64,000 bases of DNA from Clostridia bacterium (GTDB lineage Bacteria; Bacillota; Clostridia; Christensenellales; CAG-138): assembly GCA_017435905.1 (NCBI GenBank), contig JAFSEB010000075.1, positions 4,452-68,451 on the forward strand, written 5' to 3'. Numbering within the stretch: position 1 is the first letter of the stretch; the number at the start of each line of letters is the position of its first letter. The notes beneath the pieces are model-generated. The model had not been told where the DNA came from. It saw only the letters and a program-made list of their open reading frames with translations, and ran no database searches. The position numbers and the translations under genes are program-made. Of the stretch, positions 1 to 64,000 are shown piece by piece.

Positions 1-472
1 GGCACGCATCGGGGATATCGACCCGGAAACGGAAGTAACGGCAATGCCGCTGTTCTACGATGCTTCCAATGCCGACGAGATCGACATTTCGCAATTTGAC
101 TATGTGGTGGATGCCATCGATTCCGTCAGCTCAAAGCTGCTTCTCATTGAACGTGCTGCGGCGGCATGCGTTCCCGTCATCAGCAGCATGGGGGCAGGCA
201 ACAAACTGGATCCCGCTGCCTTTGAAGTGGCGGATATTTACGAAACCTCGGTTTGCCCTCTTGCACGGGTCATGCGCCGTGAGCTCAAAAAGAGGGGGAT
301 CACATCTTTGCGTGTGGTCTACTCAAAGGAAGAAGCAAGAAAACCCCTCGCTTCAAACGAAGAACCTCTTCCGGGCAAGCGGCAGACGCCCGGCAGCCTT
401 TCCTTTGTACCCTCTGCGGCAGGGCTCATCCTTGCGGGAGAAGTCATCCGTACTTTGGCAAAAACGGAATAA
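1..472 (+). CDS. tcdA: tRNA threonylcarbamoyladenosine dehydratase (ThiF/TcdA family), C-terminal part; the gene begins upstream of the window
   Basis: The frame is open from the window edge. The translation ...DYVVDAIDSVSSKLLLIERAAAACVPVISSMGAGNKLDP...SVCPLARVMRRELKKRG matches the conserved C-terminal half of TcdA/YgdL. Confidence 0.7.
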   Translation, partial: ARIGDIDPETEVTAMPLFYDASNADEIDISQFDYVVDAIDSVSSKLLLIERAAAACVPVISSMGAGNKLDPAAFEVADIYETSVCPLARVMRRELKKRGITSLRVVYSKEEARKPLASNEEPLPGKRQTPGSLSFVPSAAGLILAGEVIRTLAKTE

Positions 473-540
473 GAAACACGCTTTCGGCAATCCTAAGTGT
501 AAAGCGCACAGCGGTGCGCAGGGTCTTGGGAGGTGCTGAA

Positions 541-1314
541 ATGGCGTTGAATAAAGTAGATATTTGCGGTGTGGATACATCAAAGCTCCCTGTTATGACG
601 CATGTGCGAAGCAGGGAGCTTCTTATGCGGATCAAGGCAGGCGACACAGCGGCAAGGGAGGAATTCATCCATGGAAATCTTCGGCTGGTATTAAGCGTCA
701 TTCAGCGTTTCTCCGGCAGGGGTGAGCAGATGGATGATCTGTTTCAGGTAGGGTGCATCGGGCTTATCAAGGCCATCGACAACTTTAATCTGGAGCTTGA
801 CGTGCGCTTTTCCACCTATGCCGTGCCGATGATCATCGGGGAACTGCGCCGGTACCTACGGGATAATACCGCCATGCGTGTCAGCCGCTCCCTTCGGGAT
901 ACGGCCTACAAGGCGCTGCAGGCGAGAAATCGCCTGATGGAAGAAAATGCCCGTGAGCCTCATATCAGCGAGATCGCAAAGGCGCTCGATATGAAGGAAG
1001 AGGACGTGGTGTTTGCCCTTGATGCGATACAGGATCCCGTTTCGCTCTTTGAACCAATTTATCATGATGACGGCGATGCCATTTTTGTGATGGATCAGGT
1101 CAAGGATGAAAAAAGCTCCGATGAGCTTTGGCTTGATGGGATCGCTATCGCAGGAGGGCTTGAACGCCTTGCGGAGCGTGAAAAGCGCATCATTGAGCTT
1201 CGCTTTTTTCAGGGCAGGACCCAAATGGAAGTGGCTTCCGAGATCGGTATCAGCCAGGCACAGGTCTCACGGCTTGAAAAGAGCGCTTTAAAACACATGC
1301 GGAAGTATGTTTGA
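541..1314 (+). CDS. sigG: Sporulation sigma factor SigG (forespore, late)
   Basis: MALNKVDICGVDTSKLPV..., GNLRLVLSVIQRF, DDLFQVGCIGLIKAIDNF, FSTYAVPMIIGELRRYLRD, DAIQDPVSLFEPIY and GISQAQVSRLEK are nearly collinear with B. subtilis SigG. The ATG at 541 follows GGGAGGTG. Confidence 0.9.
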   Translation: MALNKVDICGVDTSKLPVMTHVRSRELLMRIKAGDTAAREEFIHGNLRLVLSVIQRFSGRGEQMDDLFQVGCIGLIKAIDNFNLELDVRFSTYAVPMIIGELRRYLRDNTAMRVSRSLRDTAYKALQARNRLMEENAREPHISEIAKALDMKEEDVVFALDAIQDPVSLFEPIYHDDGDAIFVMDQVKDEKSSDELWLDGIAIAGGLERLAEREKRIIELRFFQGRTQMEVASEIGISQAQVSRLEKSALKHMRKYV

Positions 1315-1343
1315 ATAAAGATCACCGAATACAATACTGTTTC

Positions 1344-1384
1344 AAAACCGCCCGGCATATAGTAAGCCGAAGGGCGGTTTTGTT
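1344..1384 (+). terminator. Rho-independent terminator after sigG; it overlaps the yqfC translation-initiation region
   Basis: AAAACCGCCC (1344-1353) pairs with GGGCGGTTTT (1372-1381), followed by TGTT. The yqfC ATG is at 1385. Confidence 0.6.
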
Positions 1385-1669
1385 ATGTCGAAGAAAAAAA
1401 GAAAGATCAGGCTTGGGCGGCGCATCCTTGAATCGCTGGATATTCCGGAAGAGTGCTATTCGGCTGCGGCGAAGATCACGCTGTGGGGAAAGGAGACGCT
1501 GCTGATCGAGAAACACAAGGGCATCTTTTCCTGTGAAGAGGAACGGGTGCGCCTTTTTACAAACCTTGGCATTTTGCGAATCGACGGGGAAAAGCTCACG
1601 CTGCTTGAACTGTCAAATGAGCGGCTTTATATCACGGGCAAGGTAGAGGGGATCGCTTATGAGGCCTGA
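1385..1669 (+). CDS. yqfC: Sporulation protein YqfC (YabP/YqfC family)
   Basis: The 94-aa product carries ...LDIPEE...ITLWGKETLLIEKHKGIFSCEEERVRLFTNLGILRIDGEKLTLLEL..., which fits the YqfC pattern. It sits immediately upstream of yqfD, as in Bacillus. Confidence 0.8.
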   Translation: MSKKKRKIRLGRRILESLDIPEECYSAAAKITLWGKETLLIEKHKGIFSCEEERVRLFTNLGILRIDGEKLTLLELSNERLYITGKVEGIAYEA

Positions 1670-1732
1670 GTTTCTGCGATTTCTACCATTTTAATTGCAA
1701 AAAAACTGTAAAATCTGATTCTGGAGAAGCTG

Positions 1733-2926
1733 ATGTTCACTGGTCTATGGAATTATCTTTCTGGATATGTTATCATTGAACTGGAGGGGAAGGCCCTTGA
1801 GCGGTTTTTGAACCGCCTGACGCACAGCGGCGTGGAGATTTGGCATATTCGGCGTACCGGGATAAACACCGTAACGGCACACATCAGCATTGCCGGGTTT
1901 TATGCGCTGCGTCCCATGCTGCGCGGGCAGGGCATCCGGGTGCATATCCTCCAAAAACGGGGGTTGATCATTCGCCTGAGTTCGCTCCGTTTCAGAAAAG
2001 TACTGCTGTACGGCTGGACGGTCGCAGCGGTGCTGCTGATCGCAGCATCAAGGCGGATCTGGTTCATTGAGATCACGGGTCTTGATACGGTCCCACAGCA
2101 GAATATCCTTTCCGTGCTTGCACAAAACGGCATCCGTGAAGGCGCATGGAGAAGCGCCGTGCATACAGCGCCCCTCGGCAACAGCATCATGGCATCGGAT
2201 CCAAGGATCGCATGGGCGGGGGCACACCTTGACGGTGTCACTTTGCGTGTGGATATCCTTGAAGCAGGGGATGCGGCAAAGCTCCCGGATCACGATCCCG
2301 TGCCGGCAAGCATCTACGCTTCTTCGGACGGTGTGGTCTCGTCCGTTACCGTTCTTGAGGGGAGAGCCCTTGTCAGGGAGGGCGATGCGGTCAAAGCAGG
2401 GCAGGAACTGATCACGGGCATTCTCAGAAACGATGAAGCAAACCTGATCGTGACCCGTGCCAAAGGAACGGTGCTTGCGCAGGTGGTATATAGATTCACC
2501 GCTTCCGCAGGGCCGAAGATCCTCGCCCCACAGGCAGGCGAGGAAGTCGAAAGATGCACACGCATCAGCGCATTTGGCAAAACGTTTTTCTCCCGTCCTG
2601 CGACGGATTATGCACAGGAAACCGCTTTGTTTGAGGGAAGTCTTACCAACTGCTTTTTGCCATTAACGGTGCAAACGCTTGCGGTTTATCCGACCGTCAT
2701 GAAAGAGATCACCGCAAGTGAGTCAGAACTGCGTCAGGCTGCAATGCTTGCGGCGGAAGATGCCATGGAACGGGCGCTGCCGGAACATGCACGCATCCTG
2801 TCAAAAGAGAGCACAACAGAATACCGTGAGGATGGCAGCGTTGAAGCTGCGATCACTGTGATAACGGAAGAAAATATAGGAATAACAAAGGAATTTGAAG
2901 CAACAAATGGAAAACAACCGCAATGA
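1733..2926 (+). CDS. yqfD: Sporulation protein YqfD (stage IV-type membrane protein)
   Basis: The 397-aa product starts MFTGLWNYLSGYVIIELEGKALERFLNRL...GVEIWHIRR and has a central TM segment. The yqfC-yqfD-phoH synteny supports the call. Confidence 0.8.
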   Translation: MFTGLWNYLSGYVIIELEGKALERFLNRLTHSGVEIWHIRRTGINTVTAHISIAGFYALRPMLRGQGIRVHILQKRGLIIRLSSLRFRKVLLYGWTVAAVLLIAASRRIWFIEITGLDTVPQQNILSVLAQNGIREGAWRSAVHTAPLGNSIMASDPRIAWAGAHLDGVTLRVDILEAGDAAKLPDHDPVPASIYASSDGVVSSVTVLEGRALVREGDAVKAGQELITGILRNDEANLIVTRAKGTVLAQVVYRFTASAGPKILAPQAGEEVERCTRISAFGKTFFSRPATDYAQETALFEGSLTNCFLPLTVQTLAVYPTVMKEITASESELRQAAMLAAEDAMERALPEHARILSKESTTEYREDGSVEAAITVITEENIGITKEFEATNGKQPQ

Positions 2927-3914
2927 TATTTTTCCCGATACCGCTGAAGTGCGCATCGTATCCGTGGAATCCATGGACGAAATGATACGCCTTTTCGGCG
3001 TGTTCGATGAAAACCTGAAGATCATCGAGGATGAAACGGGGGCACGCATCCGTACGGAAGCGGACTCCATCCGGATAGAAGGTGCAGGCGGCAGCGCAGA
3101 GCTTGCCGCAACGGTGGTGGACAAGCTGCTGATGACCCTCCGCCGTGGGGAAGCCATCGACCGCAGCCGCATCCGCTATGCGATCGATCTTGCAAAAGAG
3201 GGCAATGCGGAACTGATCACGGAGCTTCTTGATGATGTTGTCGCTTTCACAAACAAAGGCCGCCGCATCAAATGCAAGACGCTCGGCCAGAAAAAGTATA
3301 TTTCTGCCCTCAAACACCATACGGTGGTCTTTGGCGTTGGCCCTGCCGGCACGGGCAAAACCTACCTTGCCGTTGCAATGGCGGTCCTTGCATACAAGAA
3401 CAAGGAGGTCGAAAAGATCATCCTCACACGCCCTGCCGTGGAAGCCGGTGAAAAGCTTGGCTTCCTGCCCGGCGATCTGCAGAACAAGGTGGATCCCTAT
3501 CTTCGCCCCCTTTACGATGCACTTTATGATTTCCTCGGTGCGGAGACCTTCAAAAGCCTCAGCGAGCGTGGCGTGATCGAGGTTGCGCCGCTTGCCTACA
3601 TGCGAGGCAGAACGCTGAGCGATGCATATATCATCCTTGATGAAGCGCAGAACTGCACCATGGAGCAGATGAAGATGTTCCTGACCCGTTTCGGCGAGGG
3701 ATCCAGAGTGGTCGTAACGGGTGATATTACCCAGATCGACCTGCCTTACGAAAGAAAGAGCGGCCTTGTCCATGCGCTTGAAGTGCTCAAAGGCGTGGAG
3801 GGGATCGCACAGGTATTCCTGACCCACAAGGATGTGGTGCGGCACGAAATGGTGCAGCGCATCATCAGCGCCTATGACAAAGCGCAGCACCGCAGAGAAA
3901 ACGCCGGGAGGTGA
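2895..3914 (+). CDS. phoH: PhoH-like ATPase (PhoH/YbeZ)
   Basis: Walker A GPAGTGKTYLAVAMAV, plus LTRPAVEAGEKLGFLPGD and ILDEAQN. The start is ambiguous (TTG at 2895 or ATG at 2907) and overlaps the yqfD 3' end. Confidence 0.85.
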   Translation: MKQQMENNRNDIFPDTAEVRIVSVESMDEMIRLFGVFDENLKIIEDETGARIRTEADSIRIEGAGGSAELAATVVDKLLMTLRRGEAIDRSRIRYAIDLAKEGNAELITELLDDVVAFTNKGRRIKCKTLGQKKYISALKHHTVVFGVGPAGTGKTYLAVAMAVLAYKNKEVEKIILTRPAVEAGEKLGFLPGDLQNKVDPYLRPLYDALYDFLGAETFKSLSERGVIEVAPLAYMRGRTLSDAYIILDEAQNCTMEQMKMFLTRFGEGSRVVVTGDITQIDLPYERKSGLVHALEVLKGVEGIAQVFLTHKDVVRHEMVQRIISAYDKAQHRRENAGR

Positions 3915-3919
3915 CAAAT

Positions 3920-6070
3920 ATGGCAAAGCGCGAAGGAAAACGGCAGATCTCAAAAAAGAATATCCGAATGATCTCCTGCATGCTTCTCGCTGTGACGTTT
4001 GTGATCGCATATTTTTGTGTACTGACGGCAGCGCTGCCGAAGCATTACGATGTAAAAGTAGGGGAACCTTCCGCCTATACGATCTATGCACCGCAGAATA
4101 TTACCGATGAAACGGCAACAGCTGCGCTGAAAGAAGCGGCACGGGAAGCTGCGGCTGCGGTATATGAGATCGATAATGCAAAGATCGATGCCTGCATGGA
4201 CGGAGCAAATGCATTTTTCAACGGTCTCAGCGCAGTGCGCAAACAGGCGGAAATGATGCGTGGGACAGAAGCCCTTGAGCCTGTTCTTTCCGAAGAAGGC
4301 TGGGGAGATCTGCTCAGTGCGGAGCAGAAAACGAACCTTGCCGCAATGACAAAGCCCAACCTGAACGAGGGGCAGCTTTGTGCGGTTCTTGCGGCAGGCG
4401 TGTCGGATATTCAGTTCCTCAAGGATCTTGTGCTCCCCAAATTGCAGACATCCCTTGAGGCAGGGCTTTCGGCGGATGCGCTTGCCGGTGTAAAAAACAC
4501 CTGCATCCGTGAAGTGAACGCCACCACAAGCCTTACGGCCGGCTTGAAAGATGTGGGTGCGCTGACCATTGAAACTTTTATGGAACCCACCCTTGTCGCC
4601 AATAAAAATGCCACGGCGCAGGCGCAGGAGGATGCTGCTGCAGCCGTTGAACCTGTGATCATCCAAAAAGGCGATATCATCATCAAGCGTGGCGATGTGC
4701 TGAGCGCCGATCAGTATGCACTTCTCGGACAGCTTTCTCTCGTTCGGGATGGGCAGAGCAACCTGCCGCTCATCTTCGGCATGCTGTTTGCTTTGCTTGC
4801 AGCATTTGCGCTTTATACGGTTTATCTTTTCTTCTTGCGTGAAGATGTCTTTTATGACACAAAGCGCATGGTGATCCTTACCGTGTTCACGGTGCTGGTG
4901 CTTCTTGTGGCGCTTCTTTGCAATCAGGTGGATACACGCCTGTCTCCTGCATTGATCGCCATTATGCTGACTTCGCTGCTCGTCTGCCCAAACACCGCTC
5001 TTGCGCTGACGGCTCTTCTTAGCATCGTAATGGGTCTTATGGCTGCAGGAAGCGGCAAACCCCTTATCGGGGCGGATTCCTTTATGATGACGGTATCCAC
5101 GTTTGCATCCGGTGTGGCGGCGGTCTTTGCGCTTCGCAAGGCTGAAAGCCGCGGTGCGCTTGTAGCGGCAGGCGCCGTTGGCGGCGGCGCAGCTGCGTTG
5201 GCAGCAGCAGCCTTGATGGTACTTGAGCGTGAAACGTTCCTTGCCGTGCTGCTTTCCATCGGGTATGCCGTGGGAAGCGCAATGCTGTCGACGTTGCTTG
5301 TGGTCGGATCCCTTTCCGTTTGGGAGAACCTTTTTGACGTTGCCACAGCAGCAAGGCTCAACGAACTCAGCAATACCAACCATCCGCTTCTTAAACAGCT
5401 TATGCTGGAAGCCCCCGGCACTTATCAGCACTGCAATACCGTTGCGGCACTTGCGGAAGCGGCTGCGGAACGCATCGGTGCCAATGCGCTTCTTGCCCGT
5501 GTGGGCGCACTGTTCCACGATGTCGGCAAGCTCAGAAGGCCGATCTACTTTAAGGAAAACCAGAAAAGCGGGGAAAACATCCACGATTCCTTGCCGCCCC
5601 TTGAAAGTGCGCAGACCATTATCGCCCACCAGAAGGATGGCGTCACGCTTCTTACAAGGCACAAGCTGCCTTCCGCCGTGATCCGCATTGCAGGGGAACA
5701 CCACGGTAATGCCCTGATGACGTACTTCTACTACAAGGCAAAGCAGGGTGAAGGCGGAGACAGCGTGCAGATGAAGAATTTTCGTTATTCCGGCAACCGT
5801 CCTTCCACAAAGGAGAGCGCCATCGTGATGCTGGCGGATTCCTGTGAAGCCGCCGTACGTTCCCTTGGCGATACGAAAAAGGAAGCCATGGAAGAAATGG
5901 TGCACAAGGTCATTTACGGCAAGATGACCGACAGCGACAATATGATGACGAATGCGCCGCTGACCCTTGCGGAGTTTACGGAGATCGAAAAGAGCTTCAT
6001 CAAGACCTTTGGCGGCATCATGCATGACCGCATCGAATATCCCGACCTTGAAGAGGTAAACAAGAAATGA
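3920..6070 (+). CDS. pgpH: 7TM-HD membrane phosphohydrolase (YqfF/PgpH family, cyclic-di-AMP phosphodiesterase type)
   Basis: An N-terminal extracellular region and multiple TM helices are followed by an HD domain (HCNTVAALAE...LFHDVGK...IAGEHHG). The ATG at 3920 lies 8 nt after GGGAGG; the ORF track opens at GTG 3911. Confidence 0.8.
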   Translation: MAKREGKRQISKKNIRMISCMLLAVTFVIAYFCVLTAALPKHYDVKVGEPSAYTIYAPQNITDETATAALKEAAREAAAAVYEIDNAKIDACMDGANAFFNGLSAVRKQAEMMRGTEALEPVLSEEGWGDLLSAEQKTNLAAMTKPNLNEGQLCAVLAAGVSDIQFLKDLVLPKLQTSLEAGLSADALAGVKNTCIREVNATTSLTAGLKDVGALTIETFMEPTLVANKNATAQAQEDAAAAVEPVIIQKGDIIIKRGDVLSADQYALLGQLSLVRDGQSNLPLIFGMLFALLAAFALYTVYLFFLREDVFYDTKRMVILTVFTVLVLLVALLCNQVDTRLSPALIAIMLTSLLVCPNTALALTALLSIVMGLMAAGSGKPLIGADSFMMTVSTFASGVAAVFALRKAESRGALVAAGAVGGGAAALAAAALMVLERETFLAVLLSIGYAVGSAMLSTLLVVGSLSVWENLFDVATAARLNELSNTNHPLLKQLMLEAPGTYQHCNTVAALAEAAAERIGANALLARVGALFHDVGKLRRPIYFKENQKSGENIHDSLPPLESAQTIIAHQKDGVTLLTRHKLPSAVIRIAGEHHGNALMTYFYYKAKQGEGGDSVQMKNFRYSGNRPSTKESAIVMLADSCEAAVRSLGDTKKEAMEEMVHKVIYGKMTDSDNMMTNAPLTLAEFTEIEKSFIKTFGGIMHDRIEYPDLEEVNKK

Positions 6071-6507
6071 TCGAAGTGATCACTGAAATCCCACATGATG
6101 TGCCTGACCTTGACCGCATTCTGACCAATGCGGCGGAAGCAGCCCTTGCATATGAAGGGGCGGAAGGCGACATAACTATTTTAGTGGTCGATGATGGCAT
6201 GATCCACGAAATGAACAGGGATTACCGAAATGTGGATCGCCCTACGGATGTTTTGAGCTTTCCTGCAGCGGAAGGGGAGGAACTTCTTTCTATCCCGGAT
6301 GCGTTTCTCGGAGATATTGCCATCTCCCTGCCCAGGGCAAAGGAGCAGGCAGCGGAATACGGACATTCCCTTCTGCGTGAACTGACATTCCTTGCGGTGC
6401 ACGGTTCCCTGCATTTGATGGGCTACGACCACATGACCGATGAAGACCGTGCCGAAATGTTCGACCGGCAGGATCGGATCTTAGAAAAAATGAGGATCAC
6501 AAGATGA
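6067..6507 (+). CDS. ybeY: rRNA maturation endoribonuclease YbeY
   Basis: HGSLHLMGYDH metal-binding motif in a 146-aa product. The start overlaps the pgpH stop by 4 nt. Confidence 0.9.
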   Translation: MIEVITEIPHDVPDLDRILTNAAEAALAYEGAEGDITILVVDDGMIHEMNRDYRNVDRPTDVLSFPAAEGEELLSIPDAFLGDIAISLPRAKEQAAEYGHSLLRELTFLAVHGSLHLMGYDHMTDEDRAEMFDRQDRILEKMRITR

Positions 6508-6917
6508 GAAGCATTCACGACTTTGAAGTGAAAAACATGCTGCGCATGGCAAATGAAGCACGGGATCGGGCATATGTGCCTTATTCAGGCTTTCATGTGG
6601 GCGCTTGCCTGAAGGGCGCAACCGGTGCGTATTACCTTGGCTGCAATATTGAAAACGCGGCATATTCGCCCACCAACTGTGCGGAGCGTACCGCCATGTT
6701 CAAGGCAGTCTACGAAGGCGAACGGCAATTTGATGCCCTGGCCATCGTTTGGGACGGCGACAGACCTGCGGTTCCCTGCGGCGTATGCAGGCAGGTGCTT
6801 GCAGAGTTCTGTGACGGTGAAATGCCTGTTATCTGTGCCAACAGAAAAGGCGAATACAAGCTGTTTGCACTGGCGGATCTTCTGCCGGAAGCCTTTTTGC
6901 CGGAGGATCTGAAATGA
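6504..6917 (+). CDS. cdd: Cytidine deaminase
   Basis: CAERTAMF and PCGVCRQVLAEF zinc-binding motifs in a 137-aa product. Confidence 0.9.
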   Translation: MRSIHDFEVKNMLRMANEARDRAYVPYSGFHVGACLKGATGAYYLGCNIENAAYSPTNCAERTAMFKAVYEGERQFDALAIVWDGDRPAVPCGVCRQVLAEFCDGEMPVICANRKGEYKLFALADLLPEAFLPEDLK

Positions 6918-7810
6918 TGAATATGGACTTTCTTTCCGGATTTGTCTCCATTATCGGCTCGCCCAACGTGGGTAAAAGCACGCTCATGAACCGCTTTGTG
7001 GGGCAGAAGGTATCCATCGTCTCCTCACGGGCGCAGACTACCCGAAACAGGGTGATGGGCGTTCTGACAAAATCTGCATACCAGATCGTTTTTCTCGATA
7101 CGCCCGGTGTGACCACGCCTAAAAACCGTCTCGGCGAGTATATGCTCAAGGTAGCATATGATTCCCTTAATGAAGTAGAGGCTGTTCTTTTCCTGACCGA
7201 TGCGGAAAAAGGCATCCGTGATAAGGATAAGGCCTTGCTTGAAAAGCTTTCCTCCGCAAAGGCACCCGTGATTGCAGCCATCAACAAGGTGGATGCTGCA
7301 AAAACGGAAACTATTGCACAAATGCGGGAACAGCTTGAAGAAGTTCCCTATATTTCGGATGTTCTTGAGATCTCGGCGGAAACGGGAACAGGTGTTGATG
7401 CCCTTGAAAAGCTGCTCGTATCCAAACTGGAGCCGGGACCGAAGTATTTCCCCGATGATATGGTCACCGATCAGCCGGAGCGTATTGTGTGCTCCGAATT
7501 GATACGGGAAAAAGCCCTCGTGCTTCTGAAGGAAGAGGTACCGCACGGCATCGGCGTCGGTATCGATAAAATGCAAGTGCGAGAGGATAAAGGAATTACC
7601 GATGTGTGGGCAACCATCTATTGTGAGCGTGACGGGCATAAAGGCATTATCATCGGCAAGGGCGGCAGTATGCTGAAAAAGATCGGCGCCGAAGCCAGGC
7701 ATGATATGGAATGGATGCTCGGAACACGTGTCAACCTGCAGCTTTGGGTCAAGGTGAAGGATGACTGGCGAAACAGCCTTTCCACCATGCGTGAACTTGG
7801 CTACGAATAA
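6914..7810 (+). CDS. era: GTPase Era
   Basis: G1 GSPNVGKSTLMN, DTPG, NKVD and a C-terminal KH region (VEREGHKGIIIGKGG-like ...CERDGHKGIIIGKGGSMLK). Confidence 0.9.
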   Translation: MMNMDFLSGFVSIIGSPNVGKSTLMNRFVGQKVSIVSSRAQTTRNRVMGVLTKSAYQIVFLDTPGVTTPKNRLGEYMLKVAYDSLNEVEAVLFLTDAEKGIRDKDKALLEKLSSAKAPVIAAINKVDAAKTETIAQMREQLEEVPYISDVLEISAETGTGVDALEKLLVSKLEPGPKYFPDDMVTDQPERIVCSELIREKALVLLKEEVPHGIGVGIDKMQVREDKGITDVWATIYCERDGHKGIIIGKGGSMLKKIGAEARHDMEWMLGTRVNLQLWVKVKDDWRNSLSTMRELGYE

Positions 7811-7833
7811 GCCGAAATCATACGTTTGATACT

Positions 7834-7858
7834 GGGCGGACTTTGTTCGCCCGTTTAT
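7834..7858 (+). terminator. Possible weak terminator after era
   Basis: GGGCGGA-CTTTG-TTCGCCC hairpin followed by GTTTAT, which is a poor U-run. Confidence 0.35.
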
Positions 7859-7886
7859 GCTATTTTGCACAGGAAAGGGATTCAAC

Positions 7887-9206
7887 ATGCGTGCGGTAGA
7901 TATGATCCTGAAAAAGAAGCGCGGCGAGGCGATGTCGCAGCCTGAGATCGAGGCGCTGATAAACGGCTTTGTCAAAGGTGATGTACCGGATTACCAGATG
8001 GCAGCATGGATGATGGCTGTCTGCTTTCAGGGAATGAACGGAGAGGAAACAGCCGCTTTGACCGATGTGATGGTAAAAAGCGGTGAAACTGCGGACCTTT
8101 CCACACTTTCGGGCATCAAGGTGGATAAGCACTCTACCGGCGGTGTGGGCGACACTACCACCCTTGTGATCGCACCGCTTGTGGCTGCATGCGGCGGTAC
8201 TGTTGCAAAGATGTCCGGCCGTGGGCTGGGGCATACCGGCGGCACGCTCGATAAGCTTGAATCCGTGCCCGGTGTCAGCATTGAACTGACCATGGAACAG
8301 TTCCTTTCCATCGTGCGGGATACGGGGCTTTGTGTCATGGGGCAGACGGCGGATCTTGTTCCGGCGGATAAGCTGATGTATGCCCTCCGGGATGTAACGG
8401 GCACCGTCAGCAGCATTCCTCTGATCGCATCAAGCGTGATGAGCAAGAAGATCGCATCCGGTGCGGATGCCATCGTGCTCGATGTAAAAACGGGATCGGG
8501 CGCATTTATGCAGACTCTGCCGGAAGCCCGTGCACTTGCAAAGACCATGGTGGATATCGGCAGCCGAATGGGAAGGAAGACTGTGGCTGTGATCACCGAT
8601 ATGAACCAGCCCCTCGGCATGGCTGTCGGAAACGGGCTGGAAGTAAAAGAGGCGATCGAGCTCCTTTCGGGAAAACTCCCGAAAACCGATCCGCTTTATG
8701 AAGTATCCATGCTGCTGGCATCTCATATGCTGGTGCTTTCAGAACTTGCTTCGGATGAAAAAGAAGCAAAAGCAAAGCTTGCGGCAGCGCTTGAAAGCGG
8801 CGCAGGCCTTCGGAAACTCAAAGCGATGCTGGCGGCTCTCGGCGGAGATACATCCTGTATCGATGATCCCGAAAGTCTTTGTGCCGTCAGGGAAAAACGG
8901 GATGTTTACCTTGATGAAGAAGGATACATTGCCGCAATGCAGGCTGAAAAGATCGGCGTAGCCGCACAGCTCCTTGGTGCCGGGCGTGCCACAAAGGCTG
9001 ATTCCATCGATCCTGCGGTGGGGCTTGTGATGCACAAACGGCAGGGGATGCAGGTCTCCAAGGCGGAGCCGGTGGCAGCGCTTTACATTAACGATGCGAC
9101 CCATGTTGAAGATGCGATCGCAGCTTTGAAAGCCGCCATCACCGTTTCGGCCGAACAGCCGAATGCTGCGCCGATGGTGTATGATGTCATCACGGCAGCG
9201 GAATAA
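7887..9206 (+). CDS. pdp: Pyrimidine-nucleoside (thymidine) phosphorylase
   Basis: MRAVDMILKKKRG...DYQMAAWMMAVCFQGM...DKHSTGGVGD...SGRGLGHTGGTLDKLES. The ORF track opens at 7857, but the M at 7887 fits the family N-terminus. Confidence 0.9.
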   Translation: MRAVDMILKKKRGEAMSQPEIEALINGFVKGDVPDYQMAAWMMAVCFQGMNGEETAALTDVMVKSGETADLSTLSGIKVDKHSTGGVGDTTTLVIAPLVAACGGTVAKMSGRGLGHTGGTLDKLESVPGVSIELTMEQFLSIVRDTGLCVMGQTADLVPADKLMYALRDVTGTVSSIPLIASSVMSKKIASGADAIVLDVKTGSGAFMQTLPEARALAKTMVDIGSRMGRKTVAVITDMNQPLGMAVGNGLEVKEAIELLSGKLPKTDPLYEVSMLLASHMLVLSELASDEKEAKAKLAAALESGAGLRKLKAMLAALGGDTSCIDDPESLCAVREKRDVYLDEEGYIAAMQAEKIGVAAQLLGAGRATKADSIDPAVGLVMHKRQGMQVSKAEPVAALYINDATHVEDAIAALKAAITVSAEQPNAAPMVYDVITAAE

Positions 9207-9280
9207 AGTTTACGGACTGTTGATTTGAACAGTAAACCACTTTGGTGTATGCTCAAACAGAAAAAAGCGAGGGAACGTTT

Positions 9281-11845
9281 TTGAAAAAACTCATTGCGAT
9301 AGACGGTAACAACATCCTTTACAGGGCTTTTTTTGCCCTGCCTTCCATGATGACGAAATCGGGGACCCCCACCGGCGCTATCTACGGCTTCCTTTCCACA
9401 CTTTTTAAGCTTGTGCAGGATAAGCCTGATTATCTGCTTGTGGCGTTCGATATGCACGGGCCTACCTTCCGGCACGAACAGTATGACGGCTATAAAGCAG
9501 GGCGAGCGGAAACTCCCGGCGACCTTCGCAGCCAGATCCCTCTTATGAAAGAGCTTCTTGGAAAAATGGGCGTCAGGGTGATCGAATGCCCCAGGTTTGA
9601 GGCGGATGATATCCTCGGCACTTTTTCCCGTATTGCAGATGAAAAGGGCATCTTTTCTCTGCTTGTGACAGGAGACCGGGATGCGCTGCAGCTTATCGGA
9701 CCGAACACCCATGTACTAATGCCGAAAAAGGCGAATGAAACCGTTGAATACGATGAAGCCCTGCTGTTTGAGCAATACGGGCTTTCCCCCGAACGGATGC
9801 CTGATTTAAAGGGGCTCATGGGGGACGGTTCCGACAACCTTCCCGGCATTCCCGGCGTGGGAGAAAAGACCGCACGAAAACTGCTTGAAAAATACGGCAG
9901 CCTCGAAAATGCGCTTTCCCATGCGGCGGATGAAAAAGGTGCGCTGCAGAAAAAACTGATCGACGGCGCCGAAAGTGCCCGTATGAGCTACCGCCTCGGT
10001 CTCATTGACAGGCATGCACCGGTTTCCGTATCGCTGGAAGAATGTGCGTTTGTTCCTTCCAAAATGGCGGAAGGCGCTGCTATGATGCAGGAACTTGAAC
10101 TGCGAAGCCTTCTTTCACGCCTTCCAGAAGGTGCGAAAGAAAAAGTGAGTGCGCCGAAGGAAGAAAAAAAGATCGAGCATATCCGTATCGGCGATGAAGC
10201 ATCGCTTGCTGCCGCAGCGGAAAACATGAAGGCATCGGAGCGCCTTGCTTTTCATATGGGCGACACGCTGACGCTTTCCTCTGACGGCGTGAAGCAGTAT
10301 GACATTGTGCTTGGCGCAACGCTCCTCGAGCCGGGTCTTGATGAAACGGCCGTTTATGAAGTGCTTAAACCGCTCTTTGCCGATGCTGCCATCAAAAAGC
10401 TCGTTTTTGATGCGAAACGGCACAGGCATATTCTTGCAAAGTTTGGGATTTCTCTTGAAGGCGTCGTCTTTGACGGCATGCTGGTGGACTATCTTCTGCA
10501 TGCGCTGCATCCGGCACTTTCGCTGAAAACGCTTGCTGCCGAGCGCCTTGGCATTCAGGATGGGGATGCGGCAGCGCTTGTCAGGCTTTATGACAGCATG
10601 ATGCCGGAGCTTGAGGAAAAAGGTCTTCTGCCGCTTTACCGTGATATGGAGCTTCCCCTTGAACGTGTGCTGTTTGATATGGAACATATCGGCTTCACGC
10701 TCAACAGCGAAGTGCTTCGTGAAATGAGCAGCGTGTTCAAGCGCCGCATTGATGCCATTGCGGAAGAGATCTATGCGCTCGCAGGTGAGCCTTTCAATAT
10801 TCTTTCCACCAAACAGCTGGGTGTGATCCTGTATGAAAAGCTTGGATTACCGCCGTGGAAAAAGACGAAGTCCGGTTATTCCACGGATGCTGAATCCCTT
10901 GAAAAGATCGAGGATAAGCACCCCATTGTCAAACTGATCATTGAATACAGGACACTGTCAAAGCTTTGCAGCACATTCCTTGACGGACTTCTTGCGGTGG
11001 TCAGACCCGAAAGCGGAAAGGTACATACCAGTTTTAACCAGAATGTGACTGCCACAGGGCGCATCTCCAGCACAGAACCGAACCTGCAGAACATTCCCGT
11101 CAGAACGGAGCTTGGCAGGGAGATCCGCAAGGCGTTTGTGCCAAGCGAGGGTAACGTGCTTGTGGATGCGGACTATTCGCAGATCGAGCTGCGGCTTCTT
11201 GCCCACATGAGCGGAGATGAGAGCATGATCCGTGCATTCCGGGAAGGCGACGATATCCACCGCCGCACAGCCTCCGAGGTATTCGGCGTTCCCTTCGATG
11301 CTGTGACTTCCGCACAGCGCAGTGCGGCAAAGGCGGTCAACTTCGGCATTGTTTACGGCATCAGCGACTTCGGTCTTGCACGCAATCTGAATATCACAAG
11401 AAAAGAAGCGGCCCACTATATCGAGCTTTATCTGATGCGCTATCCGGGCATCCACCGTTATATGAAGGACAGCGTGGAGGCAGGCAAACGGGACGGATTT
11501 GTGACAACGCTCATGGGGCGTCGGCGTGACCTGCCGGAGCTGAAATCCTCCAATTTCAACACACGTTCCTTTGGCGAGCGTGTTGCCATGAATATGCCCA
11601 TACAGGGCACTGCAGCGGATATCATCAAGCTGGCGATGGTGCGTGTGCATGAAGCGTTGAAGCAGGAAGGGCTGAAGGCAAAGCTGATCCTGCAGATCCA
11701 CGACGAACTGATCATCGATACGCCGAAGGAGGAAGCGGAAAAGGTGGCAGAGCTTCTCCGTTCCTGCATGGAGAACGTGATCGAGCTTTCCGTGCCGCTG
11801 TATGCGGATGTCAAAGTCGGACAAAGCTGGTTTGAAACAAAGTAA
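9281..11845 (+). CDS. polA: DNA polymerase I
   Basis: 5'-nuclease N-terminus (KKLIAIDGNNILYRAFFALP), a polymerase domain (DYSQIELRLLAH, RSAAKAVNFGIVYG, QIHDELI). The likely start is TTG at 9281, 7 nt after GAGGGA; the ORF track opens at 9242. Confidence 0.9.
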   Translation: MKKLIAIDGNNILYRAFFALPSMMTKSGTPTGAIYGFLSTLFKLVQDKPDYLLVAFDMHGPTFRHEQYDGYKAGRAETPGDLRSQIPLMKELLGKMGVRVIECPRFEADDILGTFSRIADEKGIFSLLVTGDRDALQLIGPNTHVLMPKKANETVEYDEALLFEQYGLSPERMPDLKGLMGDGSDNLPGIPGVGEKTARKLLEKYGSLENALSHAADEKGALQKKLIDGAESARMSYRLGLIDRHAPVSVSLEECAFVPSKMAEGAAMMQELELRSLLSRLPEGAKEKVSAPKEEKKIEHIRIGDEASLAAAAENMKASERLAFHMGDTLTLSSDGVKQYDIVLGATLLEPGLDETAVYEVLKPLFADAAIKKLVFDAKRHRHILAKFGISLEGVVFDGMLVDYLLHALHPALSLKTLAAERLGIQDGDAAALVRLYDSMMPELEEKGLLPLYRDMELPLERVLFDMEHIGFTLNSEVLREMSSVFKRRIDAIAEEIYALAGEPFNILSTKQLGVILYEKLGLPPWKKTKSGYSTDAESLEKIEDKHPIVKLIIEYRTLSKLCSTFLDGLLAVVRPESGKVHTSFNQNVTATGRISSTEPNLQNIPVRTELGREIRKAFVPSEGNVLVDADYSQIELRLLAHMSGDESMIRAFREGDDIHRRTASEVFGVPFDAVTSAQRSAAKAVNFGIVYGISDFGLARNLNITRKEAAHYIELYLMRYPGIHRYMKDSVEAGKRDGFVTTLMGRRRDLPELKSSNFNTRSFGERVAMNMPIQGTAADIIKLAMVRVHEALKQEGLKAKLILQIHDELIIDTPKEEAEKVAELLRSCMENVIELSVPLYADVKVGQSWFETK

Positions 11846-11873
11846 GAAAAGCGAAGGAAAAGGGGAATGACGC

Positions 11874-12482
11874 ATGCGGATCGGTCTTACAGGTTCTATC
11901 GCATCGGGGAAATCAACTGTTTCTAAAAGGCTGCTTGCGCTCGGCGCCCATGTTTTGGATGCGGACAGGATCGCAAGGGAAGTGGTGGAACCGGGAACGG
12001 AAGGCCTTTCACACATTGTATCCGCCTTTGGGAAAGAGTTTCTTTTGCCGGATGGAAGCCTTGACAGAAAGAAGCTTGCCGCCAGGGTCTTTGGAAATGA
12101 TGCAGCGCTTGGGGTGCTCAACGGTATCACCCATCCGCTTGTGATCGATACCATGCGCAGCCGTTCCGATGAACTTGAAAAAACAGATCAAAAAGCTGTT
12201 GTGATCTGGGATATGCCCCTTTTGATCGAGTGCGGTGCATACCGGGAGATGGATCTTGTCTGGCTTGTTGCTGCGGACAGAGAAGTACGCATTGCCCGTG
12301 TCATGGCACGGGACAACTGCACAAGAGAGCATGCCCTTCTCAGAATGGCGGCGCAGATGCCCCAGGAAGACAAGCTTTCCTATGCGGATACTGTGATTTT
12401 TAATGATGGCAGCATGGAAGAACTGCATGTGCAGGTAGACCGTGCATACCAAAGGCTTTTTGAAGAAAAGGAAGCTTTATGA
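11874..12482 (+). CDS. coaE: Dephospho-CoA kinase
   Basis: IGLTGSIASGKST P-loop in a 202-aa product, in the canonical position after polA. Confidence 0.85.
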   Translation: MRIGLTGSIASGKSTVSKRLLALGAHVLDADRIAREVVEPGTEGLSHIVSAFGKEFLLPDGSLDRKKLAARVFGNDAALGVLNGITHPLVIDTMRSRSDELEKTDQKAVVIWDMPLLIECGAYREMDLVWLVAADREVRIARVMARDNCTREHALLRMAAQMPQEDKLSYADTVIFNDGSMEELHVQVDRAYQRLFEEKEAL

Positions 12483-13102
12483 ACGCAACGGTAAAATCGC
12501 AGTCCGGAACGGGCAAAAAACGGAAAAAGCTGAAACTGCATACCGGCTGGATCAGCTTGATTGCCATTGTTTGTGCCGCATTCCTTGTGATCGGCTATTT
12601 GGTGCTGACGGAAAAGATGGAGAAGCGAACGTATCCTCTTTTTTATACAGATATTATTGTGAAAGAGGCGGCTGCATATGAGCTCGATCCCTATTTCGTT
12701 GCGGCTGTCATCTGTTGTGAATCCAGCGGCAGGGAAACTGTGGTTTCCCACAAAGGTGCGACAGGTCTGATGCAGATCATGCCGAAAACAGGGGAATGGA
12801 TCGCCGAAAAGCTTGAAATGGATGATTATTCGGAAGAACGGCTGAAAGAACCGGAGGTCAACATACGCATGGGCTGCTGGTATCTTTCCTACCTTTTCAA
12901 ACGTTATGAAGGCAACAGTGTTCATGCACTTGCAGCATACAATGCAGGACCCGGCAATGTGAGTAAATGGCTTGAGGATCCTCAGTATACACAGGATGGG
13001 CAGCTTACCGATATCCCCTTTGATGAAACTGCCGCATATGTGAAAAAGGTTCTTGCGGCGCAAGAGAAATACAGAGAGTTATATGAAGAAGAACTCAGGT
13101 GA
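12479..13102 (+). CDS. Lytic transglycosylase (SLT domain), membrane-anchored
   Basis: An N-terminal TM segment followed by CCESSGRE...GATGLMQIMPKTGEWIA...AAYNAGPGNV. Confidence 0.8.
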   Translation: MNATVKSQSGTGKKRKKLKLHTGWISLIAIVCAAFLVIGYLVLTEKMEKRTYPLFYTDIIVKEAAAYELDPYFVAAVICCESSGRETVVSHKGATGLMQIMPKTGEWIAEKLEMDDYSEERLKEPEVNIRMGCWYLSYLFKRYEGNSVHALAAYNAGPGNVSKWLEDPQYTQDGQLTDIPFDETAAYVKKVLAAQEKYRELYEEELR

Positions 13103-14717
13103 AATCTTAAAACGTGTGATGGCGGCATCCGCAGCGGCGGCAATGCTTTTTTGCTGTGCCTGCGGCAAGGTGGAAGATGCCGTTGAAAGTGCACCTTCCA
13201 TCACGATGCCGTCGCCTTCTCAGGAGCCGCAGCCCGTATCGGGAGGCGAGCTTCGCATGCCGATGCCTACCAATGCCGTCATCAGCGATCCGCTCAGTGT
13301 GAGTTCGGAAGAGATGCTTGCCATGTTCTCCCTCGTCTACGAAAGTCTGCTTTCCATTGATGACCGTGGACAGCTTGTTCCCGAACTTGCGGAAAACTGG
13401 ACCTCCGATGAGACCGGATGCGTATGGACATTCAAGCTGCGGCAGCAGGCGAAATGGCACGATACGGGAGCAACCGTCAAAGCAGCGGATGTGGTGGCTA
13501 CATTTCAGCGTATCGTTTCCCTTGGAACGGAAACATATTATTCTTTCGTGACCGAAAAGGTTCTGAGTATGGCAGAGGGCACAGAGGGATCTCTGACCGT
13601 GACCATGAAGGAGCCTGGACTTGCGTCCCTTTATGCGCTCACTTTTCCCGTGATGCGCGGCGGTACGGCAGAGGAAAACGGAACGCCCGTCGGAACGGGT
13701 GCATATCAGGTGACGGCAGCATCCGACAGTACGGTACGCCTGCGTGCCAATTCGGCATGGTGGAAACAGGTTCCGTATATCGACAGCATCATGTTCTATG
13801 CAAAGGACAGCAACGATATTGCCCTTGCATCCTTTGAAGCGGGACAGCTTGATCTTGTTCCCACATCATCCCTTTCCGTTGGTCGCTACCGTGAGGAGGG
13901 CGTGACCAATGTTCTTGATGTGATGACGCAGACGGCGGAAGTGATGCTCGTGAATTATGCGAACGAGGAACTGCGCAACGCCGGCCTCAGAAAGGCGATC
14001 GCCTGTGCGATCGATCGAAGTCATATCATCACAAACGTATATATGAACCGTGCGCAGGCATCCGATGTTCCTGTAGCGCCCGATTCCTGGCTTTACGAGT
14101 CCAAATCCAAACTGTATGACTATAACACCACCAATGCACTGTCGCTTTTTGCGGAAGCAGGCTGGAAGGATACGGATGAGGACGGATATCTTGAAAAAGA
14201 CGGCACATACGATACGGAACTGACGCTGCGGCTTCTTGTCAACGATTCCACAGACAGCGCAAGAAAGAGCGCAGCGGAGATGATCGCACAGCAGCTTGAT
14301 GCGATCGGGATCCATGTGGAGCTGATGACGGCAGGTTATGCCCTTGGTGATGATGCCAGCGAATATCTGAGTAAGATCGTAAAGAAAGAGTTCGACCTTG
14401 CACTTATCGGTTTTAATTTGAGCCGTGACTGTGATCTTCGGCCTTATATTGCTGTGGGCGGTGCGAAAAACTACGGCGGTTATTCCAATGCTGCGCTTGA
14501 ACAGCTGGCAAAGAATGTGGCAACGGCGGCGGATGAGACGACGATGCGTGATGCCGCAGCGGAACTTGAACTTCGCTTTGCGGAAGAACTGCCCTTCATT
14601 ACGCTGTATTTCCGTTTGAACAGCATCCTGTATTCTGCCGATATTCAGGGCATATCCGGCGCCCGAGAACCGGATATCATGCGCACAGCGGAAAAATGGT
14701 ACCTTCTTTCCGAGTAG
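13083..14717 (+). CDS. ABC-transporter substrate-binding lipoprotein, family 5 (peptide/nickel type); orphan
   Basis: Lipobox LFCCACG, and the length and sequence pattern of OppA/DppA-like SBPs. No permease or ATPase gene is adjacent. Alternative start at 13053. Confidence 0.7.
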   Translation: MKKNSGEILKRVMAASAAAAMLFCCACGKVEDAVESAPSITMPSPSQEPQPVSGGELRMPMPTNAVISDPLSVSSEEMLAMFSLVYESLLSIDDRGQLVPELAENWTSDETGCVWTFKLRQQAKWHDTGATVKAADVVATFQRIVSLGTETYYSFVTEKVLSMAEGTEGSLTVTMKEPGLASLYALTFPVMRGGTAEENGTPVGTGAYQVTAASDSTVRLRANSAWWKQVPYIDSIMFYAKDSNDIALASFEAGQLDLVPTSSLSVGRYREEGVTNVLDVMTQTAEVMLVNYANEELRNAGLRKAIACAIDRSHIITNVYMNRAQASDVPVAPDSWLYESKSKLYDYNTTNALSLFAEAGWKDTDEDGYLEKDGTYDTELTLRLLVNDSTDSARKSAAEMIAQQLDAIGIHVELMTAGYALGDDASEYLSKIVKKEFDLALIGFNLSRDCDLRPYIAVGGAKNYGGYSNAALEQLAKNVATAADETTMRDAAAELELRFAEELPFITLYFRLNSILYSADIQGISGAREPDIMRTAEKWYLLSE

Positions 14718-14792
14718 AGTATCAAATGCAGCATTGCCTGGCAGGCGATCCCATGTTAAGATTAAACGCAAATGAATTATGACGGAGGCATC

Positions 14793-15371
14793 ATGCTGGA
14801 ACTCCTTATTATTGTGGCAATACTGATCATAGACCTTGTTTCAAAGCACATTGCTGCGGCGTGGCTTCCCACGCTGCCCGGCGGCAGCTTTCCGCTGATC
14901 GATGGTGTTTTTGAGCTTTCCTATGTGGAAAACAGGGGGGCAGCATTCGGTATGCTGCAGAATGCCCGCTGGTTTTTTCTGGTTCTGACTGTGATCGCAC
15001 TTGCTGTTCTTGGTTGGTTTTTGATCCGCTACCGCAGAAAAATGCATGTCCGTGTCAGGATCGCAATTGCGCTGATCATCACGGGCGCTGTCGGCAATTT
15101 TGTGGACAGGCTGTTTCTCGGCTATGTGCGTGATATGTTCTATTTCTCATTGATCAACTTTGCGGTGTTCAATGTGGCGGATGCAGCGATCACGGTCGGC
15201 GGTATTGGTCTTGTGGTCGATTCTGCTTTTACGAAAAAAGGCCATGAATTTATCAAACTGGTCGATGCGCTTTTGGAGAAAAAGCCTTCTGCCGAAGACA
15301 AAAAGGCTGTTTGCGGTGAAACCGGTGAAGAAAATGAACCGGAATCGGCAGAGTGTGAGGGGAAACAGTGA
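14793..15371 (+). CDS. lspA: Lipoprotein signal peptidase II
   Basis: Conserved VENRGAAFG and FNVADAAI aspartyl-protease motifs with 4 TM segments. GGAGG lies upstream of the ATG at 14793. Confidence 0.9.
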   Translation: MLELLIIVAILIIDLVSKHIAAAWLPTLPGGSFPLIDGVFELSYVENRGAAFGMLQNARWFFLVLTVIALAVLGWFLIRYRRKMHVRVRIAIALIITGAVGNFVDRLFLGYVRDMFYFSLINFAVFNVADAAITVGGIGLVVDSAFTKKGHEFIKLVDALLEKKPSAEDKKAVCGETGEENEPESAECEGKQ

Positions 15372-16390
15372 TGGAAGATCTTTTCTTTCCTGCTGAAACG
15401 GAGGAAGAGATCCCGTCTTCTTCCGCCCGGGTATATCTTGAGACGGTGCAGGAAAAGGGGGAGCGGCTTGATGTGTTTTGCACCCGTATGACGGGGGAAA
15501 CACGGGCTTTCATACAAAAGCTGATCCTCGAAGAGCGTGTTCGTGTAAACGGCGGCGCCTGCCGTGCCAATACCCGGCTCAAGGCAGGCGATCAGGTGGA
15601 GGTGCACATCGCTGCGCCGGCAGAGACTGCCCTTGTTCCCGAGAACATACCGCTTTCCATCGTATATGAAGATCCCGATATTGCGGTGATCGACAAACCG
15701 AAGGGGATGGTCGTACACCCTGCGCCGGGCAATGAAAGCGGAACGCTCGTGAATGCGGTGATGTACCATGTAAAGGATCTTTCCGGCATTGGCGGAGAAC
15801 TGCGGCCGGGGATCGTTCACCGCATCGATAAGATGACGAGCGGTCTTCTTGTCATCGCAAAGAATGATGCGGCGCACCGCTCTCTTGCGGAGCAAATGAA
15901 GATCCATGCCGCAGAAAGGATATATCTTGCCATTGTGAACGGCAACATCCGTGAGGACAGCGGCACGGTGGATGCGCCCATCGGGCGGCATCCGGTGGAT
16001 AGGAAGCGTATGGCTGTCGTACGTGACGGAAGGGAAGCTGTGACTCATTGGCGTGTTCTTGAACGCTACGGGGATCATACCCTTATTGCGGCGCGGCTTG
16101 AAACGGGCAGAACGCATCAGATCCGTGTCCACATGGCGCATATTAAGCATCCTGTCGCAGGCGATGCGGTCTATGGACCGGAAAAGAACCGTCTCGGTCT
16201 TGAAGGTCAGGCGCTTCATGCGGCAAGGCTGTTCCTGACGCATCCCAGAACGGGGGAGCGGATGGGCTTTCGGGCACCGATTCCCACTTATTTTGAAAGT
16301 GCCCTGCGCAAAGCAGGCAGAAAAGAAACGGTTCCCCTTGAAAATGTTCTGAACGGGGCGGTAAAAGGATTCCTGGATGGAGAAAAGTAA
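15368..16390 (+). CDS. rluD: RluA-family 23S rRNA pseudouridine synthase (RluD-like)
   Basis: N-terminal S4-like region, HRIDKMTSGLLVIAK catalytic motif and GRTHQIRVH. The lspA-rluD pairing is typical of Firmicutes. Confidence 0.85.
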   Translation: MMEDLFFPAETEEEIPSSSARVYLETVQEKGERLDVFCTRMTGETRAFIQKLILEERVRVNGGACRANTRLKAGDQVEVHIAAPAETALVPENIPLSIVYEDPDIAVIDKPKGMVVHPAPGNESGTLVNAVMYHVKDLSGIGGELRPGIVHRIDKMTSGLLVIAKNDAAHRSLAEQMKIHAAERIYLAIVNGNIREDSGTVDAPIGRHPVDRKRMAVVRDGREAVTHWRVLERYGDHTLIAARLETGRTHQIRVHMAHIKHPVAGDAVYGPEKNRLGLEGQALHAARLFLTHPRTGERMGFRAPIPTYFESALRKAGRKETVPLENVLNGAVKGFLDGEK

Positions 16391-17087
16391 TACGGAAAAA
16401 AGCAGAAAGATGTCGCAGGCGTCAGGAATCGCATTTGCACTGGCGCTGTTTGCGGTGGCAGTTCTGCTTTTTCTGTTTTCAGACATCGGTGAAGCTGTGT
16501 GTGCAGAGCTTGGTATCTCCCAGACTGTTTATGAGCCGGTGCCTGCCAAGACGGCAACGCCATCCAATGCACCGGAAAAAGCGGAAACCGGGTCAAAATG
16601 TGAGCTATCCCCGGATGTATTCTTTGCAAGGGCAAAGGAGTACGGTGCACAGTTCACTTATACGCTCGCCCACAAGGAGCTGCGCAGCGAAGAATATGCG
16701 CTGAGCGGTGACTTTTCGCTAACAGCCAAGCTGATGCTTTCGCTGCATGACGGAAATGTCAACGAATTGATTCTTGTTTGTGATGTCCCTGAGGAGCCCG
16801 GGCCGCTTCCGCCGGATGCGGGAACTATTCTCAATAGTCTTCACAGTAAGGATATCCAAAGATACGAAACAGATGTTGAATGGATCATATCCGCTGTGAC
16901 CGCCTGCACGCTTGCTCTTGATACGGAAGAATCGGTATCATATTCGGACACACTTACTGTGGAGGAAACTATCCGCAGCGCTTTGGAAAACAGCGAGGCG
17001 TGCAAGGTGCCTCTTGGCGGCTTTACTTTGGATTTCCGGCCGGATGGGCAGGGGTGTTTGTGTGTAACTGTACGAACGGCTGAATAA
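16377..17087 (+). CDS. Hypothetical membrane-anchored protein
   Basis: The 236-aa ORF has one N-terminal TM helix (IAFALALFAVAVLLFLF). I recognise no motif. The coding call rests on length and operon position only. Confidence 0.45.
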   Translation: MEKSNTEKSRKMSQASGIAFALALFAVAVLLFLFSDIGEAVCAELGISQTVYEPVPAKTATPSNAPEKAETGSKCELSPDVFFARAKEYGAQFTYTLAHKELRSEEYALSGDFSLTAKLMLSLHDGNVNELILVCDVPEEPGPLPPDAGTILNSLHSKDIQRYETDVEWIISAVTACTLALDTEESVSYSDTLTVEETIRSALENSEACKVPLGGFTLDFRPDGQGCLCVTVRTAE

Positions 17088-17122
17088 ACTTAAAAATAAA
17101 AGCGAATCTCTGTGAAAAGCTA

Positions 17123-17151
17123 TTGAAAGCATCCACAATCTGTTGTATAAT
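17123..17151 (+). promoter_or_regulatory. Sigma-A-type promoter for zapA
   Basis: TTGAAA (17123-17128), a 17-nt spacer, then TATAAT (17146-17151). Confidence 0.6.
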
Positions 17152-17173
17152 CGCAGCAAGGTGGTGCATATAT

Positions 17174-17497
17174 ATGGAAAAAACAAAGATCAGTGTCGTG
17201 CTTGCGGGTCAGGAATTCAAACTGGCCGCAACCGAAAGCGAAGAATATATCCTTGAACTTGCTCAATATGTGAATCAAAATGTGGAGGAGATCCAGCAGC
17301 GGTATCCCAACCTCAGCACAGCAAACTGTGTTTTGCTTGCATCCCTCAACATGGCGGACGAGCTTCATAAGCTTCGTGCCGATTACGATGCGCTTGATCA
17401 GCGTATCGCCCAGCTGCGGGAAATGCCCCGTTCCGCTGTGCCGCAATCGCCGGTCAAACGGCCTTTTGAAGCACGGCAGCCTGTGGGAACCAAATAA
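17174..17497 (+). CDS. zapA: Cell-division protein ZapA
   Basis: MEKTKISVVLAGQEFKLAATESEEYILELAQYVN...ANCVLLASLNMADEL fits the ZapA pattern. An AAGGTGG RBS precedes it; the ORF track opens at 17123. Confidence 0.8.
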   Translation: MEKTKISVVLAGQEFKLAATESEEYILELAQYVNQNVEEIQQRYPNLSTANCVLLASLNMADELHKLRADYDALDQRIAQLREMPRSAVPQSPVKRPFEARQPVGTK

Positions 17498-17569
17498 CGT
17501 AAGCAATCATAATGTATGGCGGCTTGGGACGATTGTTCCAGGCCGTTTTTTCAAAAAACAGGAGATAAT

Positions 17570-19672
17570 ATGGCTCAGAAGAAAACGATCACGCTGCTTT
17601 CGCCTGCAGGCAGCAGGGAAAGCCTGATTGCAGCGGTGCAAAACGGAGCGGATGCCGTCTATTTTGGTGGCAGCGCATTCAATGCAAGACGCTTTGCCGG
17701 GAACTTTTCGGATGAAGAGCTTCCCTGGGCGGTGGATTACTGCCATGCAAGGGGCGTAGAGGTCAATATCACATTCAATACGCTGCTCTTTGACAGAGAA
17801 CTTGCGGATGCACTTTCCTACGGCAGGTTCCTTTACGGACTTGGTGTGGACTCTGTTATCGTGCAGGATCTTGGACTTGCACGCATTCTGCATCAGAATC
17901 TTCCGGACCTTACTTTGCATGCAAGCACGCAGATGGGTATTTCAGATCTTGAAGGTGCACTTCAGGCAAAGGAGATCGGTTTTTCCCGTGTGGTTCTTGC
18001 CCGGGAAGTGCCCATGAAGGAAGTCAGGCATATCTGCGATCATGCAGGCCTGGAGGTGGAGACCTTTGCCCATGGCGCCATGTGCATGAGCGTTTCGGGC
18101 GCCTGCCTGTTTTCATCCATGGCAGGGGAAAGGAGCGGCAACAGAGGAACCTGTGCGCAGCCTTGCCGCAAACGGATCGCGGTCGGCAGAAAACCCGGTG
18201 AACAGGATTATGCGCTGAGTCTTTCCGACCTTTGCATGCTTTCGCATGTGAAAGAGCTGATCGATGCCGGTGTATGCTGCATCAAGCTTGAAGGCCGCAT
18301 GAAACGCCCCGAATATGTTGCCGCAGCCACACGGGCTTACCGTGCTGCGATCGACGGTGCGGATGCAAAAACGGTTGCCTCCTTGAAAAAAGATGTATTC
18401 CAAATGTTCAACCGGGGCGGTGACCGCACGGGATACTATTACGGCGACGGCGGCATAACGGATTGTGTTGCAAAATCGGAACCCGGCGATGCGCTGCTTC
18501 AAAAAATGCAGGAAACCTATGCGCAGGATGCCCGCAAAAGAGGCGTATCCATGCATGCTGAACTTGTTGCAGGTAAACCTGCCTTGCTTCGAATGGAGTG
18601 TGACGGTTTATTTGCGCAAGCGGAGGGCGACGTGGTCCTTCCTGCGGAAAAACCTCAGGATAAGGCCCGATACGCACAGCAGCTGCAGAAACTCGGTGCA
18701 ACACCCTTTGCCGTTTCTGCCTTTTCGATGCAAATGGATGACAATGCCTTTTTGCCGGTCGGCAAGCTGAATGCCCTTCGGCGTGAAGCGTGCGATTCCC
18801 TTCTTGCAAAGATTTCTCCGCATCCGGATGTACCGGAAGTTGTTTCCCTGCCGGAAGTATCGTATTGCGGCAAAGGCGAAGGCATCGTTTCCGCTTTGGT
18901 GCGCAGCGAAGCGCAGGCCAAGGCCGCATTTTCGGCGGGTGCGGATGAAGTGCTGCTGCAGCCCGTAAACTATGGCGATGATACGGCTGCAGTCTCGCTG
19001 CAGCCTTACCGCAGGGAAGGGAAAAAACTTCTTCTTTCGCTTCCCGTTTCGCTCATCAGCCGGGAAGAACACAGGCGCATTGAGACGCTTCTTGCTTCGG
19101 GACTTTTTGACGGTGCGGAAGCAAATAATATCGGACAGCTAGCCTTGATCAAGCATCTGCCGCTCAAAATCGCCGGCAGTGCCATGAATGCGTTTAATGC
19201 ACAATGCGTATCGCATTACTATAAACTGGGGTTTGACCGCATCGTGCTATCGCAGGAACTGACAAAGCCGCAGATGCGTGATATACTTGTAAAAACAGGC
19301 GGCGCCGTCACCGTTTACGGCCGGGTGCAGACGATGCAGCTTCGCCATTGCCCCGTGAAGGAACGGGAAGGCTGCCAAAATTGCAGCGGCAATGCAGGCA
19401 CGCTGGTGGATGAAGCTGGCCGCATATTCCCTCTTTCTAATATCCGCCAGGCAGAAGGCTGCCTTGTGCGTGTATTGAATTGCAACCCCACGGATATCGT
19501 TGACCTCTATCAAGCGCTTCCGCCTGTGGATGCGGCCGTTCTTGCGTTCTATACGGAATCACCGGAGGAGGTTGCTTCCTTGGTGGCACGGGCGGTCGAT
19601 GCACGCAGCGGAAAAACCGCACCTGCGTCCGCCGGCTCCACCCGTGGGCATTGGTCACGTGCTGTTGATTAA
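17570..19672 (+). CDS. U32-family peptidase / RNA-hydroxylation-type protein (long form)
   Basis: LLSPAGS...AAVQNGADAVYFGG...FNARRFA and the GERSGNRGTCAQPCR Cys cluster are typical of peptidase U32. Start at 17570 (GGAGATAATATG). Confidence 0.8.
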   Translation: MAQKKTITLLSPAGSRESLIAAVQNGADAVYFGGSAFNARRFAGNFSDEELPWAVDYCHARGVEVNITFNTLLFDRELADALSYGRFLYGLGVDSVIVQDLGLARILHQNLPDLTLHASTQMGISDLEGALQAKEIGFSRVVLAREVPMKEVRHICDHAGLEVETFAHGAMCMSVSGACLFSSMAGERSGNRGTCAQPCRKRIAVGRKPGEQDYALSLSDLCMLSHVKELIDAGVCCIKLEGRMKRPEYVAAATRAYRAAIDGADAKTVASLKKDVFQMFNRGGDRTGYYYGDGGITDCVAKSEPGDALLQKMQETYAQDARKRGVSMHAELVAGKPALLRMECDGLFAQAEGDVVLPAEKPQDKARYAQQLQKLGATPFAVSAFSMQMDDNAFLPVGKLNALRREACDSLLAKISPHPDVPEVVSLPEVSYCGKGEGIVSALVRSEAQAKAAFSAGADEVLLQPVNYGDDTAAVSLQPYRREGKKLLLSLPVSLISREEHRRIETLLASGLFDGAEANNIGQLALIKHLPLKIAGSAMNAFNAQCVSHYYKLGFDRIVLSQELTKPQMRDILVKTGGAVTVYGRVQTMQLRHCPVKEREGCQNCSGNAGTLVDEAGRIFPLSNIRQAEGCLVRVLNCNPTDIVDLYQALPPVDAAVLAFYTESPEEVASLVARAVDARSGKTAPASAGSTRGHWSRAVD

Positions 19673-19688
19673 AAAAAGGAGTATTACA

Positions 19689-22040
19689 ATGCAGGAAAGG
19701 GTCCTCAAAACACTCGAATACGATAAAATCCTTCACGAGGTAGAGCTGCGTGCCTCCTGCTGTATCGGGCGGGAGCTTGCGGCTGCGCTTACTCCTTCCA
19801 ACAATTTTTCTGAGGTGCAGAGGCTTTTGACCCTGACGGGCGAAGCGGAAACGATCCTTTATCGAACCGGACAAAGCCCCGTTGACGATTTTCCCGATAT
19901 GCGGCAGTGCCTCAAGCGCATCCATGCAGCGCTGTATATTTCGGCAGGGGAGCTTCTCGGCATTGCAAGATGCCTGCGTTCCGCACGCCTTGCAAGAGAA
20001 ATGCTGACGAAAGAAAATGAAGGCGGTCTTCTTTTTAATATGGCGAGCTTTCTTTCAACGCACAGGAGTGTGGAAGAAGAGATCTCCCGCTGCATCATCA
20101 GCGAGGATGAGATCTTTGACGGTGCATCGCCTGCGCTTTCCCGTATCCGCCGTGCCATGCGCACCGCAAATGAACGGGTGAGGGAAAAGCTGAACGCTAT
20201 GATCCGCTCCGCTACGTATTCAAAGTATTTGCAGGAGCCGCTCATCACCATCCGAAACGGACGTTTTGTGATCCCCGTCAAGCAGGAATACCGCCAGCAG
20301 ATCCCGGGTCTTGTGCACGACCAAAGCGGCAGCGGCGCAACGCTTTTTATTGAGCCTGCAGCTGTGGTGGAACTTGGCAATGAGTATAAAAAGCTTCTTG
20401 CGGAAGAACAGGAAGAGATCGAGCGCATTCTGACAGAACTGACGGCAATGGTCGCTCCTTATGCGGACGATATTTTTGAAGATATGAATGTGCTTGGTGA
20501 GATCGATCTTGTATTTGCCAAAGCACGCCTTGCAAGGGAAATGAACTGCACCTGCCCGAAGCTGAACGAAACGGGCTATATCCGCATTTCCCGTGGGCGG
20601 CATCCCTTGATCCCTACGGATCGTGTGGTGCCCATCGATATTTGGCTCGGGAAGGATTACCGCCTTTTGATCATTACCGGTCCCAACACCGGCGGTAAGA
20701 CCGTCACACTGAAACTTGTCGGTCTTCTGACGCTGATGGCGCAAAGCGGCCTGTTTATTCCTGCTGCAGAAGGCAGCGAGTGTGCTGTTTTTGATGCCGT
20801 GTACGCAGACATTGGCGATGAACAATCCATCGAACAGTCTCTTTCCACGTTCTCCTCTCATATGACGAATATCGTGGAGATCCTGAAAGCTGCGGATGAG
20901 CGCTCCCTTGTGCTGCTTGATGAACTTGGTGCAGGTACGGATCCCATCGAAGGCGCTGCCCTTGCCATGAGCATACTGGAAGATCTTCACGCACGGGGTA
21001 CGGTTTCCGTGTCAACTACCCATTACAGCGAGATCAAAGCCTTTGCTTTGACGAGGGACGGCATGGAAAACGCATCGATGGAATTTGATGTGGACAGGCT
21101 TTGTCCCACTTACCGCCTGTTTATCGGCATTCCCGGAAAATCCAATGCATTTGAAATATCGGAGCGGCTTGGTATCCCCACGCATATCATTGACAATGCG
21201 AGAGGCTTCCTGAAGGGCGAGGATGTCAAGTTTGAAGACATCATTTCAAGCGCACAGTCGCAGCACAGGATCGCCGAGGAAGAACGTGCTCTTGCACAGG
21301 AAGCACGTGCGGAGCTTGAACGCCTTCGTGCGGAAGCGGAAAAGGCACGCAAAAAGCTGGAGGAAGATAAGGCGAAGCAGCAGGCAAAGGCGAAAGAGGA
21401 AGCGAAGAAGATCGTTGCCGATACAAAGCGCGAGATGGAAAAACTCATCGTACAGGTGCGCTCCATCAAAGGTGTGGACAGGAGTGCCGCAGACCGTGTG
21501 ATCCAGCAGTCCAGGGACCGTCTTCGTGCAGAGGAAAGCAAGCTGCAGGATCCCATCGCCGTTAAAAAGGATGATGGCGGTCAGCCGCCCAAATCCGTAA
21601 AAGCCGGTCAAAGCGTCAGGATCGTTTCTCTCGATCAGCGTGCTACCGTGCTTTCACCTGCGGATGCAAAGGGCGAAGTGCAGGTGCAGGCAGGTATTCT
21701 GAAGCTGAACGTGAAGCTTCAGGACCTTCGCATCGTACCGGACGAACAGCCGAAACAGACAAAATCCAAGATCGCAGCCGTGCAGGACAGGCGTGTGGGG
21801 CTTGAACTCGATATCCGCGGTATGCTTGTGGATGAAGCGCTTGTGATCGTAGACCGCTATCTTGACGATGCATTCCTTACGGGCCTTTCCGAAGTGAATA
21901 TCATTCACGGAAAAGGCACAGGCGCCCTTCGCAGCGGCGTGCAGGATTATCTGAAGCGGCATTCCCGTGTGAAGAGCTTCCGCATCGGCAACTACGGCGA
22001 AGGCGATGCCGGCGTTACGGTCGTTACTTTGAAAAAATAG
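19689..22040 (+). CDS. mutS2: Endonuclease MutS2 (Smr domain)
   Basis: MQERVLKTLEYDKIL N-terminus, Walker A GPNTGGKTVTLK, DELGAGTDP and a C-terminal Smr domain (LDIRGMLVDEAL...IIHGKGTGALR). AAAGGAG precedes the ATG at 19689; the ORF track's N-terminal extension overlaps the previous gene. Confidence 0.9.
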   Translation: MQERVLKTLEYDKILHEVELRASCCIGRELAAALTPSNNFSEVQRLLTLTGEAETILYRTGQSPVDDFPDMRQCLKRIHAALYISAGELLGIARCLRSARLAREMLTKENEGGLLFNMASFLSTHRSVEEEISRCIISEDEIFDGASPALSRIRRAMRTANERVREKLNAMIRSATYSKYLQEPLITIRNGRFVIPVKQEYRQQIPGLVHDQSGSGATLFIEPAAVVELGNEYKKLLAEEQEEIERILTELTAMVAPYADDIFEDMNVLGEIDLVFAKARLAREMNCTCPKLNETGYIRISRGRHPLIPTDRVVPIDIWLGKDYRLLIITGPNTGGKTVTLKLVGLLTLMAQSGLFIPAAEGSECAVFDAVYADIGDEQSIEQSLSTFSSHMTNIVEILKAADERSLVLLDELGAGTDPIEGAALAMSILEDLHARGTVSVSTTHYSEIKAFALTRDGMENASMEFDVDRLCPTYRLFIGIPGKSNAFEISERLGIPTHIIDNARGFLKGEDVKFEDIISSAQSQHRIAEEERALAQEARAELERLRAEAEKARKKLEEDKAKQQAKAKEEAKKIVADTKREMEKLIVQVRSIKGVDRSAADRVIQQSRDRLRAEESKLQDPIAVKKDDGGQPPKSVKAGQSVRIVSLDQRATVLSPADAKGEVQVQAGILKLNVKLQDLRIVPDEQPKQTKSKIAAVQDRRVGLELDIRGMLVDEALVIVDRYLDDAFLTGLSEVNIIHGKGTGALRSGVQDYLKRHSRVKSFRIGNYGEGDAGVTVVTLKK

Positions 22041-22100
22041 TGCGGATCCTGTCGGATATTCATACCCGGTTCATAATTTGATGATAAGATACAGGGTGAA

Positions 22101-22547
22101 ATGATGACTCTTACTGCAGTATCTGCCTGCCTTGCAGGCGAACGCTGCCGCTATGACGGCAATGCAAACCCGAATGACCGTGCAAAAGAACTGTGCGCAG
22201 CCGGTGCGCTTCTGATTTGCCCCGAGTGCCTCGGCGGTCTGCCGACCCCACGGGAACCCGCCGAGATCGTAGGCGGCGACGGAGCGGCTGTCCTTGACGG
22301 CACAGCACGTGTCATAACAAAATCAGGTGCGGATGTAACGGATGCTTTCATTTGCGGTGCGCAAAAAGCACTTGCTTTGTGCAAGGAAAACGGGATAACG
22401 GAAGCCTTGCTGAAAGCACGAAGCCCTTCCTGTGGGTGCGGTACGATATATGACGGCACATTTTCGGGCGGAAGGATCTGCGGCGATGGCGTAACCGCTG
22501 CCCTTCTCAAACGAAACGGCATCCGTGTGTATACCGGGAACGATTGA
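22101..22547 (+). CDS. DUF523 (YbbK/TudS-like) protein
   Basis: SACLAGERCRYDG...CPECLGGLPTPREPAE...SPSCG cysteine pattern of DUF523. Confidence 0.7.
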   Translation: MMTLTAVSACLAGERCRYDGNANPNDRAKELCAAGALLICPECLGGLPTPREPAEIVGGDGAAVLDGTARVITKSGADVTDAFICGAQKALALCKENGITEALLKARSPSCGCGTIYDGTFSGGRICGDGVTAALLKRNGIRVYTGND

Positions 22548-22592
22548 GGAAACTGCAAAAAGAGCCGGTTCAATCTGAATGGGAGGATGCTT

Positions 22593-23279
22593 ATGGAGAA
22601 CAACACCATCCTTGTGATCGATGATGACAGGAACATACTTGCAATCATCGAGATGTATCTGAAAAAAGCCGAATATAACGTAAAGACCTGTGAACGTGGC
22701 GATGCGGCGCTGCGCCTGTTCCGTGAGGTACAGCCCCAGCTGGTGGTGCTTGATGTGATGCTGCCGGGAATGGATGGCTGGGAAGTGCTCAGCCAGCTTC
22801 GTGCGGAAAGCAGCGTGCCCGTCATCATGCTGACTGCAAAGGGCGATACCCTTGACCGTGTGCAGGGGCTTGACCTTGGGGCAGATGACTATATCGTGAA
22901 GCCTTTTGACCCGAAGGAGCTGCTTGCACGCATCAAAGCTGTCATGCGCCGTGTCGGGCAAAGTGAAGAAGAAAATGTGCGTGAGTGCAGCTTTGAAGGG
23001 CTTACGGTATCTCTTGACAATTACTCTGTTTTTCTTGACGGAAAGCAGATCGAAATGCCGCCGAAGGAGATCGAACTGCTTTATTTCCTCGCATCGAAGG
23101 AAGGAAAGGTGTTTACCCGCGAACAGCTTCTTGAGCAGGTTTGGGGCTTTGATTTCTTTGGTGATTCACGCACGGTAGATGTACACATCAAGCGGATCCG
23201 TGAAAAACTCGGTGAACGTGATGCCTGGCAGGTCAAAACCGTTTGGGGCGTCGGCTACAAATTCGAAGCTGCAAAATAA
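22593..23279 (+). CDS. OmpR-family response regulator
   Basis: Receiver domain (ILVIDDD...LDVMLPGMDGWEV...LTAKG) and a winged-helix output domain (RTVDVHIKRIREKL...VWGVGYKF). Confidence 0.9.
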   Translation: MENNTILVIDDDRNILAIIEMYLKKAEYNVKTCERGDAALRLFREVQPQLVVLDVMLPGMDGWEVLSQLRAESSVPVIMLTAKGDTLDRVQGLDLGADDYIVKPFDPKELLARIKAVMRRVGQSEEENVRECSFEGLTVSLDNYSVFLDGKQIEMPPKEIELLYFLASKEGKVFTREQLLEQVWGFDFFGDSRTVDVHIKRIREKLGERDAWQVKTVWGVGYKFEAAK

Positions 23280-23288
23280 AGGTGATGG

Positions 23289-24758
23289 ATGTTTAATTCG
23301 CTGTTTTCGCGCATGCTTGCAACCTATCTTTCGGTAATGCTTGCGATTCTTGCATTGCTTGGTATTACCGTTGCAGGCATGTTCCAAAATCAGTATCTGA
23401 CAGAACAGGAAGGTGAGCTTCGCCGGGAAGCGGAGGAGGTCACCAACACCATCATTACAAAATACCTTGATGCGGAAAAGCGGCCTGTTGCCAGCGAAGA
23501 ATTGCTGGCTGCCGCACGAAAGCACGATGCGCTGCTGCAGCTTGTGTTTGTGGATCAGGCTTTCGGCAACGTATGTATGTACGACAAAGCTTCCTCCAAA
23601 TGGCTTCCCGTGGCGGAAAGCTATTTTTCCGGGGAAGCAGGAGAGATCATTTCCACCGGTGAAACAAGGATCGAATCCAATTCCTTTTCGGGATGGCTTG
23701 ATTTTCCCACCATGTCCATTGCCTGCCCGATCAAAGCGGAAGACGGAAGTGCTGTTGGCGCCATGTTCTTCCATACGGATATGAGCGTGATCCATAATTC
23801 CATCCGGCAGGTCTATATGGATGTGCTTCTTTCCGCCTGCGTTTCCGTGATCCTTGCGTTCCTTGCGGTATCCTACATCACGGTGCGCATGACAAAGCCC
23901 ATTACCGACATGCGCAACATCGTTCGCCGGTTTTCAAAGGGCGAATTTGAAGCAAGGGTAAAGGTATCAAGCACGGATGAGGTGGGCGAACTTGCGCAAA
24001 GTTTCAATGCCATGGCCGATGTGCTGGATAAGCTTGAAAACTCAAGGAGGAGCTTTGTTGCAAACGTTTCGCATGAACTGCGCTCACCGCTTACATCCAT
24101 GCGAGGCTTTCTTGAAGCTATGCAGGACGGCACGGTGCCCGAGGAAGAATACGGAAAATACCTTGGCATTGTGATCGAAGAAAACAAGCGGATGACGGCG
24201 ATGGTAAACGATCTGCTTGACCTTGCAAGGATCGAATCCGGTCAGACGATCCTGAACAAAAAAAGCTTTGATATCAATGAACTCATCATTCGTACGCTTT
24301 TGACCTTTGAGGCACGGATCGATGCCGGCAAACTCGAGGTCAAAATGGATTTTGATCAGGAACATACATTCGTGGAAGCGGATCCCGATCAGATCGCACA
24401 GGTGATCCGAAACCTGATCGACAATTCCATTAAGTTTTCCCCGAATGGCGGTCTGCTGACTCTTGAGAGCAAGGTCGATAAAAAACAGGTCCTCATTTCC
24501 GTTAAGGATGAAGGTGCAGGTATTTCTCCTGAGGATCTGCCTTATGTGTTTGACCGGTTTTATAAAGGGGAAAAAGCACATACGCCAAAGGGTTCCTCAA
24601 GCGGCATCGGTCTTTCCATCGTAAAGAGGATCATTGAACAGCATAACGAGACCATCACAGTTAGTTCCCGGCAGGGCGAAGGCACCTGCTTCACATTTTC
24701 TCTTAAACTATGCGAACAGCAGGGAAGAGCACGCTCCCTTGCCTCGCAGCGGAGGTAA
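23289..24758 (+). CDS. Sensor histidine kinase (2 TM, HAMP, HisKA, HATPase_c)
   Basis: H-box FVANVSHELRSPLTSM, N-box NLIDNSIKFSP, and G-boxes DEGAGI and GSSSGIGLSIV. Confidence 0.9.
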   Translation: MFNSLFSRMLATYLSVMLAILALLGITVAGMFQNQYLTEQEGELRREAEEVTNTIITKYLDAEKRPVASEELLAAARKHDALLQLVFVDQAFGNVCMYDKASSKWLPVAESYFSGEAGEIISTGETRIESNSFSGWLDFPTMSIACPIKAEDGSAVGAMFFHTDMSVIHNSIRQVYMDVLLSACVSVILAFLAVSYITVRMTKPITDMRNIVRRFSKGEFEARVKVSSTDEVGELAQSFNAMADVLDKLENSRRSFVANVSHELRSPLTSMRGFLEAMQDGTVPEEEYGKYLGIVIEENKRMTAMVNDLLDLARIESGQTILNKKSFDINELIIRTLLTFEARIDAGKLEVKMDFDQEHTFVEADPDQIAQVIRNLIDNSIKFSPNGGLLTLESKVDKKQVLISVKDEGAGISPEDLPYVFDRFYKGEKAHTPKGSSSGIGLSIVKRIIEQHNETITVSSRQGEGTCFTFSLKLCEQQGRARSLASQRR

Positions 24759-24761
24759 AAC

Positions 24762-26117
24762 ATGGAATATCCTCACTATTACTACGATGATCCCACGGAT
24801 GAAAGCTCCCGCCAGGAACGCCCCCGGCGCAGGGGCATTGGCGGATATATCGTAACGGCAGTGGTCTTTACCATTGTCGGTGCGCTTCTTGCCACGATCC
24901 TGATGCCCTCGCTTTACGATATTGAGCAGCAGGCCGAAAACCCGGCGGCAACGCCCGATATGCCAGTCGCCACGCCTGCTCCCGATCAGGCAGATCCTTT
25001 CCTCGAGGATGGAGAAGCTGCGGAAAAGCCGCAAAAGCCTTCTTATACGCCAAATCCCACCACAAGGCCCATGCCTGAACTCAATGGGGATACGCCCGTT
25101 ATCAGCGATCCTGCCAATCCGCTTCCCGATATTGCGGAACAGGTGAGTGCAGGCGTTGTCGGCATCATCAATTATGCGCAGTTCAATGCCCTCGGCATCC
25201 CCCTTGGAGACGGTCTCGTGGAGCAAGGGTCCGGTTCCGGCTTTGTGATCAGCGGAGACGGCTATATTCTGACCAATTCCCATGTGGTGGAGGATTCCGA
25301 TGCGGTCGGCGTCATGTTCCCCGATGGCACGGAAATGGAAGCGGAGATCATCGGTCTTGATAAGACCACAGATGTTGCGGTGCTCAAGATCGAGGGGGAA
25401 GGTCACTATGCGTTGAAGCTTGGCAACTCCGATACCGTGCGTGTCGGCGAATTTACCATTGCCATCGGCGACCCCACCGGCCGAGAGCTTTCGGGCACCA
25501 CCACGTTTGGCATCATCAGCGCTACTGCCCGTGAGATGAATATTGACGGCAATACGAATGTGTATCTGCAGACCGATGCCGCCATCAATCCCGGCAACAG
25601 CGGTGGTCCGCTTCTGAATATGGCAGGGGAAGTGATCGGTATCACCTCCGCAAAAACCGTTACCGCCAGCTATGATGAGTTCGGTAATGCCATCAGCGCA
25701 GAAGGCCTCGGTTTTGCCATTCCCATCAACGATGCCATGAAGATCGCAACGGAACTGATCACAAAGGGATATGTACAGCGTCCCGGCGTCGGTATCAGCA
25801 TCGTAGAGTGGGATGAGCTTGCCGCTGCGGAATACGAAACTCCACATGGCGTTCTCATCTACAGCGTTACGAAGGATGGTCCTGCAGATAAGGCAGGCAT
25901 TCGTCCCGATGATATCATCGTGGGGGTCAACGGTCAGCCTTCGCCTTCACAGTCCGATTTTGTTGCAATGGTAAAAGCCATGCAGGTAGGCGATACCTTC
26001 ACGGTTAAAGCATGGCGTGCAGGGGAATACTATGAAACCACCGTTGAAGTGGTGGATCTCAACACCCTTGGCAATGAGCTTGCCGGAGGAGAAGCAAACT
26101 ATAATTTCTACGATTGA
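24762..26117 (+). CDS. htrA: HtrA/DegP-family serine protease with PDZ domain, membrane-anchored
   Basis: The catalytic triad context is present: TNSHVV, DVAVLKI, NPGNSGGPLLN. There is an N-terminal TM segment and a C-terminal PDZ-like region. Confidence 0.9.
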   Translation: MEYPHYYYDDPTDESSRQERPRRRGIGGYIVTAVVFTIVGALLATILMPSLYDIEQQAENPAATPDMPVATPAPDQADPFLEDGEAAEKPQKPSYTPNPTTRPMPELNGDTPVISDPANPLPDIAEQVSAGVVGIINYAQFNALGIPLGDGLVEQGSGSGFVISGDGYILTNSHVVEDSDAVGVMFPDGTEMEAEIIGLDKTTDVAVLKIEGEGHYALKLGNSDTVRVGEFTIAIGDPTGRELSGTTTFGIISATAREMNIDGNTNVYLQTDAAINPGNSGGPLLNMAGEVIGITSAKTVTASYDEFGNAISAEGLGFAIPINDAMKIATELITKGYVQRPGVGISIVEWDELAAAEYETPHGVLIYSVTKDGPADKAGIRPDDIIVGVNGQPSPSQSDFVAMVKAMQVGDTFTVKAWRAGEYYETTVEVVDLNTLGNELAGGEANYNFYD

Positions 26118-26127
26118 TCATGAAGAA

Positions 26128-26168
26128 AGCGAGGTTTTCCGTTTTCGGGAAACCTCGCTTTTGCTTTT
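26128..26168 (+). terminator. Rho-independent terminator after htrA
   Basis: AGCGAGGTTTTCC-GTTT-TCGGGAAACCTCGCT hairpin followed by TTTGCTTTT. Confidence 0.8.
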
Positions 26169-26221
26169 ATGTATAGCATCGCTCACTATGGGAGATAATG
26201 CTCCCAAAGGAGAGTGAAACG

Positions 26222-26812
26222 ATGTCAACAAAACATGATCGTAACGGCGTGGTGCCAGGTGCCAAGCGCATCCTGGCAAGCGGTCTCATGCTGTTTTCCA
26301 TGGGGATCGCCTGCGGCATCCTCGCAGGGGGAAGTTTTTTGCAGCAGGAAATGAAAGAAACTGCGGAGAGCGAAAACCCGGTGCAGCAGGAAGAACCTTC
26401 GGCAGAGATGGCTGCTGCGGTTCGTGAAACAACGGTGGTGGAGTGGATCACGGCTTTTTCCTTGTGCGGACACGAGTGCGTGGTATCCGATACGGAAAGC
26501 GCCGTTGGCATGACAACAACGGAACTTCAAAACACATACAGGGATTATGAACTTCGGCTTTTTACAGGCGAAAAGGTAAAGCTGAAACGGGAAGTGCAGG
26601 GCTGGTGTCCCGAACACTTTGTGCTGATGAAGGATGACGGTGTTCTTTGCGTTATGAAGACGGATGCGGAAACAATGCTGCCTTACAAAGTGACCTCTTT
26701 TCCCAATGCTTCCGTTGTGTTTCCTCAAGAAGAGCAGGAAAACCTTGAAATCGGGATACCCTTTGATTCGTTAGCCGAGATCGACATGTATTTTGAAGGG
26801 GTCGATTCTTAA
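26222..26812 (+). CDS. BofC-like sporulation protein (membrane-anchored)
   Basis: The C-terminal ...HFVLMKDDGVLCVMK...EEQENLEIGIPFDSLAEIDMYFEGV resembles the BofC C-terminal domain (B. subtilis ...GYIGVSDNGVISTF...LLKGIPFRTKAEFEDVIEHM). It sits next to ruv genes, as bofC does in B. subtilis. AAAGGAG RBS. Confidence 0.55.
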   Translation: MSTKHDRNGVVPGAKRILASGLMLFSMGIACGILAGGSFLQQEMKETAESENPVQQEEPSAEMAAAVRETTVVEWITAFSLCGHECVVSDTESAVGMTTTELQNTYRDYELRLFTGEKVKLKREVQGWCPEHFVLMKDDGVLCVMKTDAETMLPYKVTSFPNASVVFPQEEQENLEIGIPFDSLAEIDMYFEGVDS

Positions 26813-26836
26813 AATACAAACAAATTATCTTTTCTT

Positions 26837-26865
26837 TTGCCTAATTGCCGAACACATGGTAAAAT
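26837..26865 (+). promoter_or_regulatory. Sigma-A-type promoter for the ruvC operon
   Basis: TTGCCT (26837-26842), a 17-nt spacer, then TAAAAT (26860-26865). Confidence 0.5.
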
Positions 26866-26930
26866 AAAAATGTATGGTCGGATCGGTTCGCCATCCGGCC
26901 ATGATCATATTATACCGGATGGATATCACC

Positions 26931-27428
26931 ATGATCATACTTGGGATAGACCCCGGCTATGCCATCCTCGGCTATGGCATCATCGAAGCCGAAGGGAGGC
27001 GCATCCGCCCTGTGGATTATGGCGTGGTGGAAACCAAGGCAGGGGAACCTTTCCCCGAACGTCTTGAAAAACTCTACCTTGGCGTCAGGCAGCTGGTGGG
27101 TATGTATAAGCCGGAGCATATCGTTTTTGAAGAACTGTTTTTTTACCGCAACACGACAACTGCGCTTCCTGTCGGTGCAGGGCGCGGCGTTGCAATGCTT
27201 GCCGCACAGCAATCCGGTGTTCCGCTTTACGAATATACCCCCATGCAGATCAAGCTTGCTGTTACGGGCAACGGCCATGCGGATAAAAAACAGGTACAGC
27301 AAATGGTGCGTGTGCTTTTGGGGCTGAGGGAAATACCGAAGCCCGATGATGCGGCAGACGCCCTCGGTGCAGCTATCTGCCACGCAAATACATCAAAAGC
27401 AGCTGCGGAGGAATTCCGCATTCGGTAA
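26931..27428 (+). CDS. ruvC: Holliday-junction resolvase RuvC
   Basis: MIILGIDPGYAILGYGIIE..., FEELFF, ...ADALGAAICH. The family N-terminus fits the ATG at 26931; in-frame upstream ATGs exist at 26901 and 26874. Confidence 0.85.
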   Translation: MIILGIDPGYAILGYGIIEAEGRRIRPVDYGVVETKAGEPFPERLEKLYLGVRQLVGMYKPEHIVFEELFFYRNTTTALPVGAGRGVAMLAAQQSGVPLYEYTPMQIKLAVTGNGHADKKQVQQMVRVLLGLREIPKPDDAADALGAAICHANTSKAAAEEFRIR

Positions 27429-27460
27429 CCCTAAAAATCAGGATCGGGGAGATAAATCAT

Positions 27461-28060
27461 ATGTATGCACATATCAGGGGCACCGTGACCCAGGTCATGC
27501 AGGACCGGGTGATACTGGAAGCCTGCGGCGTTGGATACGAACTATACTGTTCGGCAGAAACACGCAAATACCTTGTGATCGGAAAGGAGCATAAGCTTCT
27601 CACACATTTCCACATTTCGCTTTCGCAGGATGTGATGGCTCTTTACGGCTTTGAAACCGAGGAAGAGCGTGCCATGTTCAGAAGGCTGATCGGCGTGACA
27701 AGGGTGGGACCGAAGCTGGCACTTTCCGTGCTTTCCGTGTTGACGGTTTCCGATATTGCCGGTGCGATCCTCACGGAAAATGCTGCTGCTTTTGACAAAG
27801 TACCCGGCATGGGCAGAAAAACCGCTGCAAGGGTGCTGCTTGAGCTGAAGGAAAAAATCGGGAAGGATGAAATGGTATCCGTCGGTCTTCCGGAAGCTGC
27901 CGCCACCGGCATCGACATCCGCACGGAAGCCATTGCGGCACTTGTTTCCCTCGGTTATGACGGTGTGACTGCCGGCCGTGCCGTTGCCGCAGTCGGCGAA
28001 TGCAGCAAGGTGGAAGATATGATCACACAGGCACTTCGTGAGCTTGCAAGGAAAGGATAA
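27461..28060 (+). CDS. ruvA: Holliday-junction branch-migration protein RuvA
   Basis: MYAHIRGTV...GVGYELY...LYGFETEEERAMFRRLIGVTRVGPKLALSVLS...VPGMGRKTAARVLLELK. Confidence 0.9.
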   Translation: MYAHIRGTVTQVMQDRVILEACGVGYELYCSAETRKYLVIGKEHKLLTHFHISLSQDVMALYGFETEEERAMFRRLIGVTRVGPKLALSVLSVLTVSDIAGAILTENAAAFDKVPGMGRKTAARVLLELKEKIGKDEMVSVGLPEAAATGIDIRTEAIAALVSLGYDGVTAGRAVAAVGECSKVEDMITQALRELARKG

Positions 28061-28063
28061 TCC

Positions 28064-29092
28064 ATGGAAGAAAGGCTGATCTCCTCTTCAATGATGACGG
28101 AGGATGAACAAATCGAATATAGCCTGCGGCCGAAGTTTCTCAATGAATACATTGGCCAAAGAAACGTAAAGGAGCATATGCGCATCTATATCGAAGCGGC
28201 AAAGCGCCGTGGCGAGCCGCTCGACCATGCGCTGCTTTACGGCCCTCCGGGTCTTGGCAAAACAACGCTTGCTGCGATCATCGCCAATGAGATGGGCGGC
28301 AATCTGCGTGTTACGAGCGGTCCTGCCATTTCGCATGCAGGTGACCTTGCGGCGATCCTGACAAACCTTGCGGCAGGTGATGTACTCTTTATCGATGAGA
28401 TCCACCGCCTGAATGCGAACGTGGAGGAAGTGCTGTATCCCGCAATGGAGGATTTTGCCATCGATATCATCATCGGCAAAGGCCCTTCGGCGCACTCCAT
28501 CCGCCTTGACTTGCCAAGATTCACCCTTGTTGGTGCCACCACACGCATGGGACTTTTGACCTCTCCTCTCCGTGACCGTTTCGGTATCAAGGAGCAGCTT
28601 GAAATGTATCCGCCGGAGGATCTGAAGACCATTATCGAACGAAATGCGGAGATCCTGAATGTGGATATCGATACCGAAGGTGCTCTTGAGATCGCATCCC
28701 GCTCCCGTGGAACGCCACGTATCGTAAACCGCCTTTTGAAACGTGTGCGTGATTACGCACAGGTCATGGGCAATGGCGCGATCGACCTTGAAACGGCACA
28801 AAATGCCCTTTCAATGCTTTCGATCGATGAAGTGGGTCTTGATGCAGTGGACCGAAGGATGCTTTTGACGATGATCGAAAAATTCGGCGGACGTCCTGTG
28901 GGACTTGATACCCTTGCCGCTGCGACAGGTGAGGATGCAACAACGATCGAAGATGTTTATGAACCATATTTACTGCAGCTCGGTTTTATCGCGCGCACGC
29001 CGCGCGGCAGGATCGTGATGCCGCAGGGCTATATCCATATGGGCTATGCACCGCCTGCAATGCAGGGACAGCAGGATAAGATGAATATTTAA
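28064..29092 (+). CDS. ruvB: Holliday-junction ATP-dependent helicase RuvB
   Basis: [12 protein letters not shown]..., [40 protein letters not shown]. Confidence 0.95.
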
Positions 29093-29104
29093 GGAGGCAG
29101 CGCA

Positions 29105-29854
29105 ATGTTTGGACGCAAAACAAAAGAATTGGAAGAACAACTTTCTCAGAGCAAACAGGAAGTGGCGATCCTTGCCAAAAAAGTAGAGACCATGACCGCA
29201 GAACTTGCGGAGTTCAAGGCAAAGGAATCAGCGATCTCCGGTGCGCTTACGAGTGCACAAAAAGCGGCGGAGAAAGTCATCGCCGAGGCAGAGGCGGAAA
29301 AACGCATCATTCTGACCGAGGCGGAGAATGTCAAAGCTGCTGCGGAAGAGGAAGCCGAAGCCATCGTTGCGGATGCCAATAATGAGGCAGAAGAGATCGT
29401 TACGGAGGCAAAGGCAAAAGCGAAAGCGATCGCACTGCAGGCAGAGGCTTTTATGCAGGAATACCGTGCCAATGCCGCAAGGCTCAATGAAAGCCTGCAG
29501 GCAGCCGCCAGCGCAGCCGCCGCACAGGCAGAACAGTTCCGTGCCTTTGCGGACGGCGCACGCCTTGAAAGCGAAACGGAGCTTGCCGGCGAATACAGCG
29601 GCAGCGCCGACCTTCTTGACGAAAAGGAACTTGAGCTTCCGGATGATTATGAAACGCCCGCAACGCTCATGAAGAGCATCTATGCCATTGAAAACCGTGA
29701 CATCCCTGCAGCAGCGGAGGAGGCGGAAGAGGAAGCGGTGCTTCTTACTGTCAGCGATATCATGAATGACGACGTGGAACCTCTTTCTGAAGAGGAAGCA
29801 GGGATCAGTGCAGAACTTGATGCCATCATCAACGATGTTTTAAAGGATTCCTGA
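29105..29854 (+). CDS. Ala/Glu-rich coiled-coil protein (DivIVA-like C-terminal repeat pattern)
   Basis: The 249-aa product has an AAGGAGG RBS 13 nt after the ruvB stop. It carries long heptad-like A/E/K tracts (AQKAAEKVIAEAEAEKRIILTEAENVKAAAEEEAEAIV...) and an acidic tail. The family assignment is uncertain. Confidence 0.5.
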   Translation: MFGRKTKELEEQLSQSKQEVAILAKKVETMTAELAEFKAKESAISGALTSAQKAAEKVIAEAEAEKRIILTEAENVKAAAEEEAEAIVADANNEAEEIVTEAKAKAKAIALQAEAFMQEYRANAARLNESLQAAASAAAAQAEQFRAFADGARLESETELAGEYSGSADLLDEKELELPDDYETPATLMKSIYAIENRDIPAAAEEAEEEAVLLTVSDIMNDDVEPLSEEEAGISAELDAIINDVLKDS

Positions 29855-29892
29855 TCCGCCTGTGACCGCATTTTGTATTTGGGGAAAAGAAA

Positions 29893-31416
29893 ATGGTATT
29901 TGAAGATAAACTTTGGATCGCAAAAAGCGGAGAAGAACGTGTGTGCATGGAACTGCGCATGTGCAATCGCCACGGTCTTATTGCAGGTGCCAGCGGCACC
30001 GGTAAAACCGTCACCCTAAAGGTGATGGCGGAATCCTTCAGCGAAATGGGCGTTCCTGTGTTCCTTGCGGATATCAAGGGCGACCTTTCCGGTATGTGCC
30101 GACCCGGTCAGCACAATGACAATATGGAAAAGCGCATCACCAAGTTCGGTCTTGATGATTGGCGCTACCGTGCTTTCCCAACCTGCTTCTGGGATGTTTA
30201 CGGCGAGGGCGGACACCCGGTGCGTACCACTGTTTCCGAAATGGGCCCCGATCTCCTCGCAAGGCTCATGCAGCTGACGGAAGTGCAGACGGATGTGCTT
30301 CGCATCGTCTTCCGCATTGCGGATGATAAGGAACTTCTTCTGATTGATGTGAAAGACCTTCGTGCCATGCTTCGCCATATCAGCGAAAACAGGGCAGACT
30401 ACTGCAATGAGTACGGCAACATGTCTGCACAGAGCCTTGCAGGCATTCAGCGTGCGCTTCTTGTGCTTGAGGATGTGGGCGGCGATGTATTCTTCGGTGA
30501 GCCTGCCATCGATATCCACGACTGGATGCGCACCGATGAAAACGGCCGTGGCTATATCAATGTGCTCCACAGCGTGAAACTTGTGCAGAACCAAACGCTT
30601 TACGCCACCTTCATGCTGTTCCTGATGTCTGAACTCTTTGAACAGCTTCCGGAAGCCGGCGATGCGGATAAACCGAAGATCGTTTTCTTCTTTGACGAAG
30701 CACATCTTCTCTTTACCGATGCGCCGAAAGTGCTGCTTCAGAAGATCGAGCAGGTGGTGAAGCTGATCCGATCCAAGGGTGTTGGTATCTACTTCATCTC
30801 GCAGAGCCCCAGCGATGTGCCGGATTCCGTGCTTGCGCAGCTGTCGAACCGTGTGCAGCATGCACTTCGTGCCTATACGCCTGCAGAGCAGAAGGCGGTC
30901 AGAACGGCCGCACAAACCTTCCGCCCCAATCCTGCGTTTAAGACCGAGGATGTCATCACCGAGCTTGGTGTGGGTGAAGCCCTTGTTTCATTCCTTGATG
31001 AAGAAGGTCGTCCCGGAATCGTGCAGCAGGCGTTCATTCTGCCGCCGCAAAGCCTGATGGGACCCGTTGAGGAGGAACGCCGCAAAGCGGTGATGGAATG
31101 CAGCGAAATGGCCGAGAAGTACGACAAGGCCATCGACCGTGAATCCGCATACGAGCATTTTGAAGAGGAACGTGCGGCGGAGGAAGAAGCTGCCGCAAAG
31201 GAAGAGGAGCAGGCGGAAAAGGAAGCCGAAAAAGCCAAAAAGGCTGCAGCAAAGGAAAAGAAGACAGCAGCTAAAAAAACAACTTCCTCAAAGAAAAAAA
31301 CTGCAAGCAAAGCAGGAAAGGCTCTTTCCAAGGCTACTTCCAGCGCCATGAACACCATTGGCCGAGAAGTCGGAAAGAAAATCGTAAGAGGCTTGTTTGG
31401 CTCTATTAAATGGTAA
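29893..31416 (+). CDS. yjgR: YjgR/DUF853 HerA-like P-loop ATPase
   Basis: Collinear with E. coli YjgR as I recall it: NRHGLIAGASGTGKTVTLKVMAESFSEMGVPVFLADIKGDLSG, KPKIVFFFDEAHLLF, IRSKGVGIYFISQSPSDVPD, NRVQHALRAYTP, and a Lys-rich C-terminal tail. Confidence 0.85.
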   Translation: MVFEDKLWIAKSGEERVCMELRMCNRHGLIAGASGTGKTVTLKVMAESFSEMGVPVFLADIKGDLSGMCRPGQHNDNMEKRITKFGLDDWRYRAFPTCFWDVYGEGGHPVRTTVSEMGPDLLARLMQLTEVQTDVLRIVFRIADDKELLLIDVKDLRAMLRHISENRADYCNEYGNMSAQSLAGIQRALLVLEDVGGDVFFGEPAIDIHDWMRTDENGRGYINVLHSVKLVQNQTLYATFMLFLMSELFEQLPEAGDADKPKIVFFFDEAHLLFTDAPKVLLQKIEQVVKLIRSKGVGIYFISQSPSDVPDSVLAQLSNRVQHALRAYTPAEQKAVRTAAQTFRPNPAFKTEDVITELGVGEALVSFLDEEGRPGIVQQAFILPPQSLMGPVEEERRKAVMECSEMAEKYDKAIDRESAYEHFEEERAAEEEAAAKEEEQAEKEAEKAKKAAAKEKKTAAKKTTSSKKKTASKAGKALSKATSSAMNTIGREVGKKIVRGLFGSIKW

Positions 31417-31424
31417 ACAGAAAT

Positions 31425-31460
31425 CAAAAAACCGGATGCTGACTGCATCCGGTTTTTTTA
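31425..31460. terminator. Bidirectional rho-independent terminator (yjgR-like / sulP convergent pair)
   Basis: AAAAAA-CCGGATGC-TGACT-GCATCCGG-TTTTTTT. Confidence 0.85.
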
Positions 31461-31471
31461 AATGCGGTTTG

Positions 31472-33100
31472 TTATTTGTTCAGTGCTGCAGCACGGGCGA
31501 GTGCGGCATCGATGTTCGGGCAGATGTTTTCTTCGCCGAGTTCTTTGAGAAGACCGGCCTTTTCAAGAGACTTCATGGGCTGCTCGTTGAGGTGGGAGAG
31601 GATCAGCGTGATGCCCTTTTCCTTGCATTCAGCAAAGATACGCTCAAGGTTTTTAAGACCGGTGCTGTCGATGGCGGAAACGCCCTTCATGCGAAGCACG
31701 ATGCAGCTGCGGTCGGATTTAACGGAGATCTTGAGGATCTCGTCCGCCGCACCGAAGAACATGGGGCCGCTCAGCTCGTATACAGCGGTGTTTTCGGGAA
31801 TGTCACGGTATTCGCTGTGATCGCCGTGCTCTTCCCACTTGCGAAGCTTCGTGGTGTCGCTCATGCGCTTCATGAAGAGCACGCAGGCAAGAACCAGGCC
31901 GACTTCAATGGCCACAACAAGGTCGAAGATGACCGTGAGCAGGAAGGTCAGCACAAGAACGAGAACGTCGCTCTTGGGTGCGGTCTTCACAATGTGCAGG
32001 AAGTGGCGCCACTCGCTCATGTTGTAGGCAACCATCAGAAGGATCGCCGCAATGGCAGGCATGGGAATGAGTGCTGCATAGGGCATAAGCACCACAAGAA
32101 CGAGGAGAAGAACGATGGCATGCACGATGCCGACAACGGGGGTGCGGCCGCCGTTTTTGATGTTGGCAGCGGTACGGGCGATGGCACCGGTGGCAGGAAT
32201 GCCGCCAAAGAGTGCGGAACCGATGTTGCCGATACCCTGCGCCACGAGTTCCATGTTGGAATTGTGTTTGGCGCCGATCATACCGTCGGCCACAACGCAG
32301 GAGAGCAGGGACTCGATCGCAGCAAGGATGGCGATGGTAAATGCATCGGGAAGGAGCGCACCGATGGTGGAAAGGCTCAGATCGGGTGCGGTGAACTTCG
32401 GCAGGCTGCTGCTGATGGTGTAAAGATCGCCGATGGTGTTGACGGGCAGCTTTGCAAGCTTCACAAGCAGCACGCTGACGATGATCGCCACAAGGGAGCC
32501 CGGGATCTTCTTGCTGGCATAGGGCCAAAGGATCAGGATCGCAAGGCAGATGCCGCCAACAAGCAGCGCATAGGGATTGAAGGAGGAAAAGTTAGCGAAA
32601 AGGGCTTCCGCCTTTTCCATTGTTTCCACAGCAACGGTACCTTCTGCATAGGTAATGCCAAAGAAATCCTTCAGCTGACCGATAACGATGGTCACCGCAA
32701 TACCGGAGGTAAAGCCGGTGGTGATGGTATACGGAATGAAGCGGATCAGGCTGCCAAGCTTGAATACGCCCATCAGCACAAGAATAATGCCTGCCATGAT
32801 GGTGGCAACGGCAAGACCGCTCAGACCGTTAACGGCAACAATACCGGCAACGATGGTTGCAAAAGCGGCGGTAGGGCCGGAGATCTGCACCTTGCTGCCG
32901 CCGAAAGCGGAGATCAGAAAACCGGCAATAATCGCAGTGTAAAGGCCCTGTTCGGGATTCACGCCGGATGCAAGTGCAAGGGCAATGGAAAGGGGCAGGG
33001 CGATGATTGCCACGATAAGACCGGCGATCAGATCCTTAACGAGTTGTTCTTTGCTGTAGCTTTTCAGAGAAAGCAGCAATTCGGGTTTGAAGGATTTCAT
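31472..33100 (-). CDS. SulP-family inorganic anion transporter with C-terminal STAS domain
   Basis: The 542-aa product starts MKSFKPELLLSLKSYSKEQLVKDLIAGLIVAIIALPLSIALALASGV and has about 11 hydrophobic helices. The C-terminal STAS region reads ...ILRMKGVSAIDSTGLKNLERIFAECKEKGITLILSHLNEQP. Confidence 0.9.
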   Translation of the reverse strand: MKSFKPELLLSLKSYSKEQLVKDLIAGLIVAIIALPLSIALALASGVNPEQGLYTAIIAGFLISAFGGSKVQISGPTAAFATIVAGIVAVNGLSGLAVATIMAGIILVLMGVFKLGSLIRFIPYTITTGFTSGIAVTIVIGQLKDFFGITYAEGTVAVETMEKAEALFANFSSFNPYALLVGGICLAILILWPYASKKIPGSLVAIIVSVLLVKLAKLPVNTIGDLYTISSSLPKFTAPDLSLSTIGALLPDAFTIAILAAIESLLSCVVADGMIGAKHNSNMELVAQGIGNIGSALFGGIPATGAIARTAANIKNGGRTPVVGIVHAIVLLLVLVVLMPYAALIPMPAIAAILLMVAYNMSEWRHFLHIVKTAPKSDVLVLVLTFLLTVIFDLVVAIEVGLVLACVLFMKRMSDTTKLRKWEEHGDHSEYRDIPENTAVYELSGPMFFGAADEILKISVKSDRSCIVLRMKGVSAIDSTGLKNLERIFAECKEKGITLILSHLNEQPMKSLEKAGLLKELGEENICPNIDAALARAAALNK

Positions 33101-33430
33101 GATGATGGCACCTCAAAAATGCGCAGAAAAGCGCATAGTTTTGCCGGGGTGACCAATATAATCCGAACCCGCCAAAGGCGGCTGTAACGGCGAACTGCAG
33201 CGTTGTCGGTGTTTGAAACAGCACCATTATTCCTGCACACTCCTCCTTGCATCTTATCCGTTCCTGCCGGCTTTGGTCTGAAAGATTTTTCGCTGTCGGA
33301 GGGTATGCAGGAGCAAGGAAGACGAAGGAGGCATACCCGTAGGTATTCCGACTGAGGATGACGCAGCTATTGCGCAGCATACGGCTGCGAAAAACGTGGT
33401 TCGTATTATATTGATCACCCTATGGCAAAC
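33101..33430 (-). promoter_or_regulatory. Long structured 5' leader of sulP; unclassified candidate cis-regulatory RNA
   Basis: A closing helix of about 29 bp pairs 33398-33430 with 33138-33170. It encloses about 230 nt that contain several hairpins. A GC hairpin plus U4 (33115-33136) follows, directly against the SD GAGGUG (33109-33114). Confidence 0.5.
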
Positions 33431-33436
33431 GGATTG

Positions 33437-33465
33437 ATTGTATCAAAGTTTCGCACGGGAAACAA
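33437..33465 (-). promoter_or_regulatory. Extended -10 promoter for the sulP leader
   Basis: On the minus strand: TTGTTT (33465-33460), a 17-nt spacer, then TGaTACAAT (33445-33437). The predicted TSS is near 33430. Confidence 0.5.
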
Positions 33466-33477
33466 GGGGGAAGATGG

Positions 33478-33517
33478 CAAAAAGCACGGGTTTTCAGAAG
33501 AAAACCCGTGCTTTTTA
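33478..33517 (-). terminator. Rho-independent terminator of the P-type ATPase gene (symmetric hairpin)
   Basis: AGCACGGGTTTTC-AGAA-GAAAACCCGTGCT, flanked by an A-run and a T-run, 10 nt after the ATPase stop. Confidence 0.85.
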
Positions 33518-33527
33518 TACTCAGTGC

Positions 33528-36158
33528 TTATTTCTTTGCGCTCTTGCGCTGAATGAACTTCACAAGCTCCACAACGGGGATCACAAGTACCGCAAGGATC
33601 ATTGCGACCGCATACTCAACGAAGCTGATGTGCTCGAAACCGAAGGCATCTGAAATGCCGGGAAGGTAGATGACAGCGGTGGTCAGCAGCAGGCTCAGAC
33701 CCATAGCGCCCCAAAGGACCATGTTGTGGGACTTCAGGCTGAAGATGCTGCCACGCTGGCTCCTCAGGTTGAAGCTGTGGAAGATCTCCGCCATGCTCAT
33801 GGTGAGGAACGCCATGGTCATACCGTCGGCGCTTTCTGCAATTTCCCAAACACCGGATTCAATGTAGTGGCCGATGAAGTAAGCGGCAAGGGTCAGCACG
33901 GTGACCATAACGCCCTGATAGGCAACATCAAAGCCAAGACCGCCGGAGAAGATGCCGTCCTTGGTGCTGCGGGGCTTGCGCTGCATGAGGTCGGGCTCAC
34001 CCTTTTCCATGCCGAGGGCAAGGGCGGGGAAGCAGTCGGTGATCAGGTTGATCCAAAGAAGGTGTACGGGCTTCAGAATGACAAAGCCGAGCAGCGTTGC
34101 GAAGAAGACGCTGAGCACCTCGCTCATGTTGGAACCGAGCAGGAACTGGATGGCCTTGCGGATGTTGTCATAGATCCTGCGGCCTTCGCCGACAGCGCCA
34201 ACGATGGTGGCAAAGTTATCATCGGAAAGGACCATGTCCGCAACGTTCTTGGTAACGTCGGTGCCGGTGATGCCCATACCAACGCCGATATCGGCGCTCT
34301 TGATGCTGGGAGCATCGTTGACGCCGTCACCGGTCATAGCGGTGATGCAGCCCTGTTCACGCCATGCGTTGACAATACGCACTTTGTGTTCAGGCTGTAC
34401 ACGGGCGTAGACGCTGTACTTGGTAATGTTGGCGTTGAGTTCTTCCTCGCTCATGGCGGAAAGGTCGCTGCCGGTAAGCGCCTGACTTTCATCCTCAAGA
34501 ATGCCAAGCTCCTTGGCAATGGCAACGGCGGTATCCTTATGGTCGCCCGTGATCATAATGGGGCGGATACCGGCGGTGCGGCATTCTGCAATGGCGTCCT
34601 TTACTTCGGGACGGATGGGATCGATCATACCCGCAAGGCCAAGGAAGGTAAGTTCGTTTTCGATGGCTTCGGGGGAAATGTCGGAAGGCAGGGAAGTATA
34701 CCTGCGCTCGGCGGCACAAAGCACACGGAGAGCTCTGTCGGCCATGCTCTTGTTCGCAGCAAGGATCGCATGGCGCATCGCATCGGTCATGGGGTGGACG
34801 TCGCCATCCTTTTTGTAAGCGGAGCAGCGCTTGAGCACTTCGTCGGGAGCACCCTTGGTGTACTGAACAAAACCGTTTTCCGTTTTGTGCACCGTGCTCA
34901 TCATTTTGCGCATGCTGTCAAAGGGCGCCTCTTCCACACGGGGGGTGGCAGCCTCAAGAGCGGACTTATGGAGGGAAAGACGGGTCGCCCAGTTAACAAG
35001 GGCACACTCGGTGGGTTCGCCGACCGCATCGCCGTTTTCATCGGGCGCAGCATCGGAACAAAGCGCCATGCCGATGGCAGTGGCTTCTTCTTCACCGTAG
35101 TAGTCCACAACGGTCATCTTGTTCTGGGTAAGGGTACCGGTCTTGTCGCTGCAGATGACCTGTGCACAGCCGAGGGTCTCAACGGCGGTAAGCCTGCGGA
35201 TGACGGCGTTGCGCTTGGACATATTCGTTACACCGATGGAAAGCACGATGGTAACGACTGTGGCAAGACCTTCGGGAATGGCAGCAACAGCAAGGCTGAC
35301 GGCGACCATGAAGGTGCTGATGATCACATCAAGGTGGAAGTCGCCTTCCTTCAGCAGGCTGAAAGCGAAGATGAAAATGCAGATACCGAGCACGATAAAG
35401 CTCAGGACCCTGCTCAGCTGGCCAAGCTTGATCTGAAGCGGCGTTTCACCGTCTTCGGCGGCTGCAAGGGCATCAGCGATCTTGCCCATTTCGGTCTCCA
35501 TGCCGGTGGCGGTAATGACTGCACGGCCACGACCGTAAACGATGGTGCTGCCCATGTAGACCATGTTTCGGCGGTCGCCGAGGGGAACGTCATTGTTCTC
35601 CTTCATCATAAGCGCCTGCACGGCCTTTTCTACGGGAACGCTTTCACCGGTGAGGGCAGCCTCTTCCGCCTTCAGGCTTGCGGATTCAATGATGCGTGCA
35701 TCGGCAGGAACGGCATCGCCTGCCTCAAGGATGATGATGTCGCCGGGCACAAGGGCTTCGCTCTTGACGGTGATCTGCTTTCCGTCACGAAGCACTTTAC
35801 TTGTTGCGGCGGTCATTGCCTGCAGCGCTTCGATGGCTTTTTCAGCCTTGCTTTCCTGATAAACGCCAAGAACAGCGTTGATGAGCACAACGATCAGAAT
35901 GATGAAAACATCCGCAAAGCTTTCGTTGCTGTAGGCGGCGGTGATGCCGGATACGGCAGCAGCTACGAGGAGGATGATGATCATCGGGTCTTTCAGCTGG
36001 TCAAGGAAACGCTCAAAAAGGGTTGCTTTTTTCGCTTCCTTCAGCTTGTTGGGACCGTGTTTGGCAAGACGGGCTTCCGCCTCTTTTGCGCTCAGGCCGG
36101 AAGCTTCTGCATTCAGGCCAGCAAGAACTTCCGTGGGTTCCGCACAGTAATACTTCAA
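33528..36158 (-). CDS. PII-type cation-transporting P-type ATPase (Ca2+/Mn2+ class)
   Basis: DKTGTLT phosphorylation site (ICSDKTGTLTQNKM), TGES, MITGDHKDTA and TGDGVNDAPS. TTG start with an AAAGGAAGG RBS. Confidence 0.9.
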   Translation of the reverse strand: MKYYCAEPTEVLAGLNAEASGLSAKEAEARLAKHGPNKLKEAKKATLFERFLDQLKDPMIIILLVAAAVSGITAAYSNESFADVFIILIVVLINAVLGVYQESKAEKAIEALQAMTAATSKVLRDGKQITVKSEALVPGDIIILEAGDAVPADARIIESASLKAEEAALTGESVPVEKAVQALMMKENNDVPLGDRRNMVYMGSTIVYGRGRAVITATGMETEMGKIADALAAAEDGETPLQIKLGQLSRVLSFIVLGICIFIFAFSLLKEGDFHLDVIISTFMVAVSLAVAAIPEGLATVVTIVLSIGVTNMSKRNAVIRRLTAVETLGCAQVICSDKTGTLTQNKMTVVDYYGEEEATAIGMALCSDAAPDENGDAVGEPTECALVNWATRLSLHKSALEAATPRVEEAPFDSMRKMMSTVHKTENGFVQYTKGAPDEVLKRCSAYKKDGDVHPMTDAMRHAILAANKSMADRALRVLCAAERRYTSLPSDISPEAIENELTFLGLAGMIDPIRPEVKDAIAECRTAGIRPIMITGDHKDTAVAIAKELGILEDESQALTGSDLSAMSEEELNANITKYSVYARVQPEHKVRIVNAWREQGCITAMTGDGVNDAPSIKSADIGVGMGITGTDVTKNVADMVLSDDNFATIVGAVGEGRRIYDNIRKAIQFLLGSNMSEVLSVFFATLLGFVILKPVHLLWINLITDCFPALALGMEKGEPDLMQRKPRSTKDGIFSGGLGFDVAYQGVMVTVLTLAAYFIGHYIESGVWEIAESADGMTMAFLTMSMAEIFHSFNLRSQRGSIFSLKSHNMVLWGAMGLSLLLTTAVIYLPGISDAFGFEHISFVEYAVAMILAVLVIPVVELVKFIQRKSAKK

Positions 36159-36232
36159 ATTGGGTGCCTTCCTTTCATGATGGTTTTAGGGTGCAGAATA
36201 CAACTGTCAATAATATCCCACAGGGAGAAACA

Positions 36233-36355
36233 AAAAACTCATGTGCAGGGGTAAGTCTGCACATGAGTCTCGTTTTTTCATTTAAGCCAGGCATTGCTGC
36301 CACGATGTTGGACTTAAACCATGCGGTGCATGGTAACTACTCCCCCATGAGATAT
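36233..36355 (-). promoter_or_regulatory. yybP-ykoY (Mn2+) riboswitch aptamer (36262-36355) with terminator expression platform (36233-36267)
   Basis: The minus-strand RNA reads CAUGGGGGAGUAG-[ACCAUGC-ACC-GCAUGGU]-UUUAAG...ACAU...[GGCA-GCAA-UGCC]...CUUAAA...ACGAGACUCAUG. This carries the conserved GGGGAGUAG and GAGAC elements. It is followed by CUCAUGUGCAG-ACUUACCC-CUGCACAUGAG-UUUUUU. Confidence 0.8.
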
Positions 36356-36368
36356 TCAATTACTTGGT

Positions 36369-36397
36369 ATTATATTGAAAAACAGACCAAAAATCAA
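36369..36397 (-). promoter_or_regulatory. Sigma-A promoter driving the riboswitch and ATPase
   Basis: On the minus strand: TTGATT (36397-36392), a 17-nt spacer, then TATAAT (36374-36369). Confidence 0.7.
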
Positions 36398-36520
36398 GTC
36401 CTCCATAAAAAACACAAAATCTCATTGCTGCAACACAGCGGAACGAATATAAAAAACGTGGGGAACAGGGCGTATCGTTGACAGTTAACCTGCCTGAGAG
36501 ATTTAATTTACTTAAATAAT

Positions 36521-38470
36521 ATGGATAACTCTGCGCTTTTTGCAGGAACACGGTCTGCAGCGGTGCGGAATAGAGGTTTCATGAAGCTTCTGAAGAAGAT
36601 CAGGCTGCGATTACTGCCGAATATCGATCTCGTAAAAGCATCGCGCATTGCTATGCTTGTTATTTGCGATATTGCACTTATTAATGCTGCCTCCTTTCTT
36701 GCGCTTTGGATCCGATTTGAGTTCAGCGTGCAGGATATGCTCCAAAGCGGCTTCCTGCCGAGTATCATTGCAAATGCGCTGCCGTATACTGCCGCAGCGG
36801 TCGCAGTCATCGCAGCAATGCGCCTTTATGTCAGCCTTTGGGAGTATGCAGGGTTTGATGAATTCGTGCGCATTTGTATCGCCTGCATCCTGATCGATTC
36901 CGTAGGATACCTTGGACTGATCGTCCGCTCATTACCGATCCCCCGCAGCTATCCCGTGCTGAACGGGATGTTTCTCGTTCTGTTTATTGCAGGCCTTCGC
37001 TTTTCCTATCGCTTTATTCGAAAAGAATTGCGGAGCCGTGCAAATAAAGGCAAACGTACCATGCTGATCGGTGCCGGCGAAGCAGCATTTATGGCGCTCA
37101 GAGAATTCTCTTCCAGCCGCTATTCCCAAAATGACGTTATTTGCCTGATCGATGACGACGTCAACAAGCAGGGAAGATATCTCTGCGGAGTCAGGATCGT
37201 GGGCGGCGAAGAATATATTGAAGAAGCGGTGCGCAAATTTAGGATCGATGAGATCATATTTGCCATTCCATCCGCATCGCCGCAGCGAAAAAAGGAACTT
37301 CTCTCCACATGCCAAAGGACGGGCTGCAAGCTCAAAACGCTGCCGGGTCTTTTCCAGCTTGCAAACGGTGAGGTGACAATCCAGCAGATCCGTAATGTAG
37401 AGATCGAAGACCTGCTTGGACGTGATGTGGTGGATGTCGATATCAGCGGCATCATGGATTATGTACATGACAGAGTTGTTCTTGTGACGGGCGGCGGCGG
37501 CAGCATCGGCAGTGAGCTTTGCAGGCAGCTTGCCGCACATATGCCAAAGCAGCTCATTGTGCTCGATATTTATGAGAATAACGCCTATGCCATTGAACAG
37601 GAGCTGAAAGCGGATCATCCCGACCTCAGTATCCATGTGCTCATTGGATCTGTCAGAGATGAAAAACGCCTGGCAGATGTGTTTTCACGGTTCCGGCCGG
37701 AACTCGTTTTTCACGCTGCAGCGCATAAACATGTGCCGCTCATGGAAGCAAGCCCCCTCGAGGCGATCAAAAACAATGTTTTCGGCACGTTGAATGTTGC
37801 AAACTGCGCTGACAGGTTCGGCGCTAAACGCATGCTGCTTATCGGCACCGATAAGGCAGTACGACCCACCAATATCATGGGCGCAACAAAACGCATCTGC
37901 GAGATGATCGTGCAGATGATGAACGGCAGCTCCCAAACGGAATATGTGGCGGTTCGCTTCGGAAATGTGCTTGGGTCAAACGGATCGGTGATCCCTCTTT
38001 TTAAAAAGCAGATAGAAGCCGGAGGCCCCGTCACCGTTACCCATAAGGATATCATACGGTATTTTATGACGATTCGGGAGGCAGTAGCGCTTGTTCTGCA
38101 GGCAGGTGCTTATGCAAAAGGCGGAGAGATATTCGTCCTTGATATGGGCGATCCTGTCCGCATCGATGATCTGGCAAGAAACATGATCAAGCTGAGCGGC
38201 TTTGAACCGGATGTGGATATTCCGATCCGCTACATTGGGTTAAGACCGGGCGAAAAGCTCTTTGAAGAGCTGCTGCTTGCGGAAAAAGGAATGAAACGAA
38301 CCCCGAATGAGCTGATCTATATCGGGCAGCCGCTGCATTTTGATGATGAGACTCTCCGAAAGGAACTGGCAGACCTAAAACAGCTTTGCAATAACAGCGG
38401 AGAAGAAGCAGCAGTTTACGAAGCTGTAAAACGGATCGTTCCCGAATACAGTCCCTCAAAAACAAGATAA
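36521..38470 (+). CDS. Membrane-bound polysaccharide biosynthesis protein CapD/PglF-type (nucleotide-sugar 4,6-dehydratase)
   Basis: 4 N-terminal TM helices, a first Rossmann region (MLIGAGEAA) and an SDR domain (VLVTGGGGSIGSEL...FHAAAHKHVPLME...TDKAVRPTNIMGATKR). An alternative start at ATG 36581 is favoured by a TTGACA-N17/18-TTTAAT promoter at 36478-36507. Confidence 0.85.
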   Translation: MDNSALFAGTRSAAVRNRGFMKLLKKIRLRLLPNIDLVKASRIAMLVICDIALINAASFLALWIRFEFSVQDMLQSGFLPSIIANALPYTAAAVAVIAAMRLYVSLWEYAGFDEFVRICIACILIDSVGYLGLIVRSLPIPRSYPVLNGMFLVLFIAGLRFSYRFIRKELRSRANKGKRTMLIGAGEAAFMALREFSSSRYSQNDVICLIDDDVNKQGRYLCGVRIVGGEEYIEEAVRKFRIDEIIFAIPSASPQRKKELLSTCQRTGCKLKTLPGLFQLANGEVTIQQIRNVEIEDLLGRDVVDVDISGIMDYVHDRVVLVTGGGGSIGSELCRQLAAHMPKQLIVLDIYENNAYAIEQELKADHPDLSIHVLIGSVRDEKRLADVFSRFRPELVFHAAAHKHVPLMEASPLEAIKNNVFGTLNVANCADRFGAKRMLLIGTDKAVRPTNIMGATKRICEMIVQMMNGSSQTEYVAVRFGNVLGSNGSVIPLFKKQIEAGGPVTVTHKDIIRYFMTIREAVALVLQAGAYAKGGEIFVLDMGDPVRIDDLARNMIKLSGFEPDVDIPIRYIGLRPGEKLFEELLLAEKGMKRTPNELIYIGQPLHFDDETLRKELADLKQLCNNSGEEAAVYEAVKRIVPEYSPSKTR

Positions 38471-39472
38471 ATGCACACAGGAAAACAAAACATGACAGAA
38501 TATGCAGCTATGCCGGTTTTTCCGGAACACACACACTTTCTTGTCACGGGCGGTGCGGGCTTTATCGGCTCCAATATTTGCGAGAGCCTGCTCAAAATGG
38601 GGTACCGCGTCCGCTGTCTTGACGATCTTTCAACGGGAAAAACGGAAAACCTTGAGAGTTTTTCGGGCTGTGACAGGTTTGAGTTTATAAAGGGTGACAT
38701 CCGTGATTTTGATACCTGTATGCGTGCTGCAGAAGGGGTGGATTATGTGCTGCACCATGCAGCGTAGGGCAGCGTACCGAGAAGCATCGAATTGCCGCTC
38801 ATATATGATCTGATCAATGTACACGGCACTGTCAACATGATGGAAGCTGCGCTCCGTGCCGGAGTGAAACGGTTCGTTTATGCATCAAGTTCCGCCGTTT
38901 ACGGCGATGATGAGACCCTTCCAAAGGTGGAGGAGAAGGTGGGCAGGCTGCTTTCTCCCTATGCGCTCAGTAAATATGCGGATGAACTTTATGCGCAGCA
39001 GTATCATATGCACTATGGGCTTGCAACAGTCGGGCTTCGGTATTTCAATGTATACGGAAAACGGCAGAATCCCGAGGGCGCATATGCCGCCGTGATCCCG
39101 AAATTTTTGAAAATGATGCTGTCGGGTGAACGGCCGATCATATTTGGTGACGGTACACAGACCCGTGATTTCGTGTATGTCGATGATGTGGTACAGGCAA
39201 ATCTCAGAGCTTGTCTTGCACCGAACGATGCGAACGGGGAAGCTTTCAACATTGCCTTTGGCGGGAAGCTGGAGCTTAATGCCATGCTTGCTGCACTTGA
39301 GAAAGCGCTTGGCATTGAAGTTGAACCTGTTTATTTGGAGGAACGGGCAGGGGATATCAAGCATAGCAGTGCAGATATTTCCAAAGCAAAGCGTGTGCTG
39401 CGGTTTGCTCCCCGGTGGGATTTTGAAAAAGGGATCGCCGAGGCGATCGAATGGTACAGGAAGAACCTTTGA
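38471..39472 (+). pseudogene. NAD-dependent nucleotide-sugar 4-epimerase (WbpP/TviC-like) interrupted by one in-frame TAG (38765-38767)
   Basis: ORFs 38471-38767 and 38792-39472 are in the same frame. The joined product reads VTGGAGFIGSN...VLHHAA*GSVPRSIELP...YASSSAVYG...YALSKY. The family normally has AALGSVPRS at this point, so TTG>TAG is plausible. Confidence 0.75.
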
Positions 39473-40697
39473 AGACGGCAATGACAGCGGCAGAAAAACA
39501 GCTCATCTCGCTGATGCGGGCCTATATGCACCATAGTATACCTGAGGATCATATGCTTCGGTCCGATCAGGCGCTTTGGGTGCGGCTGTTCGAGTTAGCG
39601 GAAAGCCACAAGCTGACGCCGGCAGCTTTTGACCGGCTGTCTGTGCTGCCTGATATTGGGGAGAGGATGCCGTCTTTCCTGTACGAAAAATGGAAACAGC
39701 GTGCCCGTGCGCTTACCGTGAAGCAAACCAGATTTGATGCGGAACTTGCTTCGATTCTTGATATGCTTGATAAAAACGGGATCTGCTATGCGCTTGTGAA
39801 AAGTGCGTTCTGCAGAACGTTGTATCAAAACGGCGCTCTGCGCATTTCCTCGGATGAGGATATCATTGCGGCGGAACGGGATTTTCCCCGTGCATGTACG
39901 CTGTTTACGCAATTGGGTTTCACGACGGCAGATGTGCCCGATAAAGCAGATGTGGTCCATTTCCGAAAGCCGAATGGGTTCTATATTGAACTCCATAAAA
40001 CGCATTCGGCGATGATGTTGCCCTGAACGGTTTGTTTGAAGAGGCACTTTCCTCACGCATAAAATGGAATTTAGGCTTTAGCTGCGGCTATACTTTTTCA
40101 CCGACAGAAAACTTTCTTATGCTGGTGCTGCATGCCAAAAAGCATTTTATCGCCGGCGGCTTCGGCCTGCGTACGCTTGCGGATATTGCGAAGTTTGCCA
40201 TTCTTCACGGAAAAGCCGTGGATTGGGAGAAAGCGGAAGCTGTTCTGAAAGAAAACAAAGCTTTCCGTTTTGTTCAGGCTTTGTTTTCTCTTGCGGAAGC
40301 CTTTCTTGGGTTTTCCCATCTTGATGCAGGCTGTCCGGAATGGTTTGTGGGAAAAGAAAACGAAGAGGCACTTTTTTCCGACATTCTTGATGCAGGTATT
40401 TACGGGAAGAGCAGTATGAGCCGCATTCACAGCGCCAATATGACGGCAGCCGCAAGCAAAAAGGGAAAGAAAACAGGTGTAGCGGCAGCACTTTTCCCGA
40501 ATGCAGAGGTCGTGAAGCGCCGCTACCGCTATTTGGATCGCTATCCTGTGCTGCTCCCGTTTGCTTATGTGCAGCGCATGTTCGGCTATGCATATGAAGT
40601 TGCCGCAGGCGAGTTCAAAAACAACAGCCCCGATAAAAGCATCCGTATTGCAGAACAACGCATGAAGCTGCTTCAAAAGTATGGAATGATCGAATAA
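39451..40697 (+). pseudogene. Uncharacterised nucleotidyltransferase family (NTP_transf_5-like) gene split by a 1-nt frameshift near 39997-40000
   Basis: ORF 39451-40026 ends ...FYIELHKTHSAMMLP*. The frame of ORF 40032-40697 is open from 39999 (NAFGDDVALNGLFEEAL...). Adding one A to the A4 run would restore ...IELHKNAFGDD.... The second ORF has no RBS. Confidence 0.6.
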
Positions 40698-40706
40698 AGG
40701 AGAGCC

Positions 40707-41786
40707 ATGGACCAAAACGCAAAAAAGAAAAAGAAACTTCCCGTATGGGTCACGGTCGTGCTGTGTATTCTTCTGGCGGTATGCGTATTTGCAGCGGCAG
40801 TTCTTCTTTTTGTAAACGGAAAACTGAACAGGATCAGCGAGATCGATCAGCCGGACGCTACTCCCGTTCCGACGGACGGCATGGAGGAAGAAGAAATATT
40901 TGAACAGGAAGAACCCGCCGGCGAGCTTGCTGAAACCGAACTTGAAGAGCTGCTTCCCGAGGATGTGCAGTGGGCGGAACCCTCTCAAGCACCGGAGGAG
41001 GAAATAATACCGGCCGATGATCCCGGCAGCGCTGTCACCAATGTCCTTTTGATCGGGCAGGACAGAAGGCCGGACGAAAACGGCCGTACCCGTTCTGATG
41101 CCATGATCATCGTCAGTATGAACCGCAATACGGGAAAAGTAACTCTTGTTTCCGTGATGCGTGATACATATGTGCAGATCGAAGGGTATCAGGATAACCG
41201 CATCAACACCGCTTATCGCTTTGGCGGCGCAAAGCTTCTTTGCGATACCATAGAAAAGAACTTCAGTGTTCATATCGATGGCACTGTCGGTGTCCATTTC
41301 AGCGGATTTATCGATGTGATCGATGCGGTGGGCGGCGTGGATATCGAAGTAACGGCTGAAGAAGCCGGTTATATGAACCTGACGCAGGAGGGCATCCGTG
41401 TCGGAATGAACACACTAAGCGGCGAAGAAGCCCTGTGTTATTCGAGGCTGCGCCATCTTGAAGGCGGCGACAGAATGCGTACATGGCGTCAGCGCAATGT
41501 GATCATGTCATTGATCGAACGGTTCAAGGGTTGCAGCGTCGGCGAATTGAATGCATTGATCGATACCGTTCTGCCCTATGTATCCACGGATCTATCCAAC
41601 ATTGAGATCATGGAGTGCGCATTGACGGCGCTGAAAATGGATCTTGGCGACATTCGCTCTCACTCCATTCCGATCGCAGGGGCATACAAGGCTGCCCGTA
41701 TCCGCGGTATGGCTGTTTATGTGCCGGATCTTGATAAAACACAGGAAGCGCTCAGGGATCTTCTTAACGGAGATGCCGTATCATAA
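40707..41786 (+). CDS. LytR-CpsA-Psr (LCP) family glycopolymer transferase
   Basis: An N-terminal TM segment and an acidic linker, then LLIGQDRR...RSDAMIIVSMN...VSVMRDTYV...RINTAYRFGG. Confidence 0.9.
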   Translation: MDQNAKKKKKLPVWVTVVLCILLAVCVFAAAVLLFVNGKLNRISEIDQPDATPVPTDGMEEEEIFEQEEPAGELAETELEELLPEDVQWAEPSQAPEEEIIPADDPGSAVTNVLLIGQDRRPDENGRTRSDAMIIVSMNRNTGKVTLVSVMRDTYVQIEGYQDNRINTAYRFGGAKLLCDTIEKNFSVHIDGTVGVHFSGFIDVIDAVGGVDIEVTAEEAGYMNLTQEGIRVGMNTLSGEEALCYSRLRHLEGGDRMRTWRQRNVIMSLIERFKGCSVGELNALIDTVLPYVSTDLSNIEIMECALTALKMDLGDIRSHSIPIAGAYKAARIRGMAVYVPDLDKTQEALRDLLNGDAVS

Positions 41787-41802
41787 AACAGGCAAGAAGG
41801 AA

Positions 41803-42258
41803 ATGCCAATGAAGCAGATGCAGACAGACTCACTTTACGAGACATGCCGTGCACAGATCGGTGCAGGGGAGTCTGTTTGGCTGCGCATTACCGGAAACAG
41901 TATGGCGCCGTTTTTGGTTGATTCACGCAATTCCGTTTGTCTTGCGGCGATCAAAACACCTGTACGGAGAGGCGATATCATCCTTTACAGACGTGAAAAC
42001 GGCTCTTTGGTCCTGCATCGGGTATATGCGGTGAAAAAAGAAGGTCTGTTCTTCGTTGGAGACGGTCAGCGAAAAACGGAAGGCCCTGTTCGGGAGGACG
42101 CCCTGGTTGCCCGTGCGGTTTCGGCAAAGCGAAAGGGAATAGAGATAGGGCAGAAAGACCTTCTTTGGCTGCTGTTTCGTACCGTTTGGTTGCGGGTGCT
42201 GCCTTTGCGCAAAACGATCCTTGCCGCATACAGGCTGCTGCGGCGAAAGAAAGCTTGA
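41803..42258 (+). CDS. S24/S26-like serine peptidase domain protein with a C-terminal hydrophobic/basic tail
   Basis: ITGNSMAPFL (the nucleophile Ser context of signal-peptidase/LexA-like folds) and RGDIILYR...LVLHRV. Start at 41803 after GAAGGA; the ORF track opens at 41644 inside the LCP gene. Confidence 0.6.
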   Translation: MPMKQMQTDSLYETCRAQIGAGESVWLRITGNSMAPFLVDSRNSVCLAAIKTPVRRGDIILYRRENGSLVLHRVYAVKKEGLFFVGDGQRKTEGPVREDALVARAVSAKRKGIEIGQKDLLWLLFRTVWLRVLPLRKTILAAYRLLRRKKA

Positions 42259-42276
42259 TAATGAAGGAATCTATGT

Positions 42277-42999
42277 ATGATCGATGTTCATGCACATATT
42301 TTGCCCGGATATGATGACGGTGCGCAGCAGATGTCCGATGCGCTGATTATGGCGGAAATGGCAGCGGACAGCGGCGTTACAGGTATTGCGGCAACACCGC
42401 ATGTGCTCGATGACAGGATCCCGGATCCGGCGGCGCTCCACGCTGCGTTTGCTGCACTGCGATTTGCGCTCGATGACTGTGCGATCCCGGTTGAACTGTA
42501 TTCGGGAATGGAGATCATGGCAACGGAGAAAACGCCATCTCTTCTTGCTGCAGGTAAGCTCCTTACGCTGAACGGTTCCCGTTATCCGCTTTTGGAGTTT
42601 GGTTTTTCAGAGACGGCAGCGCATATGGAAAAGATCCTGTATGCCGTGCAGGCGGAGGGCTTTATTCCGATACTTGCTCACCCGGAGCGGTACTATTCGC
42701 TGCAGGATATGCCGCAAAGGGCAATGCGTATGGCGGAAAATGGCATCCTGCTGCAGCTTGATAAGGACAGTATCCTTGGCAAAATGGAGAAAAACGCCGT
42801 TCGGTGCGCACATATGCTTTTGTCCGAAAGGTGTGTTCATGCCGTTGCAAGTGATGCGCACCGACCGAATTACCGCACCACACGCTTGAACCGTGCACAG
42901 GAATATACGGCGCTTCATTATTCTTTTGAAGCGGCATACCTGCTTTTTGAAGAAAACCCGTATTCGATCGTACACGATCTTCCCGTGAAAAGCCTGTAA
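42277..42999 (+). CDS. cpsB: CpsB/YwqE-type PHP-domain protein-tyrosine phosphatase
   Basis: MIDVHAHILPGYDDGA...ATPH...LAHPERY...ASDAH metal-binding motifs. Confidence 0.9.
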   Translation: MIDVHAHILPGYDDGAQQMSDALIMAEMAADSGVTGIAATPHVLDDRIPDPAALHAAFAALRFALDDCAIPVELYSGMEIMATEKTPSLLAAGKLLTLNGSRYPLLEFGFSETAAHMEKILYAVQAEGFIPILAHPERYYSLQDMPQRAMRMAENGILLQLDKDSILGKMEKNAVRCAHMLLSERCVHAVASDAHRPNYRTTRLNRAQEYTALHYSFEAAYLLFEENPYSIVHDLPVKSL

Positions 43000-43037
43000 A
43001 GAACCATTGCAGCGATCAACTTTGGAAGGATAGAACA

Positions 43038-43934
43038 ATGGAAAGAAAGAAACTCAGGATCATTGGTTGTGCCGTCTTGCTTCTTGCAATAGGAGCTGCC
43101 GGTGCATATCATTTTTTGGTGGAACGGGCAGCCGACCGTGTTGCGCCGGTGATCGAAGTTCCTGCCGATACCTTTTCGATCACAATGGATACGCCCGTTT
43201 CATCGCTTCTTTCCGGCGTTACTGCTTTTGATGACAGAGACGGCGATCTGACAAACCGGATCTTTATTGAAAAGATTTCAAAATTCGTTGCACCGGGAAA
43301 GAGTCATATTACCTTTGCTGCCGTGGATGCAAGCGGCAATGTGGGGAAAAAACAGTGCACCGTGATCTGGTCGGACTATGTTAGCCCGCAGTTTGATCTT
43401 AAGCAGCCGCTTCGTTTCTCATCTGCGGAGCGCATCAATGTTTTAGATCGCATCACTGCTGTTGATCGGCTTGACGGCGACATTTCAAACCATGTGAAAA
43501 TGACTCTTCTTAGCGGTACGCTTGCAGGGGTGGGGAATGCGGAGGCTGAAGTTCGTGTCACGAACAGCATGGGCGATACTGTATCCCTTGCGGTGAATGT
43601 GGAGATATTTGAAGCATCGGATCTTAATGCGATCTATGCTCCCGAGATCATGTTGAACAAATATATCCTGTATCTATCCGAAACGGAGCCCTTTATTCCC
43701 GAAACCATAGTGGAGGGGATTAAAGTGCGCTATGTGGGAACGCAGGCTGCTGCACTGGGGATCACGGAGGAGGATACTGTTGTCATGCCGGAGCAGTACG
43801 GAAAAAACCGCATTCGCATCACCTGCGAAACGGATCTTTCTGCTGTCGGTGTGCATGAAGTAAGATACACAACATCGCTTGACGGATACAGCGGCGGTAC
43901 GACTCTTTATGTGGTGAGGGGAGGAGACGCGTGA
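43038..43934 (+). CDS. Membrane-anchored hypothetical protein with Ig-like (DUF5011-type) repeats
   Basis: An N-terminal TM segment and two ...A.DDRDGDLTNRI... / ...AVDRLDGDISNHV... motifs, typical of bacterial Ig-like surface domains. Confidence 0.5.
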   Translation: MERKKLRIIGCAVLLLAIGAAGAYHFLVERAADRVAPVIEVPADTFSITMDTPVSSLLSGVTAFDDRDGDLTNRIFIEKISKFVAPGKSHITFAAVDASGNVGKKQCTVIWSDYVSPQFDLKQPLRFSSAERINVLDRITAVDRLDGDISNHVKMTLLSGTLAGVGNAEAEVRVTNSMGDTVSLAVNVEIFEASDLNAIYAPEIMLNKYILYLSETEPFIPETIVEGIKVRYVGTQAAALGITEEDTVVMPEQYGKNRIRITCETDLSAVGVHEVRYTTSLDGYSGGTTLYVVRGGDA

Positions 43935-45481
43935 ATATTCGGGAACAGAATGAGGCTCCTGCCGCAATGATGATAGATTGGGGCTGCATTATCAGAGCTG
44001 TTTTGAAACGCTGGGAGGTGATCGTGCTTGCAGCGATCATCAGTGCTGTCGGCGCTTATATCCTTGCAGGCGAACTGTATTCCCCCCGTTATTCGGCTAC
44101 GACCACCTATGTGGTTTCCGAACGGAGCGAATCCGTCAATGTTTACAGCAGTCTTGATGCTGCTTCCGACCTTGCGGAAGCTTTTACCGATATTTTGAAC
44201 AGCAATATCCTGAAGGAAAAGGTTTCGCTGCAAACAGGTCTTTCCATGGATAATGTGAAGATCCGGGCATCGCTGATCAGCGATACGAATCTTCTTGATC
44301 TCAAAGTGACTGCGGACAGACCTGAAGACGCTTTTTTCATTCTTGAAGCGCTGATTGAGCATCATGACATTGTGACATCCAAGGTCATGGGAAATGCCGT
44401 TCTTCAAACGCTGAAAGCGCCTACCGTGCCCACCGTTCCTGATAATGTCAGAAACAATAAAGGTATTGCGGTCAAAGCCGGCATTGCGGCGGCTGTTGCT
44501 GCAGTGGTAACCCTTGGTATCATCTGTTATCTTTCCGATACGGTGAAAAACGCAGAACAGGCAGCAGAGCTGATCGATGCGAAGCTTCTTTCCGTCATTC
44601 ATCATGAAAACAGCCGTGTGCGCATTGGAAAAGGAGGGCTTTCGGTCAAACGCCGGCTGCTGATACATCTTCCTTCCTGCGGCTTCCATTTTTCGGAGAC
44701 CTTCAAAAATCTTCGCGCCCGTGTGGAACACCGCATGGCGGAGGATCAAGGAAAAATACTGCTGATCGCAAGCGCTGCAAAGGGCGAGGGAAGAACAACT
44801 GTTGCTTCAAACCTTGCTGTGGCATTTGCACAGAAAAACAAACGTGTTGTGCTGATCGATTGTAATACCGCCGCCCCGGCTATTGCTTCTCTTTTCTCTA
44901 TCACACGGGAAAAAGATATGATGCTGAAGCGCTTTTCCTATTCTATCGGCACCAATACCGATTATTCGGTGCTTCGCAATGAGGATACAAGGCTCTATAT
45001 CGTAACAACGGTACGGATGAACGGAGCTGCCGAATTCTTCCTTGGCGCTTCCATGAAGCGAATGCTTGAGATCCTCTCTACAAAATTCGATTACATTATT
45101 TTGGATTCTCCCTGTTTTGATGAGGGGATAGAGGGGGAATGTCTTGCCCGCCTTGCATCCCATACGCTTCTTGTGGTACGGCAGGATGATCAGAAAGCAA
45201 AGCGCATCAACGATATGATCGATACCGTTTCCGCTGCCGGCAGCAAAGTGATCGGATTTGTGTTCAACGACGTGAAAGCATCGTTTGTTCCCGGAAATGA
45301 CGGGAAAAACGATGTATACGGGTATGGATACGGCGGATACGCCGGCTATGGCGGCAAATACGGTTCCCGCTACGGCAAATACAGTAATTACGGAAACTAC
45401 CGTTACGGAAAATACGAATATGGCCGCTACGGCTATCACAAACAGCAGGGTCAGGAGATCGACCCGGATACGTTGGACTAA
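43931..45481 (+). CDS. Fused Wzz chain-length-regulator / BY-kinase-like protein with degenerate catalytic motifs and a long Tyr cluster
   Basis: GTG start after GAGGGGAGGAG, and 2 TM segments flanking a Wzz-like loop. The P-loop region reads LLIASAAKGEGRTTVASNLAVAF, with R where the Walker A K belongs. Walker A' is LIDCNTAAP (no DxD) and Walker B is IILDSP. The C-terminus has 15 Tyr in about 40 aa. Confidence 0.8.
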   Translation: MNIREQNEAPAAMMIDWGCIIRAVLKRWEVIVLAAIISAVGAYILAGELYSPRYSATTTYVVSERSESVNVYSSLDAASDLAEAFTDILNSNILKEKVSLQTGLSMDNVKIRASLISDTNLLDLKVTADRPEDAFFILEALIEHHDIVTSKVMGNAVLQTLKAPTVPTVPDNVRNNKGIAVKAGIAAAVAAVVTLGIICYLSDTVKNAEQAAELIDAKLLSVIHHENSRVRIGKGGLSVKRRLLIHLPSCGFHFSETFKNLRARVEHRMAEDQGKILLIASAAKGEGRTTVASNLAVAFAQKNKRVVLIDCNTAAPAIASLFSITREKDMMLKRFSYSIGTNTDYSVLRNEDTRLYIVTTVRMNGAAEFFLGASMKRMLEILSTKFDYIILDSPCFDEGIEGECLARLASHTLLVVRQDDQKAKRINDMIDTVSAAGSKVIGFVFNDVKASFVPGNDGKNDVYGYGYGGYAGYGGKYGSRYGKYSNYGNYRYGKYEYGRYGYHKQQGQEIDPDTLD

Positions 45482-45495
45482 GGAGGGCAGAATCG

Positions 45496-46833
45496 ATGGA
45501 AGAACAGATTCGCGAAACAAAAACTCTGCCCGAAATCACATTCTTTTTTGAGGATTTCCTGAAGTACCTGAAAAGGCTGTTTTATGTTCCAGTTATCCTT
45601 GCGCTTGCTGCGAGCATTGTCCTTTGCGGCTATTCCTACCTGCGCTACCACCCGATGTATGAGGCGTATGCAACGTTTGCCGTTCAGCTGAACGGACAGT
45701 ACGGCGCAGCATCCTCCTACTACAGCAAAGCCACGGCAGAACAGCTGGAAAAGACGTTTCCCGCCATACTGAACAGCGGGATCCTGAATGATACCGTTGC
45801 AAACGACCTTGGGGTGGACAAGCTGCCGGCTTCGATCCATGCAAGCGCAGGCAATGCAGCGCTATTTACCATCCGCTGTACCGCAGCCGATCCCGGGGAT
45901 GCATATGATGTGCTGATGGCAACGATCAAAAACTATCCCTCCGTTGCGCAGTATGTGGTGGGTGATACAAGTTTGCTGCTTGTTGATGAATCCGGCATAC
46001 CGGAAGAACCGTATAATTCCGTTGCCTTTATCGGTTCTGTCAAAAAAGGATGTGTGATCGGCATTGTGCTTTCTGCAGCGCTGATCGCACTTCTTGCTGC
46101 GACACGTAAAACGGTACGCAGCGTAGAGGATATCCGCCGCATTCTCAATATTCGCTGCATTGCGTCTCTTCCACAGATCCGCATCAAACGCCGCAGTGAC
46201 TCTTCCGGGGAAAATCATATCATCGCATTCCGGCATAATGTCTCACGCAGCTACACCGATGCGGTACGGCTGATGGGCGTCCGTGCGGAGGCTTTCCTCA
46301 AAAAAGAAGGGGGCAAGGTGCTTATGGTGACAAGTGCTGTGCCGGGAGAAGGCAAAACAAGCGTTTCATCGGGACTTGCACTTGCTTTTTCCAAACAGGG
46401 GAAGAGAGTTGCTTTGATCGATTGCGACCTTCGCAATCCTTCCGTGCTGCCTCGTTTCAAAAAAGATGTTGGCGAACAAAGCGGGATATTTGAGTATTTG
46501 TGCGGACAGGTAAAACTGCCGGAAATCTTTCTGCCCCTGGAGCCAAACCTTTGCGTGGTGCATGCAGGCAAGCCGGTACAAAATGCATCGGAAGTTCTCG
46601 ATTCGGCTGCTGTGCGCAGGCTGATCGAATATGCCGGAGAGCAATTTGATGTGGTGATTCTTGATACGCCGCCCAGTTATTTGCTTTCCGATGCACTTTC
46701 CGTCGCAAAGGTCGCAGATTCGGTGCTGTTTGTCATCAAACGAAACTATGCGCGCACCCATGCCGTAACGGAGGCTGTGGACCGCATTGCTGAAACGAAA
46801 CTGCCTTTTCTCGGGTGCGTATTGAACGGCTGA
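45496..46833 (+). CDS. Fused Wzz / BY-kinase (polysaccharide tyrosine autokinase) with intact motifs but no C-terminal Tyr cluster
   Basis: Walker A SAVPGEGKTS, Walker A' LIDCDLRNP, Walker B VVILDTPP. It ends ...LPFLGCVLNG without a tyrosine. Confidence 0.85.
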   Translation: MEEQIRETKTLPEITFFFEDFLKYLKRLFYVPVILALAASIVLCGYSYLRYHPMYEAYATFAVQLNGQYGAASSYYSKATAEQLEKTFPAILNSGILNDTVANDLGVDKLPASIHASAGNAALFTIRCTAADPGDAYDVLMATIKNYPSVAQYVVGDTSLLLVDESGIPEEPYNSVAFIGSVKKGCVIGIVLSAALIALLAATRKTVRSVEDIRRILNIRCIASLPQIRIKRRSDSSGENHIIAFRHNVSRSYTDAVRLMGVRAEAFLKKEGGKVLMVTSAVPGEGKTSVSSGLALAFSKQGKRVALIDCDLRNPSVLPRFKKDVGEQSGIFEYLCGQVKLPEIFLPLEPNLCVVHAGKPVQNASEVLDSAAVRRLIEYAGEQFDVVILDTPPSYLLSDALSVAKVADSVLFVIKRNYARTHAVTEAVDRIAETKLPFLGCVLNG

Positions 46834-46861
46834 GGGATTATTCTAAAAGGGGAACGCTGTT

Positions 46862-48571
46862 TTGATCGGAACGTTCAAAAAACTGAATCAAAAAATGCGA
46901 GACGGATCTATCCGGGAAATGATCGCCGAATTTCGCTGGCTGCTTCGCTATGCCTTGCGGTATAAAGGCACGATTCTCGTTCAACTCTTTTTTTCTGTTG
47001 CCGGCGTTCTCTTTGGTCTTTGCAGCAGCATAGCATCCAAAACGCTGATCAATTCCGTGATCAAAACGGAGCTTTCTCCTGCACTGTATGCAGGTGCTGC
47101 CATGGTGCTGCTTTCGCTCTTAAGCATCGGCATGCGAATGCTTTCCGGCCGCATCAGCGCAAAAGCAGGCGTGACGATCAGAAATGCGCTTGAAACGACG
47201 GTATTCGGAAAAATACTGAAAGCCAAATGGGAATCCTTGCAGGTATACAGAAGCGGCGATCTTCTGAACCGCCTTCACAGCGACACACGAACAGTCGTTA
47301 ACTGCATTATCGCTCTTTTTCCCGGGATGATCAGTGCCTCTTTTCAGTTTATCGGTGCATTGGTGATCGTACTGTATTTTGATGCCGCCATGGCGCTTAT
47401 TGCGCTGATCGGCATTCCCATCAGTGTATTGCTTTCCCGTACGCTTCTTCTGAAGCTGAGAAGCTATCAGGATAAGATCAGAAAAATGGACAGTGAGCTG
47501 ATGTCATTTGAAGAAGAGGCGTTCCACAATGTGGATCTGGTCAAAAGTCTCGGTATTATTGGGCTGTTTGAAAGAAAACTGTCCGGAATGCAGGCAAGCT
47601 ATCGGGAAACATATCTTTCCCATAACCGGCTCAGCGTTTCCGTTTCCGGCACCATGTCCTGTCTGGGCCTTCTTGTCAGCGGCGGCTGCTTTTGCTACGG
47701 CGCATACAGACTTTGGTCCGGTGCCATTGACTTTGGGACGATGACCTTGTTCCTGCAGCTTGCCACATCTCTTTCGGGCGCATTTTCCCTATTAACGGGG
47801 TACATTCCTCAGCTGATCGGTACTGCAACGGCGGTAGGGCGCATCATGGCTGTGACTGAGCTTCCTGCAGAAAATGAAGCTTGTCCGCAAATCGATCCGG
47901 AAAAAGGATTGCACATTCATCTTTCCGATGTATCGTTTGCCTATGAAACAGGTACGCCTGTCTTGGAATCGGTGTGTTTTGATGCATCTGCCGGTATGAC
48001 GGTGGGCCTTGTCGGTACTTCGGGTGAGGGAAAGACCACGTTCCTGCGGCTGCTTCTCGGATTGCTTGACTATTCCGGCAATGCTGTGATTTTCGATTGC
48101 AGCGGAAAGGAAGCAGCTGTTTCTGCTGCCACACGCAGCTTTGTTTCCTATGTGCCGCAGGATAACATTATGTTTGCCGGTACCGTTGCAGAGAACATGC
48201 GTATGGTGAAAGAATCTGCAACCGATGAAGAGATCATTGAAGCATTGAAGACAGCCTGCGCTTACGACGAGATCATCAGCCGATTGCCCGATGGGATCAA
48301 CAGCAAGATAGGTGAGAAGGGAAAAGGCTTTTCGGAAGGGCAGATACAGCGGTTTTCCATTGCCCGTGCTCTTTTGAAAGATGCGCCCATCTTGCTTCTT
48401 GATGAAGCAACGAGTGCCCTTGATATGGAAACAGAGCAGCAGGTGATCAAAAACCTGATCCGGCAGAACAGCAGGCGTATCTGCATCGTTTCAACTCACC
48501 GTACCGGTGCTCTTTCGCTGTGCGATGCCGTTTACCGGGTGGATGACACACAACTTACCTTAGAAAACTGA
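46862..48571 (+). CDS. ABC exporter, fused permease/ATPase (MsbA-like type I exporter)
   Basis: 6 TM helices at the N-terminus, Walker A GTSGEGKTT, signature FSEGQIQR and Walker B ILLLDEATSALD. TTG start; an alternative ATG lies at 46895. Confidence 0.85.
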   Translation: MIGTFKKLNQKMRDGSIREMIAEFRWLLRYALRYKGTILVQLFFSVAGVLFGLCSSIASKTLINSVIKTELSPALYAGAAMVLLSLLSIGMRMLSGRISAKAGVTIRNALETTVFGKILKAKWESLQVYRSGDLLNRLHSDTRTVVNCIIALFPGMISASFQFIGALVIVLYFDAAMALIALIGIPISVLLSRTLLLKLRSYQDKIRKMDSELMSFEEEAFHNVDLVKSLGIIGLFERKLSGMQASYRETYLSHNRLSVSVSGTMSCLGLLVSGGCFCYGAYRLWSGAIDFGTMTLFLQLATSLSGAFSLLTGYIPQLIGTATAVGRIMAVTELPAENEACPQIDPEKGLHIHLSDVSFAYETGTPVLESVCFDASAGMTVGLVGTSGEGKTTFLRLLLGLLDYSGNAVIFDCSGKEAAVSAATRSFVSYVPQDNIMFAGTVAENMRMVKESATDEEIIEALKTACAYDEIISRLPDGINSKIGEKGKGFSEGQIQRFSIARALLKDAPILLLDEATSALDMETEQQVIKNLIRQNSRRICIVSTHRTGALSLCDAVYRVDDTQLTLEN

Positions 48572-48635
48572 TGTTGTGCCGGGTTTGATGACTGTGATAC
48601 AATCAGATAACCCTTGATCATGGAGGAAATATAGA

Positions 48636-49184
48636 ATGTCTTTCTTTTCGGAAGGCTTCACCAAAAGCAAACTGACGGTTCTTTTCTTTCTGAAGGAACT
48701 TTCCGTGAATCTGACAAAAAATCAGATCGCAACGTTTTCTGCTGCTTATGACCTGATCCCATACTTTGAACTGCAGAGCGCCATCTATGAATTGGAGGAG
48801 GAGGGCTTTCTTGCAGCGGTTCCTCGTCCTTACGGACAGACCTACTGCCTGACTCCGAAGGGAGAAGAGACGCTCGAAATGTTTGTTGAGCGGCTTCCGC
48901 AATCCATGCGTGACAGGATTTCCGACTATGCGGATGAGTGCAGGGAAAAACTGCGCCTTGAAACGCAGTTTTCCACATCTGTTGAAAAAGTCGGATCAAA
49001 CGGGGCCTGCCGTTTGACATTAAGAGCCATGGAGCAGCGAGGCGACCTTCTGCAGATCGCCATTCTGCTTCCCGATAATGCGACAGCAAATCATGCCGCA
49101 TCCCTCTGGCCCGATAAGGCGGAGATCATCTATAAAACCGTTCTTTCCGAGCTTCTTTCGGAAAAAGGATCAAACGAAACGTAA
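48636..49184 (+). CDS. DUF4364-family protein (putative winged-helix regulator)
   Basis: KLTVLFFLKELSVNLTKNQIATFSAAYDLIPYFELQSAIYELEEEGFLAA matches my recollection of the DUF4364 N-terminal pattern. GGAGGA RBS. Confidence 0.55.
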   Translation: MSFFSEGFTKSKLTVLFFLKELSVNLTKNQIATFSAAYDLIPYFELQSAIYELEEEGFLAAVPRPYGQTYCLTPKGEETLEMFVERLPQSMRDRISDYADECREKLRLETQFSTSVEKVGSNGACRLTLRAMEQRGDLLQIAILLPDNATANHAASLWPDKAEIIYKTVLSELLSEKGSNET

Positions 49185-49598
49185 CAGCTGATCCATATGG
49201 CGACGCTGTGCGCTCCTGAGCCGCTCTGCCAGCTGAAGCACCGCTTCATCTGCATCTTCGGCCTCACGGAGCGCTTTTGTTATGTCGATCAGACCCATCA
49301 CATTTCCACGCACGAGCATTTCTGCCATGTGGGAAGATGTTTTATCGATGCGAAGGTGCATCGACATAGAGGAAAATACCATTTTCTTTCCCCACGTGAT
49401 CACATCACGCACCAGTATCCCACGCAAATTAAGTGCTTCGTGTGTGGCCTGCATAATGCTGTGGTAAACCGTGAACTGTTCCGCCATCAAGCTGCGAAAC
49501 TCCGCATCTTCGCATTGGCGGATCAGGCGGCCGAGAACAGAACGCTCCATATCGGCATTTTTGTAGACTTCTGTTAAAAGCTCAATGTTATGATCCAT
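49170..49598 (-). CDS. Hypothetical helical-bundle protein
   Basis: 142 aa counted from the ATG at 49598, with a GGAGGTG RBS. The product is predicted all-helical. I recognise no motif. Its 3' end overlaps the convergent DUF4364 gene by 15 nt. Confidence 0.45.
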   Translation of the reverse strand: MDHNIELLTEVYKNADMERSVLGRLIRQCEDAEFRSLMAEQFTVYHSIMQATHEALNLRGILVRDVITWGKKMVFSSMSMHLRIDKTSSHMAEMLVRGNVMGLIDITKALREAEDADEAVLQLAERLRSAQRRHMDQLLRFV

Positions 49599-49652
49599 AC
49601 TTTTTCTCACCTCCATGTTTATTTTTCCGGTAGAACGGGAAAATATGCGACC

Positions 49653-49681
49653 TTGCAGGCTGTGAAGCATTATATTATAAT
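49653..49681 (+). promoter_or_regulatory. Sigma-A promoter for parE-parC
   Basis: TTGCAG (49653-49658), a 17-nt spacer, then TATAAT (49676-49681). Confidence 0.6.
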
Positions 49682-49746
49682 ATAATGTGGATATAAATTA
49701 CGAAGAATACAATATTTGGTATTCACGTCACCATTGGAGGGACGAA

Positions 49747-51723
49747 ATGGCAAAGGATTACAGCGTCAGTGATATTAAGATCATGGAAGGCCTTGAAGCG
49801 GTTCGTATGCGCCCCGGTATGTATATCGGCAGCACGGGAACGCGCGGTCTTCATCATATGCTTTGGGAGATCGTGGACAATGCGGTGGACGAAGCCGCAA
49901 ACGGCTATGCCAACGAGATCTCGATCACCCTGCACAGGGATCTTTCCGTTACGGTAGAGGACAACGGCCGCGGTATCCCGGTCGGGATCCATGAAAAGCT
50001 TGGCGTCAGCGGTGTTGAGGTCGTCTTCACCCAGCTGCATGCAGGCGGCAAATTCAATAACGATTCTTACGGATACTCCGGCGGTCTTCACGGCGTTGGC
50101 GCATCCGTTGTGAATGCGCTTTCCGAGTGGGTCAAAGTGCAGGTATGTACGGAGGGAAGAGCCTACGAACAAAACTTCCGCAGCTACCGTGATGCGGAGG
50201 GTGTTATGCATTCCGGCGTTCCCATGGCACCCCTTGCGGAAACCGGCAGAACTCGCCGTCAGGGTTCAAAGGTCACCTTCCTGCCCGATAAGGAGGTATT
50301 CGAGACCCTCGACATGCAGTACGAAACGATCGTAAAGCGTTTGCGTGAACTTGCATATCTCAACAAGGGGATCATGTTCCGCATTTCCGATGAAAGGGAG
50401 CGTGGCAAGCAAAAACAGATGGAGTTTAAGTTCGACGGCGGCCTGTCTGACTTTGCACGCTACCTGAATGCGGACAAAACCGCTCTTTACGAGGAACCGC
50501 TTCATATCAGCGGAAAGAAGGATGATATCGTTGTTGAGATCGCCATGCAGCACAATGACGGTTATTCCGAAAGCATTTTCTCCTATGTTAATAATATTCC
50601 CACAACAGAAGGCGGTACCCACGAGACCGGCTTCAAAGCGGCGCTGACGAAGATTTTGAATGATTACTGCCGTAAAAACAACATTTTGAAGGATAAGGAT
50701 CCGTCTCTTTCCGGCGAGGATTTCAGGGAAGGTTTGACGGCGGTCATCTCTCTCAAAATGCGCAGCATTCAGTTTGAAGGGCAGACCAAGACACGCCTTG
50801 GCAATACGGAAGCAAGGCCTGCCGTTGAGTATGTGATGAACGAAATGCTCGTTCCGCTGCTGGAGGATCTTAAAAACGCAGATACCGCAGCAAAGATCGC
50901 AGATAAAGCCGTCAAGGCTGCTCATGTGCGTGAAACGGCACGAAAGGCCAAAAACATGGCACGTGAGAAGAGCAAGCTTGAAAATGCGCCTCTTGTGGGT
51001 AAGCTTTCAAGCTGTACCGGCCGCAATCCGCTTATGAACGAGCTGTTTATCGTAGAGGGCGACAGTGCAGGCGGCAGCGCAAAGCAGGGAAGAGACAGGC
51101 GTTTCCAGGCGATCCTGCCCCTTCGGGGAAAGCCTCTTAACGTTGAAAAGAAACGCCTTGATCAGGTGCTTGCCAACGACGAGTTCCGTTCTATCATCAC
51201 AGCCCTCGGCACCGGCATTGGCGAAGGATTCAACATTGAAAACCTGAAGTATAACAAGATCATCATCCTTTCCGATGCGGACCAGGACGGCGCTCATATT
51301 CGTGCCATTCTCCTTACGTTCTTCTACCGCTATATGCGTGAACTGATCACGGATGGACATGTCTATATCGGTCAGCCGCCGCTCTATAAGATCCAGCGGG
51401 GGAAGGAAGCGCAGTATGTTTATGACGACGCTGCCCTTGCAAAGGCGCTGAAGGGGAGCGGCAAAAACTACACACTGCAGCGCTACAAGGGTCTTGGCGA
51501 GATGAATCCGGAGCAGCTTTGGGAAACCACCATGAACCCGGAGCACCGCTCGCTGGTTCGGGTCACGATCGAAGATGCTGCGGATGTGGAGCATATCGTT
51601 ACCATTCTTATGGGGGACAAGGTGGCGCCCCGTAAGGAATACATCAGCGAGTTTGCGGATTTCAACAAGATCGATACATTTGAAAGCAGGGCAAATGTCA
51701 GCAAGCCCGGACAGGAAGGATAA
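49747..51723 (+). CDS. parE: Type IIA topoisomerase subunit B (probably topoisomerase IV ParE)
   Basis: LEAVRMRPGMYIGSTG, HHMLWEIVDNAVDEA, EGDSAGGSAKQGRDR, PLRGKPLNV and DADQDGAHI. The ParE assignment follows from the ParC-like partner. Start at 49747 (GGAGGGACGAAATG). Confidence 0.8.
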   Translation: MAKDYSVSDIKIMEGLEAVRMRPGMYIGSTGTRGLHHMLWEIVDNAVDEAANGYANEISITLHRDLSVTVEDNGRGIPVGIHEKLGVSGVEVVFTQLHAGGKFNNDSYGYSGGLHGVGASVVNALSEWVKVQVCTEGRAYEQNFRSYRDAEGVMHSGVPMAPLAETGRTRRQGSKVTFLPDKEVFETLDMQYETIVKRLRELAYLNKGIMFRISDERERGKQKQMEFKFDGGLSDFARYLNADKTALYEEPLHISGKKDDIVVEIAMQHNDGYSESIFSYVNNIPTTEGGTHETGFKAALTKILNDYCRKNNILKDKDPSLSGEDFREGLTAVISLKMRSIQFEGQTKTRLGNTEARPAVEYVMNEMLVPLLEDLKNADTAAKIADKAVKAAHVRETARKAKNMAREKSKLENAPLVGKLSSCTGRNPLMNELFIVEGDSAGGSAKQGRDRRFQAILPLRGKPLNVEKKRLDQVLANDEFRSIITALGTGIGEGFNIENLKYNKIIILSDADQDGAHIRAILLTFFYRYMRELITDGHVYIGQPPLYKIQRGKEAQYVYDDAALAKALKGSGKNYTLQRYKGLGEMNPEQLWETTMNPEHRSLVRVTIEDAADVEHIVTILMGDKVAPRKEYISEFADFNKIDTFESRANVSKPGQEG

Positions 51724-51729
51724 ACACCT

Positions 51730-54150
51730 ATGGCAAAGAAAAACGATCTACCGCCCGCAGTAAGCGGCGAAAACATCCTTGTCCGCGGCATGGAAGATGT
51801 CATGCACAATTCCATGATCCCCTATGCGGAGCATGTCATTCTTGAGCGTGCCCTGCCGAGAGTGGAGGATGGTCTAAAACCCGTGCAGCGGCGCATCCTT
51901 TTCACTATGATGGGTCTTGGTGTTACGCCGGATAAGCCCCATAGAAAGAGCGCACGCATCGTCGGCGATTGTCTCGGTAAATACCATCCTCACGGTGACA
52001 GCTCCGTATACGATGCCATGGTGCGTCTTGCACAGGGCTTCAACATGCAGATGCCTCTCGTGGACGGCCACGGTAACTTCGGTTCCGTTGACGGAGACAG
52101 CGCCGCTGCTATGCGTTATACGGAAGCACGCATGACGCCCCTTGCGCTGGAGCTTCTTCGTGATATTGATAAGGATACCGTCAAATTCAGTCTGAACTTT
52201 GATGATACCCAAAAGGAACCAGATCTTCTGCCCGGGCGCTTTCCGAATCTTCTTGTCAACGGCGCCAGCGGTATTGCGGTAGGACTTGCCACGAACATTC
52301 CGCCCCATAACTTCAACGAAACCATCGATGCTGTCATTGCGCAGATGGAAGATCCCGATATCTCCCTTGATGCACTCATGAAGATCATCCCCTGTCCGGA
52401 TTTTCCGACAGGAGCCTATATCCTCGATTCGGAAGAGATCCGCACTGCCTATGAAACCGGTCGTGCCAAACTGACCCTTCGTGCAAAAACGGAGATCGAG
52501 ACGCTGAAAAACGGCAAGAAGCTGATCGTAGTGCATGAGCTTCCGTATCAGGTCAACAAAGCGAAGGCGCTTGAGGAGATCCTGCGTGTTGCGCAGGAGA
52601 AAAAGACGCTCTTCGCAGGCATCAGCGACATCCGTGATGAATCGGATCGCATGGGCATGCGTGCCGTGATCGAAGTGAAAAAGGATGCGGATGCGGAGAA
52701 GATCCTGCAGTATCTTTATAAGTATTCCGATCTGCAAATGACCTTTGGCGTCAACATGGTGGCAATTGCGGAGGGCAAACCGCAGCAGATGGGCCTCAAG
52801 AAAATGATCGCCTATTACATTGCCCATCAGGAGGATGTGGTCACACGCCGTACCCGGTTCGATCTTGATGCGGCAGAACGCAGGGAGCATATCCTCGAAG
52901 GTCTTATGACGGCGATCCTCAACATCGATGAAGTGATTGCATTGATCCGTGCCTCCAAGACACCGAAGGCTGCCCGTGATGGGTTGATGGAGCGCTTTGC
53001 GTTGACGGAAGTACAGGCACAGGCAATTCTCGACCTTCGTTTGCAGCGCCTGACCAACCTTGAACTTGTGGCTATCCGCAAGGAGTATGAGGATATCAAG
53101 AAACGCATCAAAGAGCTTAAAGCCATTCTTGCATCTCCCGCAAAGCTGCGTGCAGTCATCAAAAAAGAGCTGATTGAGATCCGTGACCGCTACAGCACTC
53201 CCCGCCGCACTACGCTGATCAGCGGAGAGAAGGAGATCGCGATCCCGACTGAAGAGAAAAAGCTTTCCGAAGAGACGCTCGTACTTCTTCTTGACGGTGC
53301 CAGGATCCGCAGGCTGCAGAAGCGTGCAGGCGCTTTGCCTCAGCTTCCCGAAGGGGAAAGGATCCTTCAGGTATTTGATACGAAGACAGATGTTCGCCTT
53401 AAGTTCTTTACGAATCTTGGCAGCTGTGTCACGCTGACGGTGGAGGAGATCCCCGAAAGCAAGCCCGGAGGAAGACCCACCAATCTCAACTCGCTCTTTA
53501 CCCTTGAAAAGGATGAGCGGATCGTGACCTGCATGGAAGAAGTACAGGCAGGCGGTCTTTACTTCTTTACCGCACAGGGCAATGTAAAACTGACCGATGC
53601 CGCCGAGTATGTAAGCCGCACACGGCGTGTACAGGCGATTTCCCTGAAAGAAGGAGATGCGCTTCTTGGTGTGCAGCCGAGAAAGGAGAATACGATTCTT
53701 CTTATTACCAAGTGTGGCATGAGCATCCGCTTTGAAACGGATTCCATACCGCAGATGGGCAGAGTGTCGGGCGGTGTCAAATGCATCAAGCTTGAAGAAG
53801 CGGATGAAGTGGTCTGGTTTGAACAGATCGGTGAAGATGGCGAGATCCTTGTTCTGACAGACCGTGGCTATGCAAAGCGTTCTTTTGTGTTTGACTATGA
53901 TATTCAAGGCCGCAACGGAAAGGGCTTGAAGACCTTTGACTTCAAGAAAAACGGCAGCAACGGCACGTGTATTTCTGCAGCATTCTACGTCAAAATGCCC
54001 TTTGACTTTGTTGTGGAACAAAAGCACGGCTTAAAAACGGATATCAATACGGATTTTGTCCGTATCGATTCGAGGGCAGGAAAAGGCATGCTTCTTATTA
54101 TGACCCTGCTGGACGATGTTGTAACGGCAGCTTATCCGAAACTGCTGTAA
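51730..54150 (+). CDS. parC: Type IIA topoisomerase subunit A (probably topoisomerase IV ParC)
   Basis: DGLKPVQRRILF (Q as in ParC; GyrA has H), YHPHGDSSVYDAMVRLAQ (SS as in ParC) and the AAMRYTEARM catalytic Tyr. There is no canonical GyrA box at the start of the CTD. Confidence 0.75.
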   Translation: MAKKNDLPPAVSGENILVRGMEDVMHNSMIPYAEHVILERALPRVEDGLKPVQRRILFTMMGLGVTPDKPHRKSARIVGDCLGKYHPHGDSSVYDAMVRLAQGFNMQMPLVDGHGNFGSVDGDSAAAMRYTEARMTPLALELLRDIDKDTVKFSLNFDDTQKEPDLLPGRFPNLLVNGASGIAVGLATNIPPHNFNETIDAVIAQMEDPDISLDALMKIIPCPDFPTGAYILDSEEIRTAYETGRAKLTLRAKTEIETLKNGKKLIVVHELPYQVNKAKALEEILRVAQEKKTLFAGISDIRDESDRMGMRAVIEVKKDADAEKILQYLYKYSDLQMTFGVNMVAIAEGKPQQMGLKKMIAYYIAHQEDVVTRRTRFDLDAAERREHILEGLMTAILNIDEVIALIRASKTPKAARDGLMERFALTEVQAQAILDLRLQRLTNLELVAIRKEYEDIKKRIKELKAILASPAKLRAVIKKELIEIRDRYSTPRRTTLISGEKEIAIPTEEKKLSEETLVLLLDGARIRRLQKRAGALPQLPEGERILQVFDTKTDVRLKFFTNLGSCVTLTVEEIPESKPGGRPTNLNSLFTLEKDERIVTCMEEVQAGGLYFFTAQGNVKLTDAAEYVSRTRRVQAISLKEGDALLGVQPRKENTILLITKCGMSIRFETDSIPQMGRVSGGVKCIKLEEADEVVWFEQIGEDGEILVLTDRGYAKRSFVFDYDIQGRNGKGLKTFDFKKNGSNGTCISAAFYVKMPFDFVVEQKHGLKTDINTDFVRIDSRAGKGMLLIMTLLDDVVTAAYPKLL

Positions 54151-54221
54151 ATGCATACACATATCCGGGCGTGATCGCACATATCCATAGAACCATTCCA
54201 AAGAATGAATGGGGAAGGGAT

Positions 54222-54839
54222 ATGGACAAAGAACAGCAAACCAATTTCATCAGGATCGCCGGAACGGTCAAAGGGGAAACACGTGCAGATCATGTTCTGT
54301 ACGGGGAAACGTTTTATCTGTCGCATATTGAGGTGCTGCGGTTGAGCGGCGTGAAGGATACACTTCCGCTGCTGATCCCTGAACGGCTTCTTGAAACAAT
54401 GCCGGAAGAGGGAGACGCCGTTGAGATAACGGGGCAGATCCGCTCTTATAACAAGCGTGGCGAAAGCGGCAGCCGCTTGATGGTGACGGTTTTTGCACGC
54501 TCGTTTGTGACGGTTTCGCCCGAATATCTCGTTCCGTGCAATGAAGTATCCCTTTGCGGTTTTCTGTGCAAGGATGCAAACTACCGCACTACACCTTTTC
54601 AACGTGAAATTGCGGATATGCTTTTGGCGGTAAACCGGTCTTACCACAAATCCGACTATCTTCCCTGCATCGCCTGGGGCAGAAACGCCCGCTTTGCGCA
54701 GGGGATCGGCGTGGGAACGCAGCTGCAGATAACAGGCCGGCTGCAAAGCAGGAATTACCAGAAAAGCATGCCGGATGGAAGCGTTCAGGAAAGGACTACC
54801 TATGAAGTATCCTGCTCATCCATTGAGCCGGTACCGTAA
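54222..54839 (+). CDS. SSB-like OB-fold protein (two OB-like halves, no acidic tail)
   Basis: N..RIAGTV......HVLYGETFY...IEVLRLSGVKDTLPLLIPERLL... recalls a clostridial family annotated as single-stranded DNA-binding protein. The second half reads ...LQITGRLQSRNYQK.... Confidence 0.5.
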   Translation: MDKEQQTNFIRIAGTVKGETRADHVLYGETFYLSHIEVLRLSGVKDTLPLLIPERLLETMPEEGDAVEITGQIRSYNKRGESGSRLMVTVFARSFVTVSPEYLVPCNEVSLCGFLCKDANYRTTPFQREIADMLLAVNRSYHKSDYLPCIAWGRNARFAQGIGVGTQLQITGRLQSRNYQKSMPDGSVQERTTYEVSCSSIEPVP

Positions 54840-54865
54840 ATCATATCAAACCAAGGAGAAAGAAT

Positions 54866-55621
54866 ATGCGTTTTATTCGTGCACAGTACAGGAACGAAAC
54901 ATTTTATGCCATCCTTGACGGTGAAAAAGTCATTCGTCTGCAGCATGCGCCTTATGATGCCGTTGCGCCTGAAGGAAGCGAATACGCCCTGACGGATATT
55001 CGCCTTCTTGCGCCGGTCGAACCGTCAAAAATCGTTTGTGTCGGCAAGAACTATAAAGCGCATGCGGATGAACTGAAAGAAGATCATCCCGAAGAGCCCC
55101 TGCTGTTCCTGAAGCCCAATACCTGCGTGATCGGTCCGGAAGATGAGATTATCTATCCGCCCCAAAGCAAGCGTGTTGATTATGAAGCAGAGCTTGCTGT
55201 TGTGATCGGAAAGAAAGCGCATCATGTCGCTGCAGGTCATGGGAAAGAGTATATCCTTGGTTATACGTGCCTCAATGATGTGACTGCTCGCGATCTTCAA
55301 AGAGCCGACGGGCAGTGGACACGCAGCAAGAGTTTCGATACGTTTTGCCCTATCGGTCCCTGGATCGAAACGGAACTTGAAGAAGGCAATGCGGGTATCC
55401 GTTCTATCCTGAACGGCGAAGTAAAGCAGGATTCCAATACCTGCATGATGACGCATAACATCGACAAGCTCATCTGCTATATTTCCGCCTGTATGACGCT
55501 CCTGCCCGGCGATGTGATCGCCACCGGCACGCCCGAAGGTATCGCCCCCATGAATGTTGGCGATGTGATCGAGATAGAAGTGGACGGCATCGGAAAACTG
55601 CGGAACAGGATCACAAAATAA
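54866..55621 (+). CDS. Fumarylacetoacetate hydrolase (FAH) family protein
   Basis: KIVCVGKNYKAHADE...DYEAELAVVIGK...GYTCLNDVTARDLQ...PGDVIATGTPEG. Confidence 0.85.
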   Translation: MRFIRAQYRNETFYAILDGEKVIRLQHAPYDAVAPEGSEYALTDIRLLAPVEPSKIVCVGKNYKAHADELKEDHPEEPLLFLKPNTCVIGPEDEIIYPPQSKRVDYEAELAVVIGKKAHHVAAGHGKEYILGYTCLNDVTARDLQRADGQWTRSKSFDTFCPIGPWIETELEEGNAGIRSILNGEVKQDSNTCMMTHNIDKLICYISACMTLLPGDVIATGTPEGIAPMNVGDVIEIEVDGIGKLRNRITK

Positions 55622-55645
55622 TTAGACACAAAGGAAGAACGCCAT

Positions 55646-57400
55646 ATGGCAATGGATGGATTGAACCTGCGTGCTTCGCTGATCGAAATGCAGCGAAGTA
55701 TCGTAGGCGGAAAAATCGATAAAGTGCAGCAGCCCGAACGGGATGAACTTGTTCTTGGTGTGCATACACAGACAGGCAATTATAAATTGCTGCTGTCTGC
55801 GTCTGCAGCCAACACAAGGGCACACCTGACGGATGTGAAACGCACAAATCCTGCGGATGCTCCCATGTTCTGCATGCTGCTAAGAAAGCGAATCCAGGGC
55901 GGAAAGATCGTTTCGGTCGATCAGCCGAATTTTGACAGAGTGCTGGTTTTGACCGTTGAAGCACAAAATGAGCTTGGTGACCTTGTACCGTACCGCTTGA
56001 TCGCAGAGATCATGGGCAAGCATTCCAATGTGGTGCTTGTCAATGAAAAAAATATCATCGTGGATGCCATCCGCCATGTCGGGGTCGGCATGTCCAACGT
56101 GCGTCTGATTCTTCCGGGACTTCCGTATGAACTTCCGCCAAGGCAGGACAAGACCGATCCTGTTTTAGCCGAAAAGGCTGATTTCCTTGCGGCACTTTCC
56201 ACTACCGGTAGGATCGACAAACGGCTTTCCGGCACTTTTTTCGGTCTTGCACCATCGATGGCAGCAGCTCTTATCGCCCGTGTTACGGATGAAACCGCAT
56301 GTGAAATGCTTTCCGATGCAGAGCGGGAGGCGCTTGCAGATAGCCTTGTTTCATTCTATTTCGCACTGTCAAAGGGTGAGTTTACCGCAGCGGTCGCCGA
56401 AAATGAATATGGCGAACCCATTGGCGTGTATCCCTTTATACCGAACCTTCCGCATGTTTCAAAGTCGGAAACCATCGGCAATGCGTATGATGCCTACTGT
56501 GCGCAGCATGACATTTTTGAACGGATGCAGCGCCACGGATCCTCTGTGCGCAAAGTCCTTCAAAACAACATTGATCGCTGCGAAAAGAAGCTTGCACTTT
56601 ATGCGGATGCGCTGAACTCCTCCGAGTCGATGGAGAAAAACAGGCTGTATGGGGAATTGCTTACCGCAAATCTCCATGCACTCAGGCAAAACGGCGTCTC
56701 TGCGGCTGTATACGATTACTACAGGGATCCGCCCGAAATGATAGAGATCCCTCTCGATCCCCGGTTTACGCCCCTTGAAAATGCGCAGCGCTATTATAAA
56801 AAATACCAAAAACAGAAGGCAGCCCGGGATATGGCAGGTGCCCAGCAGGAACAGACGCTGCAGGAGCTTGCATATCTTGAGGGGCAGCTTGATAACCTTG
56901 GCAAATGCAGCGGAGATGCGGAACTGTCCGAACTTGTGGAAGAACTGCGTGATCAGGGATATCTGAAACGGGACAAGAATGCAAAGAAGCAGCAAAAGCA
57001 GAAAAAAGCGCTTTCAAAGCCCATGTGTTTCCTGTCCGGCGATGGAAAAGCACGGATCTATGTGGGAAAAAATAACCGGCAGAACGATGAACTGACTCTT
57101 CGTTTTGCATCGGGCAATGATTACTGGATGCATACAAAGGATATCCCCGGTTCACACGTCATCATCAAGTGTGAAGAGGGGGAACCCTCGGAACAAACGC
57201 TGCTTGATGCTGCAAAGCTTGCAGCGTACTATAGCCGTGCACGGGGCAGCGCCAATATACCGGTGGATTATACGCCGAGAAAGTTTGTCAAAAAACCTTC
57301 CGGTGCAAAACCGGGCATGGTCATTTACGCCACAAACCGCACGGCATATGTGACGCCTGAAGAAAACGACATCAAATCACTTCGGCAGCTCAATGTCTGA
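55646..57400 (+). CDS. rqcH: Ribosome quality-control factor RqcH (NFACT / FbpA family)
   Basis: MAMDGLNLRASLIEMQRSIVGGKIDKVQQPERDELVL, a coiled-coil middle region and a C-terminal NFACT-R region (DYWMHTKDIPGSHVIIK). Confidence 0.85.
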   Translation: MAMDGLNLRASLIEMQRSIVGGKIDKVQQPERDELVLGVHTQTGNYKLLLSASAANTRAHLTDVKRTNPADAPMFCMLLRKRIQGGKIVSVDQPNFDRVLVLTVEAQNELGDLVPYRLIAEIMGKHSNVVLVNEKNIIVDAIRHVGVGMSNVRLILPGLPYELPPRQDKTDPVLAEKADFLAALSTTGRIDKRLSGTFFGLAPSMAAALIARVTDETACEMLSDAEREALADSLVSFYFALSKGEFTAAVAENEYGEPIGVYPFIPNLPHVSKSETIGNAYDAYCAQHDIFERMQRHGSSVRKVLQNNIDRCEKKLALYADALNSSESMEKNRLYGELLTANLHALRQNGVSAAVYDYYRDPPEMIEIPLDPRFTPLENAQRYYKKYQKQKAARDMAGAQQEQTLQELAYLEGQLDNLGKCSGDAELSELVEELRDQGYLKRDKNAKKQQKQKKALSKPMCFLSGDGKARIYVGKNNRQNDELTLRFASGNDYWMHTKDIPGSHVIIKCEEGEPSEQTLLDAAKLAAYYSRARGSANIPVDYTPRKFVKKPSGAKPGMVIYATNRTAYVTPEENDIKSLRQLNV

Positions 57401-57473
57401 AACGCCATCAAAACCGCATTTTCCCTCCGTTCATCGAATACATTTAGATAAAACGATGAATGGAGGGCTTTTT

Positions 57474-58436
57474 ATGTGGAAAAGGCTTTTATGCGGTTGT
57501 GTCGCTGTCATATGTGTTGCTTCCTTTACCGCTTGCGGAAAGGATACAATGCAGCAGATATCCGATGAATCGGAATCGATCGAACAGACATCGGCATCCG
57601 CAAGCCTCGGCTACCGTGAAACGGTTTTGTATTATGCGACAGATGATGGCTTTATGGTGCCTGTTATGAAGATGATCCCATGGGAAGAGGGGATCGGAAA
57701 AGCGGCACTCCGCTGCCTTGTTAATACCCCGGAAAACAGGTTGGCAGCGGCAAAAATGGGCCTCGCAGCAACGATACCGGAAGGGCTGGAGTTTTCTCTT
57801 AGGATCGGGGACAATGCCGAAGCTGCGGTGGATCTATCTGAAATGCCGGATCTTGGGTCTATGGAAAAAGAAGCGGCAATGATCACATCTATCGTCAATA
57901 CGCTGACGGAATTTCCTACGATCGATACTGTGAGCTTTACCGTAAACGGAAAGAAAACGGATTCTCTTCCTTGCGGCACAGGAATCAGAGGGGCGTTTTC
58001 AAACATTTCGCTCAATGCGGAAGGTGCTGTCGAAACATCTGCAGGCGGTGAAGCTGTTTCTATGACGTTATTCTTCCCGAATCAGGGAGCAACGCTGAAT
58101 GTGCCTGTGACACGCTACGGGGCAGGAGAGGCCAATATTGAATCTGCGATCACGGCGTTGATCGAAGGCCCCGGAAACAGCGGATTGCGTAACTGTTTTC
58201 CGGAAGGCACCTCTCTGCTTTATGCAGACTTGTTTGATGGAAGCGCAACGGTCAACCTCAGCGCAGAATTCCTTTCGGCCCGTTATACGGAAGGGCTTGC
58301 GGAAGCCGCATACCGAACGATGTTCCTGACGGCAAATGCCATTGAACCGATTTATGAGCTGAATATTCTTGTGGAAGGGAAGCCTTTTGAATTTGATGAA
58401 CAGCTGCATGCACCTGTCTGGGCGAATGAGTTTTAA
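57474..58436 (+). CDS. gerM: GerM-domain lipoprotein (sporulation/germination)
   Basis: Lipobox SFTACG and two GerM-like repeats (...LYYATDDGFMVPV... / ...LFFPNQGATLNVPVTR...). The gerM-(rph)-rdgB-ysnB synteny matches B. subtilis. Confidence 0.65.
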   Translation: MWKRLLCGCVAVICVASFTACGKDTMQQISDESESIEQTSASASLGYRETVLYYATDDGFMVPVMKMIPWEEGIGKAALRCLVNTPENRLAAAKMGLAATIPEGLEFSLRIGDNAEAAVDLSEMPDLGSMEKEAAMITSIVNTLTEFPTIDTVSFTVNGKKTDSLPCGTGIRGAFSNISLNAEGAVETSAGGEAVSMTLFFPNQGATLNVPVTRYGAGEANIESAITALIEGPGNSGLRNCFPEGTSLLYADLFDGSATVNLSAEFLSARYTEGLAEAAYRTMFLTANAIEPIYELNILVEGKPFEFDEQLHAPVWANEF

Positions 58437-58538
58437 TCCCTGAAAAAACGAAGGGTTGTAGAAGAATGCGGAAAAATATGCTACAATGCAAGGGATGTGC
58501 AAGTGCGCATCCCTAAATATTTATTTTGGAGAGTAAAC

Positions 58539-59135
58539 ATGAAACTTGTCATTGCATCCAACAATAAGCATAAAGTGACTGAGATCAAAGCCATTCTTGG
58601 GCCGTATTTCGACGAGATCCTGTCCCTGCGTGATGCAGGTATCAGCATTGATGTGGAAGAAGACGGCGATACCTTTGCTGCAAATGCAAAGAAAAAGGCC
58701 GAAGAGGTGCTTGCTGTTGCGTCCGAAGCGGATGCGGTTCTTTCTGACGATTCCGGTCTTGCCGTGGATGCTCTTAACGGTGCTCCAGGCGTGTACAGTG
58801 CCCGCTATGCGGGAGACGGTCACGACGACGAGGCTAACAATAAAAAGCTGCTCGAGGATATGGAAAGCGTTCCTGACGGCGAACGCACCTGCCGATTTGT
58901 GAGTGCCATTGCCCTTGCAAGAAAGGGGCAGGAAACGCTGATCACGCTCGGTGCGGTGGAAGGTCAGCTGCTGCGTGCGCCGCGCGGAGAGTCCGGCTTT
59001 GGTTATGATCCGCTCTTTTTCTATGAGCCTGCAGGAAAAAGCTTTGCAGAGCTTACGGCGGAAGAAAAAAACCTTGTCAGCCACAGAAAGCGCGGTCTTG
59101 AGGCGATGCGAGAGCTTCTTGAACAGGAGAAGTGA
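58539..59135 (+). CDS. rdgB: Non-canonical purine NTP pyrophosphatase (RdgB/HAM1)
   Basis: MKLVIASNNKHKVTEIKAIL...EEDGDTFAANA...DDSGLAVDALNGAPGVYSARYAG...GFGYDPLF...SHR. Confidence 0.9.
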   Translation: MKLVIASNNKHKVTEIKAILGPYFDEILSLRDAGISIDVEEDGDTFAANAKKKAEEVLAVASEADAVLSDDSGLAVDALNGAPGVYSARYAGDGHDDEANNKKLLEDMESVPDGERTCRFVSAIALARKGQETLITLGAVEGQLLRAPRGESGFGYDPLFFYEPAGKSFAELTAEEKNLVSHRKRGLEAMRELLEQEK

Positions 59136-59611
59136 GCATGCGGATCGGAGTGATCAGCGATACGCACGGTGACCGTTTTGCGATCACCCGTGCGCTCTCA
59201 GCATTGCCCGATGTAGATGCATGGATCCATCTTGGTGATGTTGTGGGTGATGCAAAAGCCATTGCTGCCAAATGTGCAGTTCCCGTTCACTGCATTCGCG
59301 GCAACTGCGATTTTGACTTCAGCATTCCACAAGAAGAAATCCTTGAATTCGGCGGCGTCAAAATGCTCATCTGTCACGGGCACCAATATGGTGTGCGCTA
59401 TGACAGAACACGTCTGTTCTATCGGGCAGAAGAATGCGGATGTGCGCTGGCTTTGTACGGGCATACCCATATTTCCATGCTGGAGGCGAGCGGTGCGATC
59501 CTTGCCTTGAATCCCGGCAGCCCATCCTTACCGAGAGAAGGACGTGCGCCGTCTGTGGCGCTGATCCGGATCGAAAACGGAGAAGCGTATCCGGAGATCA
59601 AATTACTGTAA
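59132..59611 (+). CDS. ysnB: YfcE/YsnB-family metallophosphoesterase
   Basis: IGVISDTHGD...HLGD...GNCD...HGH...GHTH calcineurin-like motifs in a 159-aa product. Confidence 0.85.
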   Translation: MSMRIGVISDTHGDRFAITRALSALPDVDAWIHLGDVVGDAKAIAAKCAVPVHCIRGNCDFDFSIPQEEILEFGGVKMLICHGHQYGVRYDRTRLFYRAEECGCALALYGHTHISMLEASGAILALNPGSPSLPREGRAPSVALIRIENGEAYPEIKLL

Positions 59612-59617
59612 CGGCTT

Positions 59618-59657
59618 GACCCTCAGGCGTGTGAACGCCGGAGGGTCAGTTTTTTTT
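59618..59657 (+). terminator. Rho-independent terminator of the rdgB-ysnB operon, embedded in the 3' coding end of the convergent ABC permease gene
   Basis: GACCCTC-A-GGCG-TGTGAA-CGCC-G-GAGGGTC followed by AG and T8. Confidence 0.8.
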
Positions 59658-60453
59658 CAAGAAATGCGACCGCATAGTACATCAGCGCCGCAAGAACGCA
59701 CAACACCACAATGCTTGTCATCACAAGGTCAAGCTTAAATACCTGCCCTCCGTAAACGATCAGATATCCGAGCCCTGCTTCCGAAACGAGATATTCGCCG
59801 ACGATGACACCCACCCAACTCATGCCTACGCTGATCTTCAATGCGCTCATGATCGTAGGAAGTGAGGCGGGAAAGACGACCATGGAAAAGATCTGCAGCT
59901 TGCTTGCACCAAGGGTGCGCATCAAAAGCTGCTTTTCGCCTGTGATCTCCTGAAATCCTGCCAGTACGCTCATGACCGTCACAACAAGGGATATAAGCAG
60001 TGCCATCACAATGATGCTTTCAACACCTGCTCCGAACCATACGATCAGAATAGGGCCGAGGGCGATCTTGGGAAGCGCATTGAGCACAACAAGGTAGGGA
60101 TCAAATATCCTGCATAGTGTTTTGCTCCACCAAAGAATGATGGCGACCAGTGTTCCAAGGGTCGTACCGAGCAAGAAACCGACTACGGTCTCAAACAGCG
60201 TGATGCCGATATGCCCAAAGAGTTCTCCGTTAGAATAAAGGCGGACAAGGGTTGAAACGATACGGGAAGGGGAACTGAAGATAAATGGGTCAAGGATCCC
60301 GGTCGCAGCAAAAACCTCCCAAAGCCCGATCAATGCGAGCAATATCAAATACCGCATTGCGGAAATAAACACTTCTCTTTTTCGGATGGACTTTAAATAT
60401 GCCGCATGCTCTTTTGAAATATCATGATTCGGTTTATGTTTCATAGCTGTCAA
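59623..60453 (-). CDS. ABC importer permease (NitT/TauT: nitrate/sulfonate/bicarbonate family)
   Basis: The 276-aa product has 6 TM segments and a BPD-transporter EAA-like region (ALKISVGMSWVGVIVGEY). Confidence 0.8.
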   Translation of the reverse strand: MTAMKHKPNHDISKEHAAYLKSIRKREVFISAMRYLILLALIGLWEVFAATGILDPFIFSSPSRIVSTLVRLYSNGELFGHIGITLFETVVGFLLGTTLGTLVAIILWWSKTLCRIFDPYLVVLNALPKIALGPILIVWFGAGVESIIVMALLISLVVTVMSVLAGFQEITGEKQLLMRTLGASKLQIFSMVVFPASLPTIMSALKISVGMSWVGVIVGEYLVSEAGLGYLIVYGGQVFKLDLVMTSIVVLCVLAALMYYAVAFLEKKLTLRRSHA

Positions 60454-61192
60454 GCTCCTTCCAGATCATATCAAAATAATCCTTGAATTCCGGAGAATTT
60501 CTGCGTTCAAGCGGCGTTGCATCATTGCAGGAAAGCAGAATACGGTGCTCGGTTTTGAGCGTTGCGGGCCGGTTTGAAAAAACGAGGACCCTGTCACTCA
60601 TAGAGATCGCTTCCGCAATATCATGGGTGACAAGAACGGCGGTTTTTCCCTCTGCGCGCAGAATGGTATGGATCTCATCTGCAATCCGCAGCCGTGTTTG
60701 GTAATCAAGCGCCGAAAACGGTTCATCAAGGAGCAATAACTCAGGGGATGCTGCAAGCGTGCGGATCAATGCAACTTTCTGACGCATTCCGCCCGAAAGC
60801 TGCCGCGGGTAATGATACCGGAATTCGGAAAGGCCGTATGTATCAAGAAGCCTGAGTGCATAGGCACAGTTCTCTTCGGTGGCGATATGCTTGACCTCCA
60901 GCGCCAGCATGATGTTTCCCTCAATGGTGCGCCAATCCAAAAGATGGTCGTGCTGCAGCATGTAACCGGGGCGCTTGGTGCTGCGTATTCTGATGCTGCC
61001 TTCCGAGGGCGCCATGAGCCCTGCCAGCATGGACAATATGCTTGTTTTGCCGCACCCGGAGGGGCCCACGATGGAAACAAACTCGCCCCGGCCGATATGA
61101 AAACTCAAATGATCGATCGCTTTCGTCTCAGCGGTCGGTTCGTGATATGTCAGGCAAACACCTTCTACCGTAACAAGAGGTATTTTTTCCAT
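60434..61192 (-). CDS. ABC importer ATP-binding protein (NitT/TauT family)
   Basis: Walker A GPSGCGKTS, signature LSGGMRQKVALIRTL and Walker B LLLLDEPFSALD. The start at 61192 (MEKIPLV...) follows GGAGGA; the ORF track's N-terminal extension lacks support. Confidence 0.85.
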   Translation of the reverse strand: MEKIPLVTVEGVCLTYHEPTAETKAIDHLSFHIGRGEFVSIVGPSGCGKTSILSMLAGLMAPSEGSIRIRSTKRPGYMLQHDHLLDWRTIEGNIMLALEVKHIATEENCAYALRLLDTYGLSEFRYHYPRQLSGGMRQKVALIRTLAASPELLLLDEPFSALDYQTRLRIADEIHTILRAEGKTAVLVTHDIAEAISMSDRVLVFSNRPATLKTEHRILLSCNDATPLERRNSPEFKDYFDMIWKELDSYET

Positions 61193-61324
61193 ATATTTCC
61201 TCCATGCATATAAACTTGGTATATATGACAGAGTATTCGATTGGAATAAAGGGCGTGAACGTGGGACGGGCTTTTTTGCGTATATTGAAGCAAGTGAATG
61301 AGGTGGGGCAGGAGGTGGGAAATT

Positions 61325-61510
61325 GTGCAGAAAAGACCCGCAATGGTATATTTCAGAAAAAAGTGTATCCGCCGCAGGGCGCTCCGCAGCTGGCTTTTGT
61401 TTTTGTCGATCGTCATTTTGCTTTGCTGCTGTCATGTGAAGCTGCTTGCCGCATTGGTTCTTTCGGGTGCGGTGCTGATCGTGATCCGCTGCCTTCTTCG
61501 GTATGAGTAA
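61325..61510 (+). CDS. Small (61 aa) basic two-TM membrane protein with a CCC motif
   Basis: GTG at 61325 lies 7 nt after AGGAGGTG. The product is VQKRPAMVYFRKKCIRRRALRSWLLFLSIVILLCCCHVKLLAALVLSGAVLIVIRCLLRYE. I recognise no family. Confidence 0.4.
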   Translation: MQKRPAMVYFRKKCIRRRALRSWLLFLSIVILLCCCHVKLLAALVLSGAVLIVIRCLLRYE

Positions 61511-61514
61511 GAGA

Positions 61515-61552
61515 ACAAAGAAAAAGGCGATGCCGAATTGGCATCGCCCATA
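61515..61552 (-). terminator. Rho-independent terminator of rpmB
   Basis: The minus-strand RNA reads GGGCGAUGCC-AAUUC-GGCAUCGCC-UUUUUUCUUU. Confidence 0.85.
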
Positions 61553-61567
61553 AAAAGCCAGGTTACA

Positions 61568-61759
61568 TTAGAAGCTGCGTTCAACCTTGCCGGAACGAAG
61601 GCAGCGAGTGCAAACGCTCATCTTACGCGGAGCACCGTTAACAACAACACGAACGGTCTGAACGTTGGGAGCCCAAGCGCGCCTGGTCTTCCTGTTGGAG
61701 TGGCTGACCAGATTACCGGACATCATGCCCTTCTTGCATACTTCGCAAAACTTACCCAT
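61568..61759 (-). CDS. rpmB: 50S ribosomal protein L28
   Basis: MGKFCEVCKKGMMSGNLVSHSNRKTRRAWAPNVQTVRV... The start at 61759 follows AAGGAGGTG. Confidence 0.95.
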   Translation of the reverse strand: MGKFCEVCKKGMMSGNLVSHSNRKTRRAWAPNVQTVRVVVNGAPRKMSVCTRCLRSGKVERSF

Positions 61760-61812
61760 GCTTTTACACCTCCTTACCGACTGTAAGCGTAACGTCGAAA
61801 TCAAACATTGCT

Positions 61813-61841
61813 ATTCTATCATGCGCAAACGGTTTTTGCAA
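61813..61841 (-). promoter_or_regulatory. Sigma-A promoter for rpmB
   Basis: On the minus strand: TTGCAA (61841-61836), a 17-nt spacer, then TAGAAT (61818-61813). Confidence 0.6.
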
Positions 61842-61944
61842 GCATTTCATGCAAGTTTTTCGCTATGGATAACAGTTTTTTTATTATAACGGAGAACAGA
61901 CGGAAAAGGCTCCGTTTTGTGGTTGGAGCGGAAACCTTCGCCAA

Positions 61945-61973
61945 GCATAACGTGCGTTTGCGGGCAGATACTA
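61945..61973 (+). promoter_or_regulatory. Forespore-type (sigma-G/sigma-F-like) promoter candidate
   Basis: GCATA (61945-61949), a 17-nt spacer, then GATACTA (61967-61973). The consensus is GCATA-N17/18-CATACTA. Confidence 0.45.
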
Positions 61974-62006
61974 ACACCACCAAGAAAGCAGAAAGGAGAA
62001 AACAAA

Positions 62007-62156
62007 ATGAGCTTTAACCGTGATGACGAATATCTTCCCATCAACCGGAAGCAGCGCAGCGAGAAATCCGAGAGCCAGCCCGGCAAGCAGCAGAACCGGA
62101 AAAACGATCCGCAGAACAAGCAGCGTCAGAATCAGCAGAGTGAGCGGGAATTCTAA
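62007..62156 (+). CDS. Small (49 aa) highly hydrophilic Q/K/R/N-rich protein, possibly a minor spore protein
   Basis: The ATG at 62007 follows GAAAGGAGAA. The product is MSFNRDDEYLPINRKQRSEKSESQPGKQQNRKNDPQNKQRQNQQSEREF. A palindromic hairpin follows. Confidence 0.45.
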   Translation: MSFNRDDEYLPINRKQRSEKSESQPGKQQNRKNDPQNKQRQNQQSEREF

Positions 62157-62175
62157 AAGGATCAGGATTTTCTTC

Positions 62176-62212
62176 TGCAAAGAAGCAGCGCATATGCGCT
62201 GCTTCTTTGTGA
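62176..62212. terminator. Palindromic hairpin between the convergent small ORF and kbl (probable bidirectional terminator)
   Basis: AGAAGCAGCGC-ATAT-GCGCTGCTTCT with short T/A runs on both sides. Confidence 0.6.
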
Positions 62213-62222
62213 TGAAAATGGA

Positions 62223-63404
62223 TCAGATCCCCATTTCTTTCTTCACTTCCGCAAAGCACTTCACGGCGAAATCGAGATCTTCTTTGGAATGACCGGCAGA
62301 GACCTGCGTGCGGATGCGTGCCTTGTTCATCGGAACAACGGGATAGGAGAAGCCAATGACATAAACGCCTTTTTCCAGCATCCTTGCGGCGAATTCCTGT
62401 GCGACCTTGGCATCGTAGAGCATAACGGGAACGATGGGGTGGGTGCTTTCGGGCACATCAAAGCCAAGCTTGCCAAGTTCCTGACGGAAATACGCCGTGT
62501 TCTCATGGACCTTGTCGCGAAGAGCGGTGGATTCGCTGAGCATTTCAAACACCTTCAAACTTGCGGCGCAGATAGCGGGAGCAAGGGTGTTGGAGAAAAG
62601 ATAGGGGCGGGAACGCTGGCGGAGAAGATCCACGATCTCCTGCCTTGCACAGGTATAGCCGCCGCTTGCGCCGCCAAGTGCCTTGCCGAGAGTGCCGGTG
62701 ATAATGTCCACACGGCCCATTACGCCGCAATGCTCGTGGGTACCACGGCCGTGTTCGCCCATGAAACCGACGGCATGACTGTCATCCACCATCACGAGTG
62801 CGCCGTATTCGTCTGCCAGATCGCAGATGGACTGAAGGTCTGCAATAAAGCCGTCCATAGAGAAGACGCCGTCAGTGGCGATCAGCTTGATGCGGCAATC
62901 CTTTGCAGCTTCAAGCTGGGTGCGCAGGTCTTCCATATTGTTGTTCTTATAGCGGAAACGCTTTGCTTTGGAAAGGCGCACGCCGTCAATGATGCTTGCA
63001 TGGTTCAGTTCATCGGAAATGATGGCATCTTCCGCACCGAGAAGGGTCTCAAAAAGACCGCCGTTTGCATCAAAGCAGGAAGAGTAGAGGATGGTGTCGT
63101 CCATCTGCAGGAAGTCTGCGATCTTGCGTTCAAGCTGCTTATGAATATCCTGCGTGCCGCAGATAAAACGTACGGAGGAAAGACCGAAGCCCCACTCATC
63201 ATAGCTTGCTTTGGCGGCAGCGATCAGGTCGGGGTTGTTGGAAAGACCAAGATAGTTATTGGCGCACATGTTGAGAACGCCATTCGTTTTGGTGGTATCG
63301 ATACGGGCTTTCTGCGGTGTGGTGATCACACGTTCTTCTTTATATGTGCCCGCCGCACGAATGGAATCAAGTTCGTTCTTGAAAATAGAAAGCGCTTCTT
63401 TCAT
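62223..63404 (-). CDS. kbl: Glycine C-acetyltransferase (2-amino-3-ketobutyrate CoA ligase)
   Basis: The fold-type-I PLP enzyme pattern is present: ...[12 protein letters not shown]..., [15 protein letters not shown], and [15 protein letters not shown] with the PLP lysine. It is paired with tdh. Confidence 0.9.
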
Positions 63405-63424
63405 GATTGTGAACCTCCCGTATG

Positions 63425-64000
63425 TTATTTTGTCCAGTCAAGGATAACTTTGCCGGATTCACCGCTGTTCATAGCCGCAAATCCTTTTTCATATTCAGTA
63501 TAGTGGAAGCGGTGGGTAATGATGGGGGTAAGGTCAAGACCCGCCTCGATCATTGCCATCAGCTTATACCAAGTCTCATACATTTTGCGCCCGTAAATGC
63601 CCTGAAGCGTGAGACCCTTGAAAATGACGTCATTCCAGTCGATGACGGTACCGGGACCTGCAATGCCGAGAAGTGCAACCTTGCCGCCGTTGCGCATGGA
63701 TTTGAGCATCTGGTTAAGGGCGGCACCGTTGCCGCTCATTTCAAGGCCTACGTCAAAGCCTTCCACCATGCCGACCTGCTTCATGGCGTCTTCAAGCTTA
63801 TCATGCCTGAGGTTGACGATAGCATCGGCGCCCATTTGTTTTGCAATGTTGAGCCTGTATTGGTTGATATCTGTTACAATGATGCGCCTTGCGCCGTTCT
63901 GGCGGCAAATGCCTACTGCCATCATGCCGATGGGGCCTGCACCGGTAATGAGAACGTCTTCGCCTACCACATCGAACATAAGGGCGGTGTGCGTTGCATT
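63425..64000 (-). CDS. tdh: L-threonine 3-dehydrogenase, C-terminal part; the gene continues beyond the window end
   Basis: ...[44 protein letters not shown]... and the C-terminus ...[10 protein letters not shown]. The minus-strand frame stays open to the window edge. Confidence 0.85.

Follow-up and report, generated by a model that had tools for sequence, protein, structure and literature searches.

The window analysed here, a 64,000-nucleotide stretch of DNA from a Clostridia bacterium, contains two adjacent genes, K1 and K2, each of which encodes a two-TM Wzz-like (PCP) domain fused to a BY-kinase-like domain. A reading of the letters alone (the sequence-only reading) had placed two such genes at these positions, and the open reading frames and the Pfam and PDB matches agree with it. 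The genes considered are the following.

36521..38470, + strand: CapD-like membrane-bound UDP-sugar 4,6-dehydratase (Polysacc_synt_2; Pfam PF02719, E=5.6e-118)
40707..41786, + strand: LytR-CpsA-Psr (LCP) glycopolymer ligase (Pfam PF03816, E=8.5e-37)
42277..42999, + strand: CpsB/CapC-type PHP phosphotyrosine phosphatase (Pfam PF19567, E=2.8e-55)
43038..43934, + strand: membrane-anchored Ig-like protein (Pfam PF16403, E=1e-6), with one N-terminal TM segment peaking at residue 8
43931..45481, + strand: K1, fused PCP (Wzz-like, 2 TM) and BY-kinase-like pseudokinase with a Tyr-rich predicted acceptor tail
45496..46833, + strand: K2, fused PCP (2 TM) and canonical BY-kinase domain with no Tyr tail
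46862..48571, + strand: ABC exporter (TMD and NBD; Pfam ABC_membrane and ABC_tran)

The dehydratase gene is the first past a bidirectional terminator at 36237-36268, and no convincing candidate for a + strand terminator was seen between 36.3 and 49 kb. The LCP ligase gene sits upstream of K1 and K2 within the same gene string, and the ABC exporter gene lies directly 3' of K2. The ORFs annotated, which lie in the first 54 kb of the window, include no glycosyltransferase, Wzx, or Wzy. The genes for the CpsB phosphatase, the Ig-like membrane protein, K1, and K2 form, in that order, a conserved module that is widespread in Clostridia, which the sequence-only reading had not mentioned. Two genes adjacent to the module are broken in the window (an epimerase gene has a premature TAG, and NTP_transf_5 is frameshifted), and the module is eroding in this lineage: of the closest relatives, L002-4 have lost both K2 and the K1 tail, and in L009 the entire module is fragmented.

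K1 and K2 are full-length paralogues (24% identity over 452 aa, E=2e-34), and both contain a pair of hydrophobic segments (approximately residues 28-47 and 180-203). K1 (516 aa) has a GTG start preceded by GGAGGAG, and it matches Pfam Wzz (E=4.6e-8) as well as P-loop families. Its PDB relatives are CapA1/CapB1 (E=3e-14), VpsO, Etk, and Wzc. It scores 91 bits against TIGR01007 ("polysaccharide biosynthesis tyrosine autokinase"), which is under the cut-off of 108, and its NCBI annotation is merely "AAA family ATPase" (MBQ7114460.1). The features that set K1 apart are as follows.

44771..44800, + strand: Walker A SAAKGEGRTT, from S281, with Arg288 (codon AGA, 44792-44794) in place of the invariant Lys
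44846..44878, + strand: Walker A' VVLIDCNTAAP, residues 306-316, with DxDxR changed to DxNxA
45089..45115, + strand: Walker B DYIILDSPC, with the Asp retained and PP changed to PC
45314..45436, + strand: Tyr cluster (15 Tyr, Y463-Y502) made of repeats rich in YG, with Lys/Arg in between

The sequence-only reading had proposed that Arg replaces the invariant Lys, and R288 does fall exactly under the CapB/VpsO Lys in the HMMER alignment; the 15 tyrosines that it reported were all counted. Its statement that the DxD motif is lost from Walker A' needs amendment: the motif is altered, but the first Asp (D310) is retained, and the changes are of the second Asp to Asn312 (codon AAT, 44864-44866) and of the Arg to Ala314.

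K2 (445 aa), which has AAGGAGG 8 nt 5' of its ATG, scores 115.9 bits against TIGR01007, over the cut-off, and matches VpsO (E=4e-24) and Etk (E=4e-21); NCBI names it "polysaccharide biosynthesis tyrosine autokinase" (MBQ7114461.1). Its motifs and C terminus are as the sequence-only reading had described them.

46333..46362, + strand: Walker A SAVPGEGKTS, canonical
46408..46440, + strand: Walker A' VALIDCDLRNP, canonical DxDxR
46648..46674, + strand: Walker B DVVILDTPP, canonical
46810..46833, + strand: C terminus LGCVLNG and stop codon, aligning with the last core strand of Etk ("GAILNG")

The K2 stop falls exactly on the domain boundary. Homologues of K2 run on past this point, and about 100 of 120 carry 4-15 Tyr there. 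The gap between the K2 stop and the following gene is only 28 nt, which leaves no room for a tail concealed in a different reading frame. Five Tyr are kept in the cytoplasmic part of K2 (253, 334, 379, 395, and 418), and these could act as internal acceptor sites.

The sequence-only reading had noted that its proposal would fall if the lesions in K1 were strain-specific sequencing variants. They are not strain artefacts: GEGRT and DCNT were present in 14/14 members read of the K1 90% cluster (n=20), and every full-length member of the K2 cluster ends in LGCVLNG. The same lesions and tail states are found in L001, a species in which K1 and K2 are 80-81% identical to those of the window. Relative to L001, dN/dS is 0.09 for K1 (0.088 for the kinase-like domain and 0.047 for the tail), 0.10 for K2, and 0.095 for CpsB, with dS of approximately 1.2 since the split. 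CpsB, K1, K2, and the ABC exporter are each a single intact ORF across the length aligned with L001; the Ig-like protein was compared over 290 shared residues, the L001 gene call being shorter. These comparisons argue that the states of K1 and K2 are neither sequencing error nor decay, and that both genes are under purifying selection.

Using the Ig-like protein as a marker, we recovered 80 loci (L009-L088), 73 of which contain K1 and K2 in tandem; counting all sources examined, tandem pairs were present in 80 of 89. The gene for the Ig-like protein is invariably directly 5' of K1. ABC exporters are often co-located with the module, adjoining it in L001, L007/8, L089, L091, and L092. A CpsB homologue was found in 63 of 67 long module loci, and its retention beside the pair argues for continued phosphorylation of the tail. 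K1 sequences fall into one clade and K2 sequences into another, and the sub-clades of the two correspond, which is the pattern of an ancient, co-inherited pair.

We analyzed 75 non-redundant pairs for associations between the state of the kinase site and that of the tail. In most of them, both paralogues are active-type and tailed. Where K1 is dead, K2 is tail-less in 11 pairs and tailed in none; where K1 is intact, K2 is tail-less in 3 pairs and tailed in 61 (Fisher p=7e-11, a value that ignores kinship; a neighbor-joining tree supports only about four independent K2 tail losses and one or two mirrored ones). In this survey of related genomes, a kind of check that the sequence-only reading had suggested, a dead K1 always stands beside a tail-less K2. 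In no pair are site death and tail loss clearly combined in one paralogue, although this would be the easiest outcome if the two paralogues acted independently, and we count its absence in favor of coupling between K1 and K2. The association also occurs in mirror image: in L085, K2 carries Lys to Ser, DxN, and 16 Tyr beside a canonical K1 with 2 Tyr, and in L083, K2 carries DxN and 18 Tyr beside a K1 with 4 Tyr. The change of the second Asp to Asn has recurred independently, in K1 of L091 and in K2 of L083 and L085. Canonical pairs have 9.4+9.4=18.9 Tyr (sd 5.0) and split pairs 17.0+0, so that the K1 tail is significantly longer in the split state (p=2e-6) and the sum per pair is unchanged (p=0.24). 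Finally, four further tail-less K2 proteins were picked beforehand from the homologue list as a test, and in 4/4 the upstream K1 was lesioned in Walker A or A' and carried 12-20 Tyr.

The distribution of lesions also gives the order of events. In the L007 clade every K2 is tail-less and the K1 lesions vary (the Walker A Lys is Thr in L007 and Arg in L092 and L090, and L091 has DxN), and in L034, L088, and L005, K2 is tail-less while K1 is intact or nearly so; tail loss therefore came first and decay of the partner site later. L034 and L088, with a canonical K1 beside a tail-less K2, are exceptions or intermediates, and in L005 the Walker A' of K2 is NxD. In the Ruminococcus clade the K1 Walker A' is obliterated, and the complementary state is stable across the whole of this clade and of the L007 clade. 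The comparison of some 80 related gut bacteria indicates that the split state is derived and recurrent, and that both paralogues of the ancestral pair were complete kinases, as those of a tandem pair usually are. This corrects the account given by the sequence-only reading.

The central proposal of that reading, that site and tail reside on different paralogues which can function only jointly, gains strong comparative support from the conservation of the pair and its lesions in L001, the complementarity among the 75 pairs, the mirror cases, and the four further tail-less K2 proteins. We think it probable that K1 and K2 are two subunits of a hetero-oligomeric PCP-2/BY-kinase machine of a Gram-positive cell-envelope polysaccharide pathway, with one-way transfer from K2 to the K1 tail. 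K540M Wzc was reportedly phosphorylated in trans by Wzc lacking the Y-cluster, in work by Grangeasse and colleagues in 2002. In the Wzc and CapB rings, the tail of each subunit is inserted into the active site of its neighbor (summarised in PMC12004946), a geometry that would imply alternating K1 and K2 subunits. The ancestral pair would have consisted of two active, tailed kinases, each site acting on the tail of the other paralogue. In this lineage, the K2 tail would have been lost first; the K1 site, left without a substrate, would then have decayed (Lys288Arg; DxDxR to DxNxA), and the Tyr content of the K1 tail would have roughly doubled. In the present system K2 would be the sole enzyme and the K1 tail the sole acceptor, with the kinase-like domain of K1 remaining as a structural, possibly nucleotide-binding, pseudokinase subunit of the ring. 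The upstream CpsB/CapC-type phosphatase is presumed to be the eraser that resets the K1 tail, and cycles of tail phosphorylation and dephosphorylation may control oligomer assembly, and hence the synthesis or attachment of the polymer, as happens in canonical BY-kinase systems.

Alternatively, K1 and K2 could form separate homo-oligomers, K1 being a scaffold PCP that works without phosphorylation, like EcpK, HfsB, and GumC, and whose YG-rich tail has some non-phospho role, and K2 a kinase for other substrates (e.g., a priming glycosyltransferase or sugar dehydrogenases) that does not need a tail. Each protein has its own PCP domain, scaffold BY pseudokinases are documented (PMC12004946; GumC in PMC9800525), and CapO is still phosphorylated by CapB2 lacking its Y-cluster (PMC3795738). 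We nevertheless regard this as unlikely, because independent machines predict no coupling between site and tail, and coupling was seen in 11/11 cases and in the mirror cases. Known scaffold pseudokinases also have no Tyr tail, whereas that of K1 has doubled with the sum per pair conserved; the CpsB phosphatase has been retained; and a homo-ring of a tail-less kinase would have lost the ring-dissociation switch.

A second alternative is that K1 is still an active autokinase, in which Arg replaces the function of Lys or another residue compensates, so that the pair would be two kinases, one of which happens to have no tail. Arg for Lys and Asn for Asp are conservative replacements, and residual activity of K1 is possible; the glycines and Thr of the P-loop are preserved, as is the Walker B Asp, and the kinase-like domain is under purifying selection. 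On the other hand, three catalytic positions have changed together (the Lys, and the second Asp and Arg of Walker A'), RecA K72R and similar mutants with Arg for the Walker A Lys bind nucleotide yet hydrolyze it poorly, and K1 scores below the NCBIfam autokinase cut-off. Lineages in the same situation carry drastic lesions (the Walker A' of the Ruminococcus clade, Lys to Thr in L007, and Lys to Ser in L085). We consider an active K1 very improbable. Least probable is neutral decay, in which the module is being lost and the lesions of K1 and the truncation of K2 would be the first steps of pseudogenisation, without meaning for function, as the broken neighboring genes and the losses in L002-4 and L009 might suggest. 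The low dN/dS of both intact genes since the split from L001, the stability of the complementary state in two clades, and the position of the K2 stop speak against it.

The proposed hetero-oligomer resembles known systems in part. Like S. pneumoniae CpsB/CpsC/CpsD and S. aureus CapA/CapB/CapC, the locus combines a PHP phosphatase, a short two-TM PCP (Wzz-like) module, a P-loop BY-kinase with Walker A, A', and B motifs and a C-terminal Tyr cluster, and an adjoining LCP ligase, and both K1 and K2 match S. aureus CapB by sequence. It differs from them in that PCP and kinase are joined in one polypeptide, in the manner of PCP-2a proteins, and this in two divergent tandem paralogues, that the site and the Tyr cluster are on separate polypeptides, and that the Ig-like membrane protein is a further, constant partner. 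The fusion is shared with E. coli Wzc/Etk and V. cholerae VpsO, whose kinase domains are homologous to those here (E as low as 4e-24) and whose ring model, with the tail in the neighbor's site, is the mechanistic template for K1/K2. Wzc, however, is a homo-octamer, every subunit of which carries both site and tail, and we know of no heteromeric Wzc ring; its large periplasmic domain contacts Wza, whereas the extracellular loop here is only ~130 aa.

The sequence-only reading was not aware of any description of such a split of site and tail between paralogues, and we found no publication in which a BY pseudokinase that bears a tail is paired with a BY-kinase that has none. EcpK (M. xanthus), HfsB (C. 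crescentus), and GumC (X. campestris) resemble K1 in having a BY-kinase fold that has lost its catalytic residues, is retained under selection, and acts with a PCP (PMC12004946, PMC9800525). They have also lost the Tyr tail, are proposed to be phosphorylation independent, and have no dedicated active-kinase paralogue alongside, whereas K1 has kept and enlarged its tail and adjoins a phosphatase and a tail-less kinase with canonical motifs. R. leguminosarum has a pair of PCP-2 paralogues, PssP and PssP2, that associate in heterocomplexes, PssP having Walker motifs without a Y-cluster and PssP2 lacking kinase motifs (PMC4182512). PssP2 also lacks a Tyr cluster, so that no phospho-acceptor is identified, and these proteobacterial genes are non-adjacent and encode large periplasmic domains. 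One copy of the duplicated BY-kinases S. aureus CapB1/CapB2 and B. subtilis PtkA/PtkB is apparently inactive, and a role as pseudokinase partner has been hypothesised (PMC3795738). CapB1 has intact motifs and its own tail, and the copies lie in separate loci and have no complementary defects. In its logic only, the proposed arrangement is analogous to ErbB2(HER2)/ErbB3(HER3), an obligate heteromer of unrelated fold and evolutionary origin in which an active paralogue acts in trans to phosphorylate the C-terminal tail of a membrane-anchored pseudokinase.

Capsule and exopolysaccharide assembly is believed to be controlled by BY-kinases through trans-phosphorylation cycles in homo-oligomeric rings. 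Because enzyme and substrate are one polypeptide, it is difficult to tell apart the roles of kinase activity, tail phosphorylation, and ring scaffolding. The sequence-only reading of the window proposed that two adjacent paralogs, K1 and K2, divide the catalytic site and the Tyr-rich tail between them. These genes and the two genes that precede them are as follows.

42277–42999, CpsB/CapC PHP phosphotyrosine phosphatase (PF19567, residues 1–232 of the 234-position profile, E = 2.8e-55)
43038–43934, membrane-anchored Ig-like protein (a single TM segment, at its N-terminus), directly 5' of K1
43931–45481, + strand, K1, 516 aa, strong Shine-Dalgarno sequence upstream
45496–46833, + strand, K2, 445 aa, strong Shine-Dalgarno sequence upstream

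The relatives of K1 and K2 among solved structures are CapA/CapB, VpsO, Etk, BceF, and Wzc (best E = 3e-14 for K1 and 4e-24 for K2). In K1, the Walker A motif reads GEGRT, and Arg288 aligns under the P-loop Lys of CapB and VpsO, in agreement with the Lys-to-Arg change noted from sequence. That reading also described the DxD of Walker A' as lost, which slightly overstates the case: the motif is altered, with D-C-N-T-A where K2 and the structures have D-x-D-x-R, but the change amounts to DxN plus loss of the Arg. The Walker B Asp is present (IILDSPC), and the 15 Tyr attributed to the C-terminal tail were counted at Y463–Y502. With the NCBIfam model TIGR01007 (polysaccharide biosynthesis tyrosine autokinase), K1 reached 91 bits, under the cut-off of 108 bits, and NCBI labels it only "AAA family ATPase" (from a "Clostridia bacterium" MAG). 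Database lengths for K1 differ (492, 504, and 516 aa) and its start is ambiguous; the GTG at 43931, which shares nucleotides with the stop codon of the preceding gene, has the best Shine-Dalgarno sequence (GGAGGAG) among the candidate starts.

The nucleotide-binding motifs of K2 are all canonical, as had been claimed. Its Walker A motif, PGEGKTS, conforms to GxxxxGK[ST] when aligned to the P-loops of CapB, VpsO, and Etk; its Walker A' motif, VALIDCDLRNP, conforms to hhhhDxDxR; and its Walker B motif, DVVILDTPP, conforms to hhhhDxxP. TIGR01007 matches K2 at 115.9 bits, above the cut-off, and NCBI names the protein (from a "Clostridia bacterium" MAG) "polysaccharide biosynthesis tyrosine autokinase." The tail is absent: the protein terminates at LGCVLNG, which aligns to the strand closing the Etk core, and 0 residues follow the core. 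A tail concealed in another frame 3' of K2 was ruled out, the gap between the stop and the next gene being only 28 nt. Because the Y-cluster is the sole feature that it lacks, K2 is, judged by its motifs, an incomplete BY-kinase by the classical signature, yet a clear homolog.

The two ORFs are co-directional and 14 nt apart, and their products align end to end with 24% identity (E = 2e-34). This divergence, together with the separation of K1 and K2 into two ancient clades, rules out a recent local duplication. MinD/ParA-type P-loop Pfam families match both proteins; Pfam Wzz matches K1 (E = 4.6e-8) and does not match K2, but K2 aligns to K1 across the entire N-terminal half. Each protein has two hydropathy peaks, those of K1 near residues 29 and 183 and those of K2 near residues 28 and 185. 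Both proteins thus have the PCP-2a arrangement of two TM helices around an extracytoplasmic Wzz-like domain, N-terminal to the kinase domain, with an extracellular loop of ~130 aa, the size found in CpsC/CapA. Neither has the large coiled-coil periplasmic domain that contacts OPX (Wza) in PCP-2a proteins; the host belongs to the Gram-positive-type Clostridia, and the ORFs annotated in the first 54 kb of the window include no OPX gene. The ExxRxxR ring-interface motif proved of no use as a discriminator: it is ExxKxxR in the K1 family and ExxRxxR in the K2 family, and in the window it reads ETFKNLR in K1 and DAVRLMG, with the second Arg missing, in K2. By the classical signature, K1 fails at Walker A and A' and K2 lacks the Y-cluster, and the two together satisfy it. 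On sequence criteria, the K1/K2 system is a variant within the PCP-2/BY-kinase kind.

The states of both proteins are not peculiar to one assembly. The exact K1 and K2 sequences are present in several independent assemblies, GEGRT and DCNT occur in 14 of 14 members read of the 90% cluster of K1, and all full-length members of the K2 cluster end in LGCVLNG. The locus is fully syntenic in a second species (L001), in which K1 is 81% identical and both the K1 lesions and the tail-less K2 match the window. A sequencing artifact or a strain-specific variant, the latter a weakness that the sequence-only reading had itself foreseen, is ruled out because every database copy read, and the second species too, shows identical states. 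Relative to L001 (dS ~1.2), dN/dS was 0.09 for K1 (0.088 for the kinase-like domain and 0.047 for the tail), 0.10 for K2, and 0.095 for CpsB. The low value for the K1 kinase-like domain indicates that the degenerate domain is maintained rather than decaying.

The genomic contexts of K1 and K2 homologs showed the order CpsB, Ig-like protein, K1, K2 (hereafter, the module) repeated in distant genomes. We surveyed the module with an alignment of the Ig-like protein, a query that is neutral to kinase motifs, and obtained 80 loci, one genome per species, from Oscillospiraceae, Lachnospiraceae, Ruminococcus, Christensenellaceae, Anaerovoracaceae, and others. Each BY-kinase-like ORF was scored by HMM, and its Walker residues and post-core Tyr count were taken. 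The tandem pair was present in 80 of 89 sources, most of the remainder being contig ends, so that the co-conservation across related genomes that the earlier reading had wished to see checked does hold, usually for two complete kinases: in most pairs, K1 and K2 are both canonical (K, DxDxR, D) and both Tyr-tailed. In a rough NJ tree, K1 and K2 formed two separate clades with matching sub-clades, which points to an ancient duplication inherited as a unit. In several K1 sub-clades (L010–L019, L028, L040, L042, L073, and L086), many an otherwise canonical K1 differs only at the Walker A' Arg, which has become Cys, Lys, Ser, Tyr, Ile, or Leu, and K2 retains its Arg. Some K1 proteins (L007 6054–7994, L008 6045–7994, and L090 2491–4797) carry an extra low-complexity extension of 200–330 aa past the Tyr cluster, which in L007 and L008 is Ala/Pro/Lys-rich with an acidic end.

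Close relatives of the window have in part lost the module. The best match in the Ig-like marker search was a decayed locus, L009 of Christensenella sp. UBA1685, in which (8600–12000) a frameshift breaks K1, there is no K2, and CpsB and the ABC exporter survive only in pieces. In L002–L004 (K1 at 8001–9377), K2 is absent, the K1 tail is lost, and the ABC exporter is internally deleted. Because it has been lost or eroded in these nearest lineages, the module may be dispensable in part of this clade, despite strong purifying selection on K1 and K2.

To quantify the relation between site and tail, we removed redundant loci, which left 75 pairs, and scored a protein as tail-less if it had 2 Tyr or fewer and K1 as dead if the Lys or a Walker A' Asp was lost. 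Next to a dead K1, K2 was tail-less in 11 pairs and tailed in 0; next to an intact K1, it was tail-less in 3 and tailed in 61 (Fisher p = 7e-11, ignoring phylogeny). By the rough NJ tree, ~4 independent K2 tail losses plus 1–2 mirrored events lie behind this association. The division of site and tail between paralogs, first noted in the window, extends to other lineages. None of the 75 pairs contained a paralog that was clearly both dead and tail-less, the lone ambiguous case being K2 of L005 (NxD). The mirrored state also occurs: L085 pairs a dead downstream paralog (Lys to Ser, DxN) that carries 16 Tyr with a canonical upstream paralog that carries 2, and in L083, the downstream paralog shows DxN and a count of 18 Tyr against 4 Tyr in the upstream paralog. 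The split-state K1 tail is about twice as rich in Tyr as its canonical counterpart (p = 2e-6), and the sum per pair is unchanged (canonical, 9.4 + 9.4 = 18.9, sd 5.0; split, 17.0 + 0; p = 0.24).

The split state occupies separate sub-clades: (a) the window, L001, and L005, with canonical pairs L025 and L011 as sisters; (b) Ruminococcus, in which Walker A' is obliterated and Lys is changed to Arg in only some members; (c) the clade of L007; and (d) the mirrored pairs L085 and L083. As a prospective test, we took from the homolog list four tail-less K2 proteins that were absent from the survey. In 4 of 4, the upstream K1 was lesioned (ExDxG in Walker A' of L089, Lys to Arg in L090 and L092, and DxN in L091) and carried 12–20 Tyr; L090, L091, and L092 fall in clade (c). 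Throughout clade (c), loss of the K2 tail is common to all members and the K1 lesions vary (Lys to Thr, Lys to Arg, or DxN with the Lys intact). In L034 and L088, a tail-less K2 is paired with a K1 that is still canonical, and in L005, a tail-less K2 is paired with a K1 changed solely at the Walker A' Arg. Shared tail loss accompanied by varied or absent K1 lesions argues that tail loss precedes decay of the partner's site. The sequences are consistent with an order in which one paralog loses its tail as the tail of the other grows, and the active site of the other then decays. Given the Walker A' Arg replacements in otherwise canonical K1 proteins, K1 may already have been the weaker or specialized kinase prior to tail loss.

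In Wzc and CapB rings, the tail of each protomer inserts into the active site of its neighbor, and a phosphatase resets the system (PMC12004946). Going beyond the sequence states and their correlated evolution, we infer for the canonical pairs a reciprocal cross-phosphorylation, in which the site of each paralog, K1 or K2, would act on the tail of the other; the complementary pattern fits this scheme, and the corresponding ring geometry would be one of alternating K1 and K2 subunits. If both sites instead acted on both tails, a paralog both dead and tail-less would be a common outcome, and this is not seen. Nor do separate K1 and K2 homo-rings fit: a K2 that had lost its tail would have no use for its own site, and the reverse is observed. 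Under reciprocal cross-phosphorylation, the window system would be a reduced, one-way form: K2 would write, the K1 tail would be written, CpsB would erase, and the K1 kinase-like domain would remain as a structural subunit. We propose, from correlated evolution, a hetero-oligomeric K1/K2 ring in which the K1 tail would enter the K2 active site.

Among the lesions, two conservative single-transition changes recur, Lys to Arg and second Asp to Asn, each seen at least four times. Their recurrence is compatible with retained nucleotide binding, and it may also simply reflect mutational accessibility. A joint reading, which we offer tentatively and to which we give somewhat less than an even chance, is that the module of Ig-like protein, K1, K2, and CpsB constitutes a previously unrecognized heteromeric PCP-2/BY-kinase class in Clostridia, with a strictly alternating ring and reciprocal phosphorylation between paralogs, which has repeatedly evolved into a one-way writer subunit and a pseudokinase-substrate subunit. 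The recurrent Lys-to-Arg and Asp-to-Asn changes would keep the dead site as a nucleotide-bound structural lock, and the timing of ring disassembly would fall to the doubled YG-rich tail alone. Such a one-way device of writer and pseudokinase substrate would be a bacterial counterpart of HER2/HER3.

Published BY pseudokinases, namely EcpK and HfsB (PMC12004946) and GumC (PMC9800525), have no Tyr tail, and a scaffold role independent of phosphorylation has been proposed for them. K1 has likewise lost catalytic Walker residues, but unlike them it is tailed. PssP and PssP2 form heterocomplexes with a Y-cluster in neither (PMC4182512), and a pseudokinase-partner idea was floated for CapB1/CapB2, in which the motifs of CapB1 are intact and it has its own tail (PMC3795738). 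A broad evolutionary survey of BY-kinases noted duplications and did not note the K1/K2-type arrangement. In the open-access full texts searched, we found no account of a pseudokinase that bears a tail and is paired with a kinase that has none, in line with the earlier reading, to which no description of the split arrangement was known. Placing writer and acceptor on different subunits would provide a natural separation of function for the roles of BY-kinases. Tail loss followed by decay of the partner's site, with total Tyr conserved, is independent evolutionary evidence that phosphorylation is directional and between neighboring subunits. Two-paralog PCP-kinase modules are present in hundreds of gut Clostridia, and current annotation misses the unit.

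In the window, the pair lies within one co-directional gene string downstream of a bidirectional terminator at 36237–36268. The order is CapD-like dehydratase, epimerase, NTP_transf_5, LCP ligase, small S24-like ORF, CpsB PHP phosphatase, Ig-like protein, K1, K2, ABC exporter, and DUF4364 protein. In a promoter/terminator scan, the sole clear terminator was that 5' of the CapD-like gene, and no reliable signals were internal to the string. CpsB begins MIDVHAHILPG and so has the N-terminal HxH metal motif of its family. The Ig-like gene and K1 have 4 nt in common at the GTG start of K1; the Ig-like product has no NCBIfam match and is a partner of the K1/K2 pair conserved across Clostridia families. 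Three further genes of the string are of note.

38513–39472, NAD-dependent epimerase with an in-frame TAG at 38765–38767, where the L001 ortholog has the conserved Trp of AAWGS
39451–40697, NTP_transf_5 (PF14907), split by a frameshift into ORFs 39451–40026 and 40032–40697; a single 404-aa gene in L001
41644–42258, small S24-like ORF with a GNSMAPF motif; weak Peptidase_S24 match (E = 2e-4, below cut-off)

The epimerase is probably a pseudogene within the kinase pair's gene string. Homologs of the small S24-like ORF occur in 31 of 67 long module loci and also adjoin K2 in L089, and it may be a further component of the module. The ORFs annotated in the first 54 kb of the window include no glycosyltransferase, Wzx, or Wzy; the other annotated genes are those of a housekeeping chromosome (YqfD, PolA, MutS2, RuvABC, and topoisomerase IV) of a sporulating member of the Clostridia. 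Elsewhere, the module has radical SAM, ScmC (PF27840), and PqqD genes as neighbors in three distant loci (L006 15923–17581, L007 1–2496, and L008 1–2486), and many further loci have an ABC exporter with it; a link of these neighbors to a peptide (RiPP) system is possible. At 33528–36254 in the window, two ORFs of >840 aa overlap on opposite strands; that on the + strand has no Pfam match, and that on the − strand, a cation-transporting P-type ATPase, is presumably the real gene because it is syntenic with L001.
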